From the IMG/VR virus record IMGVR_UViG_3300035661_000046, positions 1 through 64,000 of that record: a stretch of DNA of 64,000 nt; one strand, written 5' to 3'. Position 1 is the first letter of the stretch, and each line of letters opens with the position of its first letter. A model generated the notes under the pieces. That model made no database searches, had not been told where the DNA came from, and saw nothing but the letters and a program-made list of their open reading frames with translations. This stretch comes from a virus (taxonomy: Duplodnaviria > Heunggongvirae > Uroviricota > Caudoviricetes). The position numbers were made by a program, and so were the translations under genes. This document shows, one piece after another, positions 1 through 64,000 of this stretch.

Positions 1-300
1 AAGCTTTACTGAGTCTTCTAGTCAAGGTCAGACTGCTTCAAGTATTGCTAGTGCTTCTCTAAGCTTTACTGAGTCTTCTAGTCAAGGTCAGACTGCTTCA
101 AGTATTACTAGTGCTTCTCGAAGCTTTGCTGAGTCTTCTAGTCAAGGTCAGACTGCTTCAGGTACGGCTAATGCTTCTAGAAGCTTTGCTGAGTCTTCTA
201 ATCAATGTCAGACTACTTCAGGTACGGCTAATGCTTCTAGAAGCTTTACTGAGTCTTCTGGTCAAGGTCAGACTACAGCTGCAATAATAAGTTTAGGCAT
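1..300. repeat. 60-bp tandem direct repeat, 5 near-identical copies (continues upstream of the window), lying inside the coding sequence
   Basis: Copies at 1-60, 61-120, 121-180, 181-240 and 241-300 all start aagctttRctgagtcttct and differ by only a few SNPs. The period is 60 bp, i.e. 20 codons. Confidence 0.9.
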
Positions 301-1036
301 AAACTCCACAGCTGTTTCTAGTCAGGGTCAAATATCGGCCTCTACTTTATCTACTTTGTCTACAGTTAATTCTACTGAGTCTTCTAGTCAAGGTCAGACT
401 ACTACTGCAGCAACAAGTATTACGGTAAATACCTCAGTTAACTCCAGTCAAGGTCAGACTGCTTCAAGTACCGCCAATAGACTAATATCAGGGATAGAAG
501 CTTCTAGTCAAGGTCAGACTTCTTTAAGTAGCAGCGGACTTACTAGAGCTTCATCTGCTGCTTCTAGTCAAGCCCAGACTACCCTAAGTACAGATACTAT
601 AGCAGTTTCTAGTTCATTGGTCTCTACTCAAAGTCAAAGTTCACTTGCCTCCTTAAGTAGGACAGTATCTGTCTTTGAATCCTCTAGTCAAACTCAGTTT
701 AATACAAGCAATATAACTTTATCGGTATATTCTACTTGCACTACTGTTCAAACTCAGACCTCTGACATAGTAAATCAGTTATTAGTTAACGGCGTAATAT
801 CTAGCTCTCAAGCCCAAGAACTAAGCGCCCTAATAGCTCAGGGTATTAGAGGACTAGTTCTTGTTAATGGGTATGTGGTACCGGTTCCTGTAGGAGAAGA
901 TGGTCGGTATCTAGCATTATCTGTAGGAGTAGATGGAAGGCTTCATGCAGGAGTAATAGGTGCGAAGCACTTAATATTAGACCAAACAACTAGTAAAATT
1001 AGACAAGCTGCTACAGATGAAATCGTTATAGTATAA
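2..1036 (+). CDS. Ser/Thr-rich 20-aa-repeat protein (putative tail fiber/adhesin-like structural protein), 5' partial
   Basis: The frame is open from the window edge in the same frame as the tracked ORF 356..1036. The motif ESSSQGQT(A/T) recurs about 13 times with ~20-aa period, with no stop across 2..355. The C-terminal 100 aa are non-repetitive. Confidence 0.6.
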   Translation, partial: SFTESSSQGQTASSIASASLSFTESSSQGQTASSITSASRSFAESSSQGQTASGTANASRSFAESSNQCQTTSGTANASRSFTESSGQGQTTAAIISLGINSTAVSSQGQISASTLSTLSTVNSTESSSQGQTTTAATSITVNTSVNSSQGQTASSTANRLISGIEASSQGQTSLSSSGLTRASSAASSQAQTTLSTDTIAVSSSLVSTQSQSSLASLSRTVSVFESSSQTQFNTSNITLSVYSTCTTVQTQTSDIVNQLLVNGVISSSQAQELSALIAQGIRGLVLVNGYVVPVPVGEDGRYLALSVGVDGRLHAGVIGAKHLILDQTTSKIRQAATDEIVIV

Positions 1037-1130
1037 GGGTTACAAGCCTAGTTTGATAATCTTAGGTTAAACTAAGAAGATCTATGTGTAGGAATGCATA
1101 GATCTTACTAATCTAACAATAAGTGTAATA

Positions 1131-1781
1131 ATGGAAAATTTATCAGAAATAATTACCTCCATAGGTATTGAAACAGGTATGCTGCTAGGAGCGGTAGTAG
1201 GCGGTATTGTAATACATGGAATTAGTACTTTAAAAACAGCGTATAACAATAGAAAAGACGCAAAAAGAGAATCTATTCCAAGTATGGTAGAAACCGATGT
1301 AGAAATATATAAACTTCTATCTGAAATACTCCTGAAGTCAAAAGCCTCTCGCGCTTCAATATTTCAATTTCATAATGGTACTCACTACGTTAACTCCGCC
1401 TCACAAATGAAGATAAGTTGTACTCATGAGGTAGTAGCTGATGGTATTTCTAAAGAAGCAAAGAATATGCAGAACATGTTGATAAGTCAATATGCCAAGA
1501 TAGTCAATGATGTAATATCAAAGCCTTACACCGTTATAGAGGTGGGCTCTAGTGACTCTGAAGACTTTATTCAGATACTTAGATCACAGGGAGTAGAGTC
1601 CGCTGTATACGCCCCTTTCTGTAGAGGCACAGATATAGAAGGCTTTATAAGTCTTTCGTATTTAGATCCGCTAGTCTCAAACTTCCCCGGAGAGTCAAAG
1701 AGTAGTATTGATGGTGTACTTAGTAACATGCTTAGTGAGTGCTCATTAAAAATAGGGTACTTGCTTCGTAAACAACACTGA
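1131..1781 (+). CDS. hypothetical protein with an N-terminal transmembrane segment
   Basis: 216-aa ORF with a hydrophobic stretch GMLLGAVVGGIVIHGI near the N-terminus. No recognisable catalytic motif. Confidence 0.45.
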   Translation: MENLSEIITSIGIETGMLLGAVVGGIVIHGISTLKTAYNNRKDAKRESIPSMVETDVEIYKLLSEILLKSKASRASIFQFHNGTHYVNSASQMKISCTHEVVADGISKEAKNMQNMLISQYAKIVNDVISKPYTVIEVGSSDSEDFIQILRSQGVESAVYAPFCRGTDIEGFISLSYLDPLVSNFPGESKSSIDGVLSNMLSECSLKIGYLLRKQH

Positions 1782-1838
1782 TGTATACTTAATAAATGCG
1801 TAAACTTTTAGTTTTCATTTTATTTTCTATAGCCCTAC

Positions 1839-2282
1839 TTGTTACTGGGTATAGAGTCTCTGATAGCTCAGGTATTCCGCATAACCTTTTTAGAATACAA
1901 CAGGAGAATGGCAATGTTTGGTAGCCAAATAACAACATACGCAATAGGGATACTACTAGCCCTTGTAGTGGCTGAGGGGGCAGTGATTACTTATGAACAT
2001 CATAAAGTTACTACTTTAACCTCTCAAGTAGCGGTATACGCTGCAGCAGAGAAAACTTACCTTAAAGAGATTTCAGACTCTAATGCCTCTATTCTTGCTT
2101 ACCAAGATGAATCTAAAAAAAGGCAGGCTGATTCTACTGCCGCTCAAGAGGTTATTAAACCTCAAGTAGTTAAGTACGAGAAGAAAGCGATTGAAATTCT
2201 CAGTGCTAAGCCATCCACCTCAAATATTTGTACTTCTACAGAGCAACTATTTAACGATTACTTAGCTGGGAGAAGCCAATGA
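1839..2282 (+). CDS. putative i-spanin (Rz-like)
   Basis: N-terminal TM segment (YAIGILLALVVAEGAVI) followed by a charged, probably coiled periplasmic region. Its stop overlaps the start of a lipoprotein gene (ATGA overlap at 2279-2282). Confidence 0.5.
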   Translation: MLLGIESLIAQVFRITFLEYNRRMAMFGSQITTYAIGILLALVVAEGAVITYEHHKVTTLTSQVAVYAAAEKTYLKEISDSNASILAYQDESKKRQADSTAAQEVIKPQVVKYEKKAIEILSAKPSTSNICTSTEQLFNDYLAGRSQ

Positions 2283-2533
2283 AAATACTATTACTAGCCA
2301 TTCTTTTAACCTTGTCAGGCTGTGCTACAGTTCCTTCTCCTCCAGCAGAAGTAAAGGTGTTAGTACCAGTTCCTTGTGAGATTAAACCAATAGATAAACC
2401 TGCAATGCCTATGGATTCCATTCAGGTTTCTGACGACTTGTTTACTAAAGTTAAAGCGGCTCTTTCTGAGATTGAAACTAGAAAAGGATATGAGCTTAAA
2501 CTAGAGACTGCGGTGAAATCATGTCAGCCTTAA
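2279..2533 (+). CDS. putative o-spanin (Rz1-like outer-membrane lipoprotein)
   Basis: 84 aa with signal peptide MKILLLAILLTLSGC carrying a lipobox (L-S-G-C) and a proline-rich mature part (PSPPAEVKVLVPVPCE). Classic spanin pair architecture with the previous ORF. Confidence 0.55.
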   Translation: MKILLLAILLTLSGCATVPSPPAEVKVLVPVPCEIKPIDKPAMPMDSIQVSDDLFTKVKAALSEIETRKGYELKLETAVKSCQP

Positions 2534-2823
2534 TAGCCAGAGCTAATATAGACATAGGTGTGGGTGTATGTCCCTGCCATACCTCACCTGTATCGTATAC
2601 AACTATGTTTATAACTGGAGCTAGTACCGTTACTCTAGATGGGCAACCTATGGCAATAGTAGGTAGTATAGGTATTTCCAGCTGCGGACACGCAACTACT
2701 GCTCTGACAGGTAGTCCTATAAGCACAGCTAATGGGCAACCTATTCACAGAGTAGGGGATACTGGAAGTAACTGCGGAGCCTATACCGTTCTAACTGGTT
2801 CCTCTAATTCGGGTTCAAACTAA
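2521..2823 (+). CDS. hypothetical protein (Gly/Ser/Thr-rich)
   Basis: 100-aa ORF immediately downstream; coding call only. Confidence 0.35.
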   Translation: MSALIARANIDIGVGVCPCHTSPVSYTTMFITGASTVTLDGQPMAIVGSIGISSCGHATTALTGSPISTANGQPIHRVGDTGSNCGAYTVLTGSSNSGSN

Positions 2824-3492
2824 ATGGCAGTTAACGCAGCTTCAGTAATAAGCACAACGCTAAACACGTTTAGACCAGACATTTATACAGCTATAACTAC
2901 GATGGAAAACTTGTGCTATACAAGTCCGGATACAACCTCTGGTATATCTGCTGCCGATGCCGTGACGTTCTTTAAATCTGAGTTTACTCTACTTAATAAT
3001 GCATTAGTAGCATGGATGACTTCTAACCGACAGTCTAGTCTGAGTGACTTTATTCCTACTATATATTCATACTTAGTGATGATACAAGTGCAAGGTGTCT
3101 CAAATGCATCAGAAGCCTCTGTAGATGCTAGAAACGTATTTACCTGTAATGGGTACCTTCCATACATTCTAACGAAACCAGTGAGCTATTATAACCATAT
3201 AACCCTAGTTCAGACTCCTGCTCCTAACACCCCTACTTCAACTATATTTAACACAGACATAACTACAATAAACGGGGGGTTGACTGCGGAGACTAATACT
3301 ATATCTAGCGTATCTACTAATTGCAGAGGTATAGTTTCTGGACAGATTAATAAGTCTTTATTCCAAGACGTTCCTGTAACAGGTACTACTAGTAAATCTT
3401 TAATGGCTACTACTGTATTCACCACACATCACTATAAAGAAATATACGTCGGACTTAATGTAGGAAGCTTAACTCTACCTCCAGGAGTCTAA
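2824..3492 (+). CDS. hypothetical Thr/Ser-rich protein (possibly structural)
   Basis: 222-aa ORF that starts at the stop of the previous ORF. Last + strand gene before the strand switch. Confidence 0.45.
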   Translation: MAVNAASVISTTLNTFRPDIYTAITTMENLCYTSPDTTSGISAADAVTFFKSEFTLLNNALVAWMTSNRQSSLSDFIPTIYSYLVMIQVQGVSNASEASVDARNVFTCNGYLPYILTKPVSYYNHITLVQTPAPNTPTSTIFNTDITTINGGLTAETNTISSVSTNCRGIVSGQINKSLFQDVPVTGTTSKSLMATTVFTTHHYKEIYVGLNVGSLTLPPGV

Positions 3493-3532
3493 AAAAGAGG
3501 GGTAGTATACTCCACCCTTCTTTTCTTTATTA
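3493..3532. terminator. putative bidirectional terminator at the convergent gene junction
   Basis: Imperfect hairpin aagaggggtagtatactccacccttctt flanked by an A-run upstream and a T-run downstream. It lies where the + block meets the minus block. Confidence 0.3.
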
Positions 3533-3742
3533 CTTCCTCTTAACGTCTGAGTCTGTAACCTTTACTTCTCGGTCTCGGCATTCAACTTCGAATACTTTGA
3601 TTTCATTCAGAATCTTTTTCCTTCTTATAAGTCCTCTGCGGTATAGGCCAGTACCTGTGTTCTTTTCAAATACCTGATTAACCAAGGCTACTTTCTCCTC
3701 CTCGGTACCGTGCTCGATAACCTGTTTTCTCGTAGTAATCAT
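3530..3742 (-). CDS. hypothetical protein
   Basis: 70-aa ORF; first gene of the minus block. Confidence 0.4.
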   Translation of the reverse strand: MITTRKQVIEHGTEEEKVALVNQVFEKNTGTGLYRRGLIRRKKILNEIKVFEVECRDREVKVTDSDVKRK

Positions 3743-3743
3743 T

Positions 3744-4049
3744 TTATCCTCCTTTTTTTATAGCTTTAGATAAATCAGCTAATTCAAGTAAAGAACCTAT
3801 TACTGTCTCAATAGAGCTAGGAGAAGTTTTAGGTTCTTTATTCTCTATAATAGACAGTACAGCACTGATGGTAGTTTCAGCTCCAGTCAAACTTAACTCC
3901 CCTGCTAGTAAAGGGTGAGTTAAGTTTACCTTATATAGGCCTTCCGAAATCAGCTCTGGCTCAGACACAGTAAGAGATGCTAGTACTACTACTTTCTTTT
4001 CGTTCATAATATTTCCTTTATATGGTTGAGGGGAGATGATTCTCCCCAT
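3744..4049 (-). CDS. hypothetical protein
   Basis: 101-aa ORF, tightly packed with its neighbours. Confidence 0.4.
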   Translation of the reverse strand: MGRIISPQPYKGNIMNEKKVVVLASLTVSEPELISEGLYKVNLTHPLLAGELSLTGAETTISAVLSIIENKEPKTSPSSIETVIGSLLELADLSKAIKKGG

Positions 4050-4073
4050 ATGTATCTTATACCCTAGAATGGC

Positions 4074-4796
4074 CTAGTTATTCAGGTCTAGAGTAAAAGA
4101 TTCATTGAAAGCAGTACCCTCGTTGTACTTACGCTTTCCTTTAGGATTAGATAATACTCTGGTTGAACCAACGTAGTAATCTACGGGAGTGTGTGTATGA
4201 CCGTGCATCCAAAGTAAAGGTTTATACTTTCTCATAAGCCATTCTAAATCAGTGTGGTAAAAGATGTTACCAGGTTCATCTTTAAACTTATCATCTACTC
4301 CTTTAAAGGAGGGAGAGAAATGAGACATAATAACATTTACGGAATCTGGTCCTAAGGCAGTTAACGCGTTCTCCAAAAACTCAACAGCTAATCTATGCTC
4401 TTCAATCCACTCATCTATAGTTACTCCTCCAGCACAAAGAGTCTCCATGTTGCTACGAGGGGAATTTTCTATAGTAGAGATATCAGACCATAACGTTGTG
4501 CCGATGTAGTTTATTCCTCGTATAGTTACGAACTCATTATGTAGTAGGTGTAAGTTAGTGTCTTTGAATCTATCCTTGTACTCAGCTACTCTACTCTCTA
4601 CGGATCCTTCTTTATGCATGAACTCATGATTACCCATAATACCTAAAGTTTGTATAGGTAAATACTTATACGCATCCCAGTGGTGTGGGTAGTCAGAGAC
4701 ATCCCCTAGTAGTAATAGTAGGTCACCTACGGGCTCTAAACTACCATCCTTATTCACATCCTCATGTAAATCTGAGGCTAGTTGTACTATAGACAT
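4074..4796 (-). CDS. calcineurin-like metallophosphoesterase
   Basis: Motifs D-L-H-E-D near the N-terminus, GDVSD, GNHEF and GHTHTP match the metallophosphatase signature (GDxHG...GDxxD...GNHE...GH). Confidence 0.6.
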   Translation of the reverse strand: MSIVQLASDLHEDVNKDGSLEPVGDLLLLLGDVSDYPHHWDAYKYLPIQTLGIMGNHEFMHKEGSVESRVAEYKDRFKDTNLHLLHNEFVTIRGINYIGTTLWSDISTIENSPRSNMETLCAGGVTIDEWIEEHRLAVEFLENALTALGPDSVNVIMSHFSPSFKGVDDKFKDEPGNIFYHTDLEWLMRKYKPLLWMHGHTHTPVDYYVGSTRVLSNPKGKRKYNEGTAFNESFTLDLNN

Positions 4797-4799
4797 GCA

Positions 4800-5099
4800 T
4801 TACTCCCGAGTTTTATTTTCACACTCTCCCAGCAACCCGAAGAATGAGGCGCCATCAACATAGTCATCTTCATGAAAACTACCGCCTTGACTGCGTACCA
4901 TTTTTAAAAATATCATGAATGACCAACCATCAGCCTCTGATATGTTATTGCCCGTGTATGTGTTAAACAGGGCTACTGTCTTAGCCATGCTACGCTCTCC
5001 CTCAGGCTTGTCACGTAATTGAGCACGCTGCTCCATAGCCTCGATACCTTTACGTAAAATTCCTGGTGCTGAAGTTTGGTCTACTAATCTATTCGTCAT
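4800..5099 (-). CDS. hypothetical protein
   Basis: 99-aa ORF. Confidence 0.4.
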   Translation of the reverse strand: MTNRLVDQTSAPGILRKGIEAMEQRAQLRDKPEGERSMAKTVALFNTYTGNNISEADGWSFMIFLKMVRSQGGSFHEDDYVDGASFFGLLGECENKTRE

Positions 5100-5126
5100 T
5101 GTTATATCAATCCTTATAAAATTTTA

Positions 5127-5813
5127 TTATACTACAACTTGAGCTTCTCGATATTTCTTTTCTAACCATACTTGGCCTTTGCCTGTAACTCTAGTCTGGA
5201 AAGTAGGATGAGATTTACCTATATTATCAACGAAGGGTTTATGTTCTACTTCAACGAAAATCCCACGATCCTTGAATACTTGGTAAGGTCTGTTATTTCT
5301 CATAAGAATTCTATCAGTACGAAGCTGTTTGAAAAACGTGTTTCTTCCAACGCCTATAACAGCAGCAAACTCCCCTATCTCACATGAGCCATCTAGATTG
5401 CGGACTGCTATTGCAAATTCGACTTTAGGTTTATCAGCTTCAATCTGAGCCAAAGCTAGTTGCTTAGCCTCTACTTCGTCGGCCCAGGCACGCGCTGCCA
5501 ATACAGGATTACTAAAATCAGGCAAGGACTTGTTTACCATATTTTCTAATTCACGCCAGCGATCAATAATAGCAAGACGATACTTAGCAGAGTATCCTGC
5601 AATAATTAAATCACACTCTCGTCGTGGTAAGTTGAAGCAGGGTAGCATACGGCCAGAGCTGTCTTTGTACTGAGCCGAAAATACGGCGCAGTCAATATTG
5701 CACTCTGCTAGTATTTTTCGTATCTTTTCTAGAACATGACGATGCTCTGTTCCTGTCAGCTCTGCGATTTCCAAACTTGACATTGTTTTCTGTGTAGCCA
5801 ATGCTTGTGTCAT
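5127..5813 (-). CDS. Rha-family phage regulatory protein with KilA-C-like C-terminal domain (antirepressor-like)
   Basis: N-terminus MSSLEIAELTGTEHRHVLEKIRKIL is characteristic of the phage Rha regulatory family. The C-terminal half resembles KilAC/antirepressor domains. Confidence 0.5.
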   Translation of the reverse strand: MTQALATQKTMSSLEIAELTGTEHRHVLEKIRKILAECNIDCAVFSAQYKDSSGRMLPCFNLPRRECDLIIAGYSAKYRLAIIDRWRELENMVNKSLPDFSNPVLAARAWADEVEAKQLALAQIEADKPKVEFAIAVRNLDGSCEIGEFAAVIGVGRNTFFKQLRTDRILMRNNRPYQVFKDRGIFVEVEHKPFVDNIGKSHPTFQTRVTGKGQVWLEKKYREAQVVV

Positions 5814-5828
5814 TTTAAACTCCTAAAA

Positions 5829-6257
5829 TTAAAGATCAGAATCATCTAGTAAGTAATCCCCTGCAGCCATAATGTATGCATCTAGTAAAAAGACGTGTAT
5901 AACTCCGGAGGCTATAAAGATGCTAGTAAACATACCGCCTGCGTACCAAGAAGCTGCGCCTGCGATTAAAGTTAACCAAGTAGCAAACATAGAATCCCGT
6001 CTCATACTTTCCAAATTACTTTTAGCAAATTCTGTGAGAGGTGTTGTGCTTAAAACACGAGCACTACCCATATATAAGAGTGGGGCTGCTAACAAGATAA
6101 ATGTATTGCATACTTCCAGAAAAAGGTTGATACTTGGATAAAACACTGATATCATACCAGCGATAATACCTAAAACATAAAACATAAATGTGGACATACT
6201 AATACCTATTTCTGAAGTTAAAAAATTACCAAGATACAACTCTAAAGTTGAGATCAA
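5829..6257 (-). CDS. hypothetical multi-pass membrane protein
   Basis: 142 aa with 3-4 hydrophobic helices. Confidence 0.45.
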   Translation of the reverse strand: MISTLELYLGNFLTSEIGISMSTFMFYVLGIIAGMISVFYPSINLFLEVCNTFILLAAPLLYMGSARVLSTTPLTEFAKSNLESMRRDSMFATWLTLIAGAASWYAGGMFTSIFIASGVIHVFLLDAYIMAAGDYLLDDSDL

Positions 6258-6735
6258 GTGTAAGGTTTGTGGGTGTATATTCCACTCTACTAAAGCTCAA
6301 GTGCTAGCAGTATATAGAGGTGGAAGAAAAAAGAAAACATTAGAATCTTGTTCTCGTAAATGCTCGGCAGTTATCAAAGGCTCTAAGACTAGAAGTCTAC
6401 CAGAGATAATACTATATGGTATAATCTCGACTAAGTTCCCGGAGTTAGAAATAATACAGAATGATAGGACAGTACTAGATAATGGTCTAGAGATAGACCT
6501 ATACATACCTGCGTACACCTTAGCCATAGAAGTAAATGGGCCTACTCATTACGATAACATCTATGGAGAACTTCGCCTACTACGTACTGAACTTAACGAC
6601 ATGCGAAAGAAAGACAAGGCAGAGGAGTTAGGAATTACAATGAAAATTATAAACATTTCCTCTATACCAGAGAAAGAGCTTAGAACTTTCATTGCAACCT
6701 TTTTTGAGTTAGAGATTATACCAATCCTCGTCTGA
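6190..6735 (+). CDS. putative Zn-ribbon + DUF559/Vsr-like endonuclease-domain protein (possible free-standing endonuclease)
   Basis: CKVCGC...C...C zinc-ribbon at the N-terminus. The C-terminal LEIDLYIPAYTLAIEVNGPTHY fits the D...E-V-D/N-G..H pattern of DUF559/Vsr-like PD-(D/E)xK nucleases. It is a + strand gene inside the minus block and overlaps the 3' end of 5829..6257 in antisense. Confidence 0.3.
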   Translation: MDILIPISEVKKLPRYNSKVEIKCKVCGCIFHSTKAQVLAVYRGGRKKKTLESCSRKCSAVIKGSKTRSLPEIILYGIISTKFPELEIIQNDRTVLDNGLEIDLYIPAYTLAIEVNGPTHYDNIYGELRLLRTELNDMRKKDKAEELGITMKIINISSIPEKELRTFIATFFELEIIPILV

Positions 6736-6976
6736 CATTCCGACTGACGTGAAACTCAACCTCATCCAGATGAAACTTGATGGCCTGCCTCTTAGAACTA
6801 GTACAACGCTTCTGGCATACAACGAACTCGCCCTCACTAATTGTCGGAATACTAACGTCTAATACATATTCTACCAACAACCCTATTCGTTCTATGCGAG
6901 TTCTGATTACAGTATTGTTTGGTAAAGTTGATTGAGTAAGGATGTCATTCATTCTCACTATCCTCAACCCAATCAT
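6716..6976 (-). CDS. hypothetical protein
   Basis: 86-aa ORF; weak coding call. Confidence 0.25.
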   Translation of the reverse strand: MIGLRIVRMNDILTQSTLPNNTVIRTRIERIGLLVEYVLDVSIPTISEGEFVVCQKRCTSSKRQAIKFHLDEVEFHVSRNVRRGLV

Positions 6977-7079
6977 TTATACTTAAAACTGCTAAATCCT
7001 GTTTAGTACTGGCTAGTTCTTCTGTGGTTGGCTGGTACTTGGTAATTTCTTGTGACATAGTAATTCCTTTATTAGAGTT

Positions 7080-7115
7080 AAAAAATAAACCAATCCTGTA
7101 ATAAGGATTGGTTTA
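7080..7115 (-). terminator. rho-independent terminator (minus strand)
   Basis: 11-bp-stem hairpin aaaccaatcct/aggattggttt followed, in the minus sense, by a T-run. It sits just downstream of the stop of 7122..7400. Confidence 0.6.
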
Positions 7116-7121
7116 TGTCTA

Positions 7122-7400
7122 TTATAGGTACTGATCTAGTTCCTGTAGGGCATCCTCTTCTTCATACAAATCAATGTTACAAAGTAACTGATCCATTAAC
7201 TTATACCTATCAGAGATAACCCCTTCTGCTATCTCATAGATCGCAGTCATCCCTTGTATGAAGCTCGGGTCTTCCCCTAGGACATAGTGCTGTCCTGTTG
7301 AGGTTATAACTCCTACTTCAGAAGTCTCTTTTACTATTAGCATGTTTTTCAGCATATGTTGTACTTCTCTGTTTACCTCAACCGAGTAATTCATCATCAT
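7122..7400 (-). CDS. hypothetical protein
   Basis: 92-aa acidic ORF. Confidence 0.45.
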   Translation of the reverse strand: MMMNYSVEVNREVQHMLKNMLIVKETSEVGVITSTGQHYVLGEDPSFIQGMTAIYEIAEGVISDRYKLMDQLLCNIDLYEEEDALQELDQYL

Positions 7401-7424
7401 CCTTCTCCAATTCTACAATTAAGA

Positions 7425-7661
7425 CTAGTCTAAGTATGCGAACATTGGTAGGTCATCATGACCTGGACTAGCGAAACGCAGTCCCTCCAAAGCCGCGATA
7501 AACACGGAGTGGGGGCAGGCCAGCAGCCCGGACCTATGCTTGATGTCAAATTCAATTCCCGTATAAAATACGGGGGTTTCTATGGCATCAACGGCCCTTA
7601 TAATCTGCTGCTGAACGTCAAAAACTCTGTACCTAGTTTTCATAAAACTCTCCTTATTCAT
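7425..7661 (-). CDS. hypothetical protein
   Basis: 78-aa ORF. Confidence 0.4.
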   Translation of the reverse strand: MNKESFMKTRYRVFDVQQQIIRAVDAIETPVFYTGIEFDIKHRSGLLACPHSVFIAALEGLRFASPGHDDLPMFAYLD

Positions 7662-7962
7662 AGCGTTTCATCCAGAGTATGTGGCTGGCGAATCTCTGAG
7701 CTGAGCACGTCCACGGCGTGTGGCGTGTAAACTTCCACTCCTTCCACTCCACGGAGAGCGTCCACGGAACGAGGCGTGTAAACTTCCACGCCACGTTGTA
7801 AAGTCGTAGACTCCCATTTTTAGGGAAACTCATCTCCCTGCACCTCATAAAAGCCATAGCCCCACGGGCGTGTGCCAATAATAAGGTTTTCTCTCCTTTA
7901 CTTCTTATTTTGCGGCGTGTTGATGCCGCCTTCAGTAGTTTCGCTTGTTTCATGATAACCAT
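7654..7962 (-). CDS. hypothetical basic protein containing an internal direct repeat
   Basis: 102 aa, Lys/Arg/Trp-rich. The DNA carries a ~50-bp direct repeat (cgtccacgg...cgtgtaaacttccac twice, 7695-7795) encoding WKFTRxxPWT twice. Confidence 0.35.
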   Translation of the reverse strand: MVIMKQAKLLKAASTRRKIRSKGEKTLLLAHARGAMAFMRCREMSFPKNGSLRLYNVAWKFTRLVPWTLSVEWKEWKFTRHTPWTCSAQRFASHILWMKRYE

Positions 7963-8020
7963 CCATTAAACACAATGCTAATTATTGACGCAAGGCTTAC
8001 GCCCCGCATTAGACTAACTA

Positions 8021-8374
8021 CTAACTATTCATGTAGTCAATCCACTCTTGGTCTTTATATACTGCTACGTAGTCTACCTCTGTGCTGAACAGCTCACCCT
8101 CTTGCACGTATTGTGACATGTCTCCAGTCGCGCTTACTGCCCGCGCTAGGCAATCACTACCTACCAGCCTATGGAATGTGACTTTCATCTTACCAGCATA
8201 CCCATCGTTCTGGATACGGGTAAATAGCCCAGTTTCGACTACATCCGACATTTCAGCTTTGTCAGCCAGTAAGAACGCTAGCGACAATTCGCCTAGCTCC
8301 ATAGCACTTTCAATCATCTCTACAGTTCGTAGTCCCTGTGCTTTCAGGGCTTTGATTTCTTCGTACTTTAACAT
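8021..8374 (-). CDS. hypothetical protein
   Basis: 117-aa ORF with the extended -10 motif about 50 nt upstream. Confidence 0.5.
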   Translation of the reverse strand: MLKYEEIKALKAQGLRTVEMIESAMELGELSLAFLLADKAEMSDVVETGLFTRIQNDGYAGKMKVTFHRLVGSDCLARAVSATGDMSQYVQEGELFSTEVDYVAVYKDQEWIDYMNS

Positions 8375-8421
8375 TTCGCAACTCCTTTACTAAAGATATA
8401 AACCATTATGTTTCCATATAA

Positions 8422-8432
8422 TTCTTATACCA
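8422..8432 (-). promoter_or_regulatory. extended -10 promoter motif (minus-sense TGGTATAAGAA)
   Basis: + strand ttcttatacca lies about 50 nt upstream of the 8021..8374 start. It is one of at least 12 copies of this motif upstream of minus-strand genes. Confidence 0.5.
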
Positions 8433-8559
8433 AGACTGGATATCCTTATTGAAGCTAAAAAAGGAAGTACACTACGAGAAGCTAAAAAAAGCTAGAGGTA
8501 GTTTATTACCCCTAGCCCCAGCTATAACAGCTGTCTTGAAACCTTAAAACATAAACTTA

Positions 8560-9760
8560 AAAATTTCTGATGTCTGCAGCGCTAGCCTGGATGGCCCGTG
8601 ACTGTGTGCACGCCCGCACTACCTACCACTCTTACCCCTGACATCTCTGAAAGAGATGAGGTTAAAGTCCAAGAGTAACTCTTGGTTTACTACTCTAATA
8701 CTTTATGTTTTGTTTTGCTTAATAAACTTAAAAAATGTGTGTACATTGCGCGCCAGGTACCCGGAGACTGGGCCTCGGTTACCGGCTGTACATCCGTCGA
8801 AGACGGAATTGAATTCCCTAGAGTAACTCCAGGTTTACTACTAATAATAAATACTTTATTAAGACTTTGAAACTTTGAATAAACTCATGAGGAGATACTA
8901 TCTCTTCAGAAGACACGTATGAAAGTCCGTAAGTTTGGTGCAGCGCAACGTAGTGTAGCGTAACCAAGACTGGAGGATTTCAGTAGTGTAGTAAAATCTC
9001 TAGAGTAACTCTAGAACTATTGCTTAAGATACTTTATTCAATAAAACTAAGTTTGACGAACTCATTGAAGGTAGGTGCCCTTCTAGATCCACATCCGGCC
9101 GGCGCCTGCAGCTGACGCTCCTCAGGACGACGGGTCCTCCAGCATAGCTGGGGGTTGATATACCTGATAGTTACTATCAGTATTTTGTTTTAATACTTCG
9201 TCATTTGAAACAAGTGAAACTAGTTGACTAAACTCGATTGAGAGACGGAAAGACATGCATTTAAATGGACCATAGTCTCGTCTCTTCGAAACCAGGGACT
9301 GGGTCATCGCCGTCTACATCCGATTCCTTTGTAAAAGGAATAGTAAAGTGTAATTGTTACAATTACGATAATCAGTGTTAAGCCCACGCAACTTAAAACT
9401 AACCTAAATACTTTAGTCGTTGAAACTCTCCACTCTTACCCGGTGGAGATTAGGTTTACTACTGGCTTTCTATTTCTCGAATGTTACTACAAGTAACCTC
9501 TTTATAAGGGGCGTAGGTATCCAAGGATAGGATGTCAACTTGACCAGTACCTGATTGTACTACACAGATACCTACTTCAGGGTATTCTACTGCTGATGCT
9601 ATTATTGATCCAGTTGCCATCGCTATCTTATCCTTTTACAAAATTAATTAAAAAAAGAGTTTAAGTATCTTACCCGATAAATCTAGGTTTGTAATCTATG
9701 TCTAGATTACAGTTAAAAAAATAAGAGTAACTCTTATCCTGTAACTTACTGCAATGTGAA
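8560..9760. repeat. ORF-poor regulatory island with four copies of the palindrome AGAGTAACTCT and GC-rich hairpin blocks
   Basis: Palindromes at 8672-8682, 8820-8830 (one mismatch), 9002-9012 and 9724-9734. Each is followed by ggtttactact or AT-rich TACTTTAT. The blocks 8580-8650, 8745-8815 and 9075-9150 are locally GC-rich in an AT-rich genome. No ORF of at least 60 aa spans most of the island. Confidence 0.6.
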
Positions 9761-9868
9761 ATACTAAGATACTGAGAAGGAACGAGAGTCTATACGCAAG
9801 CTATTAGAGAACTATAACATAGTAGTCTAATAGGACATGGTACGGAGTCGAGTTTTTCTTCTCTAAAT

Positions 9869-9879
9869 ATCTTATACCA
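9869..9879 (-). promoter_or_regulatory. extended -10 promoter motif copy
   Basis: atcttatacca at the upstream edge of the non-coding island, between the HTH gene and the island. Confidence 0.4.
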
Positions 9880-9895
9880 GGAATTTGCAAATTAT

Positions 9896-10138
9896 TTAAA
9901 CTGCAACTTTAAGACGTTGCCCCGTCAAAGTGTGCAAGGGGATTTTTGTTGCGTTTGAAATCTTTATAACGTTGTGTAAGCCTGGGTTGTAATTACTATC
10001 ACTACCTAGCTCTATACGACGAATAGTACGAGAGGATACTTTAGTCATGGACGAGAACTCTGACACTGACAAGTTATTCTTAATACGGAATCCCAGAACT
10101 TTAGTTGACATTACTTTGCGAGCTTTTTCGATCTTCAT
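9896..10138 (-). CDS. XRE-family helix-turn-helix transcriptional regulator
   Basis: LGFRIKNNLSVSEFSSMTKVSSRTIRRIELG matches the XRE/Cro-CI HTH pattern (...LSQ.ELA...GVS...IS..E.G). It is adjacent to the palindrome array. Confidence 0.6.
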   Translation of the reverse strand: MKIEKARKVMSTKVLGFRIKNNLSVSEFSSMTKVSSRTIRRIELGSDSNYNPGLHNVIKISNATKIPLHTLTGQRLKVAV

Positions 10139-10169
10139 TTTTGTTATAGTGCTTTCTAATTTACATCAT

Positions 10170-10205
10170 TGAAAAAAGAAAGGGGTTGAAATTAACCCCT
10201 TTCCA
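10170..10205 (-). terminator. rho-independent terminator (minus strand)
   Basis: Hairpin aaaggggtt gaaa ttaacccctttc followed by a T-run in the minus sense, just downstream of 10228..10908. Confidence 0.6.
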
Positions 10206-10227
10206 CGTTACAGTGAAGTGCTACGAA

Positions 10228-10908
10228 TTAAGGTTTGACTGTGAATGTCAAAGTCCCATCCTCATTGCACATCACACTTTTAAGATTAGACAAAGGCACG
10301 TGTAACACCTCTGAACCAATCTGAAACAATATAGAACCAGCCTTTACTACTGTAGGTTTTTTCACTTCAGTATTTTCAGTCTCTGGAGATGTCTTTGGCG
10401 ATTTACCACGCAGTCCAGGGACTTTAGTGTGAGCAGAAACCTTTACAGGTTTGTTCACTGGATTGCTACGAGGACCAGTGGGTTGGTTACGGCTGTAACC
10501 TTCCACCGTGATAGGAGTGCGTCCTACTGCTGACTCAGTGGCCACAATGCCTCCTACGCTATCAGCAGGGATAGTTGTCATAGGACGACGGTTAGACTGC
10601 GGCTTTAATACCTCAGATGCAGTTAATCCACATAACACACCAAATATGTCAAGCGACTTAGAAAAATACCCAACAGTCTCACCTTTCATGGCGGAGCTGA
10701 TTGAGCCCCAGCTAATATCAACTCCATTGGACCGGCGGAAACGATCCATGGGTAGTCCTGAGCTTTTCATTGCTACCAGTAGATTGTGAGCCAGGTTGCT
10801 GCGCTCAGCGCTAGTAAGCTTGATACTCTTACTACCTACTGCCGCAGCCTTCGCCGCGTTAATTAAGTTCGGTGTTACTGATGCTGCTGCTGTACTTGTT
10901 ATAGTCAT
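10228..10908 (-). CDS. hypothetical protein
   Basis: 226-aa ORF with an Ala/Ser-rich N-terminus. Promoter motif at 10964-10974. Confidence 0.5.
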   Translation of the reverse strand: MTITSTAAASVTPNLINAAKAAAVGSKSIKLTSAERSNLAHNLLVAMKSSGLPMDRFRRSNGVDISWGSISSAMKGETVGYFSKSLDIFGVLCGLTASEVLKPQSNRRPMTTIPADSVGGIVATESAVGRTPITVEGYSRNQPTGPRSNPVNKPVKVSAHTKVPGLRGKSPKTSPETENTEVKKPTVVKAGSILFQIGSEVLHVPLSNLKSVMCNEDGTLTFTVKP

Positions 10909-10963
10909 GAGGATACTCCATAAGAAAGTTAAAGTTATAAGTAAAGATATGTTCTCTACATAA

Positions 10964-10974
10964 TTCTTATACCA
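10964..10974 (-). promoter_or_regulatory. extended -10 promoter motif copy
   Basis: ttcttatacca about 55 nt upstream of the 10908 start. Confidence 0.5.
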
Positions 10975-10995
10975 CAGTATAGGTAGATTTATGAA

Positions 10996-11274
10996 CTACC
11001 AAGTATCAATAGTATTTGGGCTAGGGACTCTTCTAATCATTCCATTTCTAAGTCTGACCTCATGATCTATCCCTACCTCATCTGCTAGAATAAGGCTACA
11101 TTCTATTTCTATCAAATCTCTCGATATAGTAGACACGGAGATGAGTACATCAGCTATAGCAGCGGCTATCCTCTCTCTCACTCTTTGCTTAGCCATTAAT
11201 ATTATCCTATCTCTTTCTGCAAGAGGCAGATGGAACAAGTCAATTCGCTCTTTTATTTCAAATCTTTCTATCAT
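10996..11274 (-). CDS. hypothetical protein
   Basis: 92-aa ORF. Confidence 0.4.
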   Translation of the reverse strand: MIERFEIKERIDLFHLPLAERDRIILMAKQRVRERIAAAIADVLISVSTISRDLIEIECSLILADEVGIDHEVRLRNGMIRRVPSPNTIDTW

Positions 11275-11392
11275 ATACGTTTTCCCTAAGTCTCATATTC
11301 TAACCCCGTTAGCTGCTGCAAATCCCAGTACTATAAACCCAATAGCCCCTACTATTACTAAGGCTGCGACAATAATCTCTGCGATTACATCC

Positions 11393-11575
11393 TTACTCAG
11401 TCGTTTTTTCAGCATTTAAAATCCTCTTCTTTCTTATACTCTTACGTTTTACTTCTACCTTCTCAATAAGAATAACTCCTGCTATAAATACCCAGGAGAG
11501 TACTAGCACCCCTATTACGAAAATAATAGGTGCCAGTACATACCAGGTGAACCATACTGCAAGTACTGTCAGCAT
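11393..11575 (-). CDS. small membrane protein
   Basis: 60 aa, almost entirely hydrophobic (two TM helices). Confidence 0.4.
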   Translation of the reverse strand: MLTVLAVWFTWYVLAPIIFVIGVLVLSWVFIAGVILIEKVEVKRKSIRKKRILNAEKTTE

Positions 11576-11585
11576 ACCTTTCCTT

Positions 11586-11876
11586 TTAATTAGTCAATTC
11601 AGATAAAGGCTCAATAAAATGACGGCACTTTTTAGAGTTGTTAGTCTGTAGACTTGTAGCTAATACAGGCTCTCCTCCCATCTCTAATAGGGATATTTTA
11701 CCTCTCCAAGATTGAGTTACTGGACTCATTTCACTCTGTATTAGAGTTACAAACTTTTTCATCTGAATCGACGTTTCCTCTGACGTTCCTGATATAATCT
11801 TCAACTCTACCCTGGTTGGAGTGATAGTTAATCTATTCCGTACGCCGGAAGTCTCTACCATAGTTATTTCATTCAT
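11586..11876 (-). CDS. hypothetical protein
   Basis: 96-aa ORF. Confidence 0.4.
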   Translation of the reverse strand: MNEITMVETSGVRNRLTITPTRVELKIISGTSEETSIQMKKFVTLIQSEMSPVTQSWRGKISLLEMGGEPVLATSLQTNNSKKCRHFIEPLSELTN

Positions 11877-12080
11877 TTTACATCACCTTATAAAGAACCA
11901 TACATGTTATCATTCCGATAGCTAATCCTATTCCTAGGTTAGTCAAACCGGTACCTATACTATCTAAACCTTCAACTATTCCCATAGCTATGCTATCTGC
12001 TGAGTAAGTTATGTGGTCTTCTATAACTTCAGTCTCTCTGTCGTCCAATTTACGTTCCTTTAATTAGTTAATAAAAATAA

Positions 12081-12213
12081 GCCTCTGAGTTGGCCTAGCA
12101 AAATAAATGAGTAAGAATGTACCTATTGGTCTTCTAGCGCAAAGAAGTCCATACTTCCCCGCCTGCCCGTCTCGCATCGGTACTCATTTATAGTACTAGG
12201 CCAACTCAGAGGC
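12081..12213. repeat. long inverted repeat (18-bp perfect arms extending to ~33 bp) enclosing a 67-nt GC-rich loop; candidate structured RNA or miniature mobile element
   Basis: gcctctgagttggcctag at 12081-12098 and its exact reverse complement ctaggccaactcagaggc at 12196-12213. The match extends through taaatgagta/tactcattta. The enclosed loop ccccgcctgcccgtctcgcatcgg is GC-rich, unlike the flanks. Confidence 0.6.
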
Positions 12214-12226
12214 CTACCGTATCATA

Positions 12227-12772
12227 CTATAAATACAGAGAAATAGTATCTTGCCAGTTTTCCCAATTACGTATTCTGTCAAACCCAGTCTCTTTAATAT
12301 TATGAGGCTGGTCATACAGTAAGGGTATCCAGTGTGGCGTCATAGCGCCTTTTTGGATGTTATCATCTATAAGAACTGAGCCTCTAACTAAAGTTTTATC
12401 TCTGGCGATAACCACTCTATCTACCCATTCTTTCCCTAGATACTTTTCTACCCACATCAATTTCTCCATTGCACAAGAAGTAGAGCCATACAAAGGAGCA
12501 GTACAAATAATAGGATTTAGTCCCATTTTCAACATCTCTTTTAATGCTGAAAGTCCAGCCTCAACAGGAGGTATAGTGCTAAAGAAATCAGGAGTGTACA
12601 TGATTCTTCTGATTTGAGCACTTACATCAGGAGGGTAGTCGTCTTCCACGTTTCGGCTTATTCTATTCTCAGGAGTAACAACTAAATCCTTATTCATAAC
12701 TTTCAGACTCATGTTGTAAAAGTGCTCCTCAAAGTTTGCCAAAGGACCGTCCATATCCACTAATATTGCCAT
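12227..12772 (-). CDS. 5'(3')-deoxyribonucleotidase (HAD superfamily, NT5C-like)
   Basis: N-terminus MAILVDMDGPLANFEEHF matches the NT5C/dNMP nucleotidase DxDGxLxDF motif I. Size (181 aa) fits. Confidence 0.7.
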   Translation of the reverse strand: MAILVDMDGPLANFEEHFYNMSLKVMNKDLVVTPENRISRNVEDDYPPDVSAQIRRIMYTPDFFSTIPPVEAGLSALKEMLKMGLNPIICTAPLYGSTSCAMEKLMWVEKYLGKEWVDRVVIARDKTLVRGSVLIDDNIQKGAMTPHWIPLLYDQPHNIKETGFDRIRNWENWQDTISLYL

Positions 12773-12773
12773 G

Positions 12774-13094
12774 CTATTCCTCTAATAAGTAAGTGTCTTG
12801 GATTAACTCTACTGCGACGCTATCATCTGAGCAGTAAAATAAAGTGGGGAAAATATCCAGAGGAAATTTCTCATTCATAAAGGCTTGACCAAAACGCAGG
12901 TGCCTGTATCTGGCAAACTTAGATACGCTAGTTGCCATTATATACTCTAAACAAAAATCATCGAATTCACTTTGAGTAATCCGCTTTTTAGATTTGGCCG
13001 TAAAGGATCCGTCTCCATTATCCACTATTTCGAATAGATCCGGAGAGTACTTCTCTAATAAATTTGAGTCCAATGGATGATACATTTTTGCCAC
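12774..13094 (-). CDS. hypothetical protein
   Basis: 106-aa ORF; promoter motif at 13129-13139. Confidence 0.45.
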   Translation of the reverse strand: MAKMYHPLDSNLLEKYSPDLFEIVDNGDGSFTAKSKKRITQSEFDDFCLEYIMATSVSKFARYRHLRFGQAFMNEKFPLDIFPTLFYCSDDSVAVELIQDTYLLEE

Positions 13095-13128
13095 CTCCTG
13101 AAATAAAAATAAAGTATTCTTTGTACTA

Positions 13129-13139
13129 TTCTTATACCA
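13129..13139 (-). promoter_or_regulatory. extended -10 promoter motif copy
   Basis: ttcttatacca about 35 nt upstream of the 13094 start. Confidence 0.5.
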
Positions 13140-13163
13140 GATAAGTGTGGGTTTTAGGAAAAG

Positions 13164-13198
13164 GTAAAAAAAGAAGCCTGCTATTACACAGGCTTCAG
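13164..13198 (-). terminator. rho-independent terminator (minus strand)
   Basis: Hairpin gaagcctg ctattaca caggcttc plus a T-run, immediately downstream of 13205..14002. Confidence 0.65.
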
Positions 13199-13204
13199 AA
13201 CTAC

Positions 13205-14002
13205 TTATTTATCAATGCCTTTAAACAACTGAGGTACTGCGCCATAAGTTGGTAGGGCACCATCCCATTTCTCAATGAACTTCAATTGAATATACTCACT
13301 GCCACCTTGCTTCTGGATAGCTTCAGCTTGTACTTTAATTACTTCGGCCTGGGCCTTAGCTGTAGCTATTGCCTGTTCACCACGAATAGTGATAGCCTGA
13401 AGGTTGTTCTGCTCAGTTAGGGCATTCTGCTCGGCAGTAACCTTACGTTCAATAGCTTGATTATAGGTGGGAGAGAATTGGAAGTTAGTAACCGCGATAT
13501 CATTAACAGATACGTAGTGGGTCTTAAGTTTAACCCGCATTAAAGCGATAATCTCTGTACGTACTATTTCCCGCTTGGTAATGAGTTCCTCTGCAGTATA
13601 CTTAGCTGTAACAGATTTCATAACTTCTTCAATAGAGGGTTTGATCGCCTTCTCTTCTAACGTCTCCATATCGCGGTAATTACGATACACTTCTGGAGCA
13701 TCTACAGCATCAACTGAGTAGATAACAGCCATACTGGAACTAACCATTTGTAAATCCTTAGTGCTAGCATCTAGGTTAGTAGCCGTATAGGTTACTGTTT
13801 TAGTATTGACCTCATGATCTTGATCAAAGAATGGGATCTTAAAATGAGCGCCTTCGGAGTAAATACCGGGCTCTACTGCACCCATTCTCGTTAGCACACC
13901 AGTCTGTCCAGCAGAAACAGTAAAGAAAGAACCCATTAATATTGTAACAGCTAATAAGGCTGCCATGATGGTACCGATTAAGACAATAGTGCTTTTATTC
14001 AT
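13205..14002 (-). CDS. SPFH/band-7 (prohibitin/HflC-like) membrane protein
   Basis: N-terminal TM segment (IVLIGTIMAALLAVTILMGSFF), a central SPFH-like region and a C-terminal Ala/Gln-rich coiled-coil (AEQNALTEQNNLQAI...AKAQAEVIKVQAEAIQKQ). Confidence 0.6.
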   Translation of the reverse strand: MNKSTIVLIGTIMAALLAVTILMGSFFTVSAGQTGVLTRMGAVEPGIYSEGAHFKIPFFDQDHEVNTKTVTYTATNLDASTKDLQMVSSSMAVIYSVDAVDAPEVYRNYRDMETLEEKAIKPSIEEVMKSVTAKYTAEELITKREIVRTEIIALMRVKLKTHYVSVNDIAVTNFQFSPTYNQAIERKVTAEQNALTEQNNLQAITIRGEQAIATAKAQAEVIKVQAEAIQKQGGSEYIQLKFIEKWDGALPTYGAVPQLFKGIDK

Positions 14003-14030
14003 ATAAACCTCTTTAAAAAATTAAACTACA

Positions 14031-14085
14031 AAAACCACCAATGAAATATAGTGCCATCGGTAGGTAAACCTGCTTCCTTAAGAAC
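14031..14085 (-). promoter_or_regulatory. ~45-bp conserved upstream element (copy 1), shared with the element at 16766..16810
   Basis: Minus-sense ...AGGTTTACCtACcGATGGcAC...CATTGGT... lies 30-85 nt upstream of the SPFH gene start. A near-identical block precedes 16124..16747. Confidence 0.4.
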
Positions 14086-14168
14086 CACTTTTAAAAGCAC
14101 TATGATACACTATTACTATATTCATGTATGCACTATGATGCTTTATTCTAATTACTCATGCTTTAGGA

Positions 14169-14384
14169 TTAGGTTTCGTACAGATCCCATGCGTTATCAT
14201 GCAATACTTTAGCGAACTCACTACCCAATGACTCTTGTTTAATATTAAAATTAAGCTTATGAGATAACGCAATTTTCTGGGCATTTGTACCAGAATATCC
14301 GCTATGCATATCAACTTCAGTCATTACCGAGCCATCTGGCATGTCGTAGAACTTAACTGTTGCGGACGGTTGTTTGTCGGTCAT
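14169..14384 (-). CDS. hypothetical protein
   Basis: 71-aa ORF. Confidence 0.4.
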   Translation of the reverse strand: MTDKQPSATVKFYDMPDGSVMTEVDMHSGYSGTNAQKIALSHKLNFNIKQESLGSEFAKVLHDNAWDLYET

Positions 14385-14423
14385 ATCTTACCTTTCGTTT
14401 ATAACAAACTTTAGTTTTAAAGG

Positions 14424-14663
14424 TTATTTATTATCTTTTGCATAATATTCCCTATATTGTGTTCTTGTACCTTTGAAAGTAACCGAGCCTTTACCGCATT
14501 TAAGACAGGATCTTATAAGAGTATGCGTAAAAGGAGGCTCTCCGAATACTAAGGAGTTTTTCCAAAGGTGATGACAAAATATTTGTCGTATAAATCTTTG
14601 TGCGGGTTTAAAGTTCATATGACATGGACTCCTTATGATCAACTGGCACGAGTTGCCATCCAT
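14424..14663 (-). CDS. hypothetical Cys/His-rich small protein
   Basis: 79 aa; overlaps the next ORF by 56 nt, so one of the two may be mis-called. Confidence 0.3.
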   Translation of the reverse strand: MDGNSCQLIIRSPCHMNFKPAQRFIRQIFCHHLWKNSLVFGEPPFTHTLIRSCLKCGKGSVTFKGTRTQYREYYAKDNK

Positions 14664-14805
14664 CAGGCACTTTCATCCCATCCTCAATCATAGTGCGGAG
14701 TTTAGCCTCAGCACCCTCTAACTTTCCAGAAATAACGCTGAATGGGTCTATTCTCAAGTCACCACATAAGCGGTACTGCGCCATAATTTCATCTATCTTA
14801 GTCAT
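14608..14805 (-). CDS. hypothetical protein
   Basis: 65-aa ORF. Confidence 0.35.
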   Translation of the reverse strand: MTKIDEIMAQYRLCGDLRIDPFSVISGKLEGAEAKLRTMIEDGMKVPDGWQLVPVDHKESMSYEL

Positions 14806-15029
14806 GATTTACCTTTCATCTCAGCATTCTCATCATCTTCTTCTAGCATCTTCTTAAAAAGATTATCGTAGTGCTCATAACATTCATGCTTGCTACATAG
14901 TCGAACACATGTCCGTCCATACCATCTTGTAGATGGCTGTTCCCCACACTTATCACAGGGTATTTCTATGTAAACAACTGAATCCCTATTGTCCATTGAT
15001 ATTACACACACCTTTCCTTTTATCCTCAA
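14802..15029 (-). CDS. small zinc-ribbon protein
   Basis: CDKCGEQ...C..LCSKHEC Cys-cluster. Confidence 0.4.
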   Translation of the reverse strand: MRIKGKVCVISMDNRDSVVYIEIPCDKCGEQPSTRWYGRTCVRLCSKHECYEHYDNLFKKMLEEDDENAEMKGKS

Positions 15030-15528
15030 GCCACAACTCTATTGCATTAGCGAACTCTTCGCCGGTAGCAGGTATATCGTTACGCTGTATACGCACCCAC
15101 GCAATCAGCTCAGCTGGTATCTCTTGTGCTGTCTTTTGTTCGGGTGCAAATTTTCTCACTTTTTCAATCATAACCTTTACTTCATACTCATATTTCAGAT
15201 ACCGTTCTCCCCAAGGTTCAGGAGGATGTCCTTCCCATACAAGCTCACTGCATGAATCTTCACCGCATTCCTCTTCGCATAAAGTCCAAGCTAATACTTC
15301 CCAATCACCATACATAAAAGACTGCTCTTCAGATTCCTCTTTATGCAGCCGCGCAATCTTGGATTTAAGCTCTTTGTTATCTGCTTCAAGCTCTTTGTTG
15401 CGCTTCACTATTGGTTCAACATCTTCGTACATACATAACTGCCCGACTGAGTGTTCAGTAAATACAATACGAGGCTTACCTAAATTTAATTGCATGTCAG
15501 ATGGAAAATATCTTGTAATCTCACTCAT
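14986..15528 (-). CDS. hypothetical acidic protein
   Basis: 180-aa Glu/Trp-rich ORF. Confidence 0.5.
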   Translation of the reverse strand: MSEITRYFPSDMQLNLGKPRIVFTEHSVGQLCMYEDVEPIVKRNKELEADNKELKSKIARLHKEESEEQSFMYGDWEVLAWTLCEEECGEDSCSELVWEGHPPEPWGERYLKYEYEVKVMIEKVRKFAPEQKTAQEIPAELIAWVRIQRNDIPATGEEFANAIELWLEDKRKGVCNINGQ

Positions 15529-16127
15529 AAGAAATACCCGTCCAATACCTTGCCAGTTAGTCTGTAGGCATAAATATGATTAGGCCACCATGAATACGAG
15601 CTTGCACTTTCTTTACCAACCATTACTTGCCCAGGTTCATCTTGAATCAGGTACTCGAACTCCAGCCCGTCAGGTAAGGGGCAATCGCCACCTAGCCATA
15701 TAGTCCACGGCTGGTTGGGTGTAATCCGCACGTTACTTGGGTTAATTGTGAATACGTCTGAGTTGCTGTCCGCAGTTTTCGAGGTCGTACCACCTTGGTA
15801 ATAATGCACCATTCCACTGCTAAACGAGCTGAAATAGCGGTCATCGTTTCCTGAGCAAAGACCAAGTGTAATAAGGGTGTCAACTGGTAGCTTAGTCCAG
15901 TTAATCTGCTTCGCCACTGACTTCATTCGTAGATTGTGGATGTGTGCACGGTTAGTGGGAGAGCGCCCCTTCGCACTATAAGTATAGATATATCTCCCTA
16001 TTTGCACCACAACCTGATGGGCGTGCGTGGCAGTAGATCTATATGCAACAAACTCTACTGGGGTTCCGGCTTCTGTCTCAATCGGTTCGCCAGCTATGGC
16101 TCGTTGTAAATCAAATTGGTTGTTCAT
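15525..16127 (-). CDS. hypothetical protein, tandem paralog B
   Basis: Shares N-terminus LQRAIAGEPIETEAGTPVEFVAYRSTA and C-terminus IYAYRLTGKVLDGYFL with the upstream gene. Confidence 0.55.
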   Translation of the reverse strand: MNNQFDLQRAIAGEPIETEAGTPVEFVAYRSTATHAHQVVVQIGRYIYTYSAKGRSPTNRAHIHNLRMKSVAKQINWTKLPVDTLITLGLCSGNDDRYFSSFSSGMVHYYQGGTTSKTADSNSDVFTINPSNVRITPNQPWTIWLGGDCPLPDGLEFEYLIQDEPGQVMVGKESASSYSWWPNHIYAYRLTGKVLDGYFL

Positions 16128-16747
16128 AATTTATACCCTTCAAGTAATTTTCCAGTTAGTCTGTACGCGTAAATAATATGATGAGTCCATAATAACCCTC
16201 TTGCGTTTTCTTTACACGTTATTTTTCGTCCTATTTCATTGTTAGCTATATATTCAAACTCCAGCCCATCAGGAATAGGACATTCACCACCTAACCACAC
16301 TGTCCACGGCTGCTCTGTAGAGATAGTAACATCAGCTATAGGTATCGATACTGTATCACAGCACGTGTATGAAGTGCCCCCATCCATAAATACGTTGATC
16401 AATATCTCTGGAACATTAACATTTATAGAGCTAAAAGCAAATTTTCCGCTATATTTAGTATCCAAAATCGTATCAACTGGCATCTTCGACCAATCAACTT
16501 GCTTCACCACTGACTTCATGTGAAGGTCAAAATAACAATTGGTAGCTCGACTAGGGTACCTTCCGTTTGCAGGATACATCAATATATCAGTTCCCACTTG
16601 TATGATTAGCTGCTTACCCGCCTCCGCAGTAGGTCGATAGGCAACAAACTCAACAGGTGTTCCAGCTACAGTTTCAATCGGTTCGCCGGCTATGGCTCGT
16701 ATTAAATCAAATTCATTATTCATTTGAAACCTCCTTAAAATTACCAA
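16124..16747 (-). CDS. hypothetical protein, tandem paralog A
   Basis: LIRAIAGEPIETVAGTPVEFVAYRPTA ... WTVWLGGECPIPDGLEFEY ... IYAYRLTGKLLEGYKL. Strong SD (AAGGAGGT) and the shared upstream element. Confidence 0.55.
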   Translation of the reverse strand: MVILRRFQMNNEFDLIRAIAGEPIETVAGTPVEFVAYRPTAEAGKQLIIQVGTDILMYPANGRYPSRATNCYFDLHMKSVVKQVDWSKMPVDTILDTKYSGKFAFSSINVNVPEILINVFMDGGTSYTCCDTVSIPIADVTISTEQPWTVWLGGECPIPDGLEFEYIANNEIGRKITCKENARGLLWTHHIIYAYRLTGKLLEGYKL

Positions 16748-16765
16748 TGGACTACTGTACCATCA

Positions 16766-16810
16766 GTGGGTAAACCTACTTATTTAAACACACCTCAATA
16801 CTCTTCATCG
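16766..16810 (-). promoter_or_regulatory. ~45-bp conserved upstream element (copy 2)
   Basis: accaatggactactgtaccatcagtgggtaaacctactt, homologous to 14031..14085. Confidence 0.4.
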
Positions 16811-17347
16811 TATAACCCCTCCATACTTAAAGTGTAACAGTATACTGCTTGGTGCTTGCTTATCACTGTTTACTTCCGTAAAAGGTATTCCATTATTCAG
16901 TAGCATCTCTTTTATTTCTGCATCCTTTTCAACAGCCTCTTGCTCAGTCTGCTTTCTACCTACAGGATCGTATACTTTATCTCTAATCAAGAAGTAGTTA
17001 TAATTATCGTAGGTGTCCCACAGCTCAAACATCAAACTCTTAAAAGTGTTAGGTAGATAGTCTGCAGTAACATAATTAATACCTAGTATTAACGGGGAGT
17101 CAGTTATAATGGTGTCTCTCTTACCTTGTAACCGAGCCATGCGTCTATTTTGATTACCAAGAATGTGCAACTGATCTGTTAGCAGATAATCGTTACCCTC
17201 CCACGTCAGATCCTTAGCATACTCGGTTACTTCTTCTACTTTCTGTCCATCCCATTTCATTAGAAAGAACAACCCGGCTCTCGTGGTGCTTTTACCGCAT
17301 CCAGGGCCCCCAAATAAGTTTATTACTTTAGTTTTGTTTTCATTCAT
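16805..17347 (-). CDS. P-loop NTPase/kinase (possible polynucleotide kinase-like)
   Basis: Walker A GGPGCGKST near the N-terminus of a 180-aa protein. Its start overlaps the stop of the upstream ligase gene, suggesting translational coupling. Confidence 0.45.
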   Translation of the reverse strand: MNENKTKVINLFGGPGCGKSTTRAGLFFLMKWDGQKVEEVTEYAKDLTWEGNDYLLTDQLHILGNQNRRMARLQGKRDTIITDSPLILGINYVTADYLPNTFKSLMFELWDTYDNYNYFLIRDKVYDPVGRKQTEQEAVEKDAEIKEMLLNNGIPFTEVNSDKQAPSSILLHFKYGGVIR

Positions 17348-18467
17348 AATCTCTTATTATTACTCCTACTGGAAACGTTGGAATTCTATTGTTAGTTAAA
17401 TCTTGAAATCTTACCGTTAAATGTTTGCCTACTAGTGAGTCTAACTCTGAAAATAACTTAGCCCGATACTCTCTTGTACCCTCCGGTCTCACATCAAAAG
17501 TTCTACCTTCTTTTGTAGCACAGGTAAATACCACTGTTCCCTCGTCTTCACCACTAGCCTCATTCCCCCCAACAATCAGGAACTCCTCTTCTTGAAAGTC
17601 TTTGAGTTTTTGAAGGTTTACGGATCTGTGCCCTACTATGTAAGAGGAGCCTATATTTCTAATCATAGTACCTTCATAACCATTATCCTGGTTACTACGA
17701 TGTACTATTAATAACTCCTCTTCATTATTTACAGTTACGGTGTTAACTTTATAGATATGAGTAGACTGGGTAAACCCTCGATTGTAGAATCTATTCCAAA
17801 AGGATAAGCTCGGATGTACTACGTCGTAGACATGGTATTCTAAAGTAGATAGTAACTCATGATCCGACCTCTCTCTCTTAATAGCAGCAACGATATCTTG
17901 AAGAGGTAATCCTTTTTTAAAGATCTCCCCATCAAAGGTCTCTCCTACTTCCATAAGTTTTAGCAGGTCTTGAGTTAAATGGCCTAGAGTATTAAAAGGC
18001 TTCCCTCCCCTAGACATGTACTGTATCTGGGTTTCACTCACTTTTGTAGCTAAGCATCTTACACCATTGAGTTTGGGTTGTGTTGCTGCTGGCCAGGAGA
18101 TGTTATGGCTACGCTTTGAGTAAGAATGAGCTAGCATCGGAAGCATGGTGCTAGCGCTACCTGTATTCTGGTTAAATGCGGCTGACTCTAAATAACCCTC
18201 ATCTAGCTTCTTGCACCACTTGGAGGATGCTTCTAGTAGAGCCTGTTCCAAAGCAGTAGTCTCATTCTTTCTACCTATATTCTTGCTCTTTATTTCAGAA
18301 GAGTAGGTTACGGTTTGCTTACCATCTAATAACCCTCGTGTGGTCTTTAATTTGTAACCTCCAGTGTCAGGCTCAACAACACGTATCTCCCACACCTTTG
18401 TGGAGCCAGTAGAGGTTAGTCCGAAAAGCTTAGGTAGCTGTCTGGGATTTTCTATATTCTCTGACAT
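17340..18467 (-). CDS. ATP-dependent nucleic-acid ligase family protein (DNA ligase-like)
   Basis: Nucleotidyltransferase motif I-like KLNGVR (a K-x-N-G variant of K-x-D-G) and FDGEIF/EGTMIR downstream motifs. 375 aa, comparable to small phage ligases. Confidence 0.5.
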   Translation of the reverse strand: MSENIENPRQLPKLFGLTSTGSTKVWEIRVVEPDTGGYKLKTTRGLLDGKQTVTYSSEIKSKNIGRKNETTALEQALLEASSKWCKKLDEGYLESAAFNQNTGSASTMLPMLAHSYSKRSHNISWPAATQPKLNGVRCLATKVSETQIQYMSRGGKPFNTLGHLTQDLLKLMEVGETFDGEIFKKGLPLQDIVAAIKRERSDHELLSTLEYHVYDVVHPSLSFWNRFYNRGFTQSTHIYKVNTVTVNNEEELLIVHRSNQDNGYEGTMIRNIGSSYIVGHRSVNLQKLKDFQEEEFLIVGGNEASGEDEGTVVFTCATKEGRTFDVRPEGTREYRAKLFSELDSLVGKHLTVRFQDLTNNRIPTFPVGVIIRDYE

Positions 18468-18468
18468 A

Positions 18469-18813
18469 TTAATCCTCTACTCTAACCACTGTAACCCCGT
18501 TGTGGGTGGTTGAGGGGTAGTGCAGATTAATCTTGTTATGCTTAAGTAAGAGTTTTACGATTTCACTAGAAGGCAACTCAGGAATCATATTGAATTGGTC
18601 GTACTCTCCACGCTCCATGCGTAGAATAGCAATATTTCTACCAGATTTTTTGTAGTAAGGATCACGATTACTGCAACGAGCTGTTGCAACTTTAATCTTC
18701 GTACCTTTCTTGTTTTCTTTATATGCTATAGTCAAGCCACCAAGTAAGTGTGGTTCAGTAGAGCCTTCTTCATAACGGCGAATATGTAAAAATTTAACGT
18801 CTGAACGATTCAT
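18469..18813 (-). CDS. hypothetical protein
   Basis: 114-aa basic ORF. Confidence 0.45.
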   Translation of the reverse strand: MNRSDVKFLHIRRYEEGSTEPHLLGGLTIAYKENKKGTKIKVATARCSNRDPYYKKSGRNIAILRMERGEYDQFNMIPELPSSEIVKLLLKHNKINLHYPSTTHNGVTVVRVED

Positions 18814-18885
18814 TGTATTTTTCCTTTTAATAAGTGAGACAAAAAATAACAGCCGTTGTTACGCGGCTGTTCTATAGTACTATAA

Positions 18886-19308
18886 TTATTCTAAATCTTC
18901 TAAAGTTTTTTGAATAATAGAAGAGTCTAGGTCAAAGGCATTAGCCACCCTACCTAATTTGAAGGTTATGCTACTTAAGTGTGGCTTAGTCGAGCGCATT
19001 CCCCAATTATCGTGGGTATCCTGTAGATGACTTATTAATTCTAAATGAGCATCTGGTACCAATCCTGCCCTTACTAAATCTTCCCAGATTTGCCCTTCTA
19101 TAGCACCTTTATGTGTTAACTCGGTGTACTCCTGTGTGGATATTAAGCATCCTGCCGCACACCGAAATCCATTATCGTGCTTATACACACAGAGTGTACC
19201 TCCTTCTACAGATCTACTTCCTTGAGTAATAAGATGAGTTGTAACATGATTAAATACTTGCTGAGGGGTTGCCTCTGCAAGTGTTGCTAGGGTTATAGGT
19301 TCTACCAT
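18886..19308 (-). CDS. hypothetical protein
   Basis: 140-aa ORF. Confidence 0.45.
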   Translation of the reverse strand: MVEPITLATLAEATPQQVFNHVTTHLITQGSRSVEGGTLCVYKHDNGFRCAAGCLISTQEYTELTHKGAIEGQIWEDLVRAGLVPDAHLELISHLQDTHDNWGMRSTKPHLSSITFKLGRVANAFDLDSSIIQKTLEDLE

Positions 19309-19505
19309 TTTATACCTCGTTGTTTACGGTTATTAAAGAATGCTTCTCTAGCATACCTAGTCATTGGCATATGATTACCACAGATAGTAAGTTTACCGGA
19401 GAGCATAACCACGCTGACTCCTTTGTTCTTAGGGCCACAGCAGGAAAATCTTCCGCCGTAATATGGCCATAGCTCCTCTAATACTGATGATATAGAGCCT
19501 CTCAC
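19302..19505 (-). CDS. hypothetical small Cys-containing protein
   Basis: 67-aa ORF. Confidence 0.35.
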   Translation of the reverse strand: MRGSISSVLEELWPYYGGRFSCCGPKNKGVSVVMLSGKLTICGNHMPMTRYAREAFFNNRKQRGIKW

Positions 19506-19789
19506 TCCTGTTTCTCCAAAGATAAGATACCGTCATATCTTAGTAGCTGATCAGATATTGCTTCTAGCATCATCTCATTTAACACTGCTGCATGTAATGC
19601 GTTACTGTATGCAATGCCCTCTTCTACGCCCTCAGCCAAACTACTTTCTAAAGTAATATTAAAATTCTCTTGAGAGCATCTCGTAAGCCTAGAGATTATA
19701 AACCCTGCTATCAAGCCTTGTCTTATATCTGGAGATATACCGTCTACTTCAATTGTTACACAAGAATACTGTGTCTCTACCTTTTCCAT
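19502..19789 (-). CDS. hypothetical protein
   Basis: 95-aa ORF. Confidence 0.4.
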   Translation of the reverse strand: MEKVETQYSCVTIEVDGISPDIRQGLIAGFIISRLTRCSQENFNITLESSLAEGVEEGIAYSNALHAAVLNEMMLEAISDQLLRYDGILSLEKQE

Positions 19790-19803
19790 TTAAAGCCCCT
19801 AAG

Positions 19804-20274
19804 TTAGTTAATGAATGAACCGCCTAGTATTGAAGACGATCCTTTAGCGTAGATATTACGACGAGGACGTTCTTTATAGTTACTTTTAGGAGGTTCCTTG
19901 TCACTACAACGATGAACAATCGTCGGAAGCCCTTCTATCCTAAATATCTGTTTTTCTACAGCAGCCTCTTCTGCTTTTCTTGCCTTTGTTGCAGCGTCTT
20001 TAATTAGACGCTCTAACATAAGAGATTCCGCGCTTCTAGTTACTAAAACAGATGCAGAATACCGTTTTAGGTTACTGTCTATTTCAAAGGTAACTTCTTC
20101 TAACTTCACCATTGTACGTAGTAGTAGAGTAGTGGCGTTTACATTTACCCCGATTCTATCACTAAGCTCCTCAATGGATAAACCATCATTCTTCATGAGC
20201 TCATTAAGTACCGACTGACGACGCTCTTCCGAGGTCTTAAATACATTTTTTCTTGTTTTACCGAGATTACTCAT
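19804..20274 (-). CDS. hypothetical protein (possible HTH-containing regulator)
   Basis: 156 aa. The N-terminal segment LSIEELSDRIGVNVNATTLLLRTM looks HTH-like. Promoter motif at 20316-20326. Confidence 0.4.
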   Translation of the reverse strand: MSNLGKTRKNVFKTSEERRQSVLNELMKNDGLSIEELSDRIGVNVNATTLLLRTMVKLEEVTFEIDSNLKRYSASVLVTRSAESLMLERLIKDAATKARKAEEAAVEKQIFRIEGLPTIVHRCSDKEPPKSNYKERPRRNIYAKGSSSILGGSFIN

Positions 20275-20315
20275 TTAGTCTCCTAACATAAAGTGAATTG
20301 TTTTCTTGCTATAGT

Positions 20316-20326
20316 TCTTATACCAA
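20316..20326 (-). promoter_or_regulatory. extended -10 promoter motif copy
   Basis: ttcttatacca about 45 nt upstream of the 20274 start. Confidence 0.5.
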
Positions 20327-20349
20327 AGAAACATTACATTATAGGAATG

Positions 20350-20380
20350 TAAAAAAAGCCGATGTGTAAATATCGGCTTT
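20350..20380 (-). terminator. rho-independent terminator (minus strand)
   Basis: Hairpin agccgat gtgtaaat atcggct followed by T7 in the minus sense, just downstream of 20403..20801. Confidence 0.65.
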
Positions 20381-20402
20381 AGGAGAAACTTAAGCTAGTT
20401 AC

Positions 20403-20801
20403 TTATTCGCAGTCGGACGCTTTACTATCTAAATATTCCTTATAAGCTTTCTTAATATGGTCCACAAGGGTGGGGTTCATATAGTCGTATTGATCAGGAA
20501 CATCTAAACAAACAAATTCTGTAAGGTCTGGAAAGCGGTTCATAAGCTCTAAACCCATCCACTGTTCCGCAACAATTACTTCATCCGCCCACTCAATTAG
20601 AACGTCCGTAACATCTATTAATGCATACTCTGACTCTAGCCCAGCTGCACGAGTGTTATAGTCGTATTCTTCCGCTAGAACACGAGACATAGTAGGAGAG
20701 CGCAGTAGTCCTGCGCTACAGACACAAAGGACTCGTTTGCTAGAACCTTGAAAATGATTGTGACAATTTGCTAATTTATTTCTCGAACTTGGTGTTGTCA
20801 T
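20403..20801 (-). CDS. low-molecular-weight phosphotyrosine phosphatase/ArsC-like phosphatase
   Basis: N-terminal P-loop C-x5-R-S (CVCSAGLLRSP) typical of LMW-PTP/arsenate reductase. 132 aa. Confidence 0.45.
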   Translation of the reverse strand: MTTPSSRNKLANCHNHFQGSSKRVLCVCSAGLLRSPTMSRVLAEEYDYNTRAAGLESEYALIDVTDVLIEWADEVIVAEQWMGLELMNRFPDLTEFVCLDVPDQYDYMNPTLVDHIKKAYKEYLDSKASDCE

Positions 20802-20879
20802 TTAAATATTCCTTTTACTGTCAGAAATCATTAACCTAACCTTGTCAAAGATAATGATGTGTAATACTAGTGTTGCAAG

Positions 20880-20964
20880 TGGTGCCCGAGGCCAGATTTG
20901 AACTGGCACGCTGTAAAGCAATGGTTTCTAAGACCATCGTGTCTACCAATTTCACCACTCAGGC
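20880..20964 (-). tRNA. tRNA-Leu (anticodon TAG), long variable arm
   Basis: Manual cloverleaf: acceptor GCCTGAG/CTCGGGC (one G-U), D-arm GTGAAATTGGTAGACAC, anticodon stem ATGGT/ACCAT with loop CTTAGAA, long variable arm, T-arm GCCAG TTCAAAT CTGGC, CCA encoded. 85 nt. Confidence 0.8.
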
Positions 20965-21057
20965 GTTACTGGTAATAAGGATTGGTGCTATTTCTAGAGT
21001 AGATCCACTGAGGGATCCTCCTAATTTATAACATCAATCCATATTACTATTAAAATG

Positions 21058-21128
21058 AGCGGGTGGGGAGAATCGAACTCCCATTTTAAGTTTGGAAAAC
21101 TTAAGCTCTACCATTAAACTACACCCGC
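21058..21128 (-). tRNA. tRNA-Gly (anticodon TCC)
   Basis: Acceptor GCGGGTG/CACCCGC, D-arm TAGTTTAATGGTAGAGC, anticodon loop TTTCCAA, T-arm GGGAG TTCGATT CTCCC. CCA not encoded. Confidence 0.75.
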
Positions 21129-21450
21129 GTCGATAATGCAAGGTAGCAAGTATCAACTTGCAAACTGCAACATATCAACAATAAGTTTTATCCCTCACCT
21201 GTTAAGCTCATTTATCCATCACAACAATATTCGACGAATCGATAGCGGGATAATGAGAAGGGTCAGAGATTCCATTAAGCTCGTTGAGGCTTGGCCTCAA
21301 CTATATGTGTGCTACCTTGCAGCCAGTGCCTCTTCCGTTATAGGAAACAGTAAAAAACCTATGGCCGAGGCTGTCGTAAGAGAGGGTACATGAACGATCA
21401 AGAACTTACCTCTCTCACGGTAGGACTGGCAACCTACTAAAACTATTATA

Positions 21451-22071
21451 CTACTCTAGAGCAGCTATTTCAATAGCTGTAGCACTTAACGCAACACAAA
21501 CTTTGTTACGATTAAGATCTGAGATGTCATCAGAGAGCTTAACTAAGGTGCGTTTTGCATCAACCTCAGCTTTCTTTACTAGTTCTATGAAAGACTCATC
21601 TAGAATGGCAATAGGATAACCAGCGCTACGTCCACTCATTAACGCATAAGAAGCTCTAGATGCATCAGCTACATTTACATCTAATCCTTCAAAAGTGCTA
21701 TAGGACATCTTACCTTCAGTGGAACCGGTAATCAGTTTATAAGCTGCCAAAGTTCTCTGAGCAGCATCTATTCTAGTCAGTTTACTTGTTATGCCATGCT
21801 CTAGATTGGCTGCAGCCACTTGGTCTTTTATGCGGACCAGGTCTGCCTGTAAATTAGTGATATTCGTAACAGCCTGAGCTGCTTCTAACGCATACTTAGT
21901 AACTAAAGCTTGAGAGTAGGAAGCCTTAGTAGTTACGTTGAAGTTAGTATCCTCTACTCGTTTTTTGAGTAGTGCAGTATTCTCAGAGATACTTGCGTTA
22001 ATACGCTCTACTACTTTGTGCCATCTATTTAAGGTTAAACTAATGCTTTTGCTTGGTGTCGTTGAATTCAT
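21451..22071 (-). CDS. hypothetical protein
   Basis: 206-aa ORF, Ala/Thr-rich and probably helical. Confidence 0.5.
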   Translation of the reverse strand: MNSTTPSKSISLTLNRWHKVVERINASISENTALLKKRVEDTNFNVTTKASYSQALVTKYALEAAQAVTNITNLQADLVRIKDQVAAANLEHGITSKLTRIDAAQRTLAAYKLITGSTEGKMSYSTFEGLDVNVADASRASYALMSGRSAGYPIAILDESFIELVKKAEVDAKRTLVKLSDDISDLNRNKVCVALSATAIEIAALE

Positions 22072-22109
22072 ATTTTATTCCTAAAATTTAAGTCAGAGTT
22101 GAATTGAGT

Positions 22110-22184
22110 TGGTGGGTCTGAGGAGTTTCGAAATCCTAACCCATGAATTATGAGTTCATTGCTCTTCCCTTGAGCTACAGACCC
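22110..22184 (-). tRNA. tRNA-Met (anticodon CAT; could equally be an Ile-lysidine tRNA)
   Basis: Acceptor GGGTCTG/CAGACCC, D-arm TAGCTCAAGGGAAGAGCA, anticodon stem ATGAA/TTCAT with loop CTCATAA, CCA encoded. The T-stem has one mismatch. Confidence 0.7.
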
Positions 22185-22193
22185 CTTGAAACT

Positions 22194-22270
22194 TGGTGCG
22201 CCCGACAAGAGTCTAACTTGTAACCCCCGATGTAGAAGATCGGTGCTCTATACAATTGAGCTACGGACGC
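22194..22270 (-). tRNA. tRNA-Arg (anticodon TCT)
   Basis: Acceptor GCGTCCG/CGGGCGC (one G-U), D-arm TAGCTCAATTGTATAGAGCA, anticodon stem CCGAT/ATCGG with loop CTTCTAC, T-stem ACAAG/CTTGT, CCA encoded. Confidence 0.75.
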
Positions 22271-22277
22271 ATATTTT

Positions 22278-22472
22278 TTATACTACAGAAAGAATCGGTC
22301 TAATATCTTCAACGTTCATTCCAGCTAACTCAGCTATTGCCTTAGCCTTATCAATGTTAGATACTCTGCTATTCCTAATCCAAGAATGTACTGCTCCATT
22401 GGAAACTCCTAGAAGGTTAGAGGTTTTTGTTACGCCGCCAATTTTTTCTACTGCTACTTTTATGTGGTTCAT
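22278..22472 (-). CDS. small Cro/YdaS-like HTH DNA-binding protein
   Basis: 64 aa; GVTKTSNLLGVSNGAVHSWIRN is a typical Cro/YdaS HTH. Confidence 0.5.
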   Translation of the reverse strand: MNHIKVAVEKIGGVTKTSNLLGVSNGAVHSWIRNSRVSNIDKAKAIAELAGMNVEDIRPILSVV

Positions 22473-22554
22473 TTGATAAATCTCCCTAGATGGTAGGGAT
22501 TATACTACTGCGTAAATAAAGATACAAGATATTTCTTTAGTAGCTTAAAAGTAG

Positions 22555-22590
22555 GCTAAAAATAAGGACGCACCAAGCATCCTTATTTGT
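22555..22590 (-). terminator. rho-independent terminator (minus strand)
   Basis: Hairpin aaggacgc accaa gcatcctt (one G-U) followed by a T-run in the minus sense, downstream of 22608..23048. Confidence 0.5.
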
Positions 22591-22607
22591 AACTACCTAA
22601 AAATTAC

Positions 22608-23048
22608 TTAAGCAGATACTGGTGCTGCTGGGGCTACTTCTGCAACTACTTCTGGTGCAACAAAGTCAGCAGGTACTTTTTGCAAGTCAGCTTTAGTATC
22701 ACGAGGAACTCCCATGCCTAAAGACTTAGCCAAAGGCAGAAAGTTTTGTGAAGCCAGACCATATTGAGTAGCACGTTTTACACCAGCCATCATATCTTTT
22801 AGACCAGCGATTTGTGATTCCAAGGTAGCAATGGTTGCAGCATTGCTTGTCAAGAATGCATCTTTGGTTGCCAACAGGTTAACGATCTCACCAGCCGCTT
22901 CATCAACAACTTTAGTACGGCGCTCAGTCATTTGACGATTCAAAGAAGTCTGGATGTCCAGAGGTAAGCCGCCGAAGTCAGCAACTTGCTGTTCGATATC
23001 TTTGTCAGCTAAACGAACTAAAGTAGCCATATCTATTGGAGCGTTCAT
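22608..23048 (-). CDS. hypothetical protein (coiled-coil, phasin/scaffold-like)
   Basis: 146-aa Ala/Gln/Leu-rich ORF. Promoter motif at 23144-23154. Confidence 0.45.
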   Translation of the reverse strand: MNAPIDMATLVRLADKDIEQQVADFGGLPLDIQTSLNRQMTERRTKVVDEAAGEIVNLLATKDAFLTSNAATIATLESQIAGLKDMMAGVKRATQYGLASQNFLPLAKSLGMGVPRDTKADLQKVPADFVAPEVVAEVAPAAPVSA

Positions 23049-23169
23049 GTGTATTTCCTTTTATTGAGTTAAAAAACTAAAAAATGAATTGACAGTTTTA
23101 CCTACTCTGACAAAGGTTAGCGAGAATGTATCTTCTCTAAATTTCTTATACCAAGTAAATTGACATTAT

Positions 23170-23373
23170 TTAATTATTAACGCAGAGTTCTCTCATTCTA
23201 GGTAATATCCTATTAAGCTTGGCTGTTTGTTCAACCCTACAAGAACTTATGTATACTGGATGAAAAGGTACTCCCGCATCAGACATATCTTCTGTATCCA
23301 GTACTGCAAATAAAGCTTTTACTAATCTTCTAAGTTCTTCAGGGTCATATTCTTCCAAATCTATATCATTCAT
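23170..23373 (-). CDS. hypothetical protein
   Basis: 67-aa acidic ORF. Confidence 0.35.
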   Translation of the reverse strand: MNDIDLEEYDPEELRRLVKALFAVLDTEDMSDAGVPFHPVYISSCRVEQTAKLNRILPRMRELCVNN

Positions 23374-24397
23374 AGGTAATCCTGTCTAAATAATCAAAGT
23401 ACCATTTACGAGCTTTATTACTAACTGCACTGCCTACGTCTTTAGGCTCTAACCCCGACTCAACTATAGTATCGGTTTCCTCTTTAAGAATATCATTGTA
23501 AACCCAACGAACAAAGTCTCCTGTGCTTTTAACGTCAATGGCACGGTTGGTTTCCTTCAAGAAGGCTATGCTTTGTAGAAGTCTATTCTCTGTTACACAT
23601 TTCTCTAAGAAAGCTTCTATGGAAGCTACCTTCTCTAAGTCTACTGCTGCTAGAGTCTTAACTTTAGATGAGGAGTGTTTTTCTCCTTTGACCTTAAACC
23701 ATAGTTCACTAGTCTCTAGCCCAGGAGTAACACAAGACCATACTATTCCTTCTCCTGTTCCTTCTATGCCAAATGCCTTGCCTACCGGACAGCACTCTTC
23801 TACTTTAGTAGTCAGTTCAATTAAGGTATTCTGAGACAAAGCAGGGTTTTCAAAGTCAATAGAAATTGAGAATGTAGGGAAGTCGTGTATTAAATACGTT
23901 GATCTCTCTGGATATGATTTCAAGTCAGGAAAGTCTGAAGGATTATACCAAGTATCTCCTGCCATTATCTTGAAGATTACAAACATCTTTTTAAGTTTAG
24001 AAATGGCTACTCCTGCTTGAATTGATCCTCCACACCATTCTCCAAATAGAGTTAGTGGGCCTCTATACTTTATGGTTGATGAAACAATAGATGCAATCTC
24101 ATAAAAGTGATCTCCGTAAGACCTACCCCAGAAAGCAAATCCAGCATTATCATTTTCTACAGATAGTATTCTTTCTCTACTTTGAAAAGTAAGTCCTCCT
24201 AAAGGTCCTATTACTACTGCGGCATTAGTACCATGAAGTTTTACTGTCCCCTCAAAGTCTAGAACAGGCAATTTCTTAGTACGGTCGTATTTAAGCTCTC
24301 CTGCACTATCTACCCCGATAAATCTTGTCCTGCGATCTACTTTCTGTATTACGGTTCTAAACTGCTCTATTGATGGAAATTTAATATGTTCTTGCAT
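23366..24397 (-). CDS. RNA ligase 2-like (Rnl2 family) nucleotidyltransferase
   Basis: Motif I KLHGTN (T4 Rnl2 has KIHGTN) about 55 aa from the N-terminus. Further motifs FGEWCG and KVKG. 343 aa against 334 aa for T4 Rnl2. Confidence 0.65.
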   Translation of the reverse strand: MQEHIKFPSIEQFRTVIQKVDRRTRFIGVDSAGELKYDRTKKLPVLDFEGTVKLHGTNAAVVIGPLGGLTFQSRERILSVENDNAGFAFWGRSYGDHFYEIASIVSSTIKYRGPLTLFGEWCGGSIQAGVAISKLKKMFVIFKIMAGDTWYNPSDFPDLKSYPERSTYLIHDFPTFSISIDFENPALSQNTLIELTTKVEECCPVGKAFGIEGTGEGIVWSCVTPGLETSELWFKVKGEKHSSSKVKTLAAVDLEKVASIEAFLEKCVTENRLLQSIAFLKETNRAIDVKSTGDFVRWVYNDILKEETDTIVESGLEPKDVGSAVSNKARKWYFDYLDRITYE

Positions 24398-24399
24398 AA

Positions 24400-25572
24400 T
24401 TAATCCTCTGTGATCATAGGTAAAAAATCTTCTCCGGGAAGCCCAAGAAAAGACATGCCTTGTTTTATAACAAACTCTTTATAGTTGTTTTCTCTTCCTA
24501 TGTATAAGTTCATCATCAACCCCATTACCTCATGGTGCTCGGTGTTAGCCTTAATAGCGTATTCTTTACGGCCTAGACCTTTATTCTCTTCATAGAAATC
24601 TTCTACGGTTTTTACTAAGTGATTGAACTTTGGAATAACCATATCTTCCATTTTAGAAAGCTCGGCTAGCACCCAAGCATCATCTGAGAAAGCAGAACGT
24701 ATATCATCTGATAACTCATTTACTACTAACGCAAATAATTTACTAGGGGTTTGAATAGAGTCTTTGGATTGGTGTAACTGAATGTAGGCTAGATTTTTGA
24801 CTTTAACTAAGTAGGAGGTAGAGTCTTCTCTCACCATCTCTATTACGTAACCCTCTCCTTTTTTCTCTTTGCGTATTTCAGAGACTAGTGTAGATTGGTC
24901 TACTTGATATAACCAAGTAGAGTCATATAAGTCCTGGTAATGTACAATCTGATCTATTAGTGTAGAGTACCTAGACATCATCAAATAATTACGAAGTTCA
25001 CTACCAAATAGTGTGCCTCCGGTAGTATGGTTTCTCACAGATAATATAGTTAACTTGTCCTCAGAATATGGAACCACTATGCGATTGGTAGGGGAAGTAT
25101 ATTCTAAGTTTACAGTAATACCCTCCTCCGCAGCTAGAAGTAATTCCGATTTAAATCGTCTGTTCTCTTCCAGGTCTAACCAAGTCATTGCCGCTATAGC
25201 TTGGCTAGAGAATAAGTCTGCTTTGGATTTAAGTCGTAGTTGACCTTTATATAAATAAGTAGAGATCAAGGAGCCATCAAGCTTGTCCATCATTGTACCT
25301 ACTATACACAGAGTGTGGTCTACACCACCTTCTTCATAATTAAAAAATTTCTGGGGAGGCAGGCTGACAAGAACGGGGTTATTAATATCAGTAACATTAA
25401 ACATTGTGCCTCGGCAATCTAAGGCTCCAGGCTTTTGGAACTGTGTCCAAGAGGCTAATCGGTAGTTGAAGATGTTATATAGCTGGTCTTCTAGTACCAC
25501 CTCTTTGCGGTAGAAACTTTCATCTTCATTTACTAAAGCTATTAACGTTTTATACATGTAAGCCTCTCTCAT
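24400..25572 (-). CDS. RNA ligase 1-like (T4 RnlA/gp63 family)
   Basis: Motif I DKLDGSL (T4 Rnl1 has KEDGSL) at about residue 96. 390 aa against 374 aa for T4 Rnl1. Directly adjacent to the Rnl2-like gene. Confidence 0.6.
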   Translation of the reverse strand: MREAYMYKTLIALVNEDESFYRKEVVLEDQLYNIFNYRLASWTQFQKPGALDCRGTMFNVTDINNPVLVSLPPQKFFNYEEGGVDHTLCIVGTMMDKLDGSLISTYLYKGQLRLKSKADLFSSQAIAAMTWLDLEENRRFKSELLLAAEEGITVNLEYTSPTNRIVVPYSEDKLTILSVRNHTTGGTLFGSELRNYLMMSRYSTLIDQIVHYQDLYDSTWLYQVDQSTLVSEIRKEKKGEGYVIEMVREDSTSYLVKVKNLAYIQLHQSKDSIQTPSKLFALVVNELSDDIRSAFSDDAWVLAELSKMEDMVIPKFNHLVKTVEDFYEENKGLGRKEYAIKANTEHHEVMGLMMNLYIGRENNYKEFVIKQGMSFLGLPGEDFLPMITED

Positions 25573-26000
25573 CTATGGTGCTTTGCTGTATACAACAAAG
25601 TTATTTCACTAGCGGTTACTGTATTTACCATCGTTATGTGTTTAGTAGGAACCCATCCTGTAGGGCCATCATCTATCTTAGTAAGATAATCCCCCATAGG
25701 TAACACGCATACTCCTTCAGGAATTCTATCTTCGTCCAAAGGTAGGTATACTATTTCCATGTTGTTATATCTAGGCATAATATGTAGATAGTGTAAGCCC
25801 ACTGGGTGTATAGTAACACCATCTTCTAAATAGTTAAGTATGTATTCATGTACGCTATTAATAGCAGTGACAAAGTCCTTTCCAAGATTTGAAAGGGTAT
25901 GGTTATATAACGCTGGTATTATAGCCGATATACTTCCAGTAGACGGCTCCTGCGTCATACAAATGTAATAGGAATATCTAGGGTCTTCGTTAAAGTTCAT
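25569..26000 (-). CDS. hypothetical protein
   Basis: 143-aa ORF. Confidence 0.45.
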   Translation of the reverse strand: MNFNEDPRYSYYICMTQEPSTGSISAIIPALYNHTLSNLGKDFVTAINSVHEYILNYLEDGVTIHPVGLHYLHIMPRYNNMEIVYLPLDEDRIPEGVCVLPMGDYLTKIDDGPTGWVPTKHITMVNTVTASEITLLYTAKHHR

Positions 26001-26074
26001 TCTTACTCCTTATTAAATGAAAATCCCAGATGATTAGTCTGGGATTGTGTGGTGGAAAGTATTTGATTCGAAAG

Positions 26075-26308
26075 TTACTCTTTATGTGCATCAGCCAGCT
26101 TAGCTAAACCTTCTCCTACTCCATCGGCAAAATTTCTGTTATGGCACTCAATAAGCATAACTTTTGCTTTTCTAATAGTAGCTGCTCGGTGTCTATTCTG
26201 TTCAGCACAGAACTCGGTTACAACGTTTCTAGTCGGGGTAGATAACTCATCATACACGGCTATCTTCTGATCTAGAATATGCAATATAAAACTTAGTTCT
26301 TCATCCAT
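26075..26308 (-). CDS. hypothetical protein
   Basis: 77-aa ORF. Confidence 0.4.
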   Translation of the reverse strand: MDEELSFILHILDQKIAVYDELSTPTRNVVTEFCAEQNRHRAATIRKAKVMLIECHNRNFADGVGEGLAKLADAHKE

Positions 26309-26523
26309 TACGACGTCACCACAAGTTTAAAATCTGGATTTAACCAATATGGGACTTGTTCATATAGTGGTTTTTGCGTGGGAGTTATCGGTCCAATGGT
26401 CGGATTAGACATAGTTAGGTTATGTACCTCTATTCGTAGGGCAGTAACCTCTGCTCTTAGCTTAGATAACTCCTGTTTCATATCATTGACTTCTTCAGTA
26501 TCAAATACTTTTTCGTGTGGCAT
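26308..26523 (-). CDS. hypothetical protein
   Basis: 71 aa; coiled N-terminal half. Confidence 0.4.
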   Translation of the reverse strand: MPHEKVFDTEEVNDMKQELSKLRAEVTALRIEVHNLTMSNPTIGPITPTQKPLYEQVPYWLNPDFKLVVTS

Positions 26524-26541
26524 GTAATACTCTTTCTATAT

Positions 26542-26619
26542 TGGCACTCCCGTAGTGAATCGAACACCACTCAGTCTGGTTTGGAGCCAAACTCGCCTCG
26601 CCTTGGAACATGCGGGAGC
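26542..26619 (-). tRNA. probable tRNA-Trp (anticodon CCA) with an atypical, extended D-arm
   Basis: Acceptor GCTCCCG/CGGGAGT (G-U at 1:72), anticodon stem TTTGG/CCAGA (one G-U) with loop CTCCAAA, T-arm TGGTG TTCGATT CACTA, CCA encoded. The D-arm region (TGTTCCAAGGCGAGGCGA) does not fold canonically. Confidence 0.45.
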
Positions 26620-26679
26620 ATTGTTTAAGTCTTCTTACTAATGCTACTATGGAGCTGGCTCCATTTAAACTCCTAATTC

Positions 26680-26754
26680 TGGCAGTGGATACAGGGATTG
26701 AACCTGTGCATGACGGGATCAAAACCCGTTGCCTTTCCTCTTGGCTAATCCACA
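26680..26754 (-). tRNA. tRNA-Gln (anticodon TTG)
   Basis: Acceptor TGTGGAT/ATCCACT (1:72 mismatch), anticodon stem ACGGG/CCCGT with loop TTTTGAT, T-arm ACAGG TTCAATC CCTGT, CCA encoded. Confidence 0.7.
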
Positions 26755-26759
26755 CCTGT

Positions 26760-27056
26760 TCAAACTAATTTAGCAAAACGTCTAACTAAAAACATTAACC
26801 ATTTAGGGGCGTAAATTATAGCTGTAACCTGTGCCGGTAATACCTTCACGCCATTCATTCTAACGTGAAAAAACTCACTATAAGCATCCTGTGTTAATGA
26901 GAATACCGCCTCTGTTTCCGACCGGTTTAATTCATAAAATGCACAGTTAGTTATATACTGCCCCTTCTCCTCGGGGGTAGTCGTTGGTTTATAAACTAGG
27001 TCTATGATGTGTTTAGCACTAAGCCTATCAGTAAACGGTATTTTTTTCTCTATCAT
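26760..27056 (-). CDS. hypothetical protein
   Basis: 98-aa ORF. Confidence 0.45.
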   Translation of the reverse strand: MIEKKIPFTDRLSAKHIIDLVYKPTTTPEEKGQYITNCAFYELNRSETEAVFSLTQDAYSEFFHVRMNGVKVLPAQVTAIIYAPKWLMFLVRRFAKLV

Positions 27057-27244
27057 AAGGTTCTCATTACTAGACTATAGGAAAAGTAATAGCATAAGAC
27101 ATTCAAACACTCCCTTGATTATTACTAATTAATTATAGTGGAAGTATAGATAACGATCATAGTGGACGAATGTAGCTGCTTTACCAGCAGCTACACCTCA
27201 TTAACGGTCTACACTTCCTTCTAAACTATAAGGATTGTTACATT

Positions 27245-27469
27245 TTACTCGAATGCGCTATTATCAGCAAGGCTATCTTCTAAGTCATGTATATCCCCTA
27301 GTATTCTAATAGGCTCTGCTCTACCTACTACATATACCTCTATTACTGGTCTGAATCTACCACCTTCTTTTATAGGAGTCCCACACACAAGGTGTGTAAT
27401 TTGTTTAGCCATAATTGCTACAGAGGTAGGTATCGCCGTATCTGCTAGTACATATCCAATAATTTTCAT
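27245..27469 (-). CDS. hypothetical protein
   Basis: 74-aa ORF. Confidence 0.4.
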   Translation of the reverse strand: MKIIGYVLADTAIPTSVAIMAKQITHLVCGTPIKEGGRFRPVIEVYVVGRAEPIRILGDIHDLEDSLADNSAFE

Positions 27470-27492
27470 AGTCTATTCCTTTATTCAAACAT

Positions 27493-27524
27493 TAAAAAAC
27501 CCAGAGAAGTTTCCTAGTCTGGGT
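27493..27524 (-). terminator. rho-independent terminator (minus strand)
   Basis: Hairpin cccaga ctaggaaacttc tctggg followed by T6 in the minus sense. It sits downstream of the tRNA-like gene and upstream of 27245..27469. Confidence 0.65.
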
Positions 27525-27695
27525 ATCATTAGTTGCAAGTTAAAGTTGAACCTCTTTACTCCGAGTAATACCCTCCAATGTCCAGTGGATAATCTTGTGA
27601 GGGCCAAAACTGATTATTTAAGAGTGAGAGGTTCATGCTTTTTATTTTAATACACTTTTTTACGTTTTTCAACCATTTGTGAAAATAGTTTCAAG

Positions 27696-27768
27696 TGCCC
27701 TCAGAACGAATTGAACGCTCGACCTCTTGATTATAAATACAAGTGCTCTACCGCTGAGCTATGAGGGT
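27696..27768 (-). tRNA. aberrant tRNA-like gene (18-nt anticodon arm giving an 8-10-nt loop; A1:C72 mismatch; no encoded CCA)
   Basis: Canonical D-arm TAGCTCAGCGGTAGAGCA, variable loop AGGTC, T-arm GAGCG TTCAATT CGTTC and a 6-bp acceptor. The anticodon arm CTTG-TATTTATAAT-CAAG is one nt too long. A perfect extended -10 (TGGTATAAT) lies about 15 nt upstream. Confidence 0.5.
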
Positions 27769-27782
27769 TGCTCTACTTAGTT

Positions 27783-27792
27783 ATTATACCAG
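27783..27792 (-). promoter_or_regulatory. extended -10 promoter (minus-sense TGGTATAAT) driving the tRNA-like gene
   Basis: + strand tattatacca, whose reverse complement tggtataata matches the TGnTATAAT consensus exactly. It lies between the NAMPT stop and the tRNA-like 5' end. Confidence 0.55.
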
Positions 27793-27795
27793 TTA

Positions 27796-29199
27796 CTAGA
27801 AGATAATGGAACTATTTTTCCTAACCGCATCAAAAGAGACACTCTTAACGAAACCTGGACGGTATACCTGAGTAAGCATATCCCTACCTCGGTTCTTCCC
27901 GGGTGTGATTCTATCACTATAGAAGCCAATACGATCATCCAAGAAAGTAGAAACTATTCCTCGTTTAGATGCCTTACCAGGATCAGTTTTAGGATCCTTG
28001 TACACATCTACTTCTACCCCATTCACGGTTACACTAGAGCATTTCATAGCCCACTTGAAGGTATCACGGTCTAAACGCTGCAGCAAGGCTCCGCCCATAC
28101 CAAAGGCTATATTATCAATAGAGAACATCTCTTTCAGCATCGCAGTTAAGATTTCTTCGATAGAGTCCATATTAACACCATCTCCTTGAATAATACGCAC
28201 GTTATTAAGTACCTTATAACCCTTAGAGTTTATGGTGTACCCGAATGACTTCTGTAAAGAGCGCAAGCAATACATAACCATGCTCTTTGGATTTCCTGAG
28301 TCGGGACGAAGTACTACTGTAGCACCAGAGTCAATAACCTCTTGTTTTAAATCACGACCCCAGATGACGTCTACTGCGTTATACATGTCGTAGGCATCTA
28401 CTACTACAGCAAAGTAAGCCCCAGGAACACCAAACTGCTTAATCATGTTAGAATAAGCTGCCTGCTCATAAGGCCGACCCCAGCTTGTTATAGTCGAGTG
28501 CTCTGCTGCAGGAATACTACCGGAAACAAAACCTTTAGCGTCATAGTTTCTGCGAAGCCAAGGTGTTGCTGCAATAGTATCAGAACCCATGAAGTTAACT
28601 AAGTGTGCTGCACCACCAACCTGGGATGTTTCATAGGATGAACAACCGCGACTTCCGAAGTCATGTAACTTGAAATTAATCTGACTGTCAGGATCATCAC
28701 TAGAAATAACAAGCCCGCGATAAATCATATCTTTAATCGTCTTACTTACTGTAGAGACAGTGCTGCCATACCAGATAGCTCGTAGTATCTGAGTTTCATA
28801 ATGGCCTGGTGCCCAGAATACTTTAGGGTCGATAGAATCTATACGAGCTACTGGCAAGTTAATAGGTACGTTAATACCTTCTTCTATAGCATGTATAGAA
28901 ATAGGTGCAAAACCACCATGCTCTTTAACAATGTATTCCCAAGCATCCTTCTTGAAAGGTACACCTTGCATTGCAAATTCTTCTGCAGCTTCCTCTACGT
29001 TGTCGAGCGTCGCTGGAGTAGAGAGATACTCCTTGATGTAACCTTGAAGACCAAACATTTGAGTCTTGTAAACACCTTGGATGGTTGAGCCTCGAGCTTC
29101 TACATAGGAACTCATGCTCGTTGTCCCTTTAGGGAACTGGTCTGGGTGACTTGGTTTATAGCTATCCGTATCCAAGATTGGATTGTAAGTTTGTTTCAT
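27796..29199 (-). CDS. nadV: nicotinamide phosphoribosyltransferase (NAMPT/NadV)
   Basis: N-terminus MKQTYNPILDTDSYKPSH is the hallmark of NadV/NAMPT (NPIL.TDSYK.SH). 467 aa is typical for the family. Confidence 0.85.
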   Translation of the reverse strand: MKQTYNPILDTDSYKPSHPDQFPKGTTSMSSYVEARGSTIQGVYKTQMFGLQGYIKEYLSTPATLDNVEEAAEEFAMQGVPFKKDAWEYIVKEHGGFAPISIHAIEEGINVPINLPVARIDSIDPKVFWAPGHYETQILRAIWYGSTVSTVSKTIKDMIYRGLVISSDDPDSQINFKLHDFGSRGCSSYETSQVGGAAHLVNFMGSDTIAATPWLRRNYDAKGFVSGSIPAAEHSTITSWGRPYEQAAYSNMIKQFGVPGAYFAVVVDAYDMYNAVDVIWGRDLKQEVIDSGATVVLRPDSGNPKSMVMYCLRSLQKSFGYTINSKGYKVLNNVRIIQGDGVNMDSIEEILTAMLKEMFSIDNIAFGMGGALLQRLDRDTFKWAMKCSSVTVNGVEVDVYKDPKTDPGKASKRGIVSTFLDDRIGFYSDRITPGKNRGRDMLTQVYRPGFVKSVSFDAVRKNSSIIF

Positions 29200-29211
29200 A
29201 TTATAGAACCC

Positions 29212-30267
29212 CTATAAAAAGTAATTGATGATATGAAGGTGATCTTCATAAAATTTGTGACTTAATTCTGGCAAAGCTGAGAATGGAACCCAGAATGCCT
29301 TCTTTGCATCGTCGCTACCTTTAACCTTGGGTAGCCCAGGAGTTAGGTCAGAGCCATCTAACCTAAATAAGAACGCATGAGTAATAGTTCTACCTCTAGA
29401 AGATCGGCCTGGAGAATCGAATACTTTAGAATCTCCTTTATTGGCATGATCTAGAACAGGTAGAGGGACTTTTAAACGAGTCTCCTCTCTTAACTCACGT
29501 AAAGCACAAGAGTATAACGTTTCGTTAGGATCAATGAAGCCCCCAGGTAAGGCATACAGTCCTTTGCCGGGAAATCCTCCTCGCTCTATTAAAAGAACAT
29601 GGCCATTCTTTATTACTACTGCGTCTGTTGTTACAAAGATTGGAGTATGTGGAGAACCTGCCCAAGCTTCTTTATATTCTCTAATAAAGGAGTCTTCTTC
29701 AAGCAGTAGATAGTACTCTTCTGAAAAAGCAAACTCTCTTAGAAAAGCTTCTGTACCCGTAGGTACTCTACTATAAACCGCAGCCTCACGCATTTTAGAA
29801 AGAGTATTTTCGTTAAAATACATACTCCGTAAAAGGCTGGCATTTATATCACCTGCTAGGCTACCAACTTCAACGTGAGGCCCCCATTGAGGGAATTCTA
29901 GTAAATATCCTGTATCTTCTTTTAGATGGCCTATTAGTTTTGGATTCTTAGCCTCAAGCAGTGAAACTACGTCGTTAACCTCCTCTTGGACTGATTCCAA
30001 CCATCGGTTGTTGGCATACAGGTAATCCTTTACTGCAACAAAGAATACTCTACTAGCAGAGTCCGGATCTAGAGAGCTAGTTATCATATTGATTCGCTCT
30101 TCATCACTAAAGGGATTTTTTAGACTCCTAGAGGACCTAGAGGACCCTAATACTATTATCACCTTGTCTGCTATATTCAGGGCCTCAAGCATAGTCGCCA
30201 TATGACCATTATGAAAGATCTGAAATCTTCCGATCATTATTAAAACTTCGTGTTTCTTATTTGACAT
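29212..30267 (-). CDS. natV: bifunctional NMN adenylyltransferase / Nudix hydrolase (NadM-Nudix, NatV-like)
   Basis: The N-terminal nucleotidyltransferase carries H-x-G-H (GRFQIFHNGH). The C-terminal Nudix box is GGFIDPNETLYSCALRELREETRL. Directly downstream of nadV, as in vibriophage KVP40. Confidence 0.8.
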   Translation of the reverse strand: MSNKKHEVLIMIGRFQIFHNGHMATMLEALNIADKVIIVLGSSRSSRSLKNPFSDEERINMITSSLDPDSASRVFFVAVKDYLYANNRWLESVQEEVNDVVSLLEAKNPKLIGHLKEDTGYLLEFPQWGPHVEVGSLAGDINASLLRSMYFNENTLSKMREAAVYSRVPTGTEAFLREFAFSEEYYLLLEEDSFIREYKEAWAGSPHTPIFVTTDAVVIKNGHVLLIERGGFPGKGLYALPGGFIDPNETLYSCALRELREETRLKVPLPVLDHANKGDSKVFDSPGRSSRGRTITHAFLFRLDGSDLTPGLPKVKGSDDAKKAFWVPFSALPELSHKFYEDHLHIINYFL

Positions 30268-30296
30268 TTGGAAAACCCTTCTATATGTCTGGTTTA

Positions 30297-30590
30297 TTAA
30301 TTGCGGTATCCTTCTACTACTATCCCCGAGATCAACTTTAGATCATCTTCGTGTTCTATAATGTTACAGTCATCGTCAATCTGACAATCAGTATCTGCGA
30401 ACGAATCCTCAGCCAATATACTTCTTATCAAATCAGCCTTTGTGGGATAGTCTTGGTATAATTCCGCTTCGGACTCGAAGTGCCCGTGGGTAATGGTCAT
30501 ATAGTTATCTGAGGCCATTACAGTGTAATACTCGTTATTATCAGATAATTCTGTTATTTTTACCAAACTAATAAACAATATATTTGACAT
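30297..30590 (-). CDS. hypothetical acidic protein
   Basis: 97-aa ORF. Confidence 0.4.
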   Translation of the reverse strand: MSNILFISLVKITELSDNNEYYTVMASDNYMTITHGHFESEAELYQDYPTKADLIRSILAEDSFADTDCQIDDDCNIIEHEDDLKLISGIVVEGYRN

Positions 30591-30604
30591 GGCTATGCCC
30601 CTTC

Positions 30605-30949
30605 TTAATTTACGTTAAAACGACGAGTGGTTACTAAAGCTGGATGCTTAACTTTCATAAAAAGTATATGACCTAGCACAGTCAGCGCTTCTGTTTTACT
30701 AATCATATGCTCTAGTTCTAAACTTACGTTTTCCGGCAGCACTAGTATATCTATCTCTGGATTGTAACCCTTACGTAGAAGTAAGGATTCTAACTCAGAA
30801 TAAATAGAGTAATCAGAGTAATCAGTCTCTACTACTAGAGACGGCGGAGTAGAGGAAGTAGTAGTATTAACTATCCAAGTGTTACCTTTAGTCTTTACCT
30901 GTTTAAGGAAGTTGGGTCGCTTCTTTACTTTAAGTATTGGTCTAGCCAT
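30605..30949 (-). CDS. hypothetical protein
   Basis: 114-aa ORF. Confidence 0.4.
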   Translation of the reverse strand: MARPILKVKKRPNFLKQVKTKGNTWIVNTTTSSTPPSLVVETDYSDYSIYSELESLLLRKGYNPEIDILVLPENVSLELEHMISKTEALTVLGHILFMKVKHPALVTTRRFNVN

Positions 30950-31230
30950 TATTCTATGTACTCCCCTCTGTAAGATGGCAAGTTAGCGTTTAATCCTAAA
31001 ACCTTAAGTGCCTTCAAGGTGCCTCCATATATTTCTGTAACCCCAGGCGTATTCTTTGGTTTATAAGAGTACTTTCTAAACAACCCTTTCTTAACAAGAG
31101 ACTCTATCTCCGGGGTTACACTATGGTTAGGTCCAGTTGCGAAATAGTTGCGGTATACCCCACCACCTTCTATAGATCCCGTGAAACATTGTATCAATAC
31201 ATCTTTCTCTTCTTTAGTTATTTCTATCAT
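30949..31230 (-). CDS. hypothetical protein
   Basis: 93-aa ORF. Confidence 0.4.
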   Translation of the reverse strand: MIEITKEEKDVLIQCFTGSIEGGGVYRNYFATGPNHSVTPEIESLVKKGLFRKYSYKPKNTPGVTEIYGGTLKALKVLGLNANLPSYRGEYIE

Positions 31231-31724
31231 AAAACCCCCGTACTAGTTAGTCTACCATATTCAGCTAGACAACAAGCGTCTGCTTCATGGTCTGTTTTAA
31301 AAGTAATACCTGTAATACACGTTGCTGCAGCCATACTAAATTCTTTATCCAACTTTTGCTTTCTACTAGGATTAGAGAAACCTTTGGTTTTAACTAAATG
31401 TTTAGCTAACCGTATCTTCCAATCAATAGCTCGATGTAGGTTCACGTCGTACCCTACTGACTGGAATGCGTAGTAGATAGCCCCAATAAGCATCAATATA
31501 TCCTCAGAGGCTGGATTAGTTACTCCTTGATAAGCAGCATACCTTTCCATAACTAAGACTCCTGAGCCTACATGGTAGTCACATAGATTAGATAAGTATT
31601 CTGCAGTCTCACAGATGCCTAAATCCTTAGGAGTAACTACCTCTGAATGAAGAAGGCTGCCTACAGTATCCAGTGTAGCAAAACCTAGGTTAGTAAAACC
31701 AGGATCTATCCCCACGTATAACAT
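31227..31724 (-). CDS. RuvC-like Holliday-junction resolvase
   Basis: N-terminus MLYVGIDPGFTNLGFA (RuvC has ILGIDPGSRVTGYGV), internal VMERYAAY (catalytic Glu) and C-terminal DHEADACCLAEYG (RuvC has DAADALAIA). Confidence 0.55.
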   Translation of the reverse strand: MLYVGIDPGFTNLGFATLDTVGSLLHSEVVTPKDLGICETAEYLSNLCDYHVGSGVLVMERYAAYQGVTNPASEDILMLIGAIYYAFQSVGYDVNLHRAIDWKIRLAKHLVKTKGFSNPSRKQKLDKEFSMAAATCITGITFKTDHEADACCLAEYGRLTSTGVL

Positions 31725-31990
31725 TATTCATACCCCGTTATTTCACGAAGTTCATAACCAGGATCACCCTCCTCGAAAGTAGGAGCAGTAGCCTTAGCTG
31801 TGTTAGTTACGTATAACCAACGTGCAGTACGTGTACTTTGTAAAGCACAACCCTCTACGGTTGCAGGAATAAAATTACAATTACCGCACCCACACTTTCT
31901 AGTTCTGAGAAACTTCTTATTATTAGCCAAATCCTCAAAATACTCTAGAGGGTACAAGCTATCTGTAAAGTCTTCTACTTCTTGTTCCAT
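31724..31990 (-). CDS. small Cys-rich (zinc-binding) protein
   Basis: CGCGNC...C motif; 88 aa. Overlaps the start of the RuvC-like gene. Confidence 0.4.
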   Translation of the reverse strand: MEQEVEDFTDSLYPLEYFEDLANNKKFLRTRKCGCGNCNFIPATVEGCALQSTRTARWLYVTNTAKATAPTFEEGDPGYELREITGYE

Positions 31991-32563
31991 TATCTATTTC
32001 CTATTTTATTTATCATTGTTAATAAATCTTCTTGCGAAGAACCCCGATGTACTACTACCAAGTCTCCCCAGTTTGGCCCTATCTCTGCTTCAACTCCAAT
32101 TGGTAGGTCTAGCCAGTCAAAGGTTTCAACAGGGTAGTCTTCCATGTAATAGAAGGCTGTCTCTAGGACTTCAGCTGCGTGTTGTAGAGGACATTCTATT
32201 TCAATTGAGTCATAGACGGTACAGATGCACTTTGCACCAAACTTCTTTATAGCGTTATTTAAAGCTGTAAACACCACCAACCCTAATGTCGACGATGTAG
32301 ACTGTACCCTAACATTCTGAGAATTTCTTAATGCAGCATTATACACTGCAGTCTTCTTATACATTGGCAAAGTACCAAACTCCATCTTACGCTGTGCAAA
32401 AGGAGTATACACAAACTGGTTGTGCTTTGCCATTGCATGTGCATCTTCTACATATTTCTTAATAAGAGGGTATGTATCGAAGTACATGTTAATTAAAGTC
32501 TGAGCTTCTTCTTTAGAGATTCCCAGGTTCATTGCGACTCCTGCTACAGAGGAGCCGTATAAG
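31990..32563 (-). CDS. family A DNA polymerase, polymerase subunit, exon 2 (C-terminal part incl. motif C)
   Basis: GSSVAGVAMNLGISKEEAQTLINMYFDTYP corresponds to Pol I [37 protein letters not shown] is the motif C (HDE) region. The frame is open upstream of the tracked Met back to the predicted 3' splice site at 32563. Confidence 0.7.
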
Positions 32564-32827
32564 CACTTAGTCTACTACTTTCGTAATAGAGTGGACTATA
32601 CCATTACCCTTTTCTAAAACACGCTTTTACGAGGGTATTCGCCGTATTATACCTAGTTAAAGGTATCGCAGCAAGATCTGTTCTAGATCTTCTGTCAGTC
32701 TCTGAACCATTTATACCAATCCCTTGGTATTCTGGCTGCTGATTGCCATACCTAGTATCTAGGGTTAGGGTTCCAGCAATTGAGCGAATTTTTAATACAG
32801 CATTACTACCGTATGGCACCTAAGTTA
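32564..32827 (-). mobile_element. group I intron (ORF-less, 264 nt) in the DNA polymerase gene
   Basis: It interrupts Pol A between motif B and the following helix. Predicted P1: exon ggcaU paired with intron GUGCC (U-G at the splice site). The intron starts taacttag and ends ...ctaagtG. It shares four conserved blocks with the rtcB intron, including a P7-like AUAGUCC element. Confidence 0.65.
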
Positions 32828-33783
32828 ATGCCGAATGTTAACGCTTTTGCTGCTTGTCTATAACCCTTATACTCCTTATATAAGGGATGTCCGGGATTAT
32901 CGACGATAGAGATAAACTCATCGTAGTCTAACCTTCGCATTGCACTAGCCGAGAAGGAGTGGAAATCCTTACCTTCTTCAATAGCCTTAAGTAAAGTAGG
33001 ATCCTTACATAGCGCTCCTAGAATCTTTACTTCGGCACTAGAGAAGTCTAAAGCAATAAACACATTGCCATCTGCTACCTTAAAGCATCTACGTACATTA
33101 TACCCATGCTTAGGTCTAGGTAACTGAGTTAAGTTAGGGTTATCACCAGTTATACGGAAACTACTAGTTCCGTGTAGGTTATAAGAAGGATGTACTCTAC
33201 CATCAGGCTTAACGTGGTCTTCTACGTAAGTCTTAATAAAAGTACGGTGAGCACTAGCAATGTCATTGCGTTTTGCTATATCTGCCAAGTAAGGGATTCT
33301 AGCAGATTTAACCAAGGCGGCTAATGCATCACCATCAGTAGAAGGAGATCCTGTCTTAGTTAAGAAAGGTGGAGTCAATCCTAACTCTCCGTATAAGAAA
33401 TCGCCTAGTGCAGCTCCAGAGTCTAAGTCTACCGGATGACCAATCGCAGTAAAAATAGAATGTTCCAAAGAAGCAATCTCTGCTTCCATTTGACGATTCA
33501 TTTGTCTATTAAGCTCGATGTCATACTCAATGCCATTGAGTTCTAAGTCACAGATAAACTCAAAAGCTGGCATTTCGTATTTGCGTATTGCTTCTAGTAT
33601 AGAAGGAATCTTACCCTTTGTTAATTTCCCATGAGTAGAAGTTACATACAGGGGTTGCTCAATAATTCTGGGAAAAGTAGCAGCCAGTATTTCTGAGGTT
33701 GTAATGCAGTCTATACCCGCGTACAGTAGCAAGTCTTCAACTGGATAATCTTCATATGTGTTATATATCGGTTTTTGTTCCAT
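32828..33783 (-). CDS. family A DNA polymerase, polymerase subunit, exon 1 (palm/fingers incl. motifs A and B)
   Basis: Motif A ALDFSSAEVKIL (DYSQIELR-like) and motif B RQAAKALTFGI(LYG). The tracked ORF reads into the intron and stops after ...FGINLGAIR. Confidence 0.7.
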
Positions 33784-34123
33784 TGGCTTTTTTATGCTCC
33801 TGTACTATTTCCTGAAACCTATCTAAAATTAAAGCGTCTCTAGTAGCCAAGTTGCTTAGCTCATTTTCCAACTCAGAAAGCATCTCTTCGGTATCTTCAG
33901 CTAAACCCATTAAAGTAGGCTCCATAAATCTAAGAGTATCTAGCTGAGCTTTAATACCACTAGCCTGAGCTAGGATATGTGCACTCTCCACTATGATGTT
34001 CTCTGCTTCTCTACTACCCAAGCTTTTTACTAAAGCAAGGATTACTTCATGAGGATCAATATCATCTTCTCCTGCTGTTACCTCTACTGCGTCCTCTACT
34101 TCTACTGGTTTAAACTTACTCAT
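33761..34123 (-). CDS. hypothetical acidic protein lying between the exonuclease and polymerase genes
   Basis: 120 aa; ATGA-type overlap with the exo gene stop, and a 23-nt overlap with the pol start. Confidence 0.45.
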   Translation of the reverse strand: MSKFKPVEVEDAVEVTAGEDDIDPHEVILALVKSLGSREAENIIVESAHILAQASGIKAQLDTLRFMEPTLMGLAEDTEEMLSELENELSNLATRDALILDRFQEIVQEHKKANGTKTDI

Positions 34124-35366
34124 CTATCTCATCCTCACTTTCATTATTATTAACTAACTTAGTTAATTTTGGTAGTTTATCTTCATAACCCCCAAGACCT
34201 GTATGTGGTATCCAATCCCATACAGCTCGTTTAAGACCATAGTTCTTATTAAGTCCAGAGTTTATGTTATGAAGAATTAGCATCGTGTCGAACACGATTC
34301 CTTGTATTCTAACACCGGTACAGCACATAGTGTATAAAACATCAAACTTTATGTTATGCCCGACTTTCTTAATGTCAGGGTTTAGTAGAATCTTTGCAAT
34401 ATATTCCCAGGCTATGTGTGGATGGAACCACGTATTTTCTCTATGCCACAGAGGTATTACTAAAGCTTCAATATACCCCTCTGCCGTTCTATACCCAAAC
34501 TGAGCAGTTATTATCTTTGCTGAGTTAGAGAAAGGATCTAGGCCGGTAGTTTCTAAGTCGAAGCTTATTACAGAAGTACTAGGCAGGTTTGAAAGAATAT
34601 TAGTGAAGGTAACTACCTCACTTATAGATCTGGCTATTTTGATATGTTTAGAATACCTCTCTAACGCATCTGCCAGTTTAGGAACCACCAGAGCTCCTCT
34701 AGCTAGCCTACTAGCCTTCTCGAAGTCCCGATCTATCACTTCTAAGAAATCCGTCCCCCACATCTGTCCTGATGAGTTCTGACGTATCATAGTAGTTACT
34801 TTAGGATGCAAAGTGATTACCACGTTAGAGACAAAGTCATTACTGTGTATTTCTCCTCGGTTAGCCGTGTTACTCACTGTACTAAACCCAAGTTCCTTAG
34901 TCACCGCCGTGGTTAGACTTATTATTACTTTTGGGTTAGCCCTACGTATCTCTTCTAGTAAGTACGGGGCACATCTTCTAAGCACTGTCTGAGCGGGGGC
35001 TTTACCCTTGTTTATATCTAAGCCTTTTATCTCGCACTTAGTCAAGTTAGTAGTACGGTAAGAAAGCTTTGAAAAATGCTTAATAGCTAAGTAGTTAATA
35101 ATGTTACTGTGGATTTGGTTTATTTCATCTCCCGTGTAGAAACCCTCAGTAAAGGCTCGGTGATCCTGTATTATTAAGATGTCTACGGGAGTGTGATTGA
35201 GAAGTACTAGGTCAGGAGTTTTACATTTCAGTGTACACACTTTGTTACAGTAGCTAGTAGAGATCTGAGAGAAATCCTCTTTCTGAATTATTGCTGATTT
35301 TACCGCAGGAGTTATCTTAGGTCTGTTGTATAAATCTGATAAAGGTAAATCTATTAATTTTGCCAT
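34116..35366 (-). CDS. 3'-5' proofreading exonuclease protein (DnaQ-like domain of a split family A polymerase)
   Basis: Exo I VISFDLETTGLDP, Exo II GHNIKFDVLY and a YxxxD-like region near the C-terminus. It is encoded as a separate ORF from the polymerase domain. Confidence 0.65.
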   Translation of the reverse strand: MAKLIDLPLSDLYNRPKITPAVKSAIIQKEDFSQISTSYCNKVCTLKCKTPDLVLLNHTPVDILIIQDHRAFTEGFYTGDEINQIHSNIINYLAIKHFSKLSYRTTNLTKCEIKGLDINKGKAPAQTVLRRCAPYLLEEIRRANPKVIISLTTAVTKELGFSTVSNTANRGEIHSNDFVSNVVITLHPKVTTMIRQNSSGQMWGTDFLEVIDRDFEKASRLARGALVVPKLADALERYSKHIKIARSISEVVTFTNILSNLPSTSVISFDLETTGLDPFSNSAKIITAQFGYRTAEGYIEALVIPLWHRENTWFHPHIAWEYIAKILLNPDIKKVGHNIKFDVLYTMCCTGVRIQGIVFDTMLILHNINSGLNKNYGLKRAVWDWIPHTGLGGYEDKLPKLTKLVNNNESEDEIDE

Positions 35367-35470
35367 ATTGTTGTTTTTCTAAAAAAGTTAGTATCTCACA
35401 TAAGGAAGTCGAAGTAAATCCCGAGGTTTTAATACAAGGATCACCTCGAGTATACAGATGTTCCTATAGT

Positions 35471-35480
35471 ACTTATACCA
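35471..35480 (-). promoter_or_regulatory. extended -10 promoter motif copy upstream of the exonuclease gene
   Basis: acttatacca about 105 nt upstream of the 35366 start. Confidence 0.4.
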
Positions 35481-35489
35481 TGTAATCAA

Positions 35490-36090
35490 AGAGTTATGAC
35501 TACTTGCACTGTAATTTTGTCCAGCCTGGACATGGCATGTCCCATCTAGAAAACACTTTGTCCACCTGTTTTCTTAATCAAATCATAGACTTACCTCACT
35601 TCTGGACAAAAAGACACGTGGACATTCAAAACAATATAACAAGTATTAAAAATAAGAATATCACTATAAGAATATTTCAAGGACAAAAGACAATCAGACA
35701 TTCAAAATATAAGCTACTTTGTGGAGAATGAAATACCACTATGAATTATGAATTATTGTTAACACCCTCTCTTATATATATAAATATACTTTTTAATTAA
35801 CTATATATATAAGGGATGGCTTTTTAGCCCAAAACAAATTTTTATGGCTAGAATATATTTCTCACAAAGTGTCTTATATTTTGAATGTCTGGTTGTCTTT
35901 TGTCTTGAAATATTTTTTATAGTGATATTCTTTTTTTTAATACTTGTTATATTGTTTTGAATGTCCACGTGTCTTTTTGTCCAGAAGTGAGGTAAGTCTA
36001 TGATTTGATTAAGAAAACAGGTGGACAAAGTGTCTTTTCGATGGGACATGGCATGTCCAGGCTGGACAAAATTATGCCTTTTTCTTTATA
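35490..36090. repeat. ~600-bp palindrome: ~215-bp inverted-repeat arms (over 90% identical) flanking a ~150-bp AT-rich core; candidate replication origin
   Basis: Arm 35505-35720 is the reverse complement of 35865-36085 (tttgtccagcctggacatg.catgtccca ... cagacattcaaaatataag). The arms carry repeated TGTCCA/TGGACA and GACATTCAAAA motifs. The core has nested TATATATA palindromes. It lies between the polymerase and primase-helicase genes. Confidence 0.7.
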
Positions 36091-36384
36091 AGCTATTGTT
36101 TATTAAAGATAAATAGTTTTGAGAAATGTCCGTCGCTGGGCACTTCCACCACGCGCTATATCAGTATTGGCAGTGCTTTTCAGAACTAAGGCAGTATTTC
36201 TTATTCTTCCAGCTTATCGTCTATACCTACAGCTTTTCTAAGTCGACAGGATACTATTAAGAGAATAGTGGTAGGAGCCTCTAAATGATCCTAGGATCGA
36301 TTTATTTACTTTTAATGGATACTTACATAGGTTTACCAAACTAACCCTCCTACGGCCTTTTCTCCTCTATATTTAAAGTGCACC

Positions 36385-36423
36385 TAAAAAAGAAACCCCG
36401 CCTGGTGTGGGCGGGGTTTTAGT
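36385..36423. terminator. strong rho-independent terminator (bidirectional geometry)
   Basis: GC hairpin aaaccccgcc tggtgtg ggcggggttt with an A-run before and a T-run after. In the minus sense it lies downstream of 36445..36753. Confidence 0.75.
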
Positions 36424-36444
36424 ACTACAGAAACTTATGCTTGT

Positions 36445-36753
36445 TTAAGCAGGTCGGTGAATCTTAGCTTTCTTGGCATATACTGCACGAGGAGTAAAAC
36501 TAAAGTTCACAGAGAGTAATCCTCTATCATAAGCAGCACGAACAGCATAGAACTCATCATCTGCAGTAACAACTCCTAACAGAGGAGGAACGCCCCATTT
36601 CTCATTCCAGTTATCTGGATAGATCTTATATAGATTCTTACCAGATATTGGGTATGGACCAATTCCTAAGTTTGGTTTAAAGGGTCTACGAACAGCTGGA
36701 GTAGACGACTGAGTTTGATTCTGGTTTCTATTAGTATGGTTATTTGTTTTCAT
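36445..36753 (-). CDS. hypothetical protein
   Basis: 102 aa, Asn/Gln-rich N-terminus. Confidence 0.45.
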   Translation of the reverse strand: MKTNNHTNRNQNQTQSSTPAVRRPFKPNLGIGPYPISGKNLYKIYPDNWNEKWGVPPLLGVVTADDEFYAVRAAYDRGLLSVNFSFTPRAVYAKKAKIHRPA

Positions 36754-36759
36754 GTTGTC

Positions 36760-39573
36760 TTAAGTCAAATCAAAGAAGTTGGCAATATTCTGCACCGTTT
36801 CAGGAGCAGTATCTAAGTCTAATACAGTTACGCGTCTTTGTACAGAGTTTAATCCTAAATTTTTCTTACACTCTGCAACAAAATACTTTTCTTCTCGTAA
36901 GGCGCCTAATATTGCACCCTTAGAGAAGTCCTCTCTTGGGCCACGCTGTTCTGCTTGTACTATGTTAAACACAGCGGGAAACCAGATGTATAGTTTATTA
37001 CCCTCTTTACGCATATGATCCACGGTAATCTTGGGCCGCTCTCCTACTTGTAAAGTCTCTACAAAGTTAAAGAACTGTAAAACCATATCCTCTTTCTCCT
37101 GCTCAATCGTATCCTCTTTAGATATATTTGAGACGTATGTTGTAAAATCAAAAGTAGGAAAATACTTCTCTGCAAACTGCTTTGCAAAATACCCCACTGA
37201 TGCCCAGTTTTTAGAAGTTCTAGATTTACATCCCCCCTGCTTGATAAAACTTTCAAACTCTAATATTTCCTGTATAAGTTCGACCTTATCTACTTTTGTA
37301 GAATCCACTATCCACTTGGCTCCTATTGCAGAAAGGTCAGCCTTCATGTCTTCTATAACAGCATACGACTCAACTGTCTCCCTACCATGAATAGGAATTC
37401 GGATTGGGACACATCTCTGCCTTGTAGCACTATCAGCAAACTGGTCTTGGCCAACAAAGATAAAGTTAGACTTAACCAGCTGACTGCGTATTCCAAAACC
37501 TTCTCTTGTACCCATATCTCTAGAAGCACGATGGAACCAAGTGCGGAATGTACCCTGTAAGTCTACCGTTTCTCTATCGCTACGAATCTCATCGAGAATC
37601 ATAGGCAAGGATGCATAGTATGCAATCTTACGACTATATCCAACACCTGACTTAAAGGTAGGCACTGTACCAAACCCAGACTCTTCCATGTTAAACAGAG
37701 ATAATAACCAACGAGCTATATGAGTCTTACCTTCTCCTTGTCTACCCCAAAAGAATAGAAAAGGAATAGATCCATACTTACGGTGAATGAAATCAGAATA
37801 CACATTCATCTTTATCCAGCCCATCATGGTTAGAACCATACCGATGTCACCTAAGTTCCTAGCAAGTTGAAGTACAAAAGTCTTTTCCATCTCCTCTACT
37901 TCATCAGGGTCCATGCTGCAGTTTATGAATGGAATATCTAGCCTATCCTCTGCTTTAGAAGTAGCACCTGTATCTAGCGACACTGGCTTAATACCTGCTG
38001 CTGTACCACCTAGCCACATAATACCATCTTTATCAGGCTCAATGATTTTACCTGTTTCTGAGATGAAGCAGTTGCGGAATAACCACCCTTTGAACTCAGG
38101 AATTCTACCTACAGTAGTCGGTAAGTGAACTTCATTCTCCTTGCCTGTAGCGTAGATATAGTCCCATAGGGTAGCTAAGTCATCTTCTCTACCGTAGAAG
38201 GATGCATCTATAGCGTTAGCAAGCAGAGCCTTAAAGGCTTTAAGAGATACCTTAACTTCAGAAGTAACTCGGATAGACCTACTCTTTCTACCATCCTCTC
38301 GAATAATCTGAACCTCACGTTCTCTCATCTCTCCTTGAATAAAGATATTCTTTAGATCGACTTTGAAGTTGGTTAGTTTATTCTCGATAGGTAAGCCATC
38401 CTTCCAGCGAATTTTATAGTAGCAGTTATTCCTGAGAATAATATTGCCACGCCCTTCTACCTCTACTTCCGAACCTTCTGAGTCTGTATTTGTACTAGAG
38501 GTATTAACCACAGCTCCAAATACTTTTATTACTTCCGGTAGACTACTAAGACCTTTCTTAAGACACTCATCAATGTCTTTAACGCCGTCTAGTCCGATCT
38601 TAACCTGCACTAATGACTTTAGCTTTGGACGGACCTTCTCCATTTTCGCACGGTACTTATCCCCAGCATCATCAGAGTCAAAGATGGTAATGATATTCTT
38701 ATCCGATAGGTGATCCACTACCCATTGAACTTGAGCTCCACTAAGTTGCCCAATAGAACCGATAACACCGTACATGGAAGAGGCAGGGTCTTCCATAACA
38801 CTTAATAAGTCATTCTCTCCCTCAACCATTATTACAGTATCTTTTGTAGAGATTGTATCCTGGCCGTAGAAGGTATGCTGGTTAAGCTGAAACTTATTAG
38901 GTAGTTGATACTCCTTTACCTTCATTGGGTCTTTGAAAGTAAAGTGGGAGACTCGGCCTTTTACTAAATGAGCGTAAATAAATACTCGGTGTGGAAGAAA
39001 ATCTCCAGTGCCTTTCTTATTTACTAACCCTGTTTGAATTAGTAAGTCTTGACTAAAACCAAGACTATCTAAGTACTGAACTAGCTTACCGTCTGACCAA
39101 CCAACTTTCATATTGGTTAGTGTGGATAGAGAGTGCTTTCTCACGTCAGTCTGATACTCAAGAGGTGTCATGCTCAATAACTCTTGCATTGGCTTATTAG
39201 ACTCATCTACTAAACAGTTATGATAGTAGTCTGCTGCTAGATTGAAAATCTCCTGTGCAGGAGAATAGTCATTTGGTATTTGAATACTAAAGTCTTTTGC
39301 TATCTTTAACGCTGCTTCTCTGGGAGTTAGCGATAAGAGCTTACCTACAAATCCTATTGCGTCCCCTGTCTCATCACAGCTAAAGCACTTATAGAAAGCA
39401 GGCTCTTCCTCACTTTCTTCGTCTTTGACCTTAAAGCAATCATTATGACCGCAGAAAGGGCAAGACTTATCCTCTAATTGATATGTGTTTGTGCCACACT
39501 CTACTACCTCCGAATTAGCATATTTAGAAATCACCTCTTTGAGGTCTACGTTTGATTTTATTACTTCGAACAT
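36760..39573 (-). CDS. bifunctional DNA primase-helicase
   Basis: N-terminal zinc-binding CPFCGHNDCF...CFSCDETGD (primase Zn-ribbon). TOPRIM motifs IMVEGENDLLSV and FDSDDAGDKY. C-terminal Walker A GRQGEGKTHIARWL and Walker B-like ILDEIR. 937 aa. Confidence 0.75.
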   Translation of the reverse strand: MFEVIKSNVDLKEVISKYANSEVVECGTNTYQLEDKSCPFCGHNDCFKVKDEESEEEPAFYKCFSCDETGDAIGFVGKLLSLTPREAALKIAKDFSIQIPNDYSPAQEIFNLAADYYHNCLVDESNKPMQELLSMTPLEYQTDVRKHSLSTLTNMKVGWSDGKLVQYLDSLGFSQDLLIQTGLVNKKGTGDFLPHRVFIYAHLVKGRVSHFTFKDPMKVKEYQLPNKFQLNQHTFYGQDTISTKDTVIMVEGENDLLSVMEDPASSMYGVIGSIGQLSGAQVQWVVDHLSDKNIITIFDSDDAGDKYRAKMEKVRPKLKSLVQVKIGLDGVKDIDECLKKGLSSLPEVIKVFGAVVNTSSTNTDSEGSEVEVEGRGNIILRNNCYYKIRWKDGLPIENKLTNFKVDLKNIFIQGEMREREVQIIREDGRKSRSIRVTSEVKVSLKAFKALLANAIDASFYGREDDLATLWDYIYATGKENEVHLPTTVGRIPEFKGWLFRNCFISETGKIIEPDKDGIMWLGGTAAGIKPVSLDTGATSKAEDRLDIPFINCSMDPDEVEEMEKTFVLQLARNLGDIGMVLTMMGWIKMNVYSDFIHRKYGSIPFLFFWGRQGEGKTHIARWLLSLFNMEESGFGTVPTFKSGVGYSRKIAYYASLPMILDEIRSDRETVDLQGTFRTWFHRASRDMGTREGFGIRSQLVKSNFIFVGQDQFADSATRQRCVPIRIPIHGRETVESYAVIEDMKADLSAIGAKWIVDSTKVDKVELIQEILEFESFIKQGGCKSRTSKNWASVGYFAKQFAEKYFPTFDFTTYVSNISKEDTIEQEKEDMVLQFFNFVETLQVGERPKITVDHMRKEGNKLYIWFPAVFNIVQAEQRGPREDFSKGAILGALREEKYFVAECKKNLGLNSVQRRVTVLDLDTAPETVQNIANFFDLT

Positions 39574-39647
39574 TTTTTATTACCATTATCCATTAACTTT
39601 GAACTGTAATAATACACTACCCTGCATGAGCGGTAAAGCTTATTACT

Positions 39648-40235
39648 TTACCTGATAACAGGATCAAACTCTCTAGACCCATGTTGATCCACTGGTTTGA
39701 ACGTTTTATTACTCATTAGCACTTTGACTTCCTCATAGCTTATTGGTGCATAATTATGACAATCGACTCCAACATCAAGCGACAGAGAGTTAGGATCATC
39801 TGGTAATGTTCCGTGGCTATGACCATATAAATGCCAAGCTCCGAAGTGAGATTTATTCCATACCTTCATGGCATAATGAAGCAATACTATTCTCTGTTTG
39901 CCAGAATGGCAATCCGAGTCTATAACGTCTATTTCTAGTATATTGTGAATGCTATATAGGATTCTTTCTATATTTTTCCACTTGTGTATTACTTTATCGT
40001 GGTTGCCTAGAATTAAAACCTTTCTACCGTTAAGTCTGGCGAGCACCTCTTTTGTTTCATCCTCTTTACCAAAGGAGATATCCCCGACCATATACACAGT
40101 GTCCTGGTTAGTAACCTTGTTATTCCAATTAGTCACCAGTGCTTCATTCATTTCCTCTACACTGGAATACGGTCTATTGGAGTGTTTGATTACGTTCTTA
40201 TGAAAGAGATGTAAATCGCTGGTGAAAAATTCCAT
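39648..40235 (-). CDS. metallophosphoesterase (calcineurin-like; possible SbcD/Mre11-like nuclease partner)
   Basis: Motifs DLHLFH, GDISFG, LILGNHD and GHSHG. 195 aa. Confidence 0.6.
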   Translation of the reverse strand: MEFFTSDLHLFHKNVIKHSNRPYSSVEEMNEALVTNWNNKVTNQDTVYMVGDISFGKEDETKEVLARLNGRKVLILGNHDKVIHKWKNIERILYSIHNILEIDVIDSDCHSGKQRIVLLHYAMKVWNKSHFGAWHLYGHSHGTLPDDPNSLSLDVGVDCHNYAPISYEEVKVLMSNKTFKPVDQHGSREFDPVIR

Positions 40236-40236
40236 A

Positions 40237-41115
40237 TTACACTTTCTTTATCTCAAAATATTTCTTGGTAGATTTCTCTAACGCAAGATGCTCTTTACCT
40301 TTACATGGTACCTTAAAGTCACAGTACTGACATGCACTACCTGCAATATGTTTAAAATACCCCATTTCAATTACCTTATCTACTGCACAATCAATCGCAT
40401 ACTGAAAGCGGGCTTTAAGCCTAGTCTCAATCTCTTGACGAGAATGATACTGATCCAATCTTACATCACCCTCTCTTATGTAGTGAATACCTGCTTGAGC
40501 CCCCGCAATCGGTTGTACTCCATGATGGAATAATACCTTATACCCATTAAGCTGGTCTTCATAACAGCGTAGTCCAGAGATAGCCATAGCACCGGTTTTG
40601 TGGTCAATGATAATTACGTCGTTATTTGTTAACTCAATAATCAAGTCAATAACACCACGAATATACACATCCTTGGCAAAGAACCCGGTAGGCTTCCAGT
40701 CTTTATCGACGCCCATCTTCAACTCAGTAAGTACTCTTTTTATTGAGTGCTTCTTGGATAAGTTTTCCAGACGCTCTTTGAACTGCACAATGTTATACTC
40801 TAGAGTTAGAACTTTCTCTGCCCACTCTGCTTCTCCGAGTTTATCAACATACTCTTCTTTAGCTAAAGCAAAGCTTTTATCCACGTCTCTTCCTAGTGCT
40901 ACATGCTCTAGAATCAAGTGAGCAGCTTTACCAACCTCAGTAATTATACTGACTGGTGGATTTTCTACTTTCTCCTTTATTACATATTTGAGAAAGAATT
41001 GCCAAGGACATTTATCTAAGAGCTTAATCTTAGAAATTGACCAAGGTCCTAATCCTGCCGCAGAAATTTCTACCGGTAGGACATCGGGTATTGTTATTAT
41101 TTTTGAAGTAGTCAT
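40237..41115 (-). CDS. Cas4/RecB-family PD-(D/E)xK exonuclease with Fe-S cysteine cluster
   Basis: One N-terminal Cys (CPWQFF) plus C-terminal C-x2-C-x5-C (CQYCDFKVPC) as in Cas4-like nucleases. Central IIDHKTG (D...D/E-x-K core). Confidence 0.55.
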   Translation of the reverse strand: MTTSKIITIPDVLPVEISAAGLGPWSISKIKLLDKCPWQFFLKYVIKEKVENPPVSIITEVGKAAHLILEHVALGRDVDKSFALAKEEYVDKLGEAEWAEKVLTLEYNIVQFKERLENLSKKHSIKRVLTELKMGVDKDWKPTGFFAKDVYIRGVIDLIIELTNNDVIIIDHKTGAMAISGLRCYEDQLNGYKVLFHHGVQPIAGAQAGIHYIREGDVRLDQYHSRQEIETRLKARFQYAIDCAVDKVIEMGYFKHIAGSACQYCDFKVPCKGKEHLALEKSTKKYFEIKKV

Positions 41116-41122
41116 TTTATTA

Positions 41123-41659
41123 TTAGTGTTTAAATCGGTTATTTAATTCTTCTAGATATTTGGCAACAGACTCTAATCCTTCATCTGTAATCTCATCTTC
41201 GAAGTCGTAGTCTTCATCCATAAAATCGGATATGTCAGGGTTTACCTGGGTTGTTACTCGTTTACCTTTAGCGATTCTTATTGCAGTAACCTCTTCCATT
41301 CGCGCCAGCAGAATTTCTATATCTTCTTCTGAGAAGCCGTCCGGATACTCATCTATTCCCCGAGCAAGCAGATACTTTAGATATAGGAATTCAAACGTAC
41401 CAAATATAGGAGTTACAAATAAGATACCAGACTTTATAAATCTGGCATAGGGGACAGGTAAGTAAGGATCTATCTCCATAGTTTGTTTATCTTCATTACG
41501 TAGAAGTTTTGCAGGCAGGGCTACTAAAAAAGAATCTTCACTCTCCTCTAGTATCATACACATCAAAGAGGATCCTGCTATTGTATTTAATATTACAATT
41601 CGAGGTCTATTTAGGTCTTCACCCATTAGCTCTAGTTCTGAAGTATAGATATCATCCAT
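41123..41659 (-). CDS. hypothetical acidic protein
   Basis: 178-aa ORF with a highly acidic C-terminus. Confidence 0.45.
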   Translation of the reverse strand: MDDIYTSELELMGEDLNRPRIVILNTIAGSSLMCMILEESEDSFLVALPAKLLRNEDKQTMEIDPYLPVPYARFIKSGILFVTPIFGTFEFLYLKYLLARGIDEYPDGFSEEDIEILLARMEEVTAIRIAKGKRVTTQVNPDISDFMDEDYDFEDEITDEGLESVAKYLEELNNRFKH

Positions 41660-41737
41660 TTTATTGCCTTAATTATTATTATTGAGTTTTAGCTAAAAAA
41701 GAAAAGAGGGACTTTCATCCCCCTTTAATGTTACATC

Positions 41738-42574
41738 TTACAACGAGTACTGCTTGGCCATACCATCTTGAGCACCAGAAGTATCTTCTGCAGTGTGTTC
41801 AATAAGCACGGTGCCTTCATCCGGGGCCTCTAATGCAACTTGGTTCTGCTTGTTAGACATAACCATTTTGTGGAAGTTTTCCAAATGCTCTTTACGGTCA
41901 GCAGTAGTACGACGGAAGAGTTCCTCTAAGAAACCAAGGACTTCAGGAGCCGTATTACCAGCAGGTTCAACCAATAAAGATTCAACGTTTTTGTAAGCCT
42001 TACTTGTTTCTGTGTGAAGCTCGTATACCTTGCGGAATGGAGCAACACCAGCTTTCTTCATCATAGCAGCCCAGTCACGGCCTGCAGAGTAGTTAGTCTT
42101 ACTGAAGTTAACCATGAACAACTCAGATAGGTCTTCAGCAATAACCAAAGCAGTTTTACTTTTACCACACGCAGATTTACGAGCTTCTTCATCAAACTTA
42201 CTGAACTCACAGTCACGGCATTTCTTACCGATGTAACCAACTTCAGCATCAGGACTGCTGCAAAGCAGCTTAGCTTCATTTTGATCAGGAGACCAGTACT
42301 GACGAGTATCCCACATACGGATTACGTGTACCTTAGTTGGGTTTTCTAGGATCTTATCTCCAACAATCATAGAACCAATGGTAGCTGCCTTAGGAAGTTT
42401 AGTACGATCACTTGTACCTTGCATTACCTTCAGGGTTTCCGCACGCCATTCGATAGGACGATCACTGATACCTTCAATTACTTCTCCCATACGAGCTACT
42501 AAAGCAGTAGCTTTATCCTTAACGTTCTTAGGAAGTGTTCCAGCGATTTCTTGTAATTTTTCTAAGTTTATCAT
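41738..42574 (-). CDS. hypothetical protein with Cys cluster (possible ssDNA-binding/recombination protein)
   Basis: 278 aa; CSSPDAEVGYIGKKCRDCEF...SACGK, a four-Cys cluster. Position next to the nuclease module. No definitive motif. Confidence 0.35.
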   Translation of the reverse strand: MINLEKLQEIAGTLPKNVKDKATALVARMGEVIEGISDRPIEWRAETLKVMQGTSDRTKLPKAATIGSMIVGDKILENPTKVHVIRMWDTRQYWSPDQNEAKLLCSSPDAEVGYIGKKCRDCEFSKFDEEARKSACGKSKTALVIAEDLSELFMVNFSKTNYSAGRDWAAMMKKAGVAPFRKVYELHTETSKAYKNVESLLVEPAGNTAPEVLGFLEELFRRTTADRKEHLENFHKMVMSNKQNQVALEAPDEGTVLIEHTAEDTSGAQDGMAKQYSL

Positions 42575-42784
42575 TATTTTTTGCTTTCTTGTTTCTATCA
42601 GTTATTGTTACATGAGACTAAAATATACGACTTGTTTTCTACTACATCACGAAGTTCATTATAACTTAATTTCCAAGTTTCAGCTATTCTATCCGATACA
42701 ATTCCTTTACTGTATTCTTCAAGATCCTTATCCGTTAAGGTGACGCTACCCGACTTTTCAAGCATAAAATGATCCCCGTAATTT

Positions 42785-42794
42785 ACTTATACCA
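42785..42794 (-). promoter_or_regulatory. extended -10 promoter motif copy in the divergent control region
   Basis: acttatacca in the 42600-43070 intergenic region, where the minus block meets the + strand sigma-factor gene. Confidence 0.4.
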
Positions 42795-42807
42795 CATAAA
42801 TGCGATT

Positions 42808-43005
42808 TCATGATTCTGTGTTCTCCATCTTAATTGTTATGGCTAGTCTATTAGTAGCCAGGAACTCTGCCTTCTTTATTCCTGGATTCATTACTGCCGC
42901 AAGAATACCATCTAAGGCATCAATCTCATCCTTATCATTAGGTTTAGAGGCTTCCAGAAACAATGTTCTTAAATCACCTTTTGCTATAACGTCTATCTTT
43001 ATCAC
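42808..43005 (-). CDS. hypothetical small protein
   Basis: 65 aa. Its composition is more protein-like than the overlapping + strand ORF 42800..43030. Confidence 0.3.
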   Translation of the reverse strand: MIKIDVIAKGDLRTLFLEASKPNDKDEIDALDGILAAVMNPGIKKAEFLATNRLAITIKMENTES

Positions 43006-43073
43006 TCTAACTTCTCCTTTTATTAATTAATAATGATTATATTCTAGCATCTATATTATAAGTATGCAACTAT

Positions 43074-43928
43074 TTGTTGAACTTTAATAAAAGTGTGCTA
43101 TATTCTAGTAATCACATTATAGAGGACAAAATGGATTTATCAAAATATTATGAACAAATATGCAAACACCCAATACTAACTAGAGAAGAAGAGTTTATTC
43201 TGTGTAGCAAGTACGTATCTCCAGACACCCCTGAAGAAGACAAAGCAGGTATACGAGACACTATTATAAATGCAAATCTAAGATTCGCTTTTAAGACAGC
43301 TAAGAACTATTCCAGAAACGATCCTTCCATGTTTGAATATTTAATCTCGGCAGGAAATGAAGGTCTATTAGTAGGGCTAGAGAAGTATAACCCTACTAGA
43401 GATGTACGCTTCCTAAGCTATGCAGGGTGGTGGGTAGTTCAGCGCATTCTAAATGAAATGTCTCAGATGAGAATAGTGTCCCTACCTATATGGAAGCAAC
43501 AGCTATCCTCTAGAATTCTTAAATTTAAAGACGCAAATGAAACAGCTACCTTTGAAGATATAAAAGCTGCATTCCCAGACATATCTGAAAAGTACATTAG
43601 AGAGTTGCATGAGACCAGGTACCTGACCTACTACATTGAAGATATGGATGAGCATAACTTCCTTATTAATCCAATAGAAGCTCAAGTAGAGAAAGCTATG
43701 GATAATGAGCTACTAGGTAAAGCTATGCAAGAGATGTCTCAGATTCACAGAGATATACTTATTTTTTCATTTGGTTTTCACGAAGAGAATGGAAAAGAAA
43801 TGTCTCCTATTTCAATAGCTAAAAAATTAGGTATAACTAGGGATCAGTTTAAAGAATATAAAAAAGAAGCTATGGATATTCTGAGAGATAAGCTAAATGT
43901 AGAAATAGAAGTAGAAGACCCAGATTAA
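43074..43928 (+). CDS. sigma-70-family RNA polymerase sigma factor
   Basis: Region 2-like YLISAGNEGLLVGLEKYNPTRDVRFLSYAGWWVVQRI and region 4-like HTH SIAKKLGITRDQFKEYKKEAM. 284 aa. It is the only convincing + strand gene within the minus block. Confidence 0.75.
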   Translation: MLNFNKSVLYSSNHIIEDKMDLSKYYEQICKHPILTREEEFILCSKYVSPDTPEEDKAGIRDTIINANLRFAFKTAKNYSRNDPSMFEYLISAGNEGLLVGLEKYNPTRDVRFLSYAGWWVVQRILNEMSQMRIVSLPIWKQQLSSRILKFKDANETATFEDIKAAFPDISEKYIRELHETRYLTYYIEDMDEHNFLINPIEAQVEKAMDNELLGKAMQEMSQIHRDILIFSFGFHEENGKEMSPISIAKKLGITRDQFKEYKKEAMDILRDKLNVEIEVEDPD

Positions 43929-44037
43929 TACCTGAGTCTTCTATGAGCTTAGCCTTTAGTTACCGGGCCAAGAATCCCAATCCCAACCAGAAGATAATTT
44001 CATTGGTCATGCCTTATTATTATCCAAGTGTCTAGAT

Positions 44038-44739
44038 TTAATCCCCTCTAGGCTCTTGCGGTTGATTACGTCTGAAAGCTTCCATCTCTGCTTTCGTACG
44101 TCGGTTTCTCTTCTGCTTAATCACTTCAGGTATAATTACCACCTCTGCTACTAAAGGTATGACAGGAGTTTCTTTCATACGGTCTAGCTCCATTTGTGCT
44201 TTAGTCCGTCTAGTTCTCTTAGTCTTGCTGTCAATAGCTACCGGTGGCTCAATACCTGCTTGATTTTGCAGATTCCCTTTTATTACAAGTGCTTCTCCTA
44301 TTTTCTTTAGTGATACTCGATCTCCTCCAACATTAAGGATTGCAGTCCCATTGGAGACATCAGAGATACCTCTTGAAGAGCCTCCTCTCTCCCCGGAATT
44401 GGCTGCAGTAGAACTGTTGTCTGACTCCATAAAGACCTTCTCTTCACCATCGACTGAGGTATTATAGGTTCGAATAACTCGTTCAGCTCTACCTCTGACA
44501 CGTGGGACGATTTCATATGTAATACTTCCTTTTAAGAATTGTTCTACCTCTCTGGATATCTCCTGAGGGGGTACTTGGTCTATAACTAGAATATTAGGTA
44601 CTTGATCTGAACGTACCCAGCTTGGATATGCAACATTGCCGTGTGTGAAATATCTAACAAATCGTCCTGCTCCCTCCTTATTTGCAAAGAAAAACCAATG
44701 ATTTTCTGTCGGGTGTTTCCCTAAATAAATCGGACTCAC
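44038..44739 (-). CDS. hypothetical protein with C-terminal basic repeats
   Basis: 233 aa; the C-terminus repeats KRTRRTKAQMELDRMKE and KRNRRTKAEMEAFRRNQ. Confidence 0.45.
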   Translation of the reverse strand: MSPIYLGKHPTENHWFFFANKEGAGRFVRYFTHGNVAYPSWVRSDQVPNILVIDQVPPQEISREVEQFLKGSITYEIVPRVRGRAERVIRTYNTSVDGEEKVFMESDNSSTAANSGERGGSSRGISDVSNGTAILNVGGDRVSLKKIGEALVIKGNLQNQAGIEPPVAIDSKTKRTRRTKAQMELDRMKETPVIPLVAEVVIIPEVIKQKRNRRTKAEMEAFRRNQPQEPRGD

Positions 44740-44797
44740 CTCTAACCTCCTTGATTAAATTGTTATACTTGAGCCCATCCTAGACACGGATGAACTC

Positions 44798-45871
44798 TTA
44801 TAACGCGTCATAGTTAAAATGTTTAAGTTTAGGTTCTTGACGAGTAAATACTATGGTCGTATCCTCTTGCTCGGTACTAAAGATAAATAACCCTGCTGCG
44901 GGATCAACCTTAATAAGGTTAGAGGACTCTACTGGGAAAACCTCATCTTCTTTACCGGAGGTTACATTATCATCATACTCTCCGTATAAGGTAACACCAC
45001 CTGCTATAGGCGAGTTGCGTATCAGGTTACCATGTAGCGTATCATAGATAACCTCCTTACCATCTCGCACGACTTTACCCTTATACAATCCTGAGTCATC
45101 TGTTTCAGGCTTAATATTCAACACGCTCATTGCTTGAGTGGCCGTTTCCCCATACCGATTCATCTCCTCTACTAAGGCTTTTAACATGTCAAAACTGAAC
45201 TCAGAGAAGAATCCAGATGCGACAATTATACCTTTCATATTTTCTTTATTAAGTAAGTTGTCTTCACAATACTCCGTAATGAAGCCTATATCTAGCCCTT
45301 TAAAGGATAGAGAATAGTATATACGTCCTGGGCGGTTATGCATATAACTATCTACTTTATACTTATCGTTACAGGTTAGAATGAATAGTTTCTTACTAGC
45401 ATAAACACCATCAAAAATTGTTAATAATTGTTTTTGCTCATCTCGATCATACACTTTTTCAAACTCATCAAAGATGACAATTGTTGGTTGGGAGATAGAC
45501 TGTAAGAAAGTATTAAAACCTTCACCGTATATAGGCTGGTTTATCACTATGGTGATTACGTTGTGTTCTGTACGCCCCATATTGGATAGTAACTTTGATA
45601 GCACTGTCTTACCAGAACCTTTAGAGCCTTCTAGAAGAACACCTGTTGAGGAGGGGCGAGCCAAGAAAGTATCCATAATACGATTAGCCTTTTGCTCGGT
45701 ATCCCCGTACATCTTAGTCGGTAATACAAAGTCATCTATTAAATCTAGATGATATCCTGCTGGCGTAACCCCTACTGTGTATGTCCCTACTGGCAACGTA
45801 GGTTGCATGGATAGTTGCTCAGAATCAGCAGGAGTAAATTTATGGCCACTGCGTAAATAAACTTGAGTCAT
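44798..45871 (-). CDS. AAA+/P-loop ATPase
   Basis: Walker A EGSKGSGKTVLS and Walker B IVIFDEFEKV. 357 aa. Confidence 0.55.
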   Translation of the reverse strand: MTQVYLRSGHKFTPADSEQLSMQPTLPVGTYTVGVTPAGYHLDLIDDFVLPTKMYGDTEQKANRIMDTFLARPSSTGVLLEGSKGSGKTVLSKLLSNMGRTEHNVITIVINQPIYGEGFNTFLQSISQPTIVIFDEFEKVYDRDEQKQLLTIFDGVYASKKLFILTCNDKYKVDSYMHNRPGRIYYSLSFKGLDIGFITEYCEDNLLNKENMKGIIVASGFFSEFSFDMLKALVEEMNRYGETATQAMSVLNIKPETDDSGLYKGKVVRDGKEVIYDTLHGNLIRNSPIAGGVTLYGEYDDNVTSGKEDEVFPVESSNLIKVDPAAGLFIFSTEQEDTTIVFTRQEPKLKHFNYDAL

Positions 45872-45943
45872 TTTTTGATCTTTCTTTGAAAAATTAGGTT
45901 AGTGTTACCTTGAGACAATAGAATTTCTTTTATTGCCTATATT

Positions 45944-45953
45944 AGTTATACCA
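45944..45953 (-). promoter_or_regulatory. extended -10 promoter motif copy
   Basis: agttatacca about 75 nt upstream of the ATPase start. Confidence 0.4.
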
Positions 45954-45955
45954 GA

Positions 45956-47599
45956 TTATTTGCTAATAATTGCATCACGTAACCAAGAGGGTAAATATGA
46001 CTTATTCTTAGCAATAAATTGAGGGAAACGAGAGTCCAGAAGAATAGTTACTCCGAAGTCTTTTTCACTACGATTGACACGGCCTACTTGCTGACCGAAT
46101 ACTATTAAGGCTTGATAGTTATACCAAGCAAAATCATTCTTAACTTTGTAGTTCCAAAAAGCATCACTTGTATTACCGTATGGCACTCTAAGAATAATCT
46201 GAAACCTAGCTCTGTCATCTTTGAAGTCAACACCTTGCTGACACACAGGAGATACTAATATACCATTACCTTCACTTGCATAGAATTCAGATAGGGTGTT
46301 AACAAAGGTTTCCGGGTCATGAGTAATAACTCTTTTATTACCGGCTTTTCTTAAAGCCTGAACTAATTCTCTAGCTGTATCATAAGAGGGTGCATGAATA
46401 AGACCTTTAACATCTGGGAACTTGCTGCATACGGTATTTATTTTTTCGATTATTTCATCAAAGTTCTCTCTCCACATTTTGTGTGAAGTATCTACCATAT
46501 ACTCAGGCTTCATATAAATAGGTCTACTAGACAAAGGGAAGCTGGAGCCTACCTTTATAAATACTGCTTCATCTGGATTTATACCTGCATACTTGCAGAA
46601 TAGATTCTTATTGTATATAGTACCTGACATAAGGATATTCGTCTGCCCATAATTAAAGATAAGACTGTGAGCAGAATTACCGATTAAGTCTGGGATGAAC
46701 TCAAATCGAGTTTGACGAAGTTTAAAATTCTCGGTTATCTTTACTGCAAACTTAGTCATGTTCTTTGCAGCTTCCCCCAGCTTCTCTAATCTTTTCAAGT
46801 AAGCAGTATGCTCTGCCAGAGGCTCTACTCCTTTACCCCTTGCTGGTACAAAAGCTGGCTTACTAAAAAACTCTTGCCATTCTTCTAGTGTAGAAAACCT
46901 ATCAAACTCTTCTCTTTCTTCAGTACTAAAAAATTTGTTTACTGCGTGTTTAATGCTGGTAAAATCTCTTATTATACCTTCAACGTCGTGAGCCTCATCA
47001 ATCATCAATACTCGACGGGAATCAAACTTACCCGCGAAGTGTGTTTGAAAGATAAAAGAATGGAGGTTGTGAACAATAGTAGGAGAACCCCCTGCTACCT
47101 CAATGGCTTGCTGGTAAGGGCACCCGTGAACACGCTCTTCACATTCATGATGTATCTTAGGTACCTCTTTACAAGGACCGGTAGCACACGTTTCCATTCC
47201 TGCTGATATTCTAGGAGAGTTACCTGAAGCTATTATCTTATGTATAGAAACCCGATATGCTTGCATTAAATCTCTGGTTGATTCCGGTGCATCAGGAGAT
47301 AGATATGTACAAGGGTATGCCGACCTACCTTTCATCATAGAGATATACTCCGAGAAGTCATCGTAGTATTGGTTCTGTAAAGACTTGCGAGGAGTTAGCA
47401 AGTGAGCATTTCCAAGCCATCTTGCAATAGTCATTGCTATCGCAGACTTACCAGATCCAACTGGAGCTTCTAAAATTATGAACTTCACTTTCTTTTCTAT
47501 TGCTTCTTGTATCTGACTTAGAACTGCTGCCTGAGTTTTTCTAGGTGTCAATAATGGAAAAAAACTGAGGATAGATTCTTTTTTAGTTGGTATTGTCAT
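45956..47599 (-). CDS. XPD/Rad3/DinG-family Fe-S DNA helicase (DEAH box)
   Basis: Walker A APVGSGKS and DEAH box VLMIDEAHDV. Four-Cys Fe-S domain YPCTYL...CATGPCKEV...CEERVHGCPY between the motifs, as in XPD/DinG. 547 aa. Confidence 0.7.
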   Translation of the reverse strand: MTIPTKKESILSFFPLLTPRKTQAAVLSQIQEAIEKKVKFIILEAPVGSGKSAIAMTIARWLGNAHLLTPRKSLQNQYYDDFSEYISMMKGRSAYPCTYLSPDAPESTRDLMQAYRVSIHKIIASGNSPRISAGMETCATGPCKEVPKIHHECEERVHGCPYQQAIEVAGGSPTIVHNLHSFIFQTHFAGKFDSRRVLMIDEAHDVEGIIRDFTSIKHAVNKFFSTEEREEFDRFSTLEEWQEFFSKPAFVPARGKGVEPLAEHTAYLKRLEKLGEAAKNMTKFAVKITENFKLRQTRFEFIPDLIGNSAHSLIFNYGQTNILMSGTIYNKNLFCKYAGINPDEAVFIKVGSSFPLSSRPIYMKPEYMVDTSHKMWRENFDEIIEKINTVCSKFPDVKGLIHAPSYDTARELVQALRKAGNKRVITHDPETFVNTLSEFYASEGNGILVSPVCQQGVDFKDDRARFQIILRVPYGNTSDAFWNYKVKNDFAWYNYQALIVFGQQVGRVNRSEKDFGVTILLDSRFPQFIAKNKSYLPSWLRDAIISK

Positions 47600-47845
47600 T
47601 TGGCCGTTTAACCTTATTATTTTGAAAAAAGTTGGATCCTACAAAGCATCTAACCCGCATAAGGGAATAGCGGATCTCGTAAGCAAAACCGAGCTGTCAT
47701 GCTGAGTAGAATCCAATGAAAATGGGAATGTTCATCTGCGAGTAGTCCAGCTGTTTAACTGAAGTACAACCAATGATTACATTCCCAGGGGGTACGAAGG
47801 AGGAAATACTCCTTCATATATATCTTATACCAATTTCTAGGTAGG

Positions 47846-48031
47846 TTACTTAATACCCCCTGTGATCAGGTAGTAGGTAGACATTACTATTACTATGAAT
47901 GAGACCATTGTTATTGCCATTTTAAAATAGGTATCTACCCATTCTCGCGCATCCTCCGAAAGATTACGATACATAACGTACAACACTGCTACACTTGATA
48001 CTAACAAGACTACTGCTATTATTCTATCCAT
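47846..48031 (-). CDS. small membrane protein
   Basis: 61 aa with two hydrophobic helices. Confidence 0.4.
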   Translation of the reverse strand: MDRIIAVVLLVSSVAVLYVMYRNLSEDAREWVDTYFKMAITMVSFIVIVMSTYYLITGGIK

Positions 48032-48117
48032 ACTACGTTACCTCCTGCTAAACAGTAAATTTATTTTTAGATTGGTGAAATAAAAGTCTGGTTGTTTATA
48101 CCTAGACTTTTGTGTTC

Positions 48118-48783
48118 TTACTTAAGTGTAGTATTTTCTATAATTTTTGGTATGTTATTGCTTGCATCTTCTTTGGTAATAAATGTTCTTAATGGTGTTG
48201 GATCGAAATCAGGTATTTCAGCTTTTATCTTTTCTACTTGAGCAGGATTAGGTTCAAAACTAACATCAGTTTCTACAGGAATACCTTTTTGTTTAGCTTC
48301 CTTTATTTCAGAAACAGCAACATCACCCCCACCATAATAAACAAGAGTCCCATTTTTCTTAGCAATATCTACCATATAAGACTCGCCTTCTGGTGAAAGT
48401 ACTTTCCATGAATTATTTGTATTTGGAACAAAAAGTGTTTTGTCACAATATCGGTCTGACCCATATTCTTTTCCTGCTTCCATAACTATACCATAGGTTG
48501 CTACGCCTAAGTCGTGAGCCACTTTATAAATAACCCCTATTCCATCACTAGTTGCCCCACAAACGATAACAACATTGTCCTTCCCGTTTAGAGTAATTTC
48601 TTTTTCAATTCTTTCTTTACTATCTTTTAATAATTTTTCTTGATCCTTATATCCCAATCCAGAAAAACCACCAAAAACTATAACTTTTTTACTGCCTATC
48701 TCTTCCTCTAATTCTTTAAATGTACCAATTGTTTTTGAATTATACTCATCACTAACTACCTTTTGATACTTTGCAAAATCCAT
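48118..48783 (-). CDS. Rossmann-fold nucleotide-binding protein (possible LOG/SLOG/DprA-like family)
   Basis: Gly-rich loops VIVFGGFSGLG, VVIVCGATSDGIGVI and VYYGGGDVAVSEIKEA resemble the LOG/SLOG superfamily. This is a weak, pattern-only call. Confidence 0.3.
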   Translation of the reverse strand: MDFAKYQKVVSDEYNSKTIGTFKELEEEIGSKKVIVFGGFSGLGYKDQEKLLKDSKERIEKEITLNGKDNVVIVCGATSDGIGVIYKVAHDLGVATYGIVMEAGKEYGSDRYCDKTLFVPNTNNSWKVLSPEGESYMVDIAKKNGTLVYYGGGDVAVSEIKEAKQKGIPVETDVSFEPNPAQVEKIKAEIPDFDPTPLRTFITKEDASNNIPKIIENTTLK

Positions 48784-48853
48784 TTTAAAACTCCTAATAA
48801 AGTAAGGGGAGTATTACCCATACTTTATTTATACCATTTTTCAGAGGCGTTAT

Positions 48854-49486
48854 TTAGTTGTTAACCTGGCTTTCTAATAGATTGCGTTCTGTTACTGTGT
48901 TTCTATTAATCGCAGCCTCTTCCGTAAACTTTCCAGGATACCTAGCCTTAAGCTTGGCTATGTTAATCTCAGCCGCTTTTTCCATATCTACTTCAGCCAA
49001 GGCAGAGAATTCACGCAGACCAGTGTGTAATGTGAATAACTGCATATCGATCTGAGCATGGAATTCTTCTACACTACCTTGGCTTGGTACACTACTACTA
49101 AATTCATTTGATACAAAAAGAGCTAATTTCCCAGCGTCTAAAGAGCAACTTAGGAGCAGCACCAGTATACCCTCATTATCTACAAGCCCATCTTTTGAAA
49201 GTGCAGAAGCAAGAGATAGGTTAGAGTAAACTGGAATAGATTCTAGTGTTAGTGCGTCCGATTTTATACAATAGCTAAGTAACGCAATGTACCAAAGAAT
49301 ATCCCCAACTTCTTCCGTTACATTAGTGGTGTCTAACGCAGTACTATACCAGATGTTTCTTTTGTAGGCGTCGATTAGCTCACCTAATTCAGTGACAATA
49401 CCCGTAACTGCATGAAGGCGATTCATTTCTAAACCTTTATCATTATTGGTCCGCATTGCTAGGTCTTGGTATTCTTTAAAATCCAT
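48854..49486 (-). CDS. mazG: MazG-like nucleoside triphosphate pyrophosphohydrolase (tandem MazG repeats)
   Basis: First repeat TGIVTELGELIDAYKR...EEVGDILWYIALL. Second repeat ends ALAEVDMEKAAEINIAKLKARYPGKF (MazG has NIAKLxRRYP). Confidence 0.7.
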   Translation of the reverse strand: MDFKEYQDLAMRTNNDKGLEMNRLHAVTGIVTELGELIDAYKRNIWYSTALDTTNVTEEVGDILWYIALLSYCIKSDALTLESIPVYSNLSLASALSKDGLVDNEGILVLLLSCSLDAGKLALFVSNEFSSSVPSQGSVEEFHAQIDMQLFTLHTGLREFSALAEVDMEKAAEINIAKLKARYPGKFTEEAAINRNTVTERNLLESQVNN

Positions 49487-49489
49487 TTT

Positions 49490-49843
49490 CTATTTCTCCG
49501 TTGTTTTTCGTACTCGTTTAGGAACTACTGCGTTGTTTAGGACATCACGCAAAACATCCGCATTAGCCATAATGAACTTGTTGATATCCACTATAGAGAT
49601 GGCGCGGAAGGTGTCATCTTCATCTTCCGCTCTTTCTTCTATATACACATATGCAGAATCCTCTGTAACATCCTGAGCCATAGAAGTGTCTAGTTCTACA
49701 AACCCTAATGCGGCCTCAATATTTAGCATTTCCTCATGCTTTAAGTACTTTTCTTTTGTTTCATGTAGACTACCATCTGATGCTTTATGCATTATAACTC
49801 GTGCCATTTGAATCTCCTTATTAAGTAATCTAACATTATACAC
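49490..49843 (-). CDS. hypothetical acidic protein
   Basis: 117-aa ORF. Confidence 0.4.
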   Translation of the reverse strand: MYNVRLLNKEIQMARVIMHKASDGSLHETKEKYLKHEEMLNIEAALGFVELDTSMAQDVTEDSAYVYIEERAEDEDDTFRAISIVDINKFIMANADVLRDVLNNAVVPKRVRKTTEK

Positions 49844-49844
49844 G

Positions 49845-50036
49845 TCAAAGCATAATATTGTTACGCATTCTTTCTATCTCTAAGAAGAACTCATGAGTCT
49901 CTAAGTCCTCCCCTATAAGATCTTTTACTTTACGTGGTTTATCTTGAACACGCACTTCATTAATCTTCATCCTTTTCCGCTTTAGTTTATTGCGTGCTAC
50001 TATGGTACTAAATTTAACGTGATTAGTAGATTTCAT
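49845..50036 (-). CDS. hypothetical basic protein
   Basis: 63-aa Lys/Arg-rich ORF. Confidence 0.35.
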   Translation of the reverse strand: MKSTNHVKFSTIVARNKLKRKRMKINEVRVQDKPRKVKDLIGEDLETHEFFLEIERMRNNIML

Positions 50037-50060
50037 ATGGTGCCTTTTAGGTATATAAAG

Positions 50061-50621
50061 TTAATCGACTTCTATTTCTGTTTCTGTTAATAGAATCTTT
50101 TCTACGTTAGGAACCCCAAGATCAGCAATTGCTTCCTCCTTAGATCTATAGAACTTTTTAGAAATGTAAATATTTCCAAAGTGTTCACCCTTAGCAGCCC
50201 ATCTCCATGCTTTGACTTTATTCTTAGGCTTTTCCCAAAAAAGGTTTTCGGGCTTGACTCTCCAATCAGGATAATCACCGTAACACGCGCTAACTCCTAC
50301 CGTACCTTCCAATACTGATAAACCTTTTACTACGAAACCCTTTTCGTAACACCCGTCACTAGTTTTTATGTAAATCTCATCTCCTTTATACAAATCTTTT
50401 CCTAATAGATTAATAATAGGAACTGCGGTAAGCTGCATATAGGAAGACTGCGTACAAACCATATCTACTACTTGGCCGTGCTCATTCCAAACGTGTAGCT
50501 GGTTATCAATAACACCAGCGAGCATAGGAGAGCCTATATTAAAAATAGTGAGATTTTCAATCTCATCCCCTCGGTTAGTACTTATCTTGTTGCCTTTGTT
50601 TACTAAATCTAAACTGAACAT
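50061..50621 (-). CDS. hypothetical protein
   Basis: 186 aa; overlaps the upstream exonuclease gene by 47 nt. Confidence 0.45.
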   Translation of the reverse strand: MFSLDLVNKGNKISTNRGDEIENLTIFNIGSPMLAGVIDNQLHVWNEHGQVVDMVCTQSSYMQLTAVPIINLLGKDLYKGDEIYIKTSDGCYEKGFVVKGLSVLEGTVGVSACYGDYPDWRVKPENLFWEKPKNKVKAWRWAAKGEHFGNIYISKKFYRSKEEAIADLGVPNVEKILLTETEIEVD

Positions 50622-51213
50622 TTGTAAAGCCTTTCTTAATTAATCTAGTAATCTTGTACGTTGCTAGCCGCAACAAGCTAGTATTAGCTTTATACAAAGC
50701 TTGTAGGTTCTTAGCCTCATGAATAGCATCGTCTAACGCATTATGTCGAATTCCGACAAAAGTAACACTTCTTGGTCTCACCAACGCTATATTTCGGTAT
50801 GTGCGATAGCAGCGATTATTTCTATAATCCCAGGGTAGCTTTTCTTTTGTTACTAAATACGCATTTTTTAGAATAACGTTATCGAAATCAGATCCATTAC
50901 CCCAAACTTTTACATCGTTGCTATTATCCTCTAAAAATTTAGCGAACTCGGTTAGGGCCTGAGTCAACTCCATACCTGGATCAGTAAACACTTTTCTAGC
51001 ATCTTCGGACTGTTTACCCCACCAATACATAGTAGCTTGTGATGTAGTAAATCCAAGGCCTTTACAAGAGGCTCGATCTATTACTCGGTAAAAAGTTGGC
51101 CCAAGTGGGCCACCCGATTTATTTAAGAGCACAGCCCCAATACTTAAAATCTGGCTATTGTTTCCAGTGTCAGTGGTTTCTAAGTCTATTACACAATCTT
51201 CATACCTAATCAT
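50575..51213 (-). CDS. DEDDh 3'-5' exonuclease (DnaQ/RNase T/DexA-like)
   Basis: Exo I CVIDLETTD, Exo II WGNGSDFDNVILK and Exo III HNALDDAIHEAK. 212 aa. Confidence 0.7.
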   Translation of the reverse strand: MIRYEDCVIDLETTDTGNNSQILSIGAVLLNKSGGPLGPTFYRVIDRASCKGLGFTTSQATMYWWGKQSEDARKVFTDPGMELTQALTEFAKFLEDNSNDVKVWGNGSDFDNVILKNAYLVTKEKLPWDYRNNRCYRTYRNIALVRPRSVTFVGIRHNALDDAIHEAKNLQALYKANTSLLRLATYKITRLIKKGFTNVQFRFSKQRQQDKY

Positions 51214-51232
51214 TGTTCACCTTTAATATAAC

Positions 51233-51267
51233 TAAAAAAAAAAGAAAGGCGAGGATTACTCGCCCTT
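51233..51267 (-). terminator. rho-independent terminator (minus strand)
   Basis: Hairpin gggcgag taatc ctcgcc followed by about 13 T in the minus sense, downstream of 51276..51584. Confidence 0.7.
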
Positions 51268-51275
51268 CGTGCTAC

Positions 51276-51584
51276 TTACCCACCATTTTGGTAGCAGGCA
51301 TTCTGGGAGCTTTTGGCTACCCATTCCGTACTCTGAGATGCAGTGCTTGGATCAATAGTACCAACTACATACCATAGAATAGACTGCTGGGTGTTAAAGG
51401 GATATTTCTCGATTTCCCTTTGAACATCCTGGTATATTTGCGGAAACGTTTCCACATGTCTATTAACCATTGCATACTTCGTATACTTGTAAACTAATTC
51501 ACAAGTACCATCCTGCATTGCAAAAGTAGTAGACTGACAGAATAACAAGATTATAGATACTACTACAAGAATGCGTGTTTTCAT
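51276..51584 (-). CDS. secreted/periplasmic hypothetical protein
   Basis: Signal peptide MKTRILVVVSIILLFCQSTTFA. 102 aa. Confidence 0.5.
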   Translation of the reverse strand: MKTRILVVVSIILLFCQSTTFAMQDGTCELVYKYTKYAMVNRHVETFPQIYQDVQREIEKYPFNTQQSILWYVVGTIDPSTASQSTEWVAKSSQNACYQNGG

Positions 51585-51602
51585 AACAACTCCTTAACAA
51601 AT

Positions 51603-51968
51603 TTAGTGTACCGCATTAGAACCTGGAAATTCCAGTGCATTACCCTCCTGCTCGGCAATAAATCGGTCAGAGGCTTCACTAACTATCTCCTTTGCTGCCT
51701 GCAGTACGGCACCATCCTCCCCAGATGCCATACTATTTAGTAAAACTATCATCTGCATCTTATTCACTGCCTCCTCTAAGAATGTTTTTATTTGGCTTCC
51801 CTCGGCTACCAAAGATCTCATCTCTTTCAATGTAACCAAATCGGCCGCGATAAATACGGGTTTGACGATATCACTGAACTCGTCCGCCGCCTTAGATAAA
51901 GATTCTTCAGCTTCGTACACCTTGTTACATGCCTCGACAAACTTCTTCATATCTACTAGGGTTTTCAT
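51603..51968 (-). CDS. hypothetical protein
   Basis: 121 aa, helical. Promoter motif at 52011-52020. Confidence 0.45.
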   Translation of the reverse strand: MKTLVDMKKFVEACNKVYEAEESLSKAADEFSDIVKPVFIAADLVTLKEMRSLVAEGSQIKTFLEEAVNKMQMIVLLNSMASGEDGAVLQAAKEIVSEASDRFIAEQEGNALEFPGSNAVH

Positions 51969-52010
51969 TTTGGAACTCCTTAATTAATAAATGGTTGTTT
52001 ACTACATATT

Positions 52011-52020
52011 ACTTATACCA
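52011..52020 (-). promoter_or_regulatory. extended -10 promoter motif copy
   Basis: acttatacca about 45 nt upstream of the 51968 start. Confidence 0.45.
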
Positions 52021-52044
52021 GGTTAGGTAATACTAGTTGAATGC

Positions 52045-52713
52045 TCAAGTCCAAAGCCTATTTCTTATACTGATTAGCTGTTTAAGCTTTTCCGTGTCTT
52101 CTTCATAATACGATGTCTCTAGGTCAAAGTGCAAGCTATCTTCTTCGTAAGGGTCTTTTCTTGTTGGCCTTGTATCTTTCCACCATAAGTATAGACTTGC
52201 TATTTTTTCCTGCTCTTGTTGGTAAGTCTCTCCTAGCACTCCCTCAGAATCTACAGGCTTCTCATATAAGTACTTAAGCCCTAGCTCTCTAGACCTTATA
52301 GACTTGAATCGAAGAAGTTTAAACCTATACCTCCAGTATTTACCCGCCTCTTCTCTATTACACCAAAGATATAACGCGGCAGTCTCTACTTCTACAAAGT
52401 CTACTAAGGCTTCAAAGCATCCATGAAGCATTCTAGTGTCCACTTCGTGGTATATACCCTTCTTAAGCCTAGTCTCTAGTAAGTGAGTTTTATCAAAGAA
52501 TCTATTTTTCATGTATACTCTTAGGCTATCAAGAGTAGAATATGGTAACCGAACTATATCCTCTATCGTACCGAATCCAGTGGTTAGGAGCCAGTAGACT
52601 AGAGGATTCTCCTTCCTACTTTTTAATTCCCACTCCTGCCATTCAGAAAAAGTCCCAAACTTAGGTCGTGGAGACATTTTGAATAGCTTGCGGACTGCAT
52701 CTGAAACTTCCAT
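52045..52713 (-). CDS. hypothetical protein
   Basis: 222 aa, Trp/Tyr-rich. Confidence 0.45.
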   Translation of the reverse strand: MEVSDAVRKLFKMSPRPKFGTFSEWQEWELKSRKENPLVYWLLTTGFGTIEDIVRLPYSTLDSLRVYMKNRFFDKTHLLETRLKKGIYHEVDTRMLHGCFEALVDFVEVETAALYLWCNREEAGKYWRYRFKLLRFKSIRSRELGLKYLYEKPVDSEGVLGETYQQEQEKIASLYLWWKDTRPTRKDPYEEDSLHFDLETSYYEEDTEKLKQLISIRNRLWT

Positions 52714-52726
52714 ATATTACTCCTGT

Positions 52727-52760
52727 AAAATAAAAAAAGAGCTACAACGTGTAGCTCTTT
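52727..52760 (-). terminator. rho-independent terminator (minus strand)
   Basis: Hairpin gagctac acgtt gtagctc followed by T-rich tttttttatttt in the minus sense, downstream of nrdB. Confidence 0.7.
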
Positions 52761-52780
52761 TGGTTTAAGGCCTACTACTA

Positions 52781-53806
52781 CTACTCTACTACACTTATTC
52801 TCGCAGTATCAAATGCAGCCCAGGTGTCGTCCCAAGTTCCTTGAGTTGCTGCACGACTATACTCTGTAGCTCTAGCTTCAAAGAAGTTAGCATGTTCAAC
52901 GCCATTTAACATGTGATCAACCCAAGGTAACGGATTCTTTTTAATCTTAAAAATAGGCTTAAGACCGAGACCTAGTAAACGACGATCTGCTATAAAGCGA
53001 ATATAAAGCTTAACTTCTTCAGGAGTTAATCCAGAAACACCACCCATCTCGAAAGCTAAGTCAATGAAGGCATCTTCCTGAGCTACAATATCTTCACAGG
53101 CGGTATAAATGTCACCTTTAAGTTTGCTATTCCATATCTTACGATTTTCCTGAATGAAGGTTTTAAATAGCATAGACATTCCTTCAACGTGCAAAGACTC
53201 ATCTCGCACCGACCATGTAATAATCTGACCCATGTTCTTAAGTTTGTTCTGACGAGGGAAGTTCAGTAGAATAACAAAGGAACTGAATAGCTGAATACCC
53301 TCAATGAAGCCAGAGACCACTGCAAGAGACTTCGCCATCTCATGAGGATTCTCTACAGTAAACCCTGCTAAGAAGTCATGCTTATTCTTCATAGCTTCAT
53401 ACTGTAAGAAGGCTTGGTACTCAACCTCTGGCATACCTAGAGTATCCAGTAATAAAGAGTACGCATCCATGTGAACGCTCTCCATATTACCAAAAGCTCC
53501 AAGCATCATACGTATCTCAGGTATCTTACCAAAGACTCGCATAAACTTATCCGCATATGAATCAGAAACATCACAATCAGCCTGAACAAAGAATCGGAAA
53601 ATCTGTGTAATCAAATTCTTTTCTTCTACTGTTAGTAGTGTTTCCCAGTCTTTTACATCATCTGCCATAGGTACTTCTTCTGGCAACCAGTGTATTTGGT
53701 TTTGCATCTTATAAGCTTCATACGCAAAAGGGTATTGGAAAGGCTTATAGAAGGCCCGTGGTATTAACAAGTTATGACCCTTACTCATCATTGGCACCCC
53801 AAGCAA
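52781..53806 (-). CDS. nrdB: ribonucleotide reductase small subunit (class I R2)
   Basis: Di-iron ligand context VRDESLHVEGM (E-x-x-H) and a ferritin-like helical layout. Overlaps the nrdA stop by 19 nt. 341 aa. Confidence 0.75.
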   Translation of the reverse strand: MLGVPMMSKGHNLLIPRAFYKPFQYPFAYEAYKMQNQIHWLPEEVPMADDVKDWETLLTVEEKNLITQIFRFFVQADCDVSDSYADKFMRVFGKIPEIRMMLGAFGNMESVHMDAYSLLLDTLGMPEVEYQAFLQYEAMKNKHDFLAGFTVENPHEMAKSLAVVSGFIEGIQLFSSFVILLNFPRQNKLKNMGQIITWSVRDESLHVEGMSMLFKTFIQENRKIWNSKLKGDIYTACEDIVAQEDAFIDLAFEMGGVSGLTPEEVKLYIRFIADRRLLGLGLKPIFKIKKNPLPWVDHMLNGVEHANFFEARATEYSRAATQGTWDDTWAAFDTARISVVE

Positions 53807-55581
53807 TCGCCTGCATCAAATGAACTAAAGGTTGGCTGCTGTTCTTCAATTATTTCTCTCTCTACTTTCTGGCTTACTTTATCAGCCCTTCTTAAACTCT
53901 TACTTCTACAGTAATACAAACTCTTTAATCCCTTCTTCCAAGCATAAATATGTATGTCTAAAAGCTGTGACTTATGTACGTTAGCAGGTAAATACACATT
54001 GGTGGAAATAGCCTGATCCACGAAAGGTTGACGAACGGATGCATGTTCAATAATCCATAAAGGATCTATCTCCATAGCCGTCTTAAATACATCTTTCTCA
54101 TACTCTGTCAAGAAGTCAAGGCTTTGCACAGAGCCTTCATTCGTAGTAATAATACTCCATACTTCTGCAGTGTTCATTCCTTTTTCTTCTAACAATTTCT
54201 CTAGGAACTTATTTCTAACAGAAAAACTACCTGACAGTGTTTTCTGAGTGAAAGCATTAGCCGACATAGGCTCCATTGCAGGAGAAGACTCCGCTAGAAT
54301 AATAGAAGTAGAAGCAGTTGGGGCAATCGCACTTACGTTAGCATTTCTAACCATCACTCCGTATTTAGCTGCATCTGGACAAGGACCTTTTTCTAAGGCT
54401 AATACATGAGTAGCAGCATCACACGCGTCGTTGATGTGTTTACCAATACGTAAATTAACAGACTTAGCCATAGCAGAACCGTATGGAATCATCTTAGACT
54501 GCAGGTATGAGTGGAACCCCATTACTCCAATTCCAATACTTCTTTCTTGGGATGCAGAGAACTTAGCTTTAACCATACCTTCTGGAGCAGTATCAACAAA
54601 TATTTGTAATACATTATCAGTAAACCGGACACAGTCTTCTATGAATAATAGATCCTTCTTCCACTCATCAAAGTACAATTGGTTTATCTGAAACAGGCAA
54701 CAAACCGCAGTACGCAATTTAGACGTAGCTAAAGTTATCTCACTACAGAGGTTGGAAGTTTTGACCACCAACCCTTCTTTCTTATGAAACTCTGGTATGT
54801 TGCGATTAACCTCATCTATAAATAGTAAATAAGGTTCTCCTGTCTCCAACCGAGCTATAAGTATTCTCTGAAATAATGCTCGTGCATTTACAGTTTTAAT
54901 AACCGCTTTAGTTTTAGGGCAGATTAGATCAAAATCCTCATTAGCAATAACCGCATTCATAAAGGCATCTGTAATAACTACGCCTTGATGTAGGTTAAGT
55001 GTTTTACGATTAGAGTCCCCTCCTGTAGGGCGGCGAATTTCTATAAACTCTTCGATTTCCGGGTGATTAATATCCAAGTAAACAGCAGCAGAACCTCTAC
55101 GTTGATTACCTTGAGATACAGCCATGGTAGAAGAATCCATAACCTTTAGGAAAGGTACTATACCGCTAGTAGTCCCTCCCCCATTTCTAACCTTAGCTCC
55201 GATACCTCTTAGGTTACCCCAATAGCTACCTATGCCGCCCCCCTCCATAGCTAGAAATGCATTCTCTTTATAAAGGCTATAAATATCGTTAATACTATCT
55301 TCAACCTCGTTCAAAAAGCAGGATATAGGCATTCCCCTAGTAGTTCCGAGATTAGAGATTACCGGGGTAGCAGGTATACACCAATGACTAGAGAAGTAGG
55401 TATACATTCTCTGAGCATGGGCTAAATTATCAGATCCAGCCACTGCTATACGACCAAACATTTCCTGAAAGGATTCTCCATTATGAACATACCTATCCTT
55501 AAGTGTTTGCTTACCAAATTCCGTAAACAGGGAATCTTTATCATTATCTAAAATTAAACCGTTATATTCTTGGTTATTCAT
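53788..55581 (-). CDS. nrdA: ribonucleotide reductase large subunit (class I R1, without ATP-cone)
   Basis: Active-site region KTSNLCSEITL (the RNR NxCxE motif), a C-terminal redox pair DAGDCLGCQ, and glycine-rich loops. 597 aa. Confidence 0.75.
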   Translation of the reverse strand: MNNQEYNGLILDNDKDSLFTEFGKQTLKDRYVHNGESFQEMFGRIAVAGSDNLAHAQRMYTYFSSHWCIPATPVISNLGTTRGMPISCFLNEVEDSINDIYSLYKENAFLAMEGGGIGSYWGNLRGIGAKVRNGGGTTSGIVPFLKVMDSSTMAVSQGNQRRGSAAVYLDINHPEIEEFIEIRRPTGGDSNRKTLNLHQGVVITDAFMNAVIANEDFDLICPKTKAVIKTVNARALFQRILIARLETGEPYLLFIDEVNRNIPEFHKKEGLVVKTSNLCSEITLATSKLRTAVCCLFQINQLYFDEWKKDLLFIEDCVRFTDNVLQIFVDTAPEGMVKAKFSASQERSIGIGVMGFHSYLQSKMIPYGSAMAKSVNLRIGKHINDACDAATHVLALEKGPCPDAAKYGVMVRNANVSAIAPTASTSIILAESSPAMEPMSANAFTQKTLSGSFSVRNKFLEKLLEEKGMNTAEVWSIITTNEGSVQSLDFLTEYEKDVFKTAMEIDPLWIIEHASVRQPFVDQAISTNVYLPANVHKSQLLDIHIYAWKKGLKSLYYCRSKSLRRADKVSQKVEREIIEEQQPTFSSFDAGDCLGCQ

Positions 55582-55617
55582 ATTGCCTCATTATTATTGT
55601 TCTATTAGAAAATACTA

Positions 55618-55971
55618 CTAGTTTCCGTACATCAACTTCTTAAACTCTACTGCATTCTTTACTCGTTCTTCCCGCCATTCTTTAAAAATACTACTATACT
55701 CCGTACCTGTATCTTGATTACGAGAAATGTAAGCATCTATTTCTTCTTCCGTCATTGGCCTAACCGAGGATAGGTCTTGTAGGTTTTTAAAGTCAGTCGC
55801 CCCTCTTCTTAAATAAGAAAGGCCTCCATCCGTATATACATCTCCACACTTGCACTTTACGAAGTCATGTCTGTGAGTACTCTCAATTATATCGTTACAA
55901 CGAAGGCATTTAACTCTGTTTGCAGTCAGGAGGTAAAAGTCTTCAAACCTTTGCTGATCACTTAAATCCAT
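55618..55971 (-). CDS. zinc-ribbon protein of unknown function
   Basis: CLRCNDI...HRHDFVKCKCGD four-Cys cluster. 117 aa. Confidence 0.4.
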   Translation of the reverse strand: MDLSDQQRFEDFYLLTANRVKCLRCNDIIESTHRHDFVKCKCGDVYTDGGLSYLRRGATDFKNLQDLSSVRPMTEEEIDAYISRNQDTGTEYSSIFKEWREERVKNAVEFKKLMYGN

Positions 55972-56000
55972 TATACACTTTCCTTATTAAAAACTACAGA

Positions 56001-56492
56001 TTAAATACTAGGTAAAGATGATTTTAACAGCACATCCAGGAATACTACCTCTACTCCAGCTTCGCTAAACATCTCTAGTGTCATCTTAAAACTTTCGCCA
56101 TAAGTGGCATCGTTAAAGTCGGGGCTGACCTCCACTACAACCTTGATTATACCAGACTGAATGATGGCTCTTGCACACTCCTGGCATACAAAAAGAGTGG
56201 TAACAAAAATACTGCAACCCTCAGTAGAGGTTCCCACCTTGGCTGCAGCGTATATTGCATTTCTCTCAGCGTGTTCACTAAAGAAGTACTTAGTAGGGCG
56301 AAGATGTCTCTCTTCCACATCATCGTTGACCTTTCTAGGGAATCCATTATACCCGGTTGATCTGATTCCCCAGTCAGGCCCAGCTATTAATGCCCCTACT
56401 TTTCTACTTCTATCTTTACTAAGCTTGCTTACACTCTTTGCTATTTCCATGAAGTGAGATAGTTTTTCTATGCTCGCACTCACTCTTAGCAC
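56001..56492 (-). CDS. dCMP deaminase
   Basis: Zinc-binding motifs HAERNA (H-A-E) and CQECARAI (PCxxC-type) in a 163-aa cytidine/deoxycytidylate deaminase fold. Confidence 0.75.
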   Translation of the reverse strand: MLRVSASIEKLSHFMEIAKSVSKLSKDRSRKVGALIAGPDWGIRSTGYNGFPRKVNDDVEERHLRPTKYFFSEHAERNAIYAAAKVGTSTEGCSIFVTTLFVCQECARAIIQSGIIKVVVEVSPDFNDATYGESFKMTLEMFSEAGVEVVFLDVLLKSSLPSI

Positions 56493-56893
56493 TTAACCTT
56501 TTCTGCGTGCTGCCAGTATCTCCACTGAGTTTGTAAGGACTCAGTAGTGCCATCTATAAATGCGGCAACCTTATTATTGTGAGTATCAAACTCTTTAAAC
56601 CTACGCAGATATTTACAATCGGGGTAGTAATCATCCCACACCTGAATTACTTCCCCTACTTTAAATTCAGAGTAAGGAGTCCACTCTGCTATAATATCAA
56701 TACTAGAACTATGCTGATTATAATATTTACCTGTGGAGGTCCATTCTCTTACTAATTCTTCACCTGTCAGTAAGGTCATAGTTCCAACACAGTTAAACAC
56801 ACACCCGTTTCTAAGACCAGTTCTAATAATAGTAACTTTATCTCCACCCCTTGTAACGTAAACCTTACCTTCTTCTAATGTAATTGTGTTCAC
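56486..56893 (-). CDS. hypothetical protein
   Basis: 135-aa ORF. Confidence 0.45.
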   Translation of the reverse strand: MNTITLEEGKVYVTRGGDKVTIIRTGLRNGCVFNCVGTMTLLTGEELVREWTSTGKYYNQHSSSIDIIAEWTPYSEFKVGEVIQVWDDYYPDCKYLRRFKEFDTHNNKVAAFIDGTTESLQTQWRYWQHAEKVKC

Positions 56894-57075
56894 TATAAAC
56901 CTTTCTTCAATGTTTTAAAAACAGCTCGTTCTACTTTACTAGTGAGCTTTGTGTACTCAGAGTGTACAGTAATATGTCGCACTCGTGGTTTCTTTTTAGG
57001 ACCAGCCTTGGTTGTAACCCGCATTATAGTATCTATTCTGCGGTTTTTATAAATGACGGTTACTACTTCCATTTA

Positions 57076-57891
57076 CTAAAATCTCCTACTTGGGTTATTG
57101 TGATTTGAACCTAGAATATTAAGTCTTATACGCTCCGCTTCTGAAAAAAGCTGAGACGCAGTATTTTCTCTTCGAGCTCTTCCTAGTGATTGCGCGGTTA
57201 TTCTACCATCTGGTAAAACAGGGCTAACTCTTGGCGGAGGTGGTGGAGGAGGAATATGGTCTCTGGTATAGTGGTAAGCATTTTCAAAATAGTAAGTAAT
57301 AGGCCCAGTGCCCCAATAACCATCCGTATACCCCTCAGAGGTAGTATGAATAGAAACGCCAGGGGGAGTGCGGAATGGAATAGTAGTACTAGCACCTGTA
57401 CCAGCGTAATACGGAGTAAAGTTTCTGTTAAGGTTCACTGTAGTAGAATCTATCTCCATAAATCCTAAAGGCAGTGACTGCTGCTGCCAATACCTATTTT
57501 TTTCTTTTAGTATCCCTACTGATAGTAGACTTACACTGAACCCTATTACGTTCAACCACTCTACTTCGGGGACTTCAATCTTAACTTCTTCCTCAACTAT
57601 ACTGGCTATTAGAAGTTTTCTCTTTACCTTATAGATTAAGACCCCAAGCCTCTCTCGTAAAAGAAATCTTACAAGCCTACTCTCTCTAGCAGCTGCTGCA
57701 TTGATGTAGTATGCTACTCCTTTATTTTTACTATTAAAGCAGGCAATGGGATTCTCATCTAGATAGAAGGTAGCAGTATCACCTGCTATGAACAAGTGAG
57801 TTTGTTTAGTGTGAAATGGCTCCCAATACTTCAACCCTTGAATTAATTTCGGCCCTATACTTTTCCCATAATTTTGAAAATCAGGATTCAT
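57076..57891 (-). CDS. hypothetical protein with a poly-proline tract
   Basis: 271 aa; contains PPPPPPPR. Confidence 0.45.
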   Translation of the reverse strand: MNPDFQNYGKSIGPKLIQGLKYWEPFHTKQTHLFIAGDTATFYLDENPIACFNSKNKGVAYYINAAAARESRLVRFLLRERLGVLIYKVKRKLLIASIVEEEVKIEVPEVEWLNVIGFSVSLLSVGILKEKNRYWQQQSLPLGFMEIDSTTVNLNRNFTPYYAGTGASTTIPFRTPPGVSIHTTSEGYTDGYWGTGPITYYFENAYHYTRDHIPPPPPPPRVSPVLPDGRITAQSLGRARRENTASQLFSEAERIRLNILGSNHNNPSRRF

Positions 57892-57892
57892 T

Positions 57893-58672
57893 TTATACGG
57901 CTACTTTCCCCTTTATAGCAGGATGAGATTGGTAATCTTCTAAATAAACATCGTCGAAAGTAAAAGAGAAAATATCTGTCACTTCTGGGTTTAAATAGAT
58001 CTTGGGTAAAGGTAAAGGCTCACGAGAGAGCTGCTCTGCAACCTGTGTTAGATGGTTGTTATATATATGAGCATCCCCTAGTGTGTGAATAAACTCACCA
58101 ACTTTTAGACCGCAGACTTGAGCAATCATGTGAGTTAATAATGCGTATGATGCTATATTGAAAGGTACCCCCAGGAAAGTATCAGCACTACGCTGGTATA
58201 GCTGGCAGCTTAATTCCCCATCATATACGTAAAATTGCATCAAAAGATGACAGGGAGGTAACGCCATTTCTAGGAGCTTAGGGGGATTCCATGCCGAAAC
58301 AATTAGTCTACGAGAATCAGGATTAGTTTTAATTTGATCAATCACCTCAGAGATCTGGTCTACCCCACCAAAGTCTCTCCACATAGACCCATAGACAGGC
58401 CCGAGGTCACCCTTTTCATCTGCCCAACTATTCCATATAGTAACACCGTTGTCTGTTAAATACTTAATGTTTGTATCACCAGATAGAAACCATAACAGCT
58501 CATGTACGATAGACTTGAAGTGTACTTTCTTAGTAGTAACCAACGGGAAGCCTTCTCGTAGGTCATACCGAGTCTGATAGCCAAAAACGGAAGTAGTGCC
58601 AGTGCCTGTTCTATCATCCTTACCTTTACCTTGTGTTATAACGTGTCTTAGTAGATCTTGATATTGTTTCAT
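57893..58672 (-). CDS. thyA: thymidylate synthase (ThyA)
   Basis: N-terminus [38 protein letters not shown] aligns with E. coli ThyA [38 protein letters not shown]. 259 aa. Confidence 0.9.
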
Positions 58673-58688
58673 TCTCGTTCCTTATAAT

Positions 58689-58722
58689 CTAAAAAGAGAC
58701 CGGTTAAGGTCTCTATTTTTTG
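58689..58722. terminator. bidirectional rho-independent terminator
   Basis: Hairpin agagacc ggttaa ggtctct with an A-run before and a T-run after. Confidence 0.6.
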
Positions 58723-58732
58723 TTTGTTATAA

Positions 58733-58840
58733 TTTAAGTCCTAAGATTTTAGCTATGATAACTACTAGTACATATAGTAGCACTGGTATTACTAGGGCTA
58801 CAAGTAGTACTACCCCTATGCCGCCAAATAAGCCCATGTA
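58733..58840 (-). CDS. tiny hydrophobic peptide (possible holin/antiholin-like membrane peptide)
   Basis: About 35 aa (MGLFGGIGVVLLVALVIPVLLYVLVVIIAKILGLKL), below the ORF-track cutoff. Adjacent to the lysozyme region. Confidence 0.25.
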
Positions 58841-58956
58841 AATCTCCTTTAATGAGTTGGTCTCTCGGTCATTGCTAGGTAGAATATTTTAACTATCGCT
58901 GCTAAGAATAACAATACTACAGGCGCTATTATAACAGCTAATATAAAGGTAATCAT

Positions 58957-59232
58957 TTATTTCACCCACACTTTCTCGTATCTACTAGGCAAACCTTCTG
59001 CCGGTATTGGGTGTTTAATTCCTTTGTAATCCACCAAGTAGACTGGCTCTTTAGAGCTACTGGAATACATAACTTCAGGCATTGTCCACTCAACGTACAG
59101 CGCTGAAGAAATGCCTGCCGCACCCATTACTAACAATACTACTAATACGTACACACTTTTCATACTATATACTCCTATATTTATTAAGCTCTCGCTCGTA
59201 AAGCCGTAAGTACTCAGGATTTTCTTTCCCAT
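58957..59232 (-). CDS. membrane protein (holin candidate)
   Basis: 91 aa with a TM helix VLVVLLVMGAAGISSAL. Overlaps the 3' end of the SLT gene. Confidence 0.35.
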   Translation of the reverse strand: MGKKILSTYGFTSESLINIGVYSMKSVYVLVVLLVMGAAGISSALYVEWTMPEVMYSSSSKEPVYLVDYKGIKHPIPAEGLPSRYEKVWVK

Positions 59233-59779
59233 TCTTTACAGCGGTAATACCAGAGTTATACGCCATAATAGCTCTCCGTTTAGAGTGGCCAAGTTGGGTA
59301 TAATACTGGTGTAAAATCGCTACTCCATGCTTCATGTTCAAGTACGGGTCAAACCTAGCTTCGACGGGTTCTTTTATTCCATTGGCAGAATAATTAATAC
59401 CCATCAAACCCTGTGCGATACCATTATTCGCCCTAGGGTTCATACCAGACTCAATCCCTGCTAGGGCTATTACGTCCTTTACTGTAGGAAAGCCTGGATA
59501 CATATTAGCTACCTTACTGGCAGTTGACACGATATTCCTGGCTTCACTAAGGGAAAGGTGGTACTTAGCGGAGACCACCCTGCTGAGTTTGTAGATATTA
59601 TCTTCCACTTTCTTTTTCTTTACTACCGCTTTACGCTCAACCTTATCTGCTTCCACTATAAGGATTGGTCTAGTAATTGCAGGAGTATAAGTAGCATCAG
59701 GCTTACTTAGAGGAAATATGGTAGACCCTAGAAGCAGCACTGATACTAATAGAAGGGTGGATAACAACTGCCTTACCAT
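59165..59779 (-). CDS. lytic transglycosylase (SLT-domain endolysin / cell-wall hydrolase)
   Basis: N-terminal signal/anchor MVRQLLSTLLLVSVLLLGSTIF and SLT catalytic region ALAGIESGMNPRANNGIAQGLMGINY (E-S...GLMQ-like). Confidence 0.65.
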   Translation of the reverse strand: MVRQLLSTLLLVSVLLLGSTIFPLSKPDATYTPAITRPILIVEADKVERKAVVKKKKVEDNIYKLSRVVSAKYHLSLSEARNIVSTASKVANMYPGFPTVKDVIALAGIESGMNPRANNGIAQGLMGINYSANGIKEPVEARFDPYLNMKHGVAILHQYYTQLGHSKRRAIMAYNSGITAVKNGKENPEYLRLYERELNKYRSI

Positions 59780-60033
59780 TAGGCAGCAGCCTTTAACTCA
59801 TGGACGGCATACAAGGACAACCGACGTTCCATATACGCTAATATATCCTGGAATGGATACTCTAAGACGAATCGCAAGGTTTCATGTTGACGACCATCTT
59901 CTGCCAACATTCTATATGCTTCTCTATGTTGAGGATTACTAGGATCAAACATGACGATAGGTTTTTGAACACCTATTAAGCCACGTAATTTGTTCACCCC
60001 TGGTACTTCGTGTTGAGCCGTTTGAAGTTGCAT
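59779..60033 (-). CDS. hypothetical protein
   Basis: 84-aa ORF. Confidence 0.4.
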   Translation of the reverse strand: MQLQTAQHEVPGVNKLRGLIGVQKPIVMFDPSNPQHREAYRMLAEDGRQHETLRFVLEYPFQDILAYMERRLSLYAVHELKAAA

Positions 60034-60117
60034 GATTTTTCCTTTTCTATTAGGGTTATAAGGGTAGGAGTGTATAGTTCTCCATATATATGTTGTACCA
60101 TATTATGACCCTTAAAT

Positions 60118-60399
60118 TTACTCTCCGTGATACTGCCACAACACAGCGTTGCAGTAGGCATGAACCGCCCCTATTGTCATTCCTGTATCATGGCTATGAT
60201 GTAAGTGAGTAGGGTGATTGAAGAACCCTTCTGGGAATAGTCGTCTATTAACGTAAAGGTTACTGACCTTTTTTGCAGGAGAGTCTTTCAGAGGGGCACC
60301 ACAGTGATAACAATTACCCTCCTGTATCTTGATGTACTCCTCTCTAACAGCACGCCTTTCCTGGAGAGGAGTATTACTATAATTTACTGGTAGTTCCAT
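60118..60399 (-). CDS. endonuclease VII-like (HNH-type) junction-resolving nuclease
   Basis: CYHCGAP...HLHHSHDTGMTIGAVHAYCN matches the T4 endo VII N-terminal motif C-x2-C...H-x-D-H-x-x-G...C-N. Confidence 0.55.
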   Translation of the reverse strand: MELPVNYSNTPLQERRAVREEYIKIQEGNCYHCGAPLKDSPAKKVSNLYVNRRLFPEGFFNHPTHLHHSHDTGMTIGAVHAYCNAVLWQYHGE

Positions 60400-60623
60400 T
60401 AGTTTTCCTTCACTTAATTAAATATCCAGCCATAAAGGATATTCCTATGAAGAAGATAACAAGCCCTATTGCTGGAGATACGAAATCAAATTCACTTATG
60501 GGCGTACCGAAGTGAAATATTAAGCCTACCCATACTATGATTCCAATACTACATAAAACCCAACTTGAAATAAACATTATTTCTTCCTTTTCTTTATAAC
60601 AACACAGTAATCACATCCAGCCA

Positions 60624-60926
60624 TCAGTTCTCTCCTTTGTTAAGAATCATTGGTGAGCCTGGCTCATACTTAAGCAGCCGAACATTCATTTTAAACGCTG
60701 CTGTCTTCCACATCTCCCAGTTGTTAATTGCAAGCTTAAGCTGACGACGCAGAGTGGCGATCTCATCGTCTTTTTCTTTTAAAGCCTTTTCTATCATCTC
60801 TTTGAGCTTTGCTTCTGCCTCAGAAAATCTAGTCATTGGGTTATCGGAATAGAATGAGCTTTTAACTAATTCGTGACAGTAGCTAACCTCTTCTACTTGC
60901 TCCATTATCTGCTCCACTTTACTCAC
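60624..60926 (-). CDS. hypothetical coiled-coil protein
   Basis: 100-aa ORF. Confidence 0.4.
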   Translation of the reverse strand: MSKVEQIMEQVEEVSYCHELVKSSFYSDNPMTRFSEAEAKLKEMIEKALKEKDDEIATLRRQLKLAINNWEMWKTAAFKMNVRLLKYEPGSPMILNKGEN

Positions 60927-60929
60927 TGC

Positions 60930-61112
60930 TCACTCCATTCCTACTACTCCAAAGCCCGCAAACATAACTGCTATAGCAAACACGCTAAAAGCTGCAGATG
61001 CATCCCCTAAAAAATGACTAACTATTCCAGAGCAAACACACCCAGCTATAGTTGATAGTCCCCATTGAGTTCGTACGCTATTACTCATTGTGCTCCTCTC
61101 ATTGCCGCCCAC
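60930..61112 (-). CDS. small membrane protein
   Basis: 60 aa, hydrophobic. Confidence 0.35.
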   Translation of the reverse strand: MGGNERSTMSNSVRTQWGLSTIAGCVCSGIVSHFLGDASAAFSVFAIAVMFAGFGVVGME

Positions 61113-61306
61113 ATTGCTTTGGTACTCGTCTTAGTAAGTCTACTTATATAGCTTTCATCAGTTTCTCCATAACGCTTTCCTTGCTTAGACGCTGCTAGAA
61201 AAGCATGAGACGCTGCGTTATATCCCGCTCTGCATTTGTCACAGCTACATTCATATCCGTGGTATCCTTTTCTGCTCATTCCTACTCCTTTCGCTTTATT
61301 AAGCAT
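61085..61306 (-). CDS. small Cys-containing protein
   Basis: 73 aa; CSCDKC. Confidence 0.35.
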   Translation of the reverse strand: MLNKAKGVGMSRKGYHGYECSCDKCRAGYNAASHAFLAASKQGKRYGETDESYISRLTKTSTKAMWAAMRGAQ

Positions 61307-61359
61307 TGCTTTTACCTCTTTTCAAGTTCAGATTTGACGAAAGTCGGTCCGCGTAATGT

Positions 61360-61614
61360 TTAACTTCGTTCATCCTGATCACCAATACTATTTAAAGTAG
61401 TAAGTAAAGTCATGCTTTTGTACCATTTAGAAACCGGCCTGGACCATACTGTTTGGTTTCCAATATTGATGTAGTTAACCGTCGGAGGATATTCCTCCTT
61501 TGCACTGGTCATATTGCTTATGAACAAGACGCGATATATATTGCCGTTAGTGTGGCGCCAAAGAGAGCCTACTGGAATATCTACTAACTGTAGTAGAGTA
61601 GTGTCAAGATTCAT
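61360..61614 (-). CDS. hypothetical protein
   Basis: 84-aa ORF. Confidence 0.4.
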   Translation of the reverse strand: MNLDTTLLQLVDIPVGSLWRHTNGNIYRVLFISNMTSAKEEYPPTVNYINIGNQTVWSRPVSKWYKSMTLLTTLNSIGDQDERS

Positions 61615-61681
61615 TTAATTTCCTTTATTAATATACAAGAGTACACAATTACTAGTACTACCAACATTGCTAGTAATATGC

Positions 61682-62044
61682 TCATGATACTTCCTTGAAG
61701 TCTACCGATTCACTATAGTACCCGTTGCTAGAACCATACCAACGAATATCAACATACCCTTTTACAGTAGCTAACTTGTAGAATGTCCAAGTCGAAGTAC
61801 CATATATCCTATCGCAATCCTCAGGGTAATCATTGCTAACCGATTCTTCTGCTAGAAGTATTGGTGATCCCACTAAATCAGTAAGGTCCCCTACTATATC
61901 TTCTACTGTTACTGACTCACAGCAGTCCTGTTCATGGTACAACTTGTATTGCTTACCGTTTGTTGTTGTAAATCTTATTTCTTCATCATCAACGTTTTCA
62001 ACACTGGTCATGGTTTGACCTATTAAATCTGTAAATTCCACCAT
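61682..62044 (-). CDS. hypothetical acidic protein
   Basis: 120-aa ORF. Confidence 0.45.
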   Translation of the reverse strand: MVEFTDLIGQTMTSVENVDDEEIRFTTTNGKQYKLYHEQDCCESVTVEDIVGDLTDLVGSPILLAEESVSNDYPEDCDRIYGTSTWTFYKLATVKGYVDIRWYGSSNGYYSESVDFKEVS

Positions 62045-62051
62045 GTTATTT

Positions 62052-63012
62052 CTATCCTTTTACGCACATCACTTGTTTTAGAGTATGAAGCACTGTTACT
62101 AAGTCATCCTGATTACTCATTACTGTCTCAATATCTTTATATGCCCCGGGAGTTTCATCTATTACACTTTCGTCTTTCCTACATTCAACACCTGCTGTAG
62201 CTAGCTTGTGATCCTCTATGGTAAATGTAGCTCTAGCTTTTGCACGGCTCATTGCCCGTCCAGCTCCATGAGAGCAAGAGCAGAAGGAGTCTATATTACC
62301 CTTACCTTCTACTATATAAGATCTAGTCCCCATGCTGCCTGGAATTATACCTAAGTCCCCATTACGAGCGCGTACTGCACCTTTACGAGTTATCCATAAA
62401 TTCCTACCAAAGTGATTTTCCTTAGCTACGTAATTATGATGACAATTAATAGCCTCTTTGGTTACTGTGAACTCCTTAGGAATGTGTCTGGATATTGCAG
62501 CTAATACTGAAGCCAGCATTGCCTTTCTATTCTCTAAAGCGTAGTCTTGAGCCCAATGAACAGCCTCGATATAATCATTGAAGTCCTCGTCCCCTTCTGG
62601 TAAGTAAGCTAGATCACCATCTGGTAAGTTGATGTAATACATCTCCATCTTCTTCTTGGCCTTCTCAATGAAGTAATTCCCAATCATATTACCGATACCT
62701 CTGGAGCCAGAGTGTAACATCACCCATACAGAGTCTACTTCATCCAGACAAATTTCTATGAAGTGGTTACCTGAACCCAAGGTACCCAATTGACGACTAG
62801 CCTTACCGATACCATCCCTGGCTATATCTGGATGTTTACCTAGAATTGGTCCTAAGTCTTGCAATAGAGAAAATCCTTGATAGTCTTTATGAGAACCACC
62901 TGTCCCCATAGGTATGTCTCGTTCTATTTGTTTACGAATTGTTTCTAATGAATCTGGTAGGTCGGCCGCAGTTAAACTTAGGCGTACTGCTACCATTCCA
63001 CATCCTAAATCG
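62052..63012 (-). CDS. rtcB: RtcB RNA ligase (3'-phosphate/5'-OH), exon 2
   Basis: In frame upstream of the tracked Met the sequence reads DLGCGMVAVRLSLTAADLPDSLETIRKQIE, matching E. coli RtcB DIGCGMNALRTALTAEDLPENLAELRQAIE. Later conserved blocks include MLHSGSRGIGN and CSCSHGAGR. Confidence 0.8.
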
Positions 63013-63316
63013 CGTTATTCCATTATTTCTAATGGCGTGGACTATACCATCTCTAAGGTCACTGAGTTTTATAGTCTCTACCTTAGGCTCGCCGTGTTAA
63101 TACTACACCTACCATACTTATATGAAGTATACCGTATTCCTAAATGAAAGGTAAGCAGGTAGGGTGTAGTATTCTGCACAAGTGTCTATAAAACACAGTG
63201 CAAGTCTCTGAACCATTTGACAATATCACTACTGCCTCTGGCTGCTGATTGCCCTCGACTATACGTTAGGGTTTCCAGCAATTGAGCGAGTTTTAAAGGG
63301 GCCGATTTTTTAGTTA
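63013..63316 (-). mobile_element. group I intron (ORF-less, ~304 nt) in rtcB, homologous to the DNA polymerase intron
   Basis: It separates ...IIPAAVGV from DLGCGM... (the two are contiguous in RtcB homologs). Predicted P1: exon aggggU paired with intron GCCCCU (U-G at the splice site). The intron starts taactaaaaaatcg and ends in G. It shares the blocks gtggactatacca, gtctctgaaccattt, ctggctgctgattgcc and agggtt.ccagcaattgagcga with the pol intron. Confidence 0.65.
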
Positions 63317-63534
63317 ACCCCTACTGCTGCCGGTATTATAGCTTTATCCGTAGCTATAACTGTTCCAATAGTACTTCCCTTACCTCCGTGAACGTCAGGC
63401 ATAACTGATACTTGTTTGTAGATAAAAGGAAGCCTGGACAAATTCTTAAGCTGAGTTAAAGCTTCATCTTCTATAGTATCTGTCCAGATTTTTATTGGTT
63501 TACCACCGTCTACTATTACTTGTTTAATACTCAT
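63317..63534 (-). CDS. rtcB: RtcB RNA ligase, exon 1
   Basis: LPFIYKQVSVMPDVHGGKGSTIGTVIATDKAIIPAAVGV aligns with E. coli RtcB MPFIFKHIAVMPDVHLGKGSTIGSVIPTKGAIIPAAVGV. Confidence 0.8.
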
Positions 63535-63555
63535 TATTGTTCCCTCAATTTAGGT

Positions 63556-63954
63556 TTAAGTTCTATTACATAACTCTTCTGGAATGTCTACGTTTTCTCC
63601 AAAATGATTAACAGCAAGACACCTCATAGCTGCTATAAGAAGAGTCTTACCTTCAGCGGAAACCATAGGCTTATCCGGATCTAAACCATAATTTATTATA
63701 GCAGTCCAGGTTATACCATTTGGAGTCATACCATTAGTAGTAGTTATTAAATGTTTTTCTATAATAGGTCCACCTTGACAATGAGAAGTAGAAGGGAAGT
63801 ACGAAGTATGTACTCCGAACGTCTTATTTAAAACTCGGACTAAATGGGGGTACTTATTACCACTAAAAATCTTTACTTCTTCCGGACCATATTCTATTTG
63901 AGCCACTACCCATTCTAATGCAGACTCTGTTAACTCTCGTGTTTTAACTAACAT
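63556..63954 (-). CDS. hypothetical protein (tandem paralog, copy 1)
   Basis: 132 aa; the C-terminus GENVDIPEEL resembles the C-terminus of the next, partial, gene. Confidence 0.45.
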   Translation of the reverse strand: MLVKTRELTESALEWVVAQIEYGPEEVKIFSGNKYPHLVRVLNKTFGVHTSYFPSTSHCQGGPIIEKHLITTTNGMTPNGITWTAIINYGLDPDKPMVSAEGKTLLIAAMRCLAVNHFGENVDIPEELCNRT

Positions 63955-63959
63955 TTACT

Positions 63960-64000
63960 AACTCTTCTGGAATGTCCATTTCGCTACCAAACTTACTCTC
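63960..64000 (-). CDS. 3' end of a paralogous gene (partial; continues beyond the window)
   Basis: Minus-strand translation ...ESKFGSEMDIPEELV* has the same C-terminal motif, and the DNA resembles 63541-63600. Confidence 0.35.

Follow-up and report, generated by a model that had tools for sequence, protein, structure and literature searches.

The island and its genomic setting

Within the window, i.e., the whole 64,000-nt stretch of phage DNA analysed here, an island of mostly non-coding DNA separates a gene for an 80-aa XRE/HTH_3 protein from a gene for a 117-aa protein (Table 1). The first-pass annotation had described an ORF-poor, palindrome-bearing island at 8560-9760, beside an XRE-family gene. 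The gene was borne out, on the minus strand (Pfam HTH_3, E = 7.6e-07). The extent proved too narrow, the actual feature covering ~8480-9880, and the strand had been misread, since all directional features of the island lie on the minus strand, in the same sense as the neighbouring genes. The island is indeed poor in ORFs, but it contains one conserved gene for a 53-aa protein. The product of this gene shares 62% identity (87% positives) with that of an ORF in a more distant allele (L015), with in-frame indels, and the frame is also kept in the alleles L011 and L008. A 61-aa ORF (9122-9307, minus strand) was rejected as a gene, as a deletion in L015 disrupts it.

Table 1. Coordinates of the island, its genes, its putative transcription signals and its units (positions in the window)
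Feature	Position	Strand	Details
XRE/HTH_3 gene, 80 aa	9896..10138	minus	directly upstream of the island in all cases found
Island	8375-9895		flanked by the minus-strand 80-aa XRE/HTH_3 gene (9896-10138) and the 117-aa gene (8021-8374)
Putative promoter TGGTATAAG, extended -10 type	9871..9879	minus	right after the XRE stop codon, points into the island
Unit 1, variable long hairpin	9774..9863	minus	closed by GAGAAG/CUUCUC
17-nt hairpin AUAAGAG-UUA-CUCUUAU + U7	9714..9737	minus	centre 9729; annotated in the first pass as the 9724 copy
Small protein gene, 53 aa, conserved	9459..9620	minus	AAGGA 10 nt upstream of ATG
Unit 2	9350..9449	minus	hairpin UCUCCAC..GUGGAGA (9427-9449), UAAAGUAU (9408-9415), GUAAUUG-UAA-CAAUUAC (9350-9366)
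Unit 3	9164..9349	minus	variable hairpins (9240-9345), UCGAGUUUA (9229-9237), GAAGUAUU (9192-9199), CUGAUAG-UAA-CUAUCAG (9164-9180)
Unit 4	8999..9163	minus	GC-rich variable hairpins (9075-9160), AUGAGUUCG (9057-9065), UAAAGUAU (9029-9036), UCUAGAG-UUA-CUCUAGA (8999-9015)
Unit 5	8817..8998	minus	long hairpin with apical CACUACG (8887-8990), AUGAGUUUA (8880-8888), UAAAGUAU (8851-8858), CCUGGAG-UUA-CUCUAGG (8817-8833)
Unit 6	8669..8816	minus	hairpins (8741-8806), UAAGUUUAU (8722-8730), UAAAGUAU (8698-8705), CCAAGAG-UUA-CUCUUGG (8669-8685)
Unit 7	8481..8668	minus	CAUCUCU-UUC-AGAGAUG, GC-rich hairpin (8570-8662), UAAGUUUAU (8551-8559), closing terminator
Closing terminator, strong	8519→8488	minus	13-bp stem + U7; terminator scan
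Second putative TGGTATAAG promoter	8424..8432	minus	past the closing terminator, 58 nt before the 117-aa gene (8021-8374)

The minus strand holds nearly all genes from 10 kb to 64 kb of the window. Seven tRNA genes lie at 20.8-27.8 kb, the polA region has a group I intron, and the genome encodes RNA and DNA ligases, NAD-salvage enzymes, a ribonucleotide reductase, a helicase and a primase. Among cultured phages, Vibrio phage D69 and Salmonella phage Arash are the closest to it, with 33-44% amino acid identity in primase and polymerase, followed by the SPO1-like phages. DNA similarity searches against cultured phages matched nothing, near or distant; the proteins flanking the island and the XRE homologues had no match among cultured phages or in IMG/VR, and the island motifs were absent from the fetched parts of Arash and D69. 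The covariance-model search proposed in the first pass assigned the island to no Rfam family (no match at the gathering threshold, nothing credible at E <= 10). A search of the island for tRNAs found none, and a tandem-repeat finder returned nothing relevant.

Relatives were nevertheless recovered from metagenomes. Exact-protein look-ups gave contigs 92-100% identical to the window (L001-L012), and L015 was reached through a 65%-identical neighbouring protein. A pattern scan of metagenomes with AGAGTAACTCT-N5-35-ATACTTTA was too permissive, with at least 120 matches; among the matches listed, L058 was the only true relative. It encodes an 80-aa HTH protein (34% identity over a 53-residue BLASTP match, 23% in full alignment), and downstream of the gene lies an ORF-free island of 1.3 kb, built like that of the window. 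The homologues of this HTH protein led to three further lineages (L137-141, L146 and L142-145).

The cassette formed by the XRE gene and the island was thus found in L015, L058, L137, L146 and L143. Its position differs, being a few kb downstream of polA in the L058/L137 clade and ~21 kb away from the corresponding genes in the window, which indicates that the HTH gene and the island travel together. Moreover, the L058/L137 clade has a second, shorter island directly after polA, with the same motifs. The L137-clade islands contain no conserved reading frame; matches arise in every frame and on either strand, as expected for nucleotide motifs and not for protein. When the relatives were searched against Rfam, only sub-threshold 'rimP leader' matches were obtained, at the ends of the L143 and L137 islands, and this identity was rejected, as the matches are merely a terminator and a U-run.

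Transcription signals and repeated units

The motif TGGTATAA occurs 21 times in the window, on the minus strand in 19 cases. Most copies are intergenic, upstream of genes or of a tRNA, and they have a downstream consensus in common; TGGTATAA(G) looks like an extended -10 promoter. Exactly two copies of TGGTATAAG touch the island, and they bracket it (9879 and 8432). As in the window, gene-sense terminators end the islands of L137, L143 and L058.

The island divides into seven units of about 150-190 nt that follow one plan: a fast-evolving, long GC-rich hairpin, then an AU-rich linker, then a 7-bp triloop hairpin. The 17-nt hairpins centred at 9358, 9172, 9007, 8825 and 8677, and the terminator at ~8503, are spaced by 186, 165, 182, 148 and 174 nt. 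The linker is conserved (GAGUUUAU … UAAAGUAU .. GUAAA); after the long hairpin of each unit comes (A/U)(U/C)GAGUU(U/C)(A/G) or UAAGUUUAU, followed by UAAAGUAU (GAAGUAUU in one unit) and by the 17-nt hairpin. The accessory motifs reported earlier are indeed confined to the island and present in a single orientation, with three copies of GGTTTACTAC, found nowhere else, four of ATACTTTA and two of CCACTCTTACC. It had also been claimed that a GC-rich hairpin block precedes three of the palindrome copies. Such blocks exist, but two of the three hairpins quoted do not precede a copy of AGAGTAACTCT: 'ggacgacgggtcc' stands before the CTGATAGTTACTATCAG palindrome, and 'ctccac-N9-gtggag' is followed by GGTTTACTACT and by no palindrome.

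Unit 1 is fully delimited, by a putative promoter, a predicted start near 9863, the long hairpin, a linker with UUAGUAUU, and the 17-nt hairpin with its U7. This copy, centred at 9729, is by its sequence a canonical intrinsic terminator. A partial U-tract (U4) follows the copy at 9007, and none is adequate at 9172, 8825 or 8677. Only about one third of the hairpins have a good one. In the second island (L137, L146, L058 and L142), most hairpins are followed by U4-6, and each stands at a fixed N14 after CTAAAGTAT. Units 2-7 of the window have no TGGTATAAG promoter of their own; discrete RNAs from these units would therefore require readthrough, i.e., leaky termination, or processing.

Alternatively, each unit could be a mini-gene that a phage sigma factor recognises at a single-element promoter of the unit's own, (C/A)TAAAGTAT, and the 17-nt hairpin would then be a 5' stem-loop or a promoter-proximal attenuator. 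The element is conserved in all lineages, invariably in gene orientation, and precedes the hairpin by 12-17 nt in the window and by 14 nt in the second island. It resembles the single-element promoter of phiEco32 gp36, tAATGTAtA, from which transcription starts 6-8 bp downstream (PMC8948821). In addition, the related phage Arash encodes a sigma factor, and a hairpin of the 17-nt family stands, similarly spaced, after a TGGTATATAA promoter in the L137 clade. However, wherever a canonical promoter and a U-tract delimit a unit, as in unit 1 and in the opening unit of the second island of L137 and L146, it is at the 3' end that the TAAAGTAT-like motif and the hairpin are located, and a promoter placed 14 nt before a hairpin with U6 would terminate at once. 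Furthermore, TAAAGTAT is absent upstream of protein genes; seven of its eight copies outside the island lie within or at the 3' end of ORFs, and the other overlaps a TGGTATAAA promoter. We thus hold mini-genes to be unlikely. Two other promoter readings were discarded: sigma-70 -35/-10 elements formed by GAGTTTAT..TAAAGTAT have the wrong spacing, and SPO1 middle promoters (AGGAGA-17-TTTNTTT) suit some L137-clade copies and not the window.

Among close alleles, the hairpin bodies diverge 2-3.5 times faster than the linkers. In L015, the body of unit 4 is strongly diverged, with a nearly identical linker. The fold of the long hairpin of unit 1 is kept in the window, L011, L012 and L015 despite a replaced inner sequence, and a hairpin with apical CACUACG(U)U is kept in five lineages on unrelated stems, with fold z-scores of -2.1 to -5.9. 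Alignment of the latter (MAFFT/RNAalifold) recovered the 17-nt stem alone, because the sequences are too divergent to align. It should be noted that L015 lacks one block corresponding to 9215-9426 of the window, namely unit 2 and most of unit 3 (9215-9349).

Compared with shuffled sequences, the 991-nt core of the island has a fold z of -5.4 for the minus strand and of -4.2 for the plus strand. For the long hairpins, folding is about as good on one strand as on the other, with 196 versus 187 G·U pairs overall and no G·U bias among their 1x1 mismatches (7 versus 9). G·U polarity is uninformative for these hairpins, because all mismatch types are tolerated there.

Could the island be an insulator only, i.e., a stack of terminators and stabilising hairpins that separates two operons and gives no RNA product? 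Its distal end does have a strong terminator and a new promoter, and several of the hairpins are terminator-like. Nevertheless, a single terminator would be enough for this purpose, and a dedicated putative promoter points into the island. The unit architecture, the linkers and the apical motifs persist over ~1 kb while the XRE proteins have diverged to 22-29% identity, and compensatory change maintains the folds. An insulator without RNA product therefore appears very improbable to us.

Covariation and wobble polarity of the 17-nt hairpins

The palindrome AGAGTAACTCT is present as first described: the copies at 8672, 9002 and 9724 are exact, and the one at 8820 has a single mismatch; no further exact copy exists anywhere in the 64 kb. 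Each copy is the core of a 17-bp palindrome with covarying flanks (CCAAGAG..CTCTTGG, TCTAGAG..CTCTAGA and ATAAGAG..CTCTTAT), the three outer pairs of which vary from copy to copy with complementarity retained. Two extra 17-mers of the island (9164-9180 and 9350-9366) are centred on GTWAC, and when they are counted, the window has seven perfect odd palindromes of 17 bp, five of them inside the ~1.5-kb island. Triloop hairpins with a perfect stem of at least 7 bp reach 5.3 per kb in the island, compared to 0.16 per kb outside (~33-fold), and none of 1000 shuffles matched the observed count. The palindromes are thus real and far beyond chance. As a possible decoy, restriction sites were considered and dismissed: the islands show only a mild enrichment of 6-bp palindromes (z = 1-2.6), against a depletion of ~18% in the remainder of the window.

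We then collected every AG[AT][AT]ACT-centred hairpin in the islands, a selection rule that is strand-symmetric, and obtained 39 distinct instances, which represent about six phage lineages. Conservation across the 39 copies is confined to the apex AG-[WWA]-CU. The two pairs adjacent to the loop, G-C and A-U, are invariant, while the outer pairs 3-7 covary, each with 4-10 pair types. The stem ends at 7 bp, the eighth-pair position being Watson-Crick in a single copy out of 39. The loops are UUA, UAA, AUA or AAA, the last two of which break the DNA palindrome and leave the stem intact.

On the minus (gene-sense) strand, the pairs of the 39 copies comprise 249 Watson-Crick, 15 G·U and 0 A·C (p = 6e-5), an asymmetry that rests on at least 10 independent substitution events, as judged by inspection. 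For example, the mismatch in the 8820 copy reads as G·U in minus-strand sense, and the alleles L007 and L009 have a perfect stem there. Moreover, L015 has CTAACAGTAACTGTTAG where the window has CTGATAGTAACTATCAG, i.e., two compensatory double changes in one 17-mer. Single-stranded DNA would tolerate G·T wobbles too.

These data bear directly on the earlier suggestion of an operator bank, in which a dimer of the XRE-type HTH protein would bind the duplex palindromes and repress or roadblock transcription through the island. In size, perfect 17-bp palindromes would suit a Cro/CI-type operator, the XRE gene invariably adjoins the island, and the copies are more alike within one phage than between phages. 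Between the window and the L058 clade, the XRE proteins are 22-29% identical with an invariant recognition helix, VSxxTIR, so that a conserved DNA target for the protein is probable. The AGTWACT core would be a candidate for this target; as both helix and core are invariant across clades, they could form a DNA-protein pair.

However, the conserved part is limited to the central 7 bp, AGTWACT (extended to AGAGTWACTCT within the window), and the half-site centres in a 7-bp core would be too close for the successive major grooves that HTH operators occupy. The outer 3-5 bp differ among the copies of one genome and are still complementary, which a duplex-binding protein cannot select, and the loop variants GATAC and GAAAC lose DNA symmetry while the stem stays. 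The deviations from pairing are strand-asymmetric, as tallied above. In addition, the copies neither overlap nor adjoin the two TGGTATAAG promoters (9879 and 8432), the region upstream of the XRE gene contains none, either here or in L137, and the second island of the L137 clade carries hairpins without an adjacent XRE gene. The operator bank thus failed on half-site conservation, promoter overlap and strand symmetry, and we regard it as improbable. A similar comparison with lambda OR1-3, which also places 17-bp palindromes beside a small HTH gene, shows the island sites to be 150-720 bp apart and away from promoters, with a conserved core, covarying flanks and strand-asymmetric deviations.

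A single-stranded hairpin, unlike a duplex-binding dimer, can select both for complementarity at non-conserved positions and for wobble polarity, which disfavours the operator reading. The pattern most likely reflects single-stranded hairpins formed on the minus strand, in RNA. The presumed operators are thus most likely short stem-loops in RNA, set at intervals along a ~1.4-kb, mostly non-coding minus-strand transcript. Wobble polarity and covariation make other 'palindromic operator' calls testable by sequence alone.

The hairpins might instead form in DNA, as a single-stranded or cruciform element, for example an origin, a priming signal, a site for packaging or an injection stop like that of T5. 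In N4, hairpin promoters with a 5-7 bp stem and a 3-nt loop are used by a giant virion RNA polymerase, a geometry matched by the 7-bp stem and 3-nt loop found here; however, no ORF for such a polymerase exists within the window, where the largest ORF has 937 aa. The long hairpins are equally good on both strands, as a DNA element would allow. Many metagenome contigs break in or beside the island, as they might at such an element, but the breaks are equally well explained by strain microdiversity, with which they are consistent.

In T5, the injection-stop Repeat Region 3, at the inner end of the long terminal repeat, has pairs of DnaA boxes in conserved inverted repeats (bioRxiv 10.1101/866236). 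Like this region, the island is a large untranslated stretch (>1 kb ORF-free), dense in palindromes and direct repeats, with an architecture conserved among relatives (bioRxiv 10.1101/866236). Unlike it, the island has no DnaA-box pairs and no shared sequence, and its polarity and wobbles point to RNA. As the island is devoid of DnaA boxes (TTWTNCACA) and the phage is not T5-like, a T5-like injection stop was rejected. Moreover, the U-tracts, flanking promoters and closing terminator all suit transcription. On this evidence a DNA element is quite unlikely.

A proposed array of hairpin RNAs

We consider it reasonably probable that the island is a self-contained, mostly non-coding minus-strand transcription unit yielding small hairpin RNAs. 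This agrees with part of the first-pass annotation, which had offered a cluster of small structured RNAs as one possibility. The fold z-scores, the promoter and terminators and the compensatory changes fit that proposal, but the strand is the minus one and the palindromes would belong to the RNAs themselves.

Host RNA polymerase would start at TGGTATAAG (9879-9871), immediately past the XRE stop codon, transcribe the seven units and the 53-aa gene, and stop for good at the strong terminator, after which the second TGGTATAAG (8432) would restart the protein-coding genes. Each unit would contribute a long imperfect GC-rich hairpin, whose sequence evolves fast while its fold is kept, then the conserved AU-rich linker (..GAGUUUAU..UAAAGUAU..GUAAA..), and then a 17-nt stem-loop in which a WWA triloop caps a 7-bp stem and the closing pairs, G-C and A-U, are invariant. 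The stem-loops are proposed to act in RNA. Copies with a U-tail, such as that at 9729 here and most of those in the relatives' second island, would be intrinsic terminators, and the others may be leaky terminators or handles for 3'-end formation, processing or protein recognition. From this division of roles, the array would yield nested or processed small hairpin RNAs. What the sequences show is the layout of the array, its strand polarity and covariation, its setting between promoters and terminators, and its conservation together with the XRE gene. The units may accumulate as discrete RNAs, for which we infer possible regulatory or decoy roles, and the array probably represents a new family of non-coding RNAs in phages.

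Provided that the units are real RNAs, they would constitute an unrecognised ncRNA family, conserved as a cassette with a small HTH gene and present in some genomes in two islands. The clade that carries it consists of large, uncultivated relatives of Salmonella phage Arash and Vibrio phage D69. In three respects the array exceeds ordinary terminators and sRNAs: a precisely sized, apex-conserved stem-loop, fast-evolving long duplexes, and the strain-level deletion of one to two units. Taken together, these properties suggest that a protein recognises the RNA handle and that the variable hairpins are under selection.

A more specific version would place the locus in a new class of phage ncRNA loci, as an array of paralogous RNAs of the 'handle plus variable duplex' type, transcribed from a promoter. 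Here, the 7-bp triloop handle would be bound by a phage or host protein, and the imperfect duplex of ~30 bp would diversify rapidly, units being gained and lost between strains. The RNAs would serve as decoys or guides in phage-host conflict, for example as decoys of RNase III or dsRNA sensors or as multi-seed regulators, and the XRE protein would be the dedicated regulator of the array. Taken with all of these parts, this version is doubtful.

The hairpin-RNA array shares features with several known systems. As in intrinsic terminators, a stem-loop is followed by a U-tract on the transcribed strand (at 9729 and in most second-island copies), and a GC-rich terminator ends the array. In contrast to generic terminators, the island hairpins keep the loop and its two closing pairs invariant across very divergent phages, have a stem fixed at 7 bp, stand at a fixed spacing from an upstream UAAAGUAU and, in many cases, have no U-tract. 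Tandem or paralogous small-RNA genes include PrrF1/2, OmrA/B and LhrC1-5, and phages and prophages encode sRNAs such as DicF. The island resembles such tandem genes in its repeated units of ~150-190 nt, with a structured 5' body, an AU-rich single-stranded stretch, a 3' hairpin and a dedicated putative promoter. It differs from them in having seven head-to-tail units in a large phage of lytic type, most without a recognisable promoter, whose bodies are long, imperfect, rapidly diverging duplexes with no Rfam match. By analogy, the array may work like a stack of sRNA genes or of leaky terminators.

CRISPR arrays offer a further comparison, since in both a short conserved hairpin handle alternates with fast-evolving segments and a block of one to two units can be gained or lost between strains. 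Unlike CRISPR repeats (23-50 bp, near-identical) and spacers (26-72 bp), the island units measure 148-186 nt with a shared core of 7 nt, and their variable parts are self-complementary hairpins. A CRISPR array was thus rejected, as the repeat and unit sizes do not fit and the handles are non-identical; no cas genes were seen among the proteins scanned.

Finally, the linker sequence AAUAAAGUAUU has one perfect 11-nt complement in the window, in a 5' UTR (13107-13117) ~9 nt upstream of the Shine-Dalgarno sequence; one match of this kind is expected by chance.

A second island and an intron at polA

The distant relatives that carry the same cassette of an XRE-type gene and an island also possess a second non-coding island, shorter than the first, next to their DNA polymerase gene (see the table). 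Its layout consists of a TGGTATAAG promoter followed by three repeats of the unit CTAAAGTAT-N14-AGUAACU hairpin-U4-6, the hairpin being a member of the triloop family that recurs in the first island, and every repeat is followed by a CCGA..UCGG hairpin and then by ACGAGTTTAGA. In the window, a group I intron is flanked by two ORFs (31990-32532 and 32806-33783), each of which matches the single polA of relative L137, indicating that the intron splits the polymerase gene of the window. Weaker intron matches were found at the same gene in L058.

Features located in the window and in related contigs
Feature	Position	Strand	Remark
Group I intron	32572-32837	minus	Rfam, 67.9 bits
Second non-coding island, L137	2050-2702		directly 3' of polA
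Second non-coding island, L146	~620-1215		directly 3' of polA
Second non-coding island, L058	~8000-8650		directly 3' of polA
Second non-coding island, L142	~2300-2765		directly 3' of polA
TGGTATAA(G) sites, part of list	8432, 9879, 10974, 13139, 20325, 23153, 27791	minus	window
TGGTATAA(G) sites, rest of list	35480, 42794, 45953, 47832, 48836, 52020, plus others	minus	window
HNH homing-endonuclease-like gene	6190-6735	plus	opposite strand to surrounding minus-strand genes
Ant/Rha-like anti-repressor homologue	5127-5813	minus	~2.5 kb downstream of island
Conserved 53-aa gene	9459-9620	minus	within island

Putative promoter motif and palindromes of the window

The motif TGGTATAA(G) occurs 21 times in the window, 19 of these copies being on the minus strand, and shares the downstream consensus aa.tat.tagagaa. 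The sites are chiefly intergenic, 5' of genes or a tRNA. The motif looks like the main extended -10 promoter class of the phage in the replication-gene region. Downstream of the 13139 promoter, the 5' UTR contains AAUACUUUAUU (13107-13117, minus strand), ~9 nt 5' of the Shine-Dalgarno sequence of an ORF starting at 13084; it is complementary over all 11 nt to the recurrent island linker AAUAAAGUAUU, with ~1 such match expected by chance.

Outside the island (8375-9895), 6-bp palindromes are depleted by ~18% (869 observed vs ~1059 expected), while within it they show no depletion and even a slight enrichment, many of them being GC-rich sites of the restriction type.

Coding content, strain variation and contig ends

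The island, described as ORF-poor in the first-pass annotation, nevertheless harbors a conserved small gene, whose product (AVEYPEVGI..VD(I/V)LSL..Y.PY(K/R)EVTC) had no Pfam or PHROG match.

In Vibrio phage D69, one of the nearest cultured relatives, a 1.2-kb stretch within the tRNA cluster (98,971-100,147; 18972-20148 of locus L014) is annotated solely with hypothetical ORFs of 30-47 aa. It lacks window-like repeats but may likewise represent a structured RNA that has escaped annotation.

Strain-level variation has a hotspot in the island. Many of the closely matching metagenome contigs (L002-L012; window ~8393) stop within it, at differing positions, and the gene downstream differs in L007, so that the distal edge of the island is a mosaic boundary. 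Among the distant relatives, the L137, L138, L139 and L146 contigs, representing two lineages and several samples, all end ~20 nt past the 85-aa gene next to the island on its downstream side. This agreement points to the edge of a repeat, a physical end or a hypervariable junction at that site.

Follow-up and report, generated by a model that had tools for sequence, protein, structure and literature searches.

A branched intercistronic hairpin with a terminator-like end is a candidate sense-strand RNA element of an uncultured phage

What is the role of a long inverted repeat between two genes of a large uncultured phage? The question was raised by an initial annotation of the 64,000-nucleotide stretch of phage DNA analyzed here (the window), which reported an 18-bp perfect inverted repeat around a 67-nt loop at 12081-12213 and offered a processed sRNA, a riboregulator, a MITE-like insertion, or a recombination site as explanations. 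The repeat was found exactly there. The 18-mer GCCTCTGAGTTGGCCTAG occupies 12081-12098 on the plus strand and its reverse complement occupies 12196-12213, with 97 nt between them that fold into a three-way junction. A repeat search of the window extended the arms to 36 nt each (12078-12113 and 12181-12216; 89% complementary and 67 nt apart). By chance, 64 kb with the composition of the window would be expected to contain ~3.8e-4 inverted repeats that are perfect over 18 bp and have a spacer of at most 200 nt. GC content is 53.7% in the 67-nt loop and 39.3% in the window as a whole, a value within the highest 1.3% for segments of 67 nt; the loop is GC-rich as described, but "sharply" was too strong a word. 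Folding of the minus-strand transcript, which had been proposed as a check, gave -77.2 kcal/mol (z = -10.2 vs shuffles), and the plus-strand fold gave -61.8 kcal/mol (z = -9.2 vs shuffles). By size the element ranks second among the inverted repeats of the window and is far larger than the simple terminators nearby, bearing out the remark that it is more elaborate than they are. The element is not an assembly artifact, because the same sequence recurs in independent assemblies of several samples (L001, L003, L004, L005, and L028).

The window is part of a large phage in which nearly every gene lies on the minus strand. It encodes a DnaG-type primase, ribonucleotide reductase, NAMPT, T4-type RNA ligase 1, and DNA ligase, and it contains a group I intron in the PolA gene (32572-32837) and seven tRNAs (ARAGORN), none of them at the element. 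Among cultured phages, its closest relatives are Vibrio phage D69 and Salmonella phage Arash, whose primases are only 33-36% identical to its own. The element sits between two minus-strand genes, as annotated, and its features are collected in Table 1. The stop codon of the upstream deoxyribonucleotidase gene (NT5C) is 10 nt ahead of the stem base, and the start of the downstream gene, g56, is ~30 nt beyond the end of the element. The g56 product is a small protein with a hydrophobic C terminus. This gene is the first of five small genes that reach to 10996 and have no consensus promoter of their own.

Table 1. Coordinates of the element, its substructures, and the neighboring genes and signals, listed in the direction of transcription.
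Feature	Position	Strand	Basis or remark
Nearest upstream consensus promoter, TGGTATAAGA	13130-13139	-	Preceded by simple terminator 13173-13196
NT5C, 5'(3')-deoxyribonucleotidase, upstream gene	12227-12772	-	Pfam PF06941, 6.6e-20; PHROG 2643
Whole element: interrupted stem P1-P3, three-way junction, U-tract at 3' end	12075-12217	-	MFE, alifold
P1 5' strand, columns 3-26, holds perfect arm 12196-12213	12194-12217	-	Alignment
P2 5' strand, AUAAAUGAGUA	12181-12191	-	Pair count
P3 5' strand, GAUG, pairs with 12116-12119 (CAUU)	12175-12178	-	Alifold
Junction strand, CGAGACGGGCAG, core CGAGAC-GGC invariant in 3/3 strains	12163-12174	-	Alignments
Hairpin B, GCGGGGAAGU-AUGG-ACUUCUUUGC	12139-12162	-	Pair count
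Hyper-conserved 3' block, 90-97% identity, A vs C	12052-12130	-	Sliding identity, alignment
Hairpin C, ACC-AAUA-GGU, within invariant 18-mer GACCAAUAGGUACAUUCU	12121-12130	-	Alifold
P2 3' strand, UACUCAUUUAU	12103-12113	-	Pair count
P1 3' strand, columns 120-143, holds arm 12081-12098	12077-12100	-	Near-invariant in three strains
U-rich tract UUAUUUUUAUU, directly past stem on sense strand	12070-12080	-	Identical in three strains
Shine-Dalgarno-like AAGGA for g56	12056-12060	-	~10 nt past U-tract
g56, downstream gene, 56 codons, TTG start 12046-12048	11878-12048	-	ORF list
Next downstream consensus promoter	10965-10974	-	Motif search

Several other structures were noticed in the window. A huge inverted repeat at 35512-36074, with arms of 212 nt that are 93% complementary and 139 nt apart, lies in non-coding DNA that separates the primase gene from the PolA-exonuclease/UDG gene; its center is AT-rich (TATATATATA), TGTCCA/TGGACA repeats are numerous in it, and it looks like a replication origin. 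The rtcB gene appears to be split into minus-strand ORFs at 63310-63534 and 62052-62996, whose 74- and 314-residue products, as encoded on an identical Logan contig, both match Pfam RtcB. The gap between them (63019-63347, minus strand) scored 49.8 bits with a group I intron model, against a gathering threshold of 50 (E = 9e-12), and with the one in the PolA gene it would bring the group I introns of the window to two. A 60-bp tandem repeat (4.6 copies, 92% identity) at the window edge, 1-274, probably codes for a repeated 20-residue unit of a protein that extends past the window.

Two uncultured relatives carry the element at the same site; we refer to the window phage as strain A and to the relatives as strains B and C. 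Strain B (L003, L004, L005, and L028) came from exact-match look-ups with NT5C and with a homologue 94% identical to it; the DNA of this strain is 94.8% identical over 3.5 kb. Its eight substitutions within 12078-12216 are all transitions, and the A-B pair alone is uninformative on structure. Strain C (L025, a 4.3-kb Logan contig) was found through the 96-residue downstream protein, of which it has a 64%-identical homologue. It keeps the gene order (NT5C C terminus, 178-nt spacer, g56, and g96) and has a much more diverged copy of the element. Its NT5C and g56/g96 proteins are only ~45-65% identical, yet the site of the element and the 178-nt spacer are unchanged.

Further relatives were sought as well. 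NT5C homologues in GenBank phages came only from unrelated Microbacterium phages. D69 and Arash are too distant (~35% primase identity), and the first 50 kb of Vibrio phage D69 had no match to the element model. The Band-7 relatives L017, L019, and L021 either stop short of the site or lack it. One contig (L035) was left out as too short, and extension past the window by way of its end genes yielded short contigs only. The distant Band-7 contig L017, which has an integrase and ParM, contains at 7370-7730, downstream of the gene, short repeats ~45-60 nt apart that each translate as MVKA..WDL(M/L)VGEG; these could be iterons or an array. A groundwater contig (L006) has a 44%-identical NT5C and, just upstream of it, an unrelated, very strongly structured region of ~230 nt (460-700), which adjoins a tRNA. 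This region is built of inverted repeats nested within one another, folds at -116.6 kcal/mol (z = -9.6), and matches nothing in Rfam.

The structure of the element was derived from the three-sequence alignment in the sense orientation with RNAalifold, together with an MFE fold. The consensus consists of a 24-bp P1, a 2x2 loop, an 11-bp P2, an invariant 2x2 loop (CC at 12179-12180 facing CU at 12114-12115), and a 4-bp P3, which together enclose a junction carrying the 10-bp hairpin B and the small hairpin C. Across strains A, B, and C, 97.4% of the cells for the 52 predicted pairs can pair on the minus strand. Five pairs are compensatory. In P1, pair 13/133 is G-C in A, A.C in B, and A-U in C. 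In P2, pair 35/111 takes the forms G-C, G.U, and A-U, and 39/107 goes from A-U to G-C. In hairpin B, 63/76 goes from G-C to U-A and 65/74 from A-U to G-C. Strain B holds the intermediates at 13/133 (A.C) and 35/111 (G.U). The P3 pairs 42/104 and 43/103 are retained via G.U/A-U changes. Every substitution in the 3' arm (3/3) and in the 3' strand of hairpin B (2/2) is matched by a complementary change. When the partners were slid by 1-3 columns, 0-1 compensatory pairs and 33-46% pairing were obtained, and the shuffle control gave 6/500.

With five compensatory pairs and all of the 3'-arm changes matched, the structure appears to be under selection; the pattern is hard to explain other than by selection for pairing, although three sequences do not amount to formal proof. 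The statistics of covariation are weak because there are only three sequences, two of them close, and the covariation support for an RNA motif is real if thin. The pairing of hairpin C is unproven because there is no covariation within it.

The strand on which the element acts can be judged from the same pairs. On the plus strand 83.8% of the cells for the 52 pairs can pair, as opposed to 97.4% on the minus strand, a comparison biased by the pairs having been taken from the minus-strand fold; restricted to pairs that are Watson-Crick in the window, the changes favor the minus over the plus strand by four to one. Three pairs of hairpin B (60/79, 61/78, and 62/77) are G.U in 3/3 strains, can form only in minus-strand RNA, and are unpaired on the plus strand. 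There are several further G.U pairs, and the majority of one-sided changes still allow a G.U pair in minus-strand RNA; in plus-strand RNA or a hairpin of DNA, all of these positions turn into A.C mismatches. The sole one-sided change favoring the plus strand is in strain B and is compensated in strain C. The favored strand agrees with the direction of transcription, the neighboring genes all being on the minus strand. The better minus-strand pairing and the direction of transcription make a sense-strand RNA the most likely functional form. The earlier suggestions of a processed sRNA or a riboregulator are thus supported, as far as RNA is concerned, by the compensatory fold, the minus-strand bias, and the elaborate structure.

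The element was annotated as containing no ORF. Two mini-ORFs do exist, one of 28 codons on the plus strand (ATG at 12107) and one of 17 codons on the minus strand, but strain B disrupts both (ATG to ATA and TGG to TAG), so no ORF is conserved. A 13-codon TTG-start frame in the 3' block was rejected as a gene because its stop is missing in strain C. The annotation had also considered that related genomes might carry the sequence as part of a conserved coding region; with the mini-ORFs destroyed in the relatives, we regard the element as non-coding.

The position of the element relative to the phage promoters was determined with a motif derived from the window, TGGTATAAGA and then (A/T)nTAT(A/G), which together form an extended -10 element. 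Fourteen strong copies of this promoter are present in the window (PWM scores of 17-30 bits), all on the minus strand and all intergenic. They lie at 60100, 52020, 47832, 45953, 42794, 35480, 27791, 23153, 20325, 13139, 10974, 9879, 8432, and 4064; the motif can also be written TGGTATAAG(A/T)(A/T)nTAT(A/G), and it has no clear -35. Several of the promoters stand directly behind simple terminators in PeSL-like cassettes, and the motif is kept in strains B and C. One of them (47823-47832), with a leader of ~215 nt before the helicase gene, is bracketed by a 17-nt inverted repeat (47783-47865, 82% complementary), which may be another structured regulatory region. A segment at 10139-10175, after the terminator at 10177-10204 and upstream of an HTH regulator gene (9896-10138), is identical in A and C; in it, a -10-like TATAAC hexamer stands just 4 nt ahead of the ATG, suggesting a leaderless transcript for a repressor-like protein. 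The motif scan detected no consensus promoter between the element and the next genes in strain A, B, or C, which places the element mid-operon. Since all 14 promoters are on the minus strand and none separates the element from the next genes, transcripts from 13139 must cross it. The predicted transcription unit runs from the promoter at 13139 through g106, NT5C, and the element to the five small genes.

The 3' end of the element resembles that of a terminator. A G+C-rich stem (GGCC...GGCUUAUUUUUAUU) is followed on the minus strand by the U-tract, and this arrangement does not vary among the three strains. A terminator-like site was flagged at 12097-12078, and the plus strand has no U-tract past the stem. 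Judged by sequence, a stem that runs into a U-tract in the sense orientation is the hallmark of intrinsic terminators. Ordinary terminators have loops of 3-8 nt. The hairpin is not compact in this sense, as its interior of 97 nt contains a three-way junction. It also provides at least 20 bp of double-stranded RNA with internal loops (24-bp P1, 11-bp P2, and 4-bp P3) in a mid-operon position, as expected of an RNase III site.

From these features we infer roles in termination or attenuation, in stabilization, and in processing. Our preferred reading, to which we assign a probability of roughly 40%, is that the element is an elaborate intercistronic terminator or attenuator combined with an RNA-stabilizing or processing hairpin, acting mid-operon as sense-strand RNA. 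During transcription, hairpins B and C would fold first, and the 3' strand would then close P3, P2, and P1 from the inside outwards. The product would be an interrupted helix of ~39 bp with its base abutting UUAUUUUUAUU. With B, C, P3, and P2 already formed, the last P1 pairs would close right behind the polymerase, so the long interior need not block termination. The hairpin would be an unusually long intrinsic-terminator-like element that works as a partial terminator, an attenuator limiting read-through into the downstream small genes. The NT5C message would be left with a very stable 3' hairpin, and the 24 + 11 bp of double-stranded RNA would make a plausible RNase III processing site.

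Several observations do not sit easily with a terminator. The interior far exceeds ordinary terminator loops, and an efficient stop would silence five conserved downstream genes; as these have no recognizable promoter, termination would have to be only partial or regulated. The two halves of the element are, moreover, unequally conserved. Between strains A and C, identity over the 5' half (12216-12131) is ~70-77%, much as in the genes (~73% at the nucleotide level, 45-65% for the proteins). The 3' block, which spans hairpin C, the 3' strands of P3, P2, and P1, the U-tract, and the ribosome-binding region, has ~4 differences in ~95 nt, as against ~30 in 85 nt of the 5' half. Taken alone, this block has no notable fold (z about 0). 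Were the element purely structural, neither 90-97% identity in its 3' half alongside ~72% in its 5' half nor invariant junction nucleotides would be expected, and the terminator reading leaves the extra sequence constraint on the 3' half unexplained. Elsewhere, A-C blocks of at least 90% identity are promoters and terminators, so that in these genomes conservation is in general highest in regulatory DNA; at an ordinary terminator (9705-9749), both arms are conserved, unlike in the element. The one-sided conservation suggests that something sequence-specific acts on the 3' half. Candidates for this extra role are a bound factor or partner protein, an RNA target, or a promoter/leader. The initial annotation overlooked this asymmetry together with the U-tract, the mid-operon position, and the covariation, and was to that extent incomplete.

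Three other explanations involve the 3' half. In a new class of phage riboregulator, for which the odds are well short of even, the three-way-junction core and the constrained 3' arm would bind a phage or host factor or would yield a 3'-arm small RNA, switching read-through into the small membrane-protein genes as a factor-dependent attenuator. Alternatively, the element could be a small-RNA precursor from a 3' UTR or intercistronic region, the long stem being a processing signal (e.g. for RNase III), the 3' half (12130-12052) the product or seed, and the 5' arm a mere pairing partner like a passenger arm. The strongly asymmetric conservation, the invariant sequence of the junction and hairpin C, the covarying stems, and the ability of the 3' arm alone to make a small hairpin with a U-tract are all consistent with such a precursor. 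We nevertheless consider it rather unlikely, as the window contains no complementary target beyond chance 11-14-mers, no promoter of its own was detected upstream, and the conserved block continues through the U-tract into the g56 ribosome-binding site, which fits a leader or cis element better. A third proposal is a degenerate promoter nested in the terminator loop, with GCTAGAAGA-CCAATAGG corresponding to the consensus TGGTATAAGA-ACTATAGG, or AGGTACATT serving as the -10, and with the 3' half as the start region and 5' leader for g56-g92. Read-through from upstream would then fold the full stem and stop, while internal starts would lack the 5' arm and escape. The only above-background PWM match in the element does lie at the same place (12139) in each strain, at 4.0 (A), 7.8 (B), and 4.4 (C) bits, and the invariant block begins just downstream of it. 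That the downstream genes have no other recognizable promoter, that other A-C blocks of at least 90% identity are promoters or terminators, and that a consensus promoter lies inside an inverted repeat at 47783-47865 would also suit this proposal. However, the scores are far under the 17-30 bits of the 14 real sites and do not qualify the match as a promoter of that class, and no site of the sigma-70 type was flagged. Strains A and B have TAGAAG as the -10-like hexamer, whereas C has TGTGAG and has lost the key -11 A, so that the part expected to be most conserved is not. Given the weak match and the unconserved hexamer, we find a nested promoter improbable and rank it below the RNA readings.

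Explanations at the level of DNA fare worse. MITEs, which are defined by terminal inverted repeats of at least 10-15 bp, a length of 50-800 bp, and the lack of a transposase, are present in a small fraction of phage genomes (PMC11602168). The element satisfies the structural part of this definition, with a size of 133-139 bp, terminal inverted repeats of 18-36 bp, and no conserved ORF, and a metagenome scan gave hairpins sharing CTGAGTTGGCCTAG with it. A TA is possible on either side (12078-79/12215-16), but as TA is its own complement and belongs just as well to the palindrome, it is not diagnostic of a target-site duplication (2-10 bp in MITEs); no longer direct repeat was seen. Nor is the element repeated. 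Searches of the window and of 250 kb of related loci with patterns and with covariance models R1 and R2 returned known copies only, and the other copies for which the annotation had advised looking were not encountered in GenBank phages or plasmids (blastn of the element) or, with arm 18-mer and gapped-arm patterns, in IMG/VR and 596 Gb of prokaryotic genomes (0 matches). Interior 17-mers gave chance or coding coincidences only in IMG/VR. The metagenome matches are eukaryote-like non-coding contigs with unrelated interiors, and the GTAG "REP head" is lost in strain C. A mobile palindrome of the MITE or REP type, possibly host-derived, is thus most improbable for a single-copy sequence with no clear target-site duplication that is fixed at one site, with compensatory evolution, in three lineages whose flanking proteins are 45-65% identical. 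A DNA-level site, i.e. a cruciform or hairpin for recombination, priming, packaging, or protein binding, is also very unlikely. The inverted repeat is long and perfect, and several metagenome contigs break in or beside it: L002 stops within the loop, L004 runs 55 nt past the element, and L027 begins just beyond it. Where two strains occur together, however, breaks at an inverted repeat are to be expected. The conserved G.U positions and one-sided changes fit a one-strand RNA, no recombinase or transposase is nearby, and the origin-like structure at 35512-36074 is far stronger. There was no positive evidence for the recombination site suggested at the outset, and that reading and the MITE-like insertion are unsupported for a single-copy element with no matches in the genome, phage, and plasmid collections searched.

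The scan in question returned five contigs (L007-L011) with foldback hairpins of 100-240 nt that share GGCTGAGTTGGCCTAG/CTGAGTTGGCCTAG with the phage arms; L008 matches the arm at 20/23 nt, including GGTAGG. These contigs are eukaryote-like, have no ORFs, contain microsatellites, and carry the motif inside a longer repeat, and the match is probably a chance resemblance to a eukaryotic foldback/MITE family.

Known classes of element were also considered. No Rfam 15 family matched at its gathering threshold, and up to E 10 only chance miRNA-precursor hairpins were returned (22 bits vs 122). An integron attC site (R'' RYYYAAC at the 5' side, R' GTTRRRY at the 3' side) was rejected: GTTGGCC precedes GGCCAAC on both strands, which is the reversed order, the boxes are internal to the stem with one mismatch each to the consensus, and there is no integrase nearby. 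REP/REPIN was rejected on the single copy and on the sequence GTAGGCC in A and B but ATAGGCC in C. There is no reverse transcriptase for a retron and no Ro for a Y RNA, the phage RtcB and Rnl1 lying 50 and 12 kb off. A 6S-like topology had no Rfam match and has too short an upper stem, the stem is too stable for a riboswitch, and a CRISPR-repeat mimic was unsupported.

The element shares properties with several described systems and is identical to none. With intrinsic terminators and the PeSL cassettes of T4-type phages (PMC2839356, PMC4122927) it has in common a G+C-rich stem, a sense-strand U-tract, an intergenic position, and a regulatory sequence far more conserved than the surrounding genes, and the same genome contains ordinary terminator-then-promoter cassettes (13196-13130 and about 20340-20316). 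It differs from these in its stem of ~39 bp, its branched interior of 60-97 nt, the lack of a consensus promoter after it, its very unequally conserved halves, and its presence as a single copy and not a repeated cassette. RNase III processing hairpins occur between the genes of phage T7 early mRNA and at the lambda sib site; the T7 sites are simple hairpins of ~50-60 nt without a three-way junction or U-tract. Like them, the element is an intercistronic hairpin of >20 bp with small internal loops on a polycistronic phage transcript, and cleavage would, by analogy, leave a stabilizing 3' hairpin on the upstream message. Unlike the T7 sites, it has a three-way junction and a U-tract.

As an imperfect palindrome of ~130 bp in transcribed intergenic DNA, the element is comparable to ERIC, Correia/NEMIS, REP/REPIN, and phage MITEs (PMC11602168), which fold in mRNA and can terminate or stabilize transcripts. 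Those families are multi-copy and mobile with presence/absence polymorphism, whereas the element is single-copy and syntenic and shows compensatory change. Finally, it resembles riboswitch and attenuator leaders in having covarying stems around an invariant junction, upstream of a ribosome-binding site and coupled to a terminator. In contrast to those leaders, its closing stem of -77 kcal/mol makes ligand switching hard to imagine, and no alternative (antiterminator) fold of the element was found.

The element belongs to no described RNA family in Rfam and is therefore a candidate new RNA motif. As it is known from one rare uncultured phage lineage, its general importance is modest. The near-invariance of one half of a hairpin beside proteins that are only 45-65% identical is nevertheless a concrete puzzle. 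If the proposed role is correct, a large phage would partition expression within a long operon by means of one RNA structure, which would be a terminator and a stabilizing 3' hairpin in one and might also contain a core for processing or factor binding.

Follow-up and report, generated by a model that had tools for sequence, protein, structure and literature searches.

We identify two ATP-dependent RNA ligase genes, one of the Rnl1 family and one of a divergent Rnl2 type, that lie 2 nt apart inside a tRNA cluster of an uncultured phage whose genome also encodes an RtcB ligase. We propose, with a probability of roughly 0.6, that this packed two-ligase block serves, together with RtcB, in the repair of host-cut tRNA. 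The analysis covers a 64,000-nt stretch of DNA (the window, to which all positions refer) and 9.95 kb beyond its right end, the latter taken from contigs 99.9–100% identical to the window over the overlap, about 74 kb of an incomplete genome in all. Scans of genome_contigs and metagenome_contigs with exact 33-mers turned up no longer contig containing the window. A megablast search with positions 22000–27000 against 50,697 phage records returned no match, and the phage therefore has no close relative among sequenced isolates. The features that bear on the argument are as follows.

4074..4796, minus strand: metallophosphoesterase, 240 aa (Pfam Metallophos, 5.3e-9; phrog_1649), a weak candidate for 3'-end healing
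16805..17347, minus strand: P-loop kinase-like protein, thymidylate/nucleoside-kinase-like (Pfam AAA_28; phrog_2107, 'thymidylate kinase'), not assigned to RNA repair
17340..18467, minus strand: ATP-dependent DNA ligase, 375 aa (Pfam PF01068 and PF14743; phrog_114; NCBIfam PRK09125, DNA ligase)
20880..22270, minus strand: tRNA genes Leu(UAG), Gly(UCC), Met(CAU) and Arg(UCU), downstream of the ligase block (ARAGORN; Rfam RF00005, 58–68 bits)
23170..23373, minus strand: orf67, 67 aa, sharing 8 nt with the end of the Rnl2-like gene
23366..24397, minus strand: divergent Rnl2-type ATP-dependent RNA ligase, 343 aa, with a nucleotidyltransferase domain and a four-helix C-terminal domain
24400..25572, minus strand: Rnl1-family ATP-dependent RNA ligase, 390 aa, with a nucleotidyltransferase domain and a C-terminal T4_Rnl1_C tRNA-specificity domain
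25569..26000, minus strand: orf143, a 143-aa orphan with a 4-nt overlap between its stop and the Rnl1 start
26542..27768, minus strand: tRNA genes Trp(CCA, atypical D-arm), Gln(UUG) and Ile(UAU), upstream of the ligase block (ARAGORN)
27796..30267, minus strand: NAD+ salvage pair, Nampt (27796–29199) and Nmnat-Nudix (29212–30267), adjoining the tRNA/ligase block
39648..40235, minus strand: metallophosphoesterase, 195 aa, with GNHD and GHSHG motifs (phrog_547, 1.9e-53), a weak candidate for 3'-end healing
62052..63012, minus strand: RtcB exon 2, GTP-dependent ligase of 3'-P/2',3'>P and 5'-OH RNA ends (Pfam PF01139, 340.7 bits, profile positions 52–426)
63013..63316, minus strand: putative ORF-less group I intron, 304 nt, inside the RtcB GVD(L)GCGM metal-binding motif (Rfam RF00028)
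63317..63534, minus strand: RtcB exon 1, codons 1–73, ending ...AAVGV (ORF translation; splice junction read from the sequence)

The original prediction had recognized the two ligases by an Rnl1 signature, DKLDGSL, and an Rnl2 motif I, KLHGTN. Both motifs are present in minus-strand ORFs whose ends agree to the nucleotide with those predicted, and alignment places both motif lysines canonically and supports both family assignments (K97 of Rnl1 corresponds to T4 K99, and K53 of the Rnl2-like protein to K35 of T4 Rnl2). The Rnl1 protein matches RNA_lig_T4_1 (PF09511, 2.3e-14), T4_Rnl1_C (PF20819, 2.5e-18, residues 270–361) and phrog_562 (2.6e-82), scores 247.2 bits on NCBIfam TIGR02308, above the equivalog cut-off of 242.25, and aligns over its full length, as far as residue 365, with the T4 Rnl1 structure 2c5u (E=1.7e-44). 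Its KxDG motif I is canonical, with K97, D99 and G100 at the positions of T4 K99 (the adenylylation lysine), D101 and G102. Residues R54, K75, F77, K117, E157, E240, G241, K257, K259 and Y263, which cover motifs Ia, III, IV and V and the Rnl1-specific N-terminal positions, match T4 R54, K75, F77, K119, E159, E227, G228, K240, K242 and Y246, all conserved; this list of essential residues goes back to mutagenesis in the Shuman laboratory. In T4, it is the C-terminal domain that targets the enzyme to tRNAs broken in the anticodon loop. By sequence, the product is a true T4 Rnl1-family RNA ligase, predicted to seal tRNA anticodon loops.

The neighboring ligase is more distant from its T4 counterpart. 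It matches PF09414 (6.3e-11) and phrog_548 (9.2e-65). Single-sequence phmmer found nothing in the PDB at E<=1, and a family profile built from 40 sequences (A1) was therefore needed; it returned T4 Rnl2 as its sole PDB match (E=3.6e-11, residues 52–311 against 35–299). An AF2 model (pLDDT 91.3) ends in four helices, preceded by a linker modeled with low confidence (241–252), and its best Foldseek match in the PDB is T4 Rnl2, over the full length (2hvr_A, E=3.4e-10). Residues K53, H55, N58, E120, F142, E216, K235, K237, R272 and D302 are invariant among the 40 homologs, and T57 and R74 are each kept in 39. The protein has all the nucleotidyltransferase motifs, namely I (KxHGxN), Ia, III, IIIa, IV and V, with K53, H55, N58, R74, E120, F142, E216, K235 and K237 at the positions of T4 K35, H37, N40, R55, E99, F119, E204, K225 and K227; K235 and K237 were placed by HMMER alignment to the family profile, as MAFFT --add misplaced motif V. 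The one departure is at T4 D120, where this protein has K143 and most of the clade has Ala. The helical C-terminal domain (T4 Rnl2 residues 244–329) is also present, and its invariant R272 and D302 correspond to T4 R266 and D292. On NCBIfam TIGR02307 the protein aligns almost throughout (51–330 against profile positions 30–314 of 326) and scores 20.2 bits against an equivalog cut-off of 197.15; we therefore class it in a divergent Rnl2-type clade and not as an RnlB equivalog. This clade, separate from T4 Rnl2, numbers 4274 database proteins at E<=1e-3, 548 IMG/VR stretches and 203 phage records, and we found no biochemical study of it in the literature. In T4 Rnl2 the helical C-domain helps the enzyme to seal nicked duplex RNA, and we know of no established in vivo role for that enzyme. 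The 23366–24397 product is, on alignment and modeled fold, a divergent Rnl2-type ligase with a predicted capacity for sealing nicks in duplex RNA.

RtcB, the third ligase named in the original prediction, was confirmed at 62052–63534, though its gene is split by an intron. The intron scores 49.8 bits against Rfam RF00028 (E=9e-12), 0.2 bit under the gathering score of 50; its boundaries are canonical, with U before the 5' splice site and G at the intron end, and its core matches that of the PolA intron. Predicted splicing yields a 392-aa protein in which GVDLGCGM is restored and GSGNHF, HSGSRG and SHGAGR are kept in alignment with 2epg (6.5e-37; 4e-34 for P. horikoshii 1uc2). Two relatives in other phages, in Bordetella phage PHB04 (68%) and in viral contig L103, are uninterrupted. 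Once the predicted splicing occurs, the phage RtcB would be complete in its metal and His-GMP motifs. RtcB enzymes join 3'-phosphate or 2',3'-cyclic-phosphate ends to 5'-OH ends.

Four minus-strand ORFs, orf143, Rnl1, Rnl2-like and orf67, form a block between the two tRNA groups, in which the first two genes overlap by 4 nt, the middle two are 2 nt apart and the last two overlap by 8 nt. Abutting genes with overlapping flanking ORFs suggest co-expression, and the four genes are probably co-transcribed; promoter and terminator scans of 20000–28500 gave no signal above shuffled controls. The outer genes have no match in Pfam or PHROG, nor, for orf143, in NCBIfam. In database searches orf143 had a single homolog, P0121, which is 99% identical and presumably comes from the same phage, and we rejected this ORF as a healing enzyme on both grounds. 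Homologs of orf67 lie directly upstream of homologs of the 39648–40235 phosphoesterase in viral contigs L091–L094. The adjoining NAD+ salvage genes were assigned by Pfam (NAPRTase and NAMPT_N; CTP_transf_like and NUDIX) and NCBIfam (bifunctional NMNAT/Nudix, 359 bits), and the pair corresponds to NARP2 (bioRxiv 10.1101/2024.02.11.579819).

We propose that Rnl1 and the Rnl2-like enzyme seal RNA with 3'-OH and 5'-phosphate ends by way of a lysyl-AMP intermediate and that, with RtcB added, RNA breaks of both end chemistries would in principle be resealable. The likely use would be repair of tRNA, and perhaps of other structured RNA, cut by host ribonuclease defenses or toxins; RNA repair or counter-defense is the standard reading of such gene sets (PMC7824862). 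Three chemically distinct ligation routes had been claimed, but Rnl1 and Rnl2 are both ATP-dependent and share the 3'-OH/5'-P chemistry, which leaves two. The broader tRNA-repair toolkit that had been proposed thus stands in part: Rnl1, the Rnl2-like ligase, RtcB and the flanking tRNAs are there, but no polynucleotide kinase was found in the covered sequence, and the ligase that overlaps the P-loop gene is a DNA ligase.

The original prediction had invoked the T4-style pathway of Rnl1 with Pnk. Queries with T4 Pnkp and a Pnk-type kinase from viral contig L007 (tblastn, phmmer --max) gave no match with E below 0.4 either in the window or in contig L105, and no Pnkp, 2H phosphoesterase or Pnk-type kinase was detectable in the window and the 9.95 kb beyond. 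That pathway is therefore incomplete in the available sequence. The predicted Walker-A kinase overlapping an ATP-dependent ligase (16805..18467) is present with its overlap, but we assign neither gene to RNA repair. As a polynucleotide kinase the P-loop protein was rejected: its family profile (A2) finds the deoxynucleoside kinase 2jas as best PDB match (3.6e-5), and the top 50 Foldseek matches of its AF2 model (pLDDT 92.7) are TMK, dCK, AK and NadR with no Pnk among them. A scan of viral contigs returned no relatives of this protein. The overlapping ligase was rejected likewise, being an ordinary ATP-dependent DNA ligase. Two paralogous ORFs at 15525–16127 and 16124–16747, with a weak match to a PHROG 'kinase' (6e-4), were discarded because neither has a Walker A motif, and profiles of genes that neighbor the Rnl2-like clade elsewhere (2H-like phosphoesterase, HD, PTH2-like, PARP-like) found nothing among the window ORFs.

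Both predicted metallophosphoesterases are present, and they would be weak candidates for the 3' side of healing. In Caulobacter phage Cr30 the gene directly upstream of the Rnl2-like one encodes a homolog of the 4074–4796 protein (29% identity, E about 1e-22). Homologs of the 39648–40235 protein adjoin RNA-repair genes in viral contigs L007, L013 and L103, in the last next to RtcB; among 18 loci of its relatives, 15 have no RNA ligase nearby and one lies next to RtcB, so that the family's sporadic link to RNA ligases is a hint only. With no polynucleotide kinase-phosphatase found in the roughly 74 kb covered, the two ATP-dependent ligases would either act directly on 5'-P/3'-OH nicks left by metal-dependent nucleases or need a healing enzyme that is unsampled or unrecognized.

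The second option has a stricter form, in which the T4-style pathway is complete, with Pnkp or a split kinase and phosphatase in the unsampled part of the genome, and the ligases are an ordinary countermeasure to PrrC-type nucleases. We consider this possible, if on the unlikely side. The roughly 74 kb covered belong to a probably larger genome and include no visible structural module; healing enzymes generally accompany ATP-grasp RNA ligases (Iyer et al. 2021); and in Pseudoalteromonas phage XG4, source of the closest Rnl1 relative, a full-length T4-like Pnkp follows Rnl1 directly. That same arrangement weighs against it, however, as relatives keep the kinase directly beside Rnl1 and the Rnl2-like gene occupies that place here, with nothing Pnk-like in 74 kb.

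Gene order in relatives bears on whether the block is a functional unit at all. Among 80 IMG/VR loci of the Rnl2-like clade, 25 have Rnl1 within 7 kb on the same strand, upstream in 24 of the 25, as here. These 25 loci are not independent events, because many probably belong to related T4-like phages with a common gene order. An unlikely alternative is that the ligases are real and their co-location is merely inherited order in an early accessory-gene region, with no functional cassette and with tRNAs kept for codon supply. Consistent with this, varied unrelated genes fill the 0.25–7 kb between Rnl1 and the Rnl2-like gene in relatives, and the commonest neighbors of the clade (T4-type DNA ligase, HD-domain and PARP-like proteins, among others) are typical of one lineage. 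Against it stand the 2-nt gap and overlapping flanking ORFs seen here, and cassettes with healing enzymes elsewhere: contig L007 carries, in a row, the Rnl2-like gene, Rnl1, a Pnk-type kinase and a metallophosphoesterase of the 39648–40235 family; XG4 pairs Rnl1 with Pnkp; and in Cr30 a phosphoesterase adjoins the Rnl2-like gene and Rnl1 adjoins a kinase-only Pnk.

Seven tRNA or tRNA-like genes had been predicted; ARAGORN calls seven and Rfam confirms six, Gln and Ile among them, but not tRNA-Trp (26542–26619), which has no Rfam match even at E<=0.1 and folds as a cloverleaf with encoded CCA at a z-score of only -0.9. U34 occurs in five of the seven, reading A-ending codons, and the phage makes heavy use of such codons (AGA 37% of Arg, AUA 41% of Ile, CUA 24% of Leu, GGA 25% of Gly; genomic GC3 34%). 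None of the seven tRNAs called by ARAGORN is tRNA-Lys or tRNA-Tyr. Their position on both sides of the ligase pair is in line with a role of the block in RNA repair, but codon supply accounts for these genes as well as the proposed replacement of cleaved tRNAs does. Codon supply and defense evasion do not rule each other out (PMC10264068).

It is very unlikely that Rnl1 is mainly a tail-fiber attachment factor, a process in which T4 gp63 also acts, and that the Rnl2-like enzyme acts on RNA of the phage itself (it might process transcripts of the neighboring tRNA genes or RNAs that the two group I introns release), with neither repairing host damage: phrog_562 and many GenBank records do bear the name 'RNA ligase and tail fiber protein attachment catalyst', the block does lie inside a tRNA cluster and the genome has at least two predicted self-splicing introns, but no tail genes are adjacent, the retention of all Rnl1 catalytic residues and of the tRNA-specificity domain argues for selection on ligase activity, and to our knowledge neither group I splicing nor bacterial tRNA maturation needs a protein ligase.

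Within the preferred reading, repair of host-cut tRNA, a more specific and rather doubtful version dispenses with healing. Toprim tRNases (P2-OLD, PARIS AriB) leave 5'-P/3'-OH ends, and both T4 Rnl1 and T4 Rnl2 reseal a tRNA that carries a single nick, with no need for its ends to be healed first (PMC12445682, PMC12409363). The phage Rnl1 and Rnl2-like enzymes might likewise reseal 5'-P/3'-OH tRNase nicks, Rnl1 taking those in anticodon loops and the divergent Rnl2 clade those in stems, with Toprim enzymes (PARIS AriB, OLD-like nucleases) and possibly other metal-dependent tRNases as nick makers. RtcB alone would then handle cyclic-phosphate/5'-OH breaks, such as those made by PrrC-, RloC- and colicin-type nucleases. 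If true, this would give a long-orphaned phage Rnl2 family a role against recently found metal-dependent tRNA-cleaving defenses. The clade recurs near Rnl1, and sometimes near kinase-only Pnk and metallophosphoesterases, and would reasonably be assayed on tRNAs with one 5'-P/3'-OH nick, the product of Toprim defense nucleases. An Rnl1 with a full catalytic set and no Pnkp beside it also poses a testable question: which end chemistries do phage ligases meet in vivo?

The closest known counterpart of the phage Rnl1 is T4 Rnl1 (RnlA, gp63), with which it aligns over the full length (29% identity, E about 1e-47) and shares every essential catalytic residue and the C-terminal tRNA-specificity domain. 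It differs in an insertion of ~22 residues between motifs III and IV and in gene context: it abuts a second RNA ligase within a tRNA cluster, and the phage has no tRNA-Lys. In contrast to the T4 Rnl1-Pnkp pathway that restores tRNA-Lys against PrrC, no Pnkp partner was found in about 74 kb. The Rnl2-like protein has the two-domain layout of T4 Rnl2 (RnlB, gp24.1; PDB 2HVQ/2HVR) and conserves the equivalents of K35, H37, T39, N40, R55, E99, F119, E204, K225, K227, R266 and D292, but not those of D120 and R33/E34, at an identity of only about 18–19%. Like the bacterial and archaeal enzymes (E. coli; P. horikoshii PH1602, 1UC2/4DWQ), the phage RtcB, once spliced, would have the Cys and His ligands for metal and the HGAGR motif for guanylylation, whereas its gene is split at the Cys motif by a putative self-splicing intron.

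The gene set as a whole most resembles the RNA-repair sets of jumbo phages (Iyer, Anantharaman, Krishnan, Burroughs and Aravind 2021), from which it differs in that its two ATP-dependent ligase genes are immediate neighbors, a putative group I intron interrupts RtcB, and the healing enzymes that generally co-occur with such ligases there were not seen in the sequence covered. RtcB, Rnl1 and Rnl2 have been described together before, for example in Burkholderia phages BcepSaruman and BcepSauron, and sets combining ligases, tRNAs and NAD+ salvage were read as counter-defense (Iyer et al. 2021). The ligase trio, tRNAs and Nampt/Nmnat NAD+ salvage are common to those sets and to this one, and we infer a similar role here. 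This is one more uncultured phage in which tRNAs and NAD+ salvage accompany RtcB, Rnl1 and an Rnl2-type ligase, and it supports existing views of such phages without changing them.

We identify genes for Rnl1, an Rnl2-type ligase and RtcB in the window, which upholds these parts of the original prediction of a tRNA-repair and anti-anticodon-nuclease toolkit; the P-loop protein and the ATP-dependent ligase overlapping it, which it also listed, are not assigned to that set. The window, which comes from an uncultured phage, has a G+C content of 39%. Megablast of its 22000-27000 segment against 50,697 phage records matched none of them, and metagenome contigs from several JGI and SRA samples are 99.9–100% identical to the window across the overlap. 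Both predicted Rnl ORFs are present on the minus strand, in the following arrangement:

20880-22270, minus strand: four tRNA genes, downstream of the ligase pair
23366-24397, minus strand: Rnl2-like ligase, 343 aa, contains KLHGTN
24400-25572, minus strand: Rnl1 homologue, 390 aa, contains DKLDGSL
26542-27768, minus strand: three tRNA genes, upstream of the ligase pair
27796-30267, minus strand: NAD+ salvage pair immediately upstream of the tRNA and ligase genes, Nampt with 467 aa and bifunctional Nmnat-Nudix with 351 aa

Only 2 nt separate the two ligase ORFs, a 143-aa ORF (25569-26000) overlaps the Rnl1 start by 4 nt, and the last 8 nt of the Rnl2-like gene are shared with a 67-aa ORF (23170-23373, minus).

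The Rnl1 homologue matches Pfam RNA_lig_T4_1 and T4_Rnl1_C as well as phrog_562, aligns over its full length with T4 Rnl1 crystal structures (E=1.7e-44), and scores 247.2 bits on the NCBIfam T4 RnlA-family equivalog, above the threshold of 242.25. Pairwise alignment with T4 Rnl1 (from NC_000866) pairs T4 R54, K75, F77, K99, D101, G102 and K119 with R54, K75, F77, K97, D99, G100 and K117, and T4 E159, E227, G228, K240, K242 and Y246 with E157, E240, G241, K257, K259 and Y263; these thirteen residues, a list from Shuman-lab mutagenesis, we take to be essential. Window K97 falls on T4 K99, the canonical position of the motif. The nearest phage relative, from Pseudoalteromonas phage XG4, is only 40% identical.

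The Rnl2-like protein matches Pfam PF09414 (6.3e-11) and phrog_548 (9.2e-65). Its single sequence found no match in the PDB, and a profile of 40 homologues (A1) found T4 Rnl2 as the sole match (2hvq, E=3.6e-11), aligning positions 52-311 with T4 Rnl2 35-299 and so extending into the C-terminal domain. The best PDB match to its AlphaFold model (pLDDT 91.3) is T4 Rnl2 on a nicked duplex (2hvr_A, E=3.4e-10), followed by Naegleria NgrRnl and trypanosome REL1. Within the clade there is no variation at the equivalents of T4 K35, H37, N40, E99, F119, E204, K225, K227, R266 and D292. The positions matching T39 and R55 are each kept in all but one of the 40 sequences, and D120 and R33/E34 have no conserved equivalents. 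Both ligase genes thus carry their motifs where they are expected, the point on which the original prediction had offered itself for refutation. Given the profile and fold matches to T4 Rnl2 and the retained catalytic residues, yet a score of just 20.2 bits where the NCBIfam Rnl2 equivalog sets its cut-off at 197, the protein is, as judged from sequence and model, an Rnl2-type ligase belonging to a separate clade. This large clade comprises 4274 database proteins at E<=1e-3, and is found in 548 IMG/VR stretches and 203 phage records, with hosts that include Ralstonia, Caulobacter, Klebsiella, Vibrio and Mycobacterium. One 92%-identical homologue (P0001), an NCBI hypothetical protein, comes from a 3.9-kb contig of an archaeal 'Ignisphaera sp.' MAG, probably a mis-binned phage contig.

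The RtcB ORF (62052-62996, 314 aa) covers only profile positions 52-426, and the absent N-terminus is supplied by an upstream 74-aa ORF (63310-63534) that ends AAVGV before a stop codon. The gene is one of at least two with a group I intron:

63013-63316, minus strand: group I intron in RtcB, 304 nt, ORF-less
32572-32837, minus strand: group I intron inside a family-A DNA polymerase gene, 67.9 bits in Rfam

On RF00028 the RtcB intron scores 49.8 bits (E=9e-12), 0.2 bit below the gathering score; it and the polymerase intron have almost the same catalytic core. At the boundaries of the RtcB intron, a U stands ahead of the 5' splice site and the last intron nucleotide is G. This intron lies exactly within the conserved GVD(L)GCGM metal-binding motif. 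The predicted spliced RtcB has 392 aa, with the GVDLGCGM Cys metal-ligand motif restored and, when aligned to RtcB structures, GSGNHF, HSGSRG and HGAGR intact. RtcB genes of related phages are uninterrupted, and a full-text literature search turned up no publication describing an intron in a phage RtcB. The polymerase intron separates ORFs 32806-33783 and 31990-32532 of a polymerase that, besides the intron, takes up at least three ORFs. Its 3'-5' exonuclease ORF (34116-35366, minus) also contains a UDG-superfamily segment (Pfam UDG 1.5e-5, residues 97-191).

The Walker-A protein at 16805-17347, proposed as an RNA-repair kinase, is instead thymidylate/nucleoside-kinase-like by family, profile and model. 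It matches Pfam AAA_28 and a phrog annotated 'thymidylate kinase', its family profile best matches the deoxynucleoside kinase 2jas (3.6e-5), and the structures most like its confident model (pLDDT 92.7) are thymidylate kinases, dCK, adenylate kinase and NadR, a ribosylnicotinamide kinase; none of the top 50 structural matches is a polynucleotide kinase. The overlapping ligase (17340-18467), listed with it in the original prediction, is an ATP-dependent DNA ligase. Just downstream are two adjacent paralogous ORFs of ~200 aa (15525-16127 and 16124-16747, minus) with a common N-terminus, FDLxRAIAGEPIET..GTPVEFVAYR, and C-terminus, WLGGxCPxPDGLEFEY..IYAYRLTGK. A further RNA-acting enzyme, a protein with an Rv2179c-like 3'-5' exoribonuclease domain (Pfam PF16473, 1.3e-47), is encoded at 50575-51213 (minus).

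Both predicted metallophosphoesterases (4074-4796 and 39648-40235) are genuine; what ties them to RNA repair is the gene context of a few relatives. In Caulobacter phage Cr30, the neighbour of the Rnl2-like gene is a homologue of the first. Homologues of the second follow the Rnl2/Rnl1/kinase run in viral contig L007 and adjoin RtcB in loci L013 and L103; close to most other relatives of the second there is no RNA ligase. Homologues of the 67-aa ORF (34-37% identity) lie directly upstream of 39648-40235-type phosphoesterases in four further viral loci (L091-L094), an indirect tie of that family to the ligase block.

Among 80 IMG/VR loci with the Rnl2-like clade, 25 have a same-strand Rnl1 within 7 kb, upstream in 24 of the 25 as in the window; near-adjacency occurs only in L007 (255-nt gap). 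Neighbours, annotated by reading sequences, recur on the same strand across the 80 loci: T4-type DNA ligase (31), a 240-aa, possibly PTH2-like protein (25), a 2H-like phosphoesterase with two HxS/T motifs (23), an HD protein (19) and a PARP-like protein (15). None of these was found in the window. Many of the loci have other neighbours in common and probably represent one lineage with inherited gene order. In XG4 (L005, 8001-10099) a full-length T4-like Pnkp directly follows Rnl1, and in Cr30 (L002, 5152-11395) a kinase-only Pnk follows Rnl1 and a metallophosphoesterase stands beside the Rnl2-like gene, whereas in the window the gene after Rnl1 is the Rnl2-like ligase. L007 (3048-6980) combines Rnl2-like, Rnl1, kinase-only Pnk and metallophosphoesterase genes. 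These related phages carry healing-and-sealing cassettes, either split or complete, and in them metallophosphoesterases may stand in for Pnkp's HAD phosphatase.

According to established enzymology, the chemistry of Rnl1 and Rnl2 is the same: with ATP and a lysyl-AMP intermediate they join 3'-OH and 5'-P ends. They differ in preferred substrate geometry, a single-stranded loop versus a duplex nick. RtcB depends on GTP, and the ends it seals are a 5'-OH and a 3'-P or 2',3'>P. Since Rnl1 and Rnl2 chemistry is identical and that of RtcB different, the three chemically distinct routes originally envisaged reduce to two chemistries in three enzymes. The cyclic-phosphate/5'-OH ends produced by metal-independent anticodon nucleases can be joined by RtcB directly; Rnl1 could act on them only once they are healed. 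Toprim defence nucleases leave 5'-P/3'-OH ends (PMC12445682, PMC12409363), PARIS AriB also leaves 3'-OH ends (PMC12409363), and T4 Rnl1 and T4 Rnl2 each reseal, with no healing step, a tRNA that a P2-OLD mutant has nicked at one site (PMC12445682). With RtcB taking the former ends and Rnl1/Rnl2 the latter, we infer that the gene set could handle both break types without Pnkp. T4 Pnkp and the Pnk-type kinase of a related contig, used as queries, had no match in the window or in 9.95 kb past its right end; it is quite possible that the unsampled remainder of the genome encodes a Pnkp.

With U34 in the anticodon, five of the seven window tRNAs read codons ending in A (CUA, GGA, AGA, CAA and AUA); across 34 phage genes, AGA accounts for 37% of Arg, AUA for 41% of Ile, CUA for 24% of Leu and GGA for 25% of Gly codons. 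None of the seven is a tRNA-Lys or tRNA-Tyr. tRNA-Trp(CCA) (26542-26619, minus) was called by ARAGORN alone; with a threshold as loose as E<=0.1, the Rfam tRNA model still misses it. Its D-arm is irregular, its anticodon stem has 6 bp, and its CCA end is encoded. The neighbouring Nampt and Nmnat-Nudix pair corresponds to NARP2, an NAD+-reconstitution pathway that counters NAD+-depleting defences (bioRxiv 10.1101/2024.02.11.579819).

Iyer et al. note that RtcB, Rnl1 and Rnl2 occur together in Burkholderia phages BcepSaruman and BcepSauron, and they interpret such ligases as counter-defence, alongside phage tRNAs, healing enzymes and NAD+ salvage by Nampt/Nmnat. In light of that trio and its context, the RtcB, Rnl1 and Rnl2 set is already known in phages and the window adds another case. 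What marks this case out is that its two Rnl ligases directly abut within a tRNA cluster, no Pnkp is visible, its Rnl2 clade is divergent and its RtcB is split by an intron.
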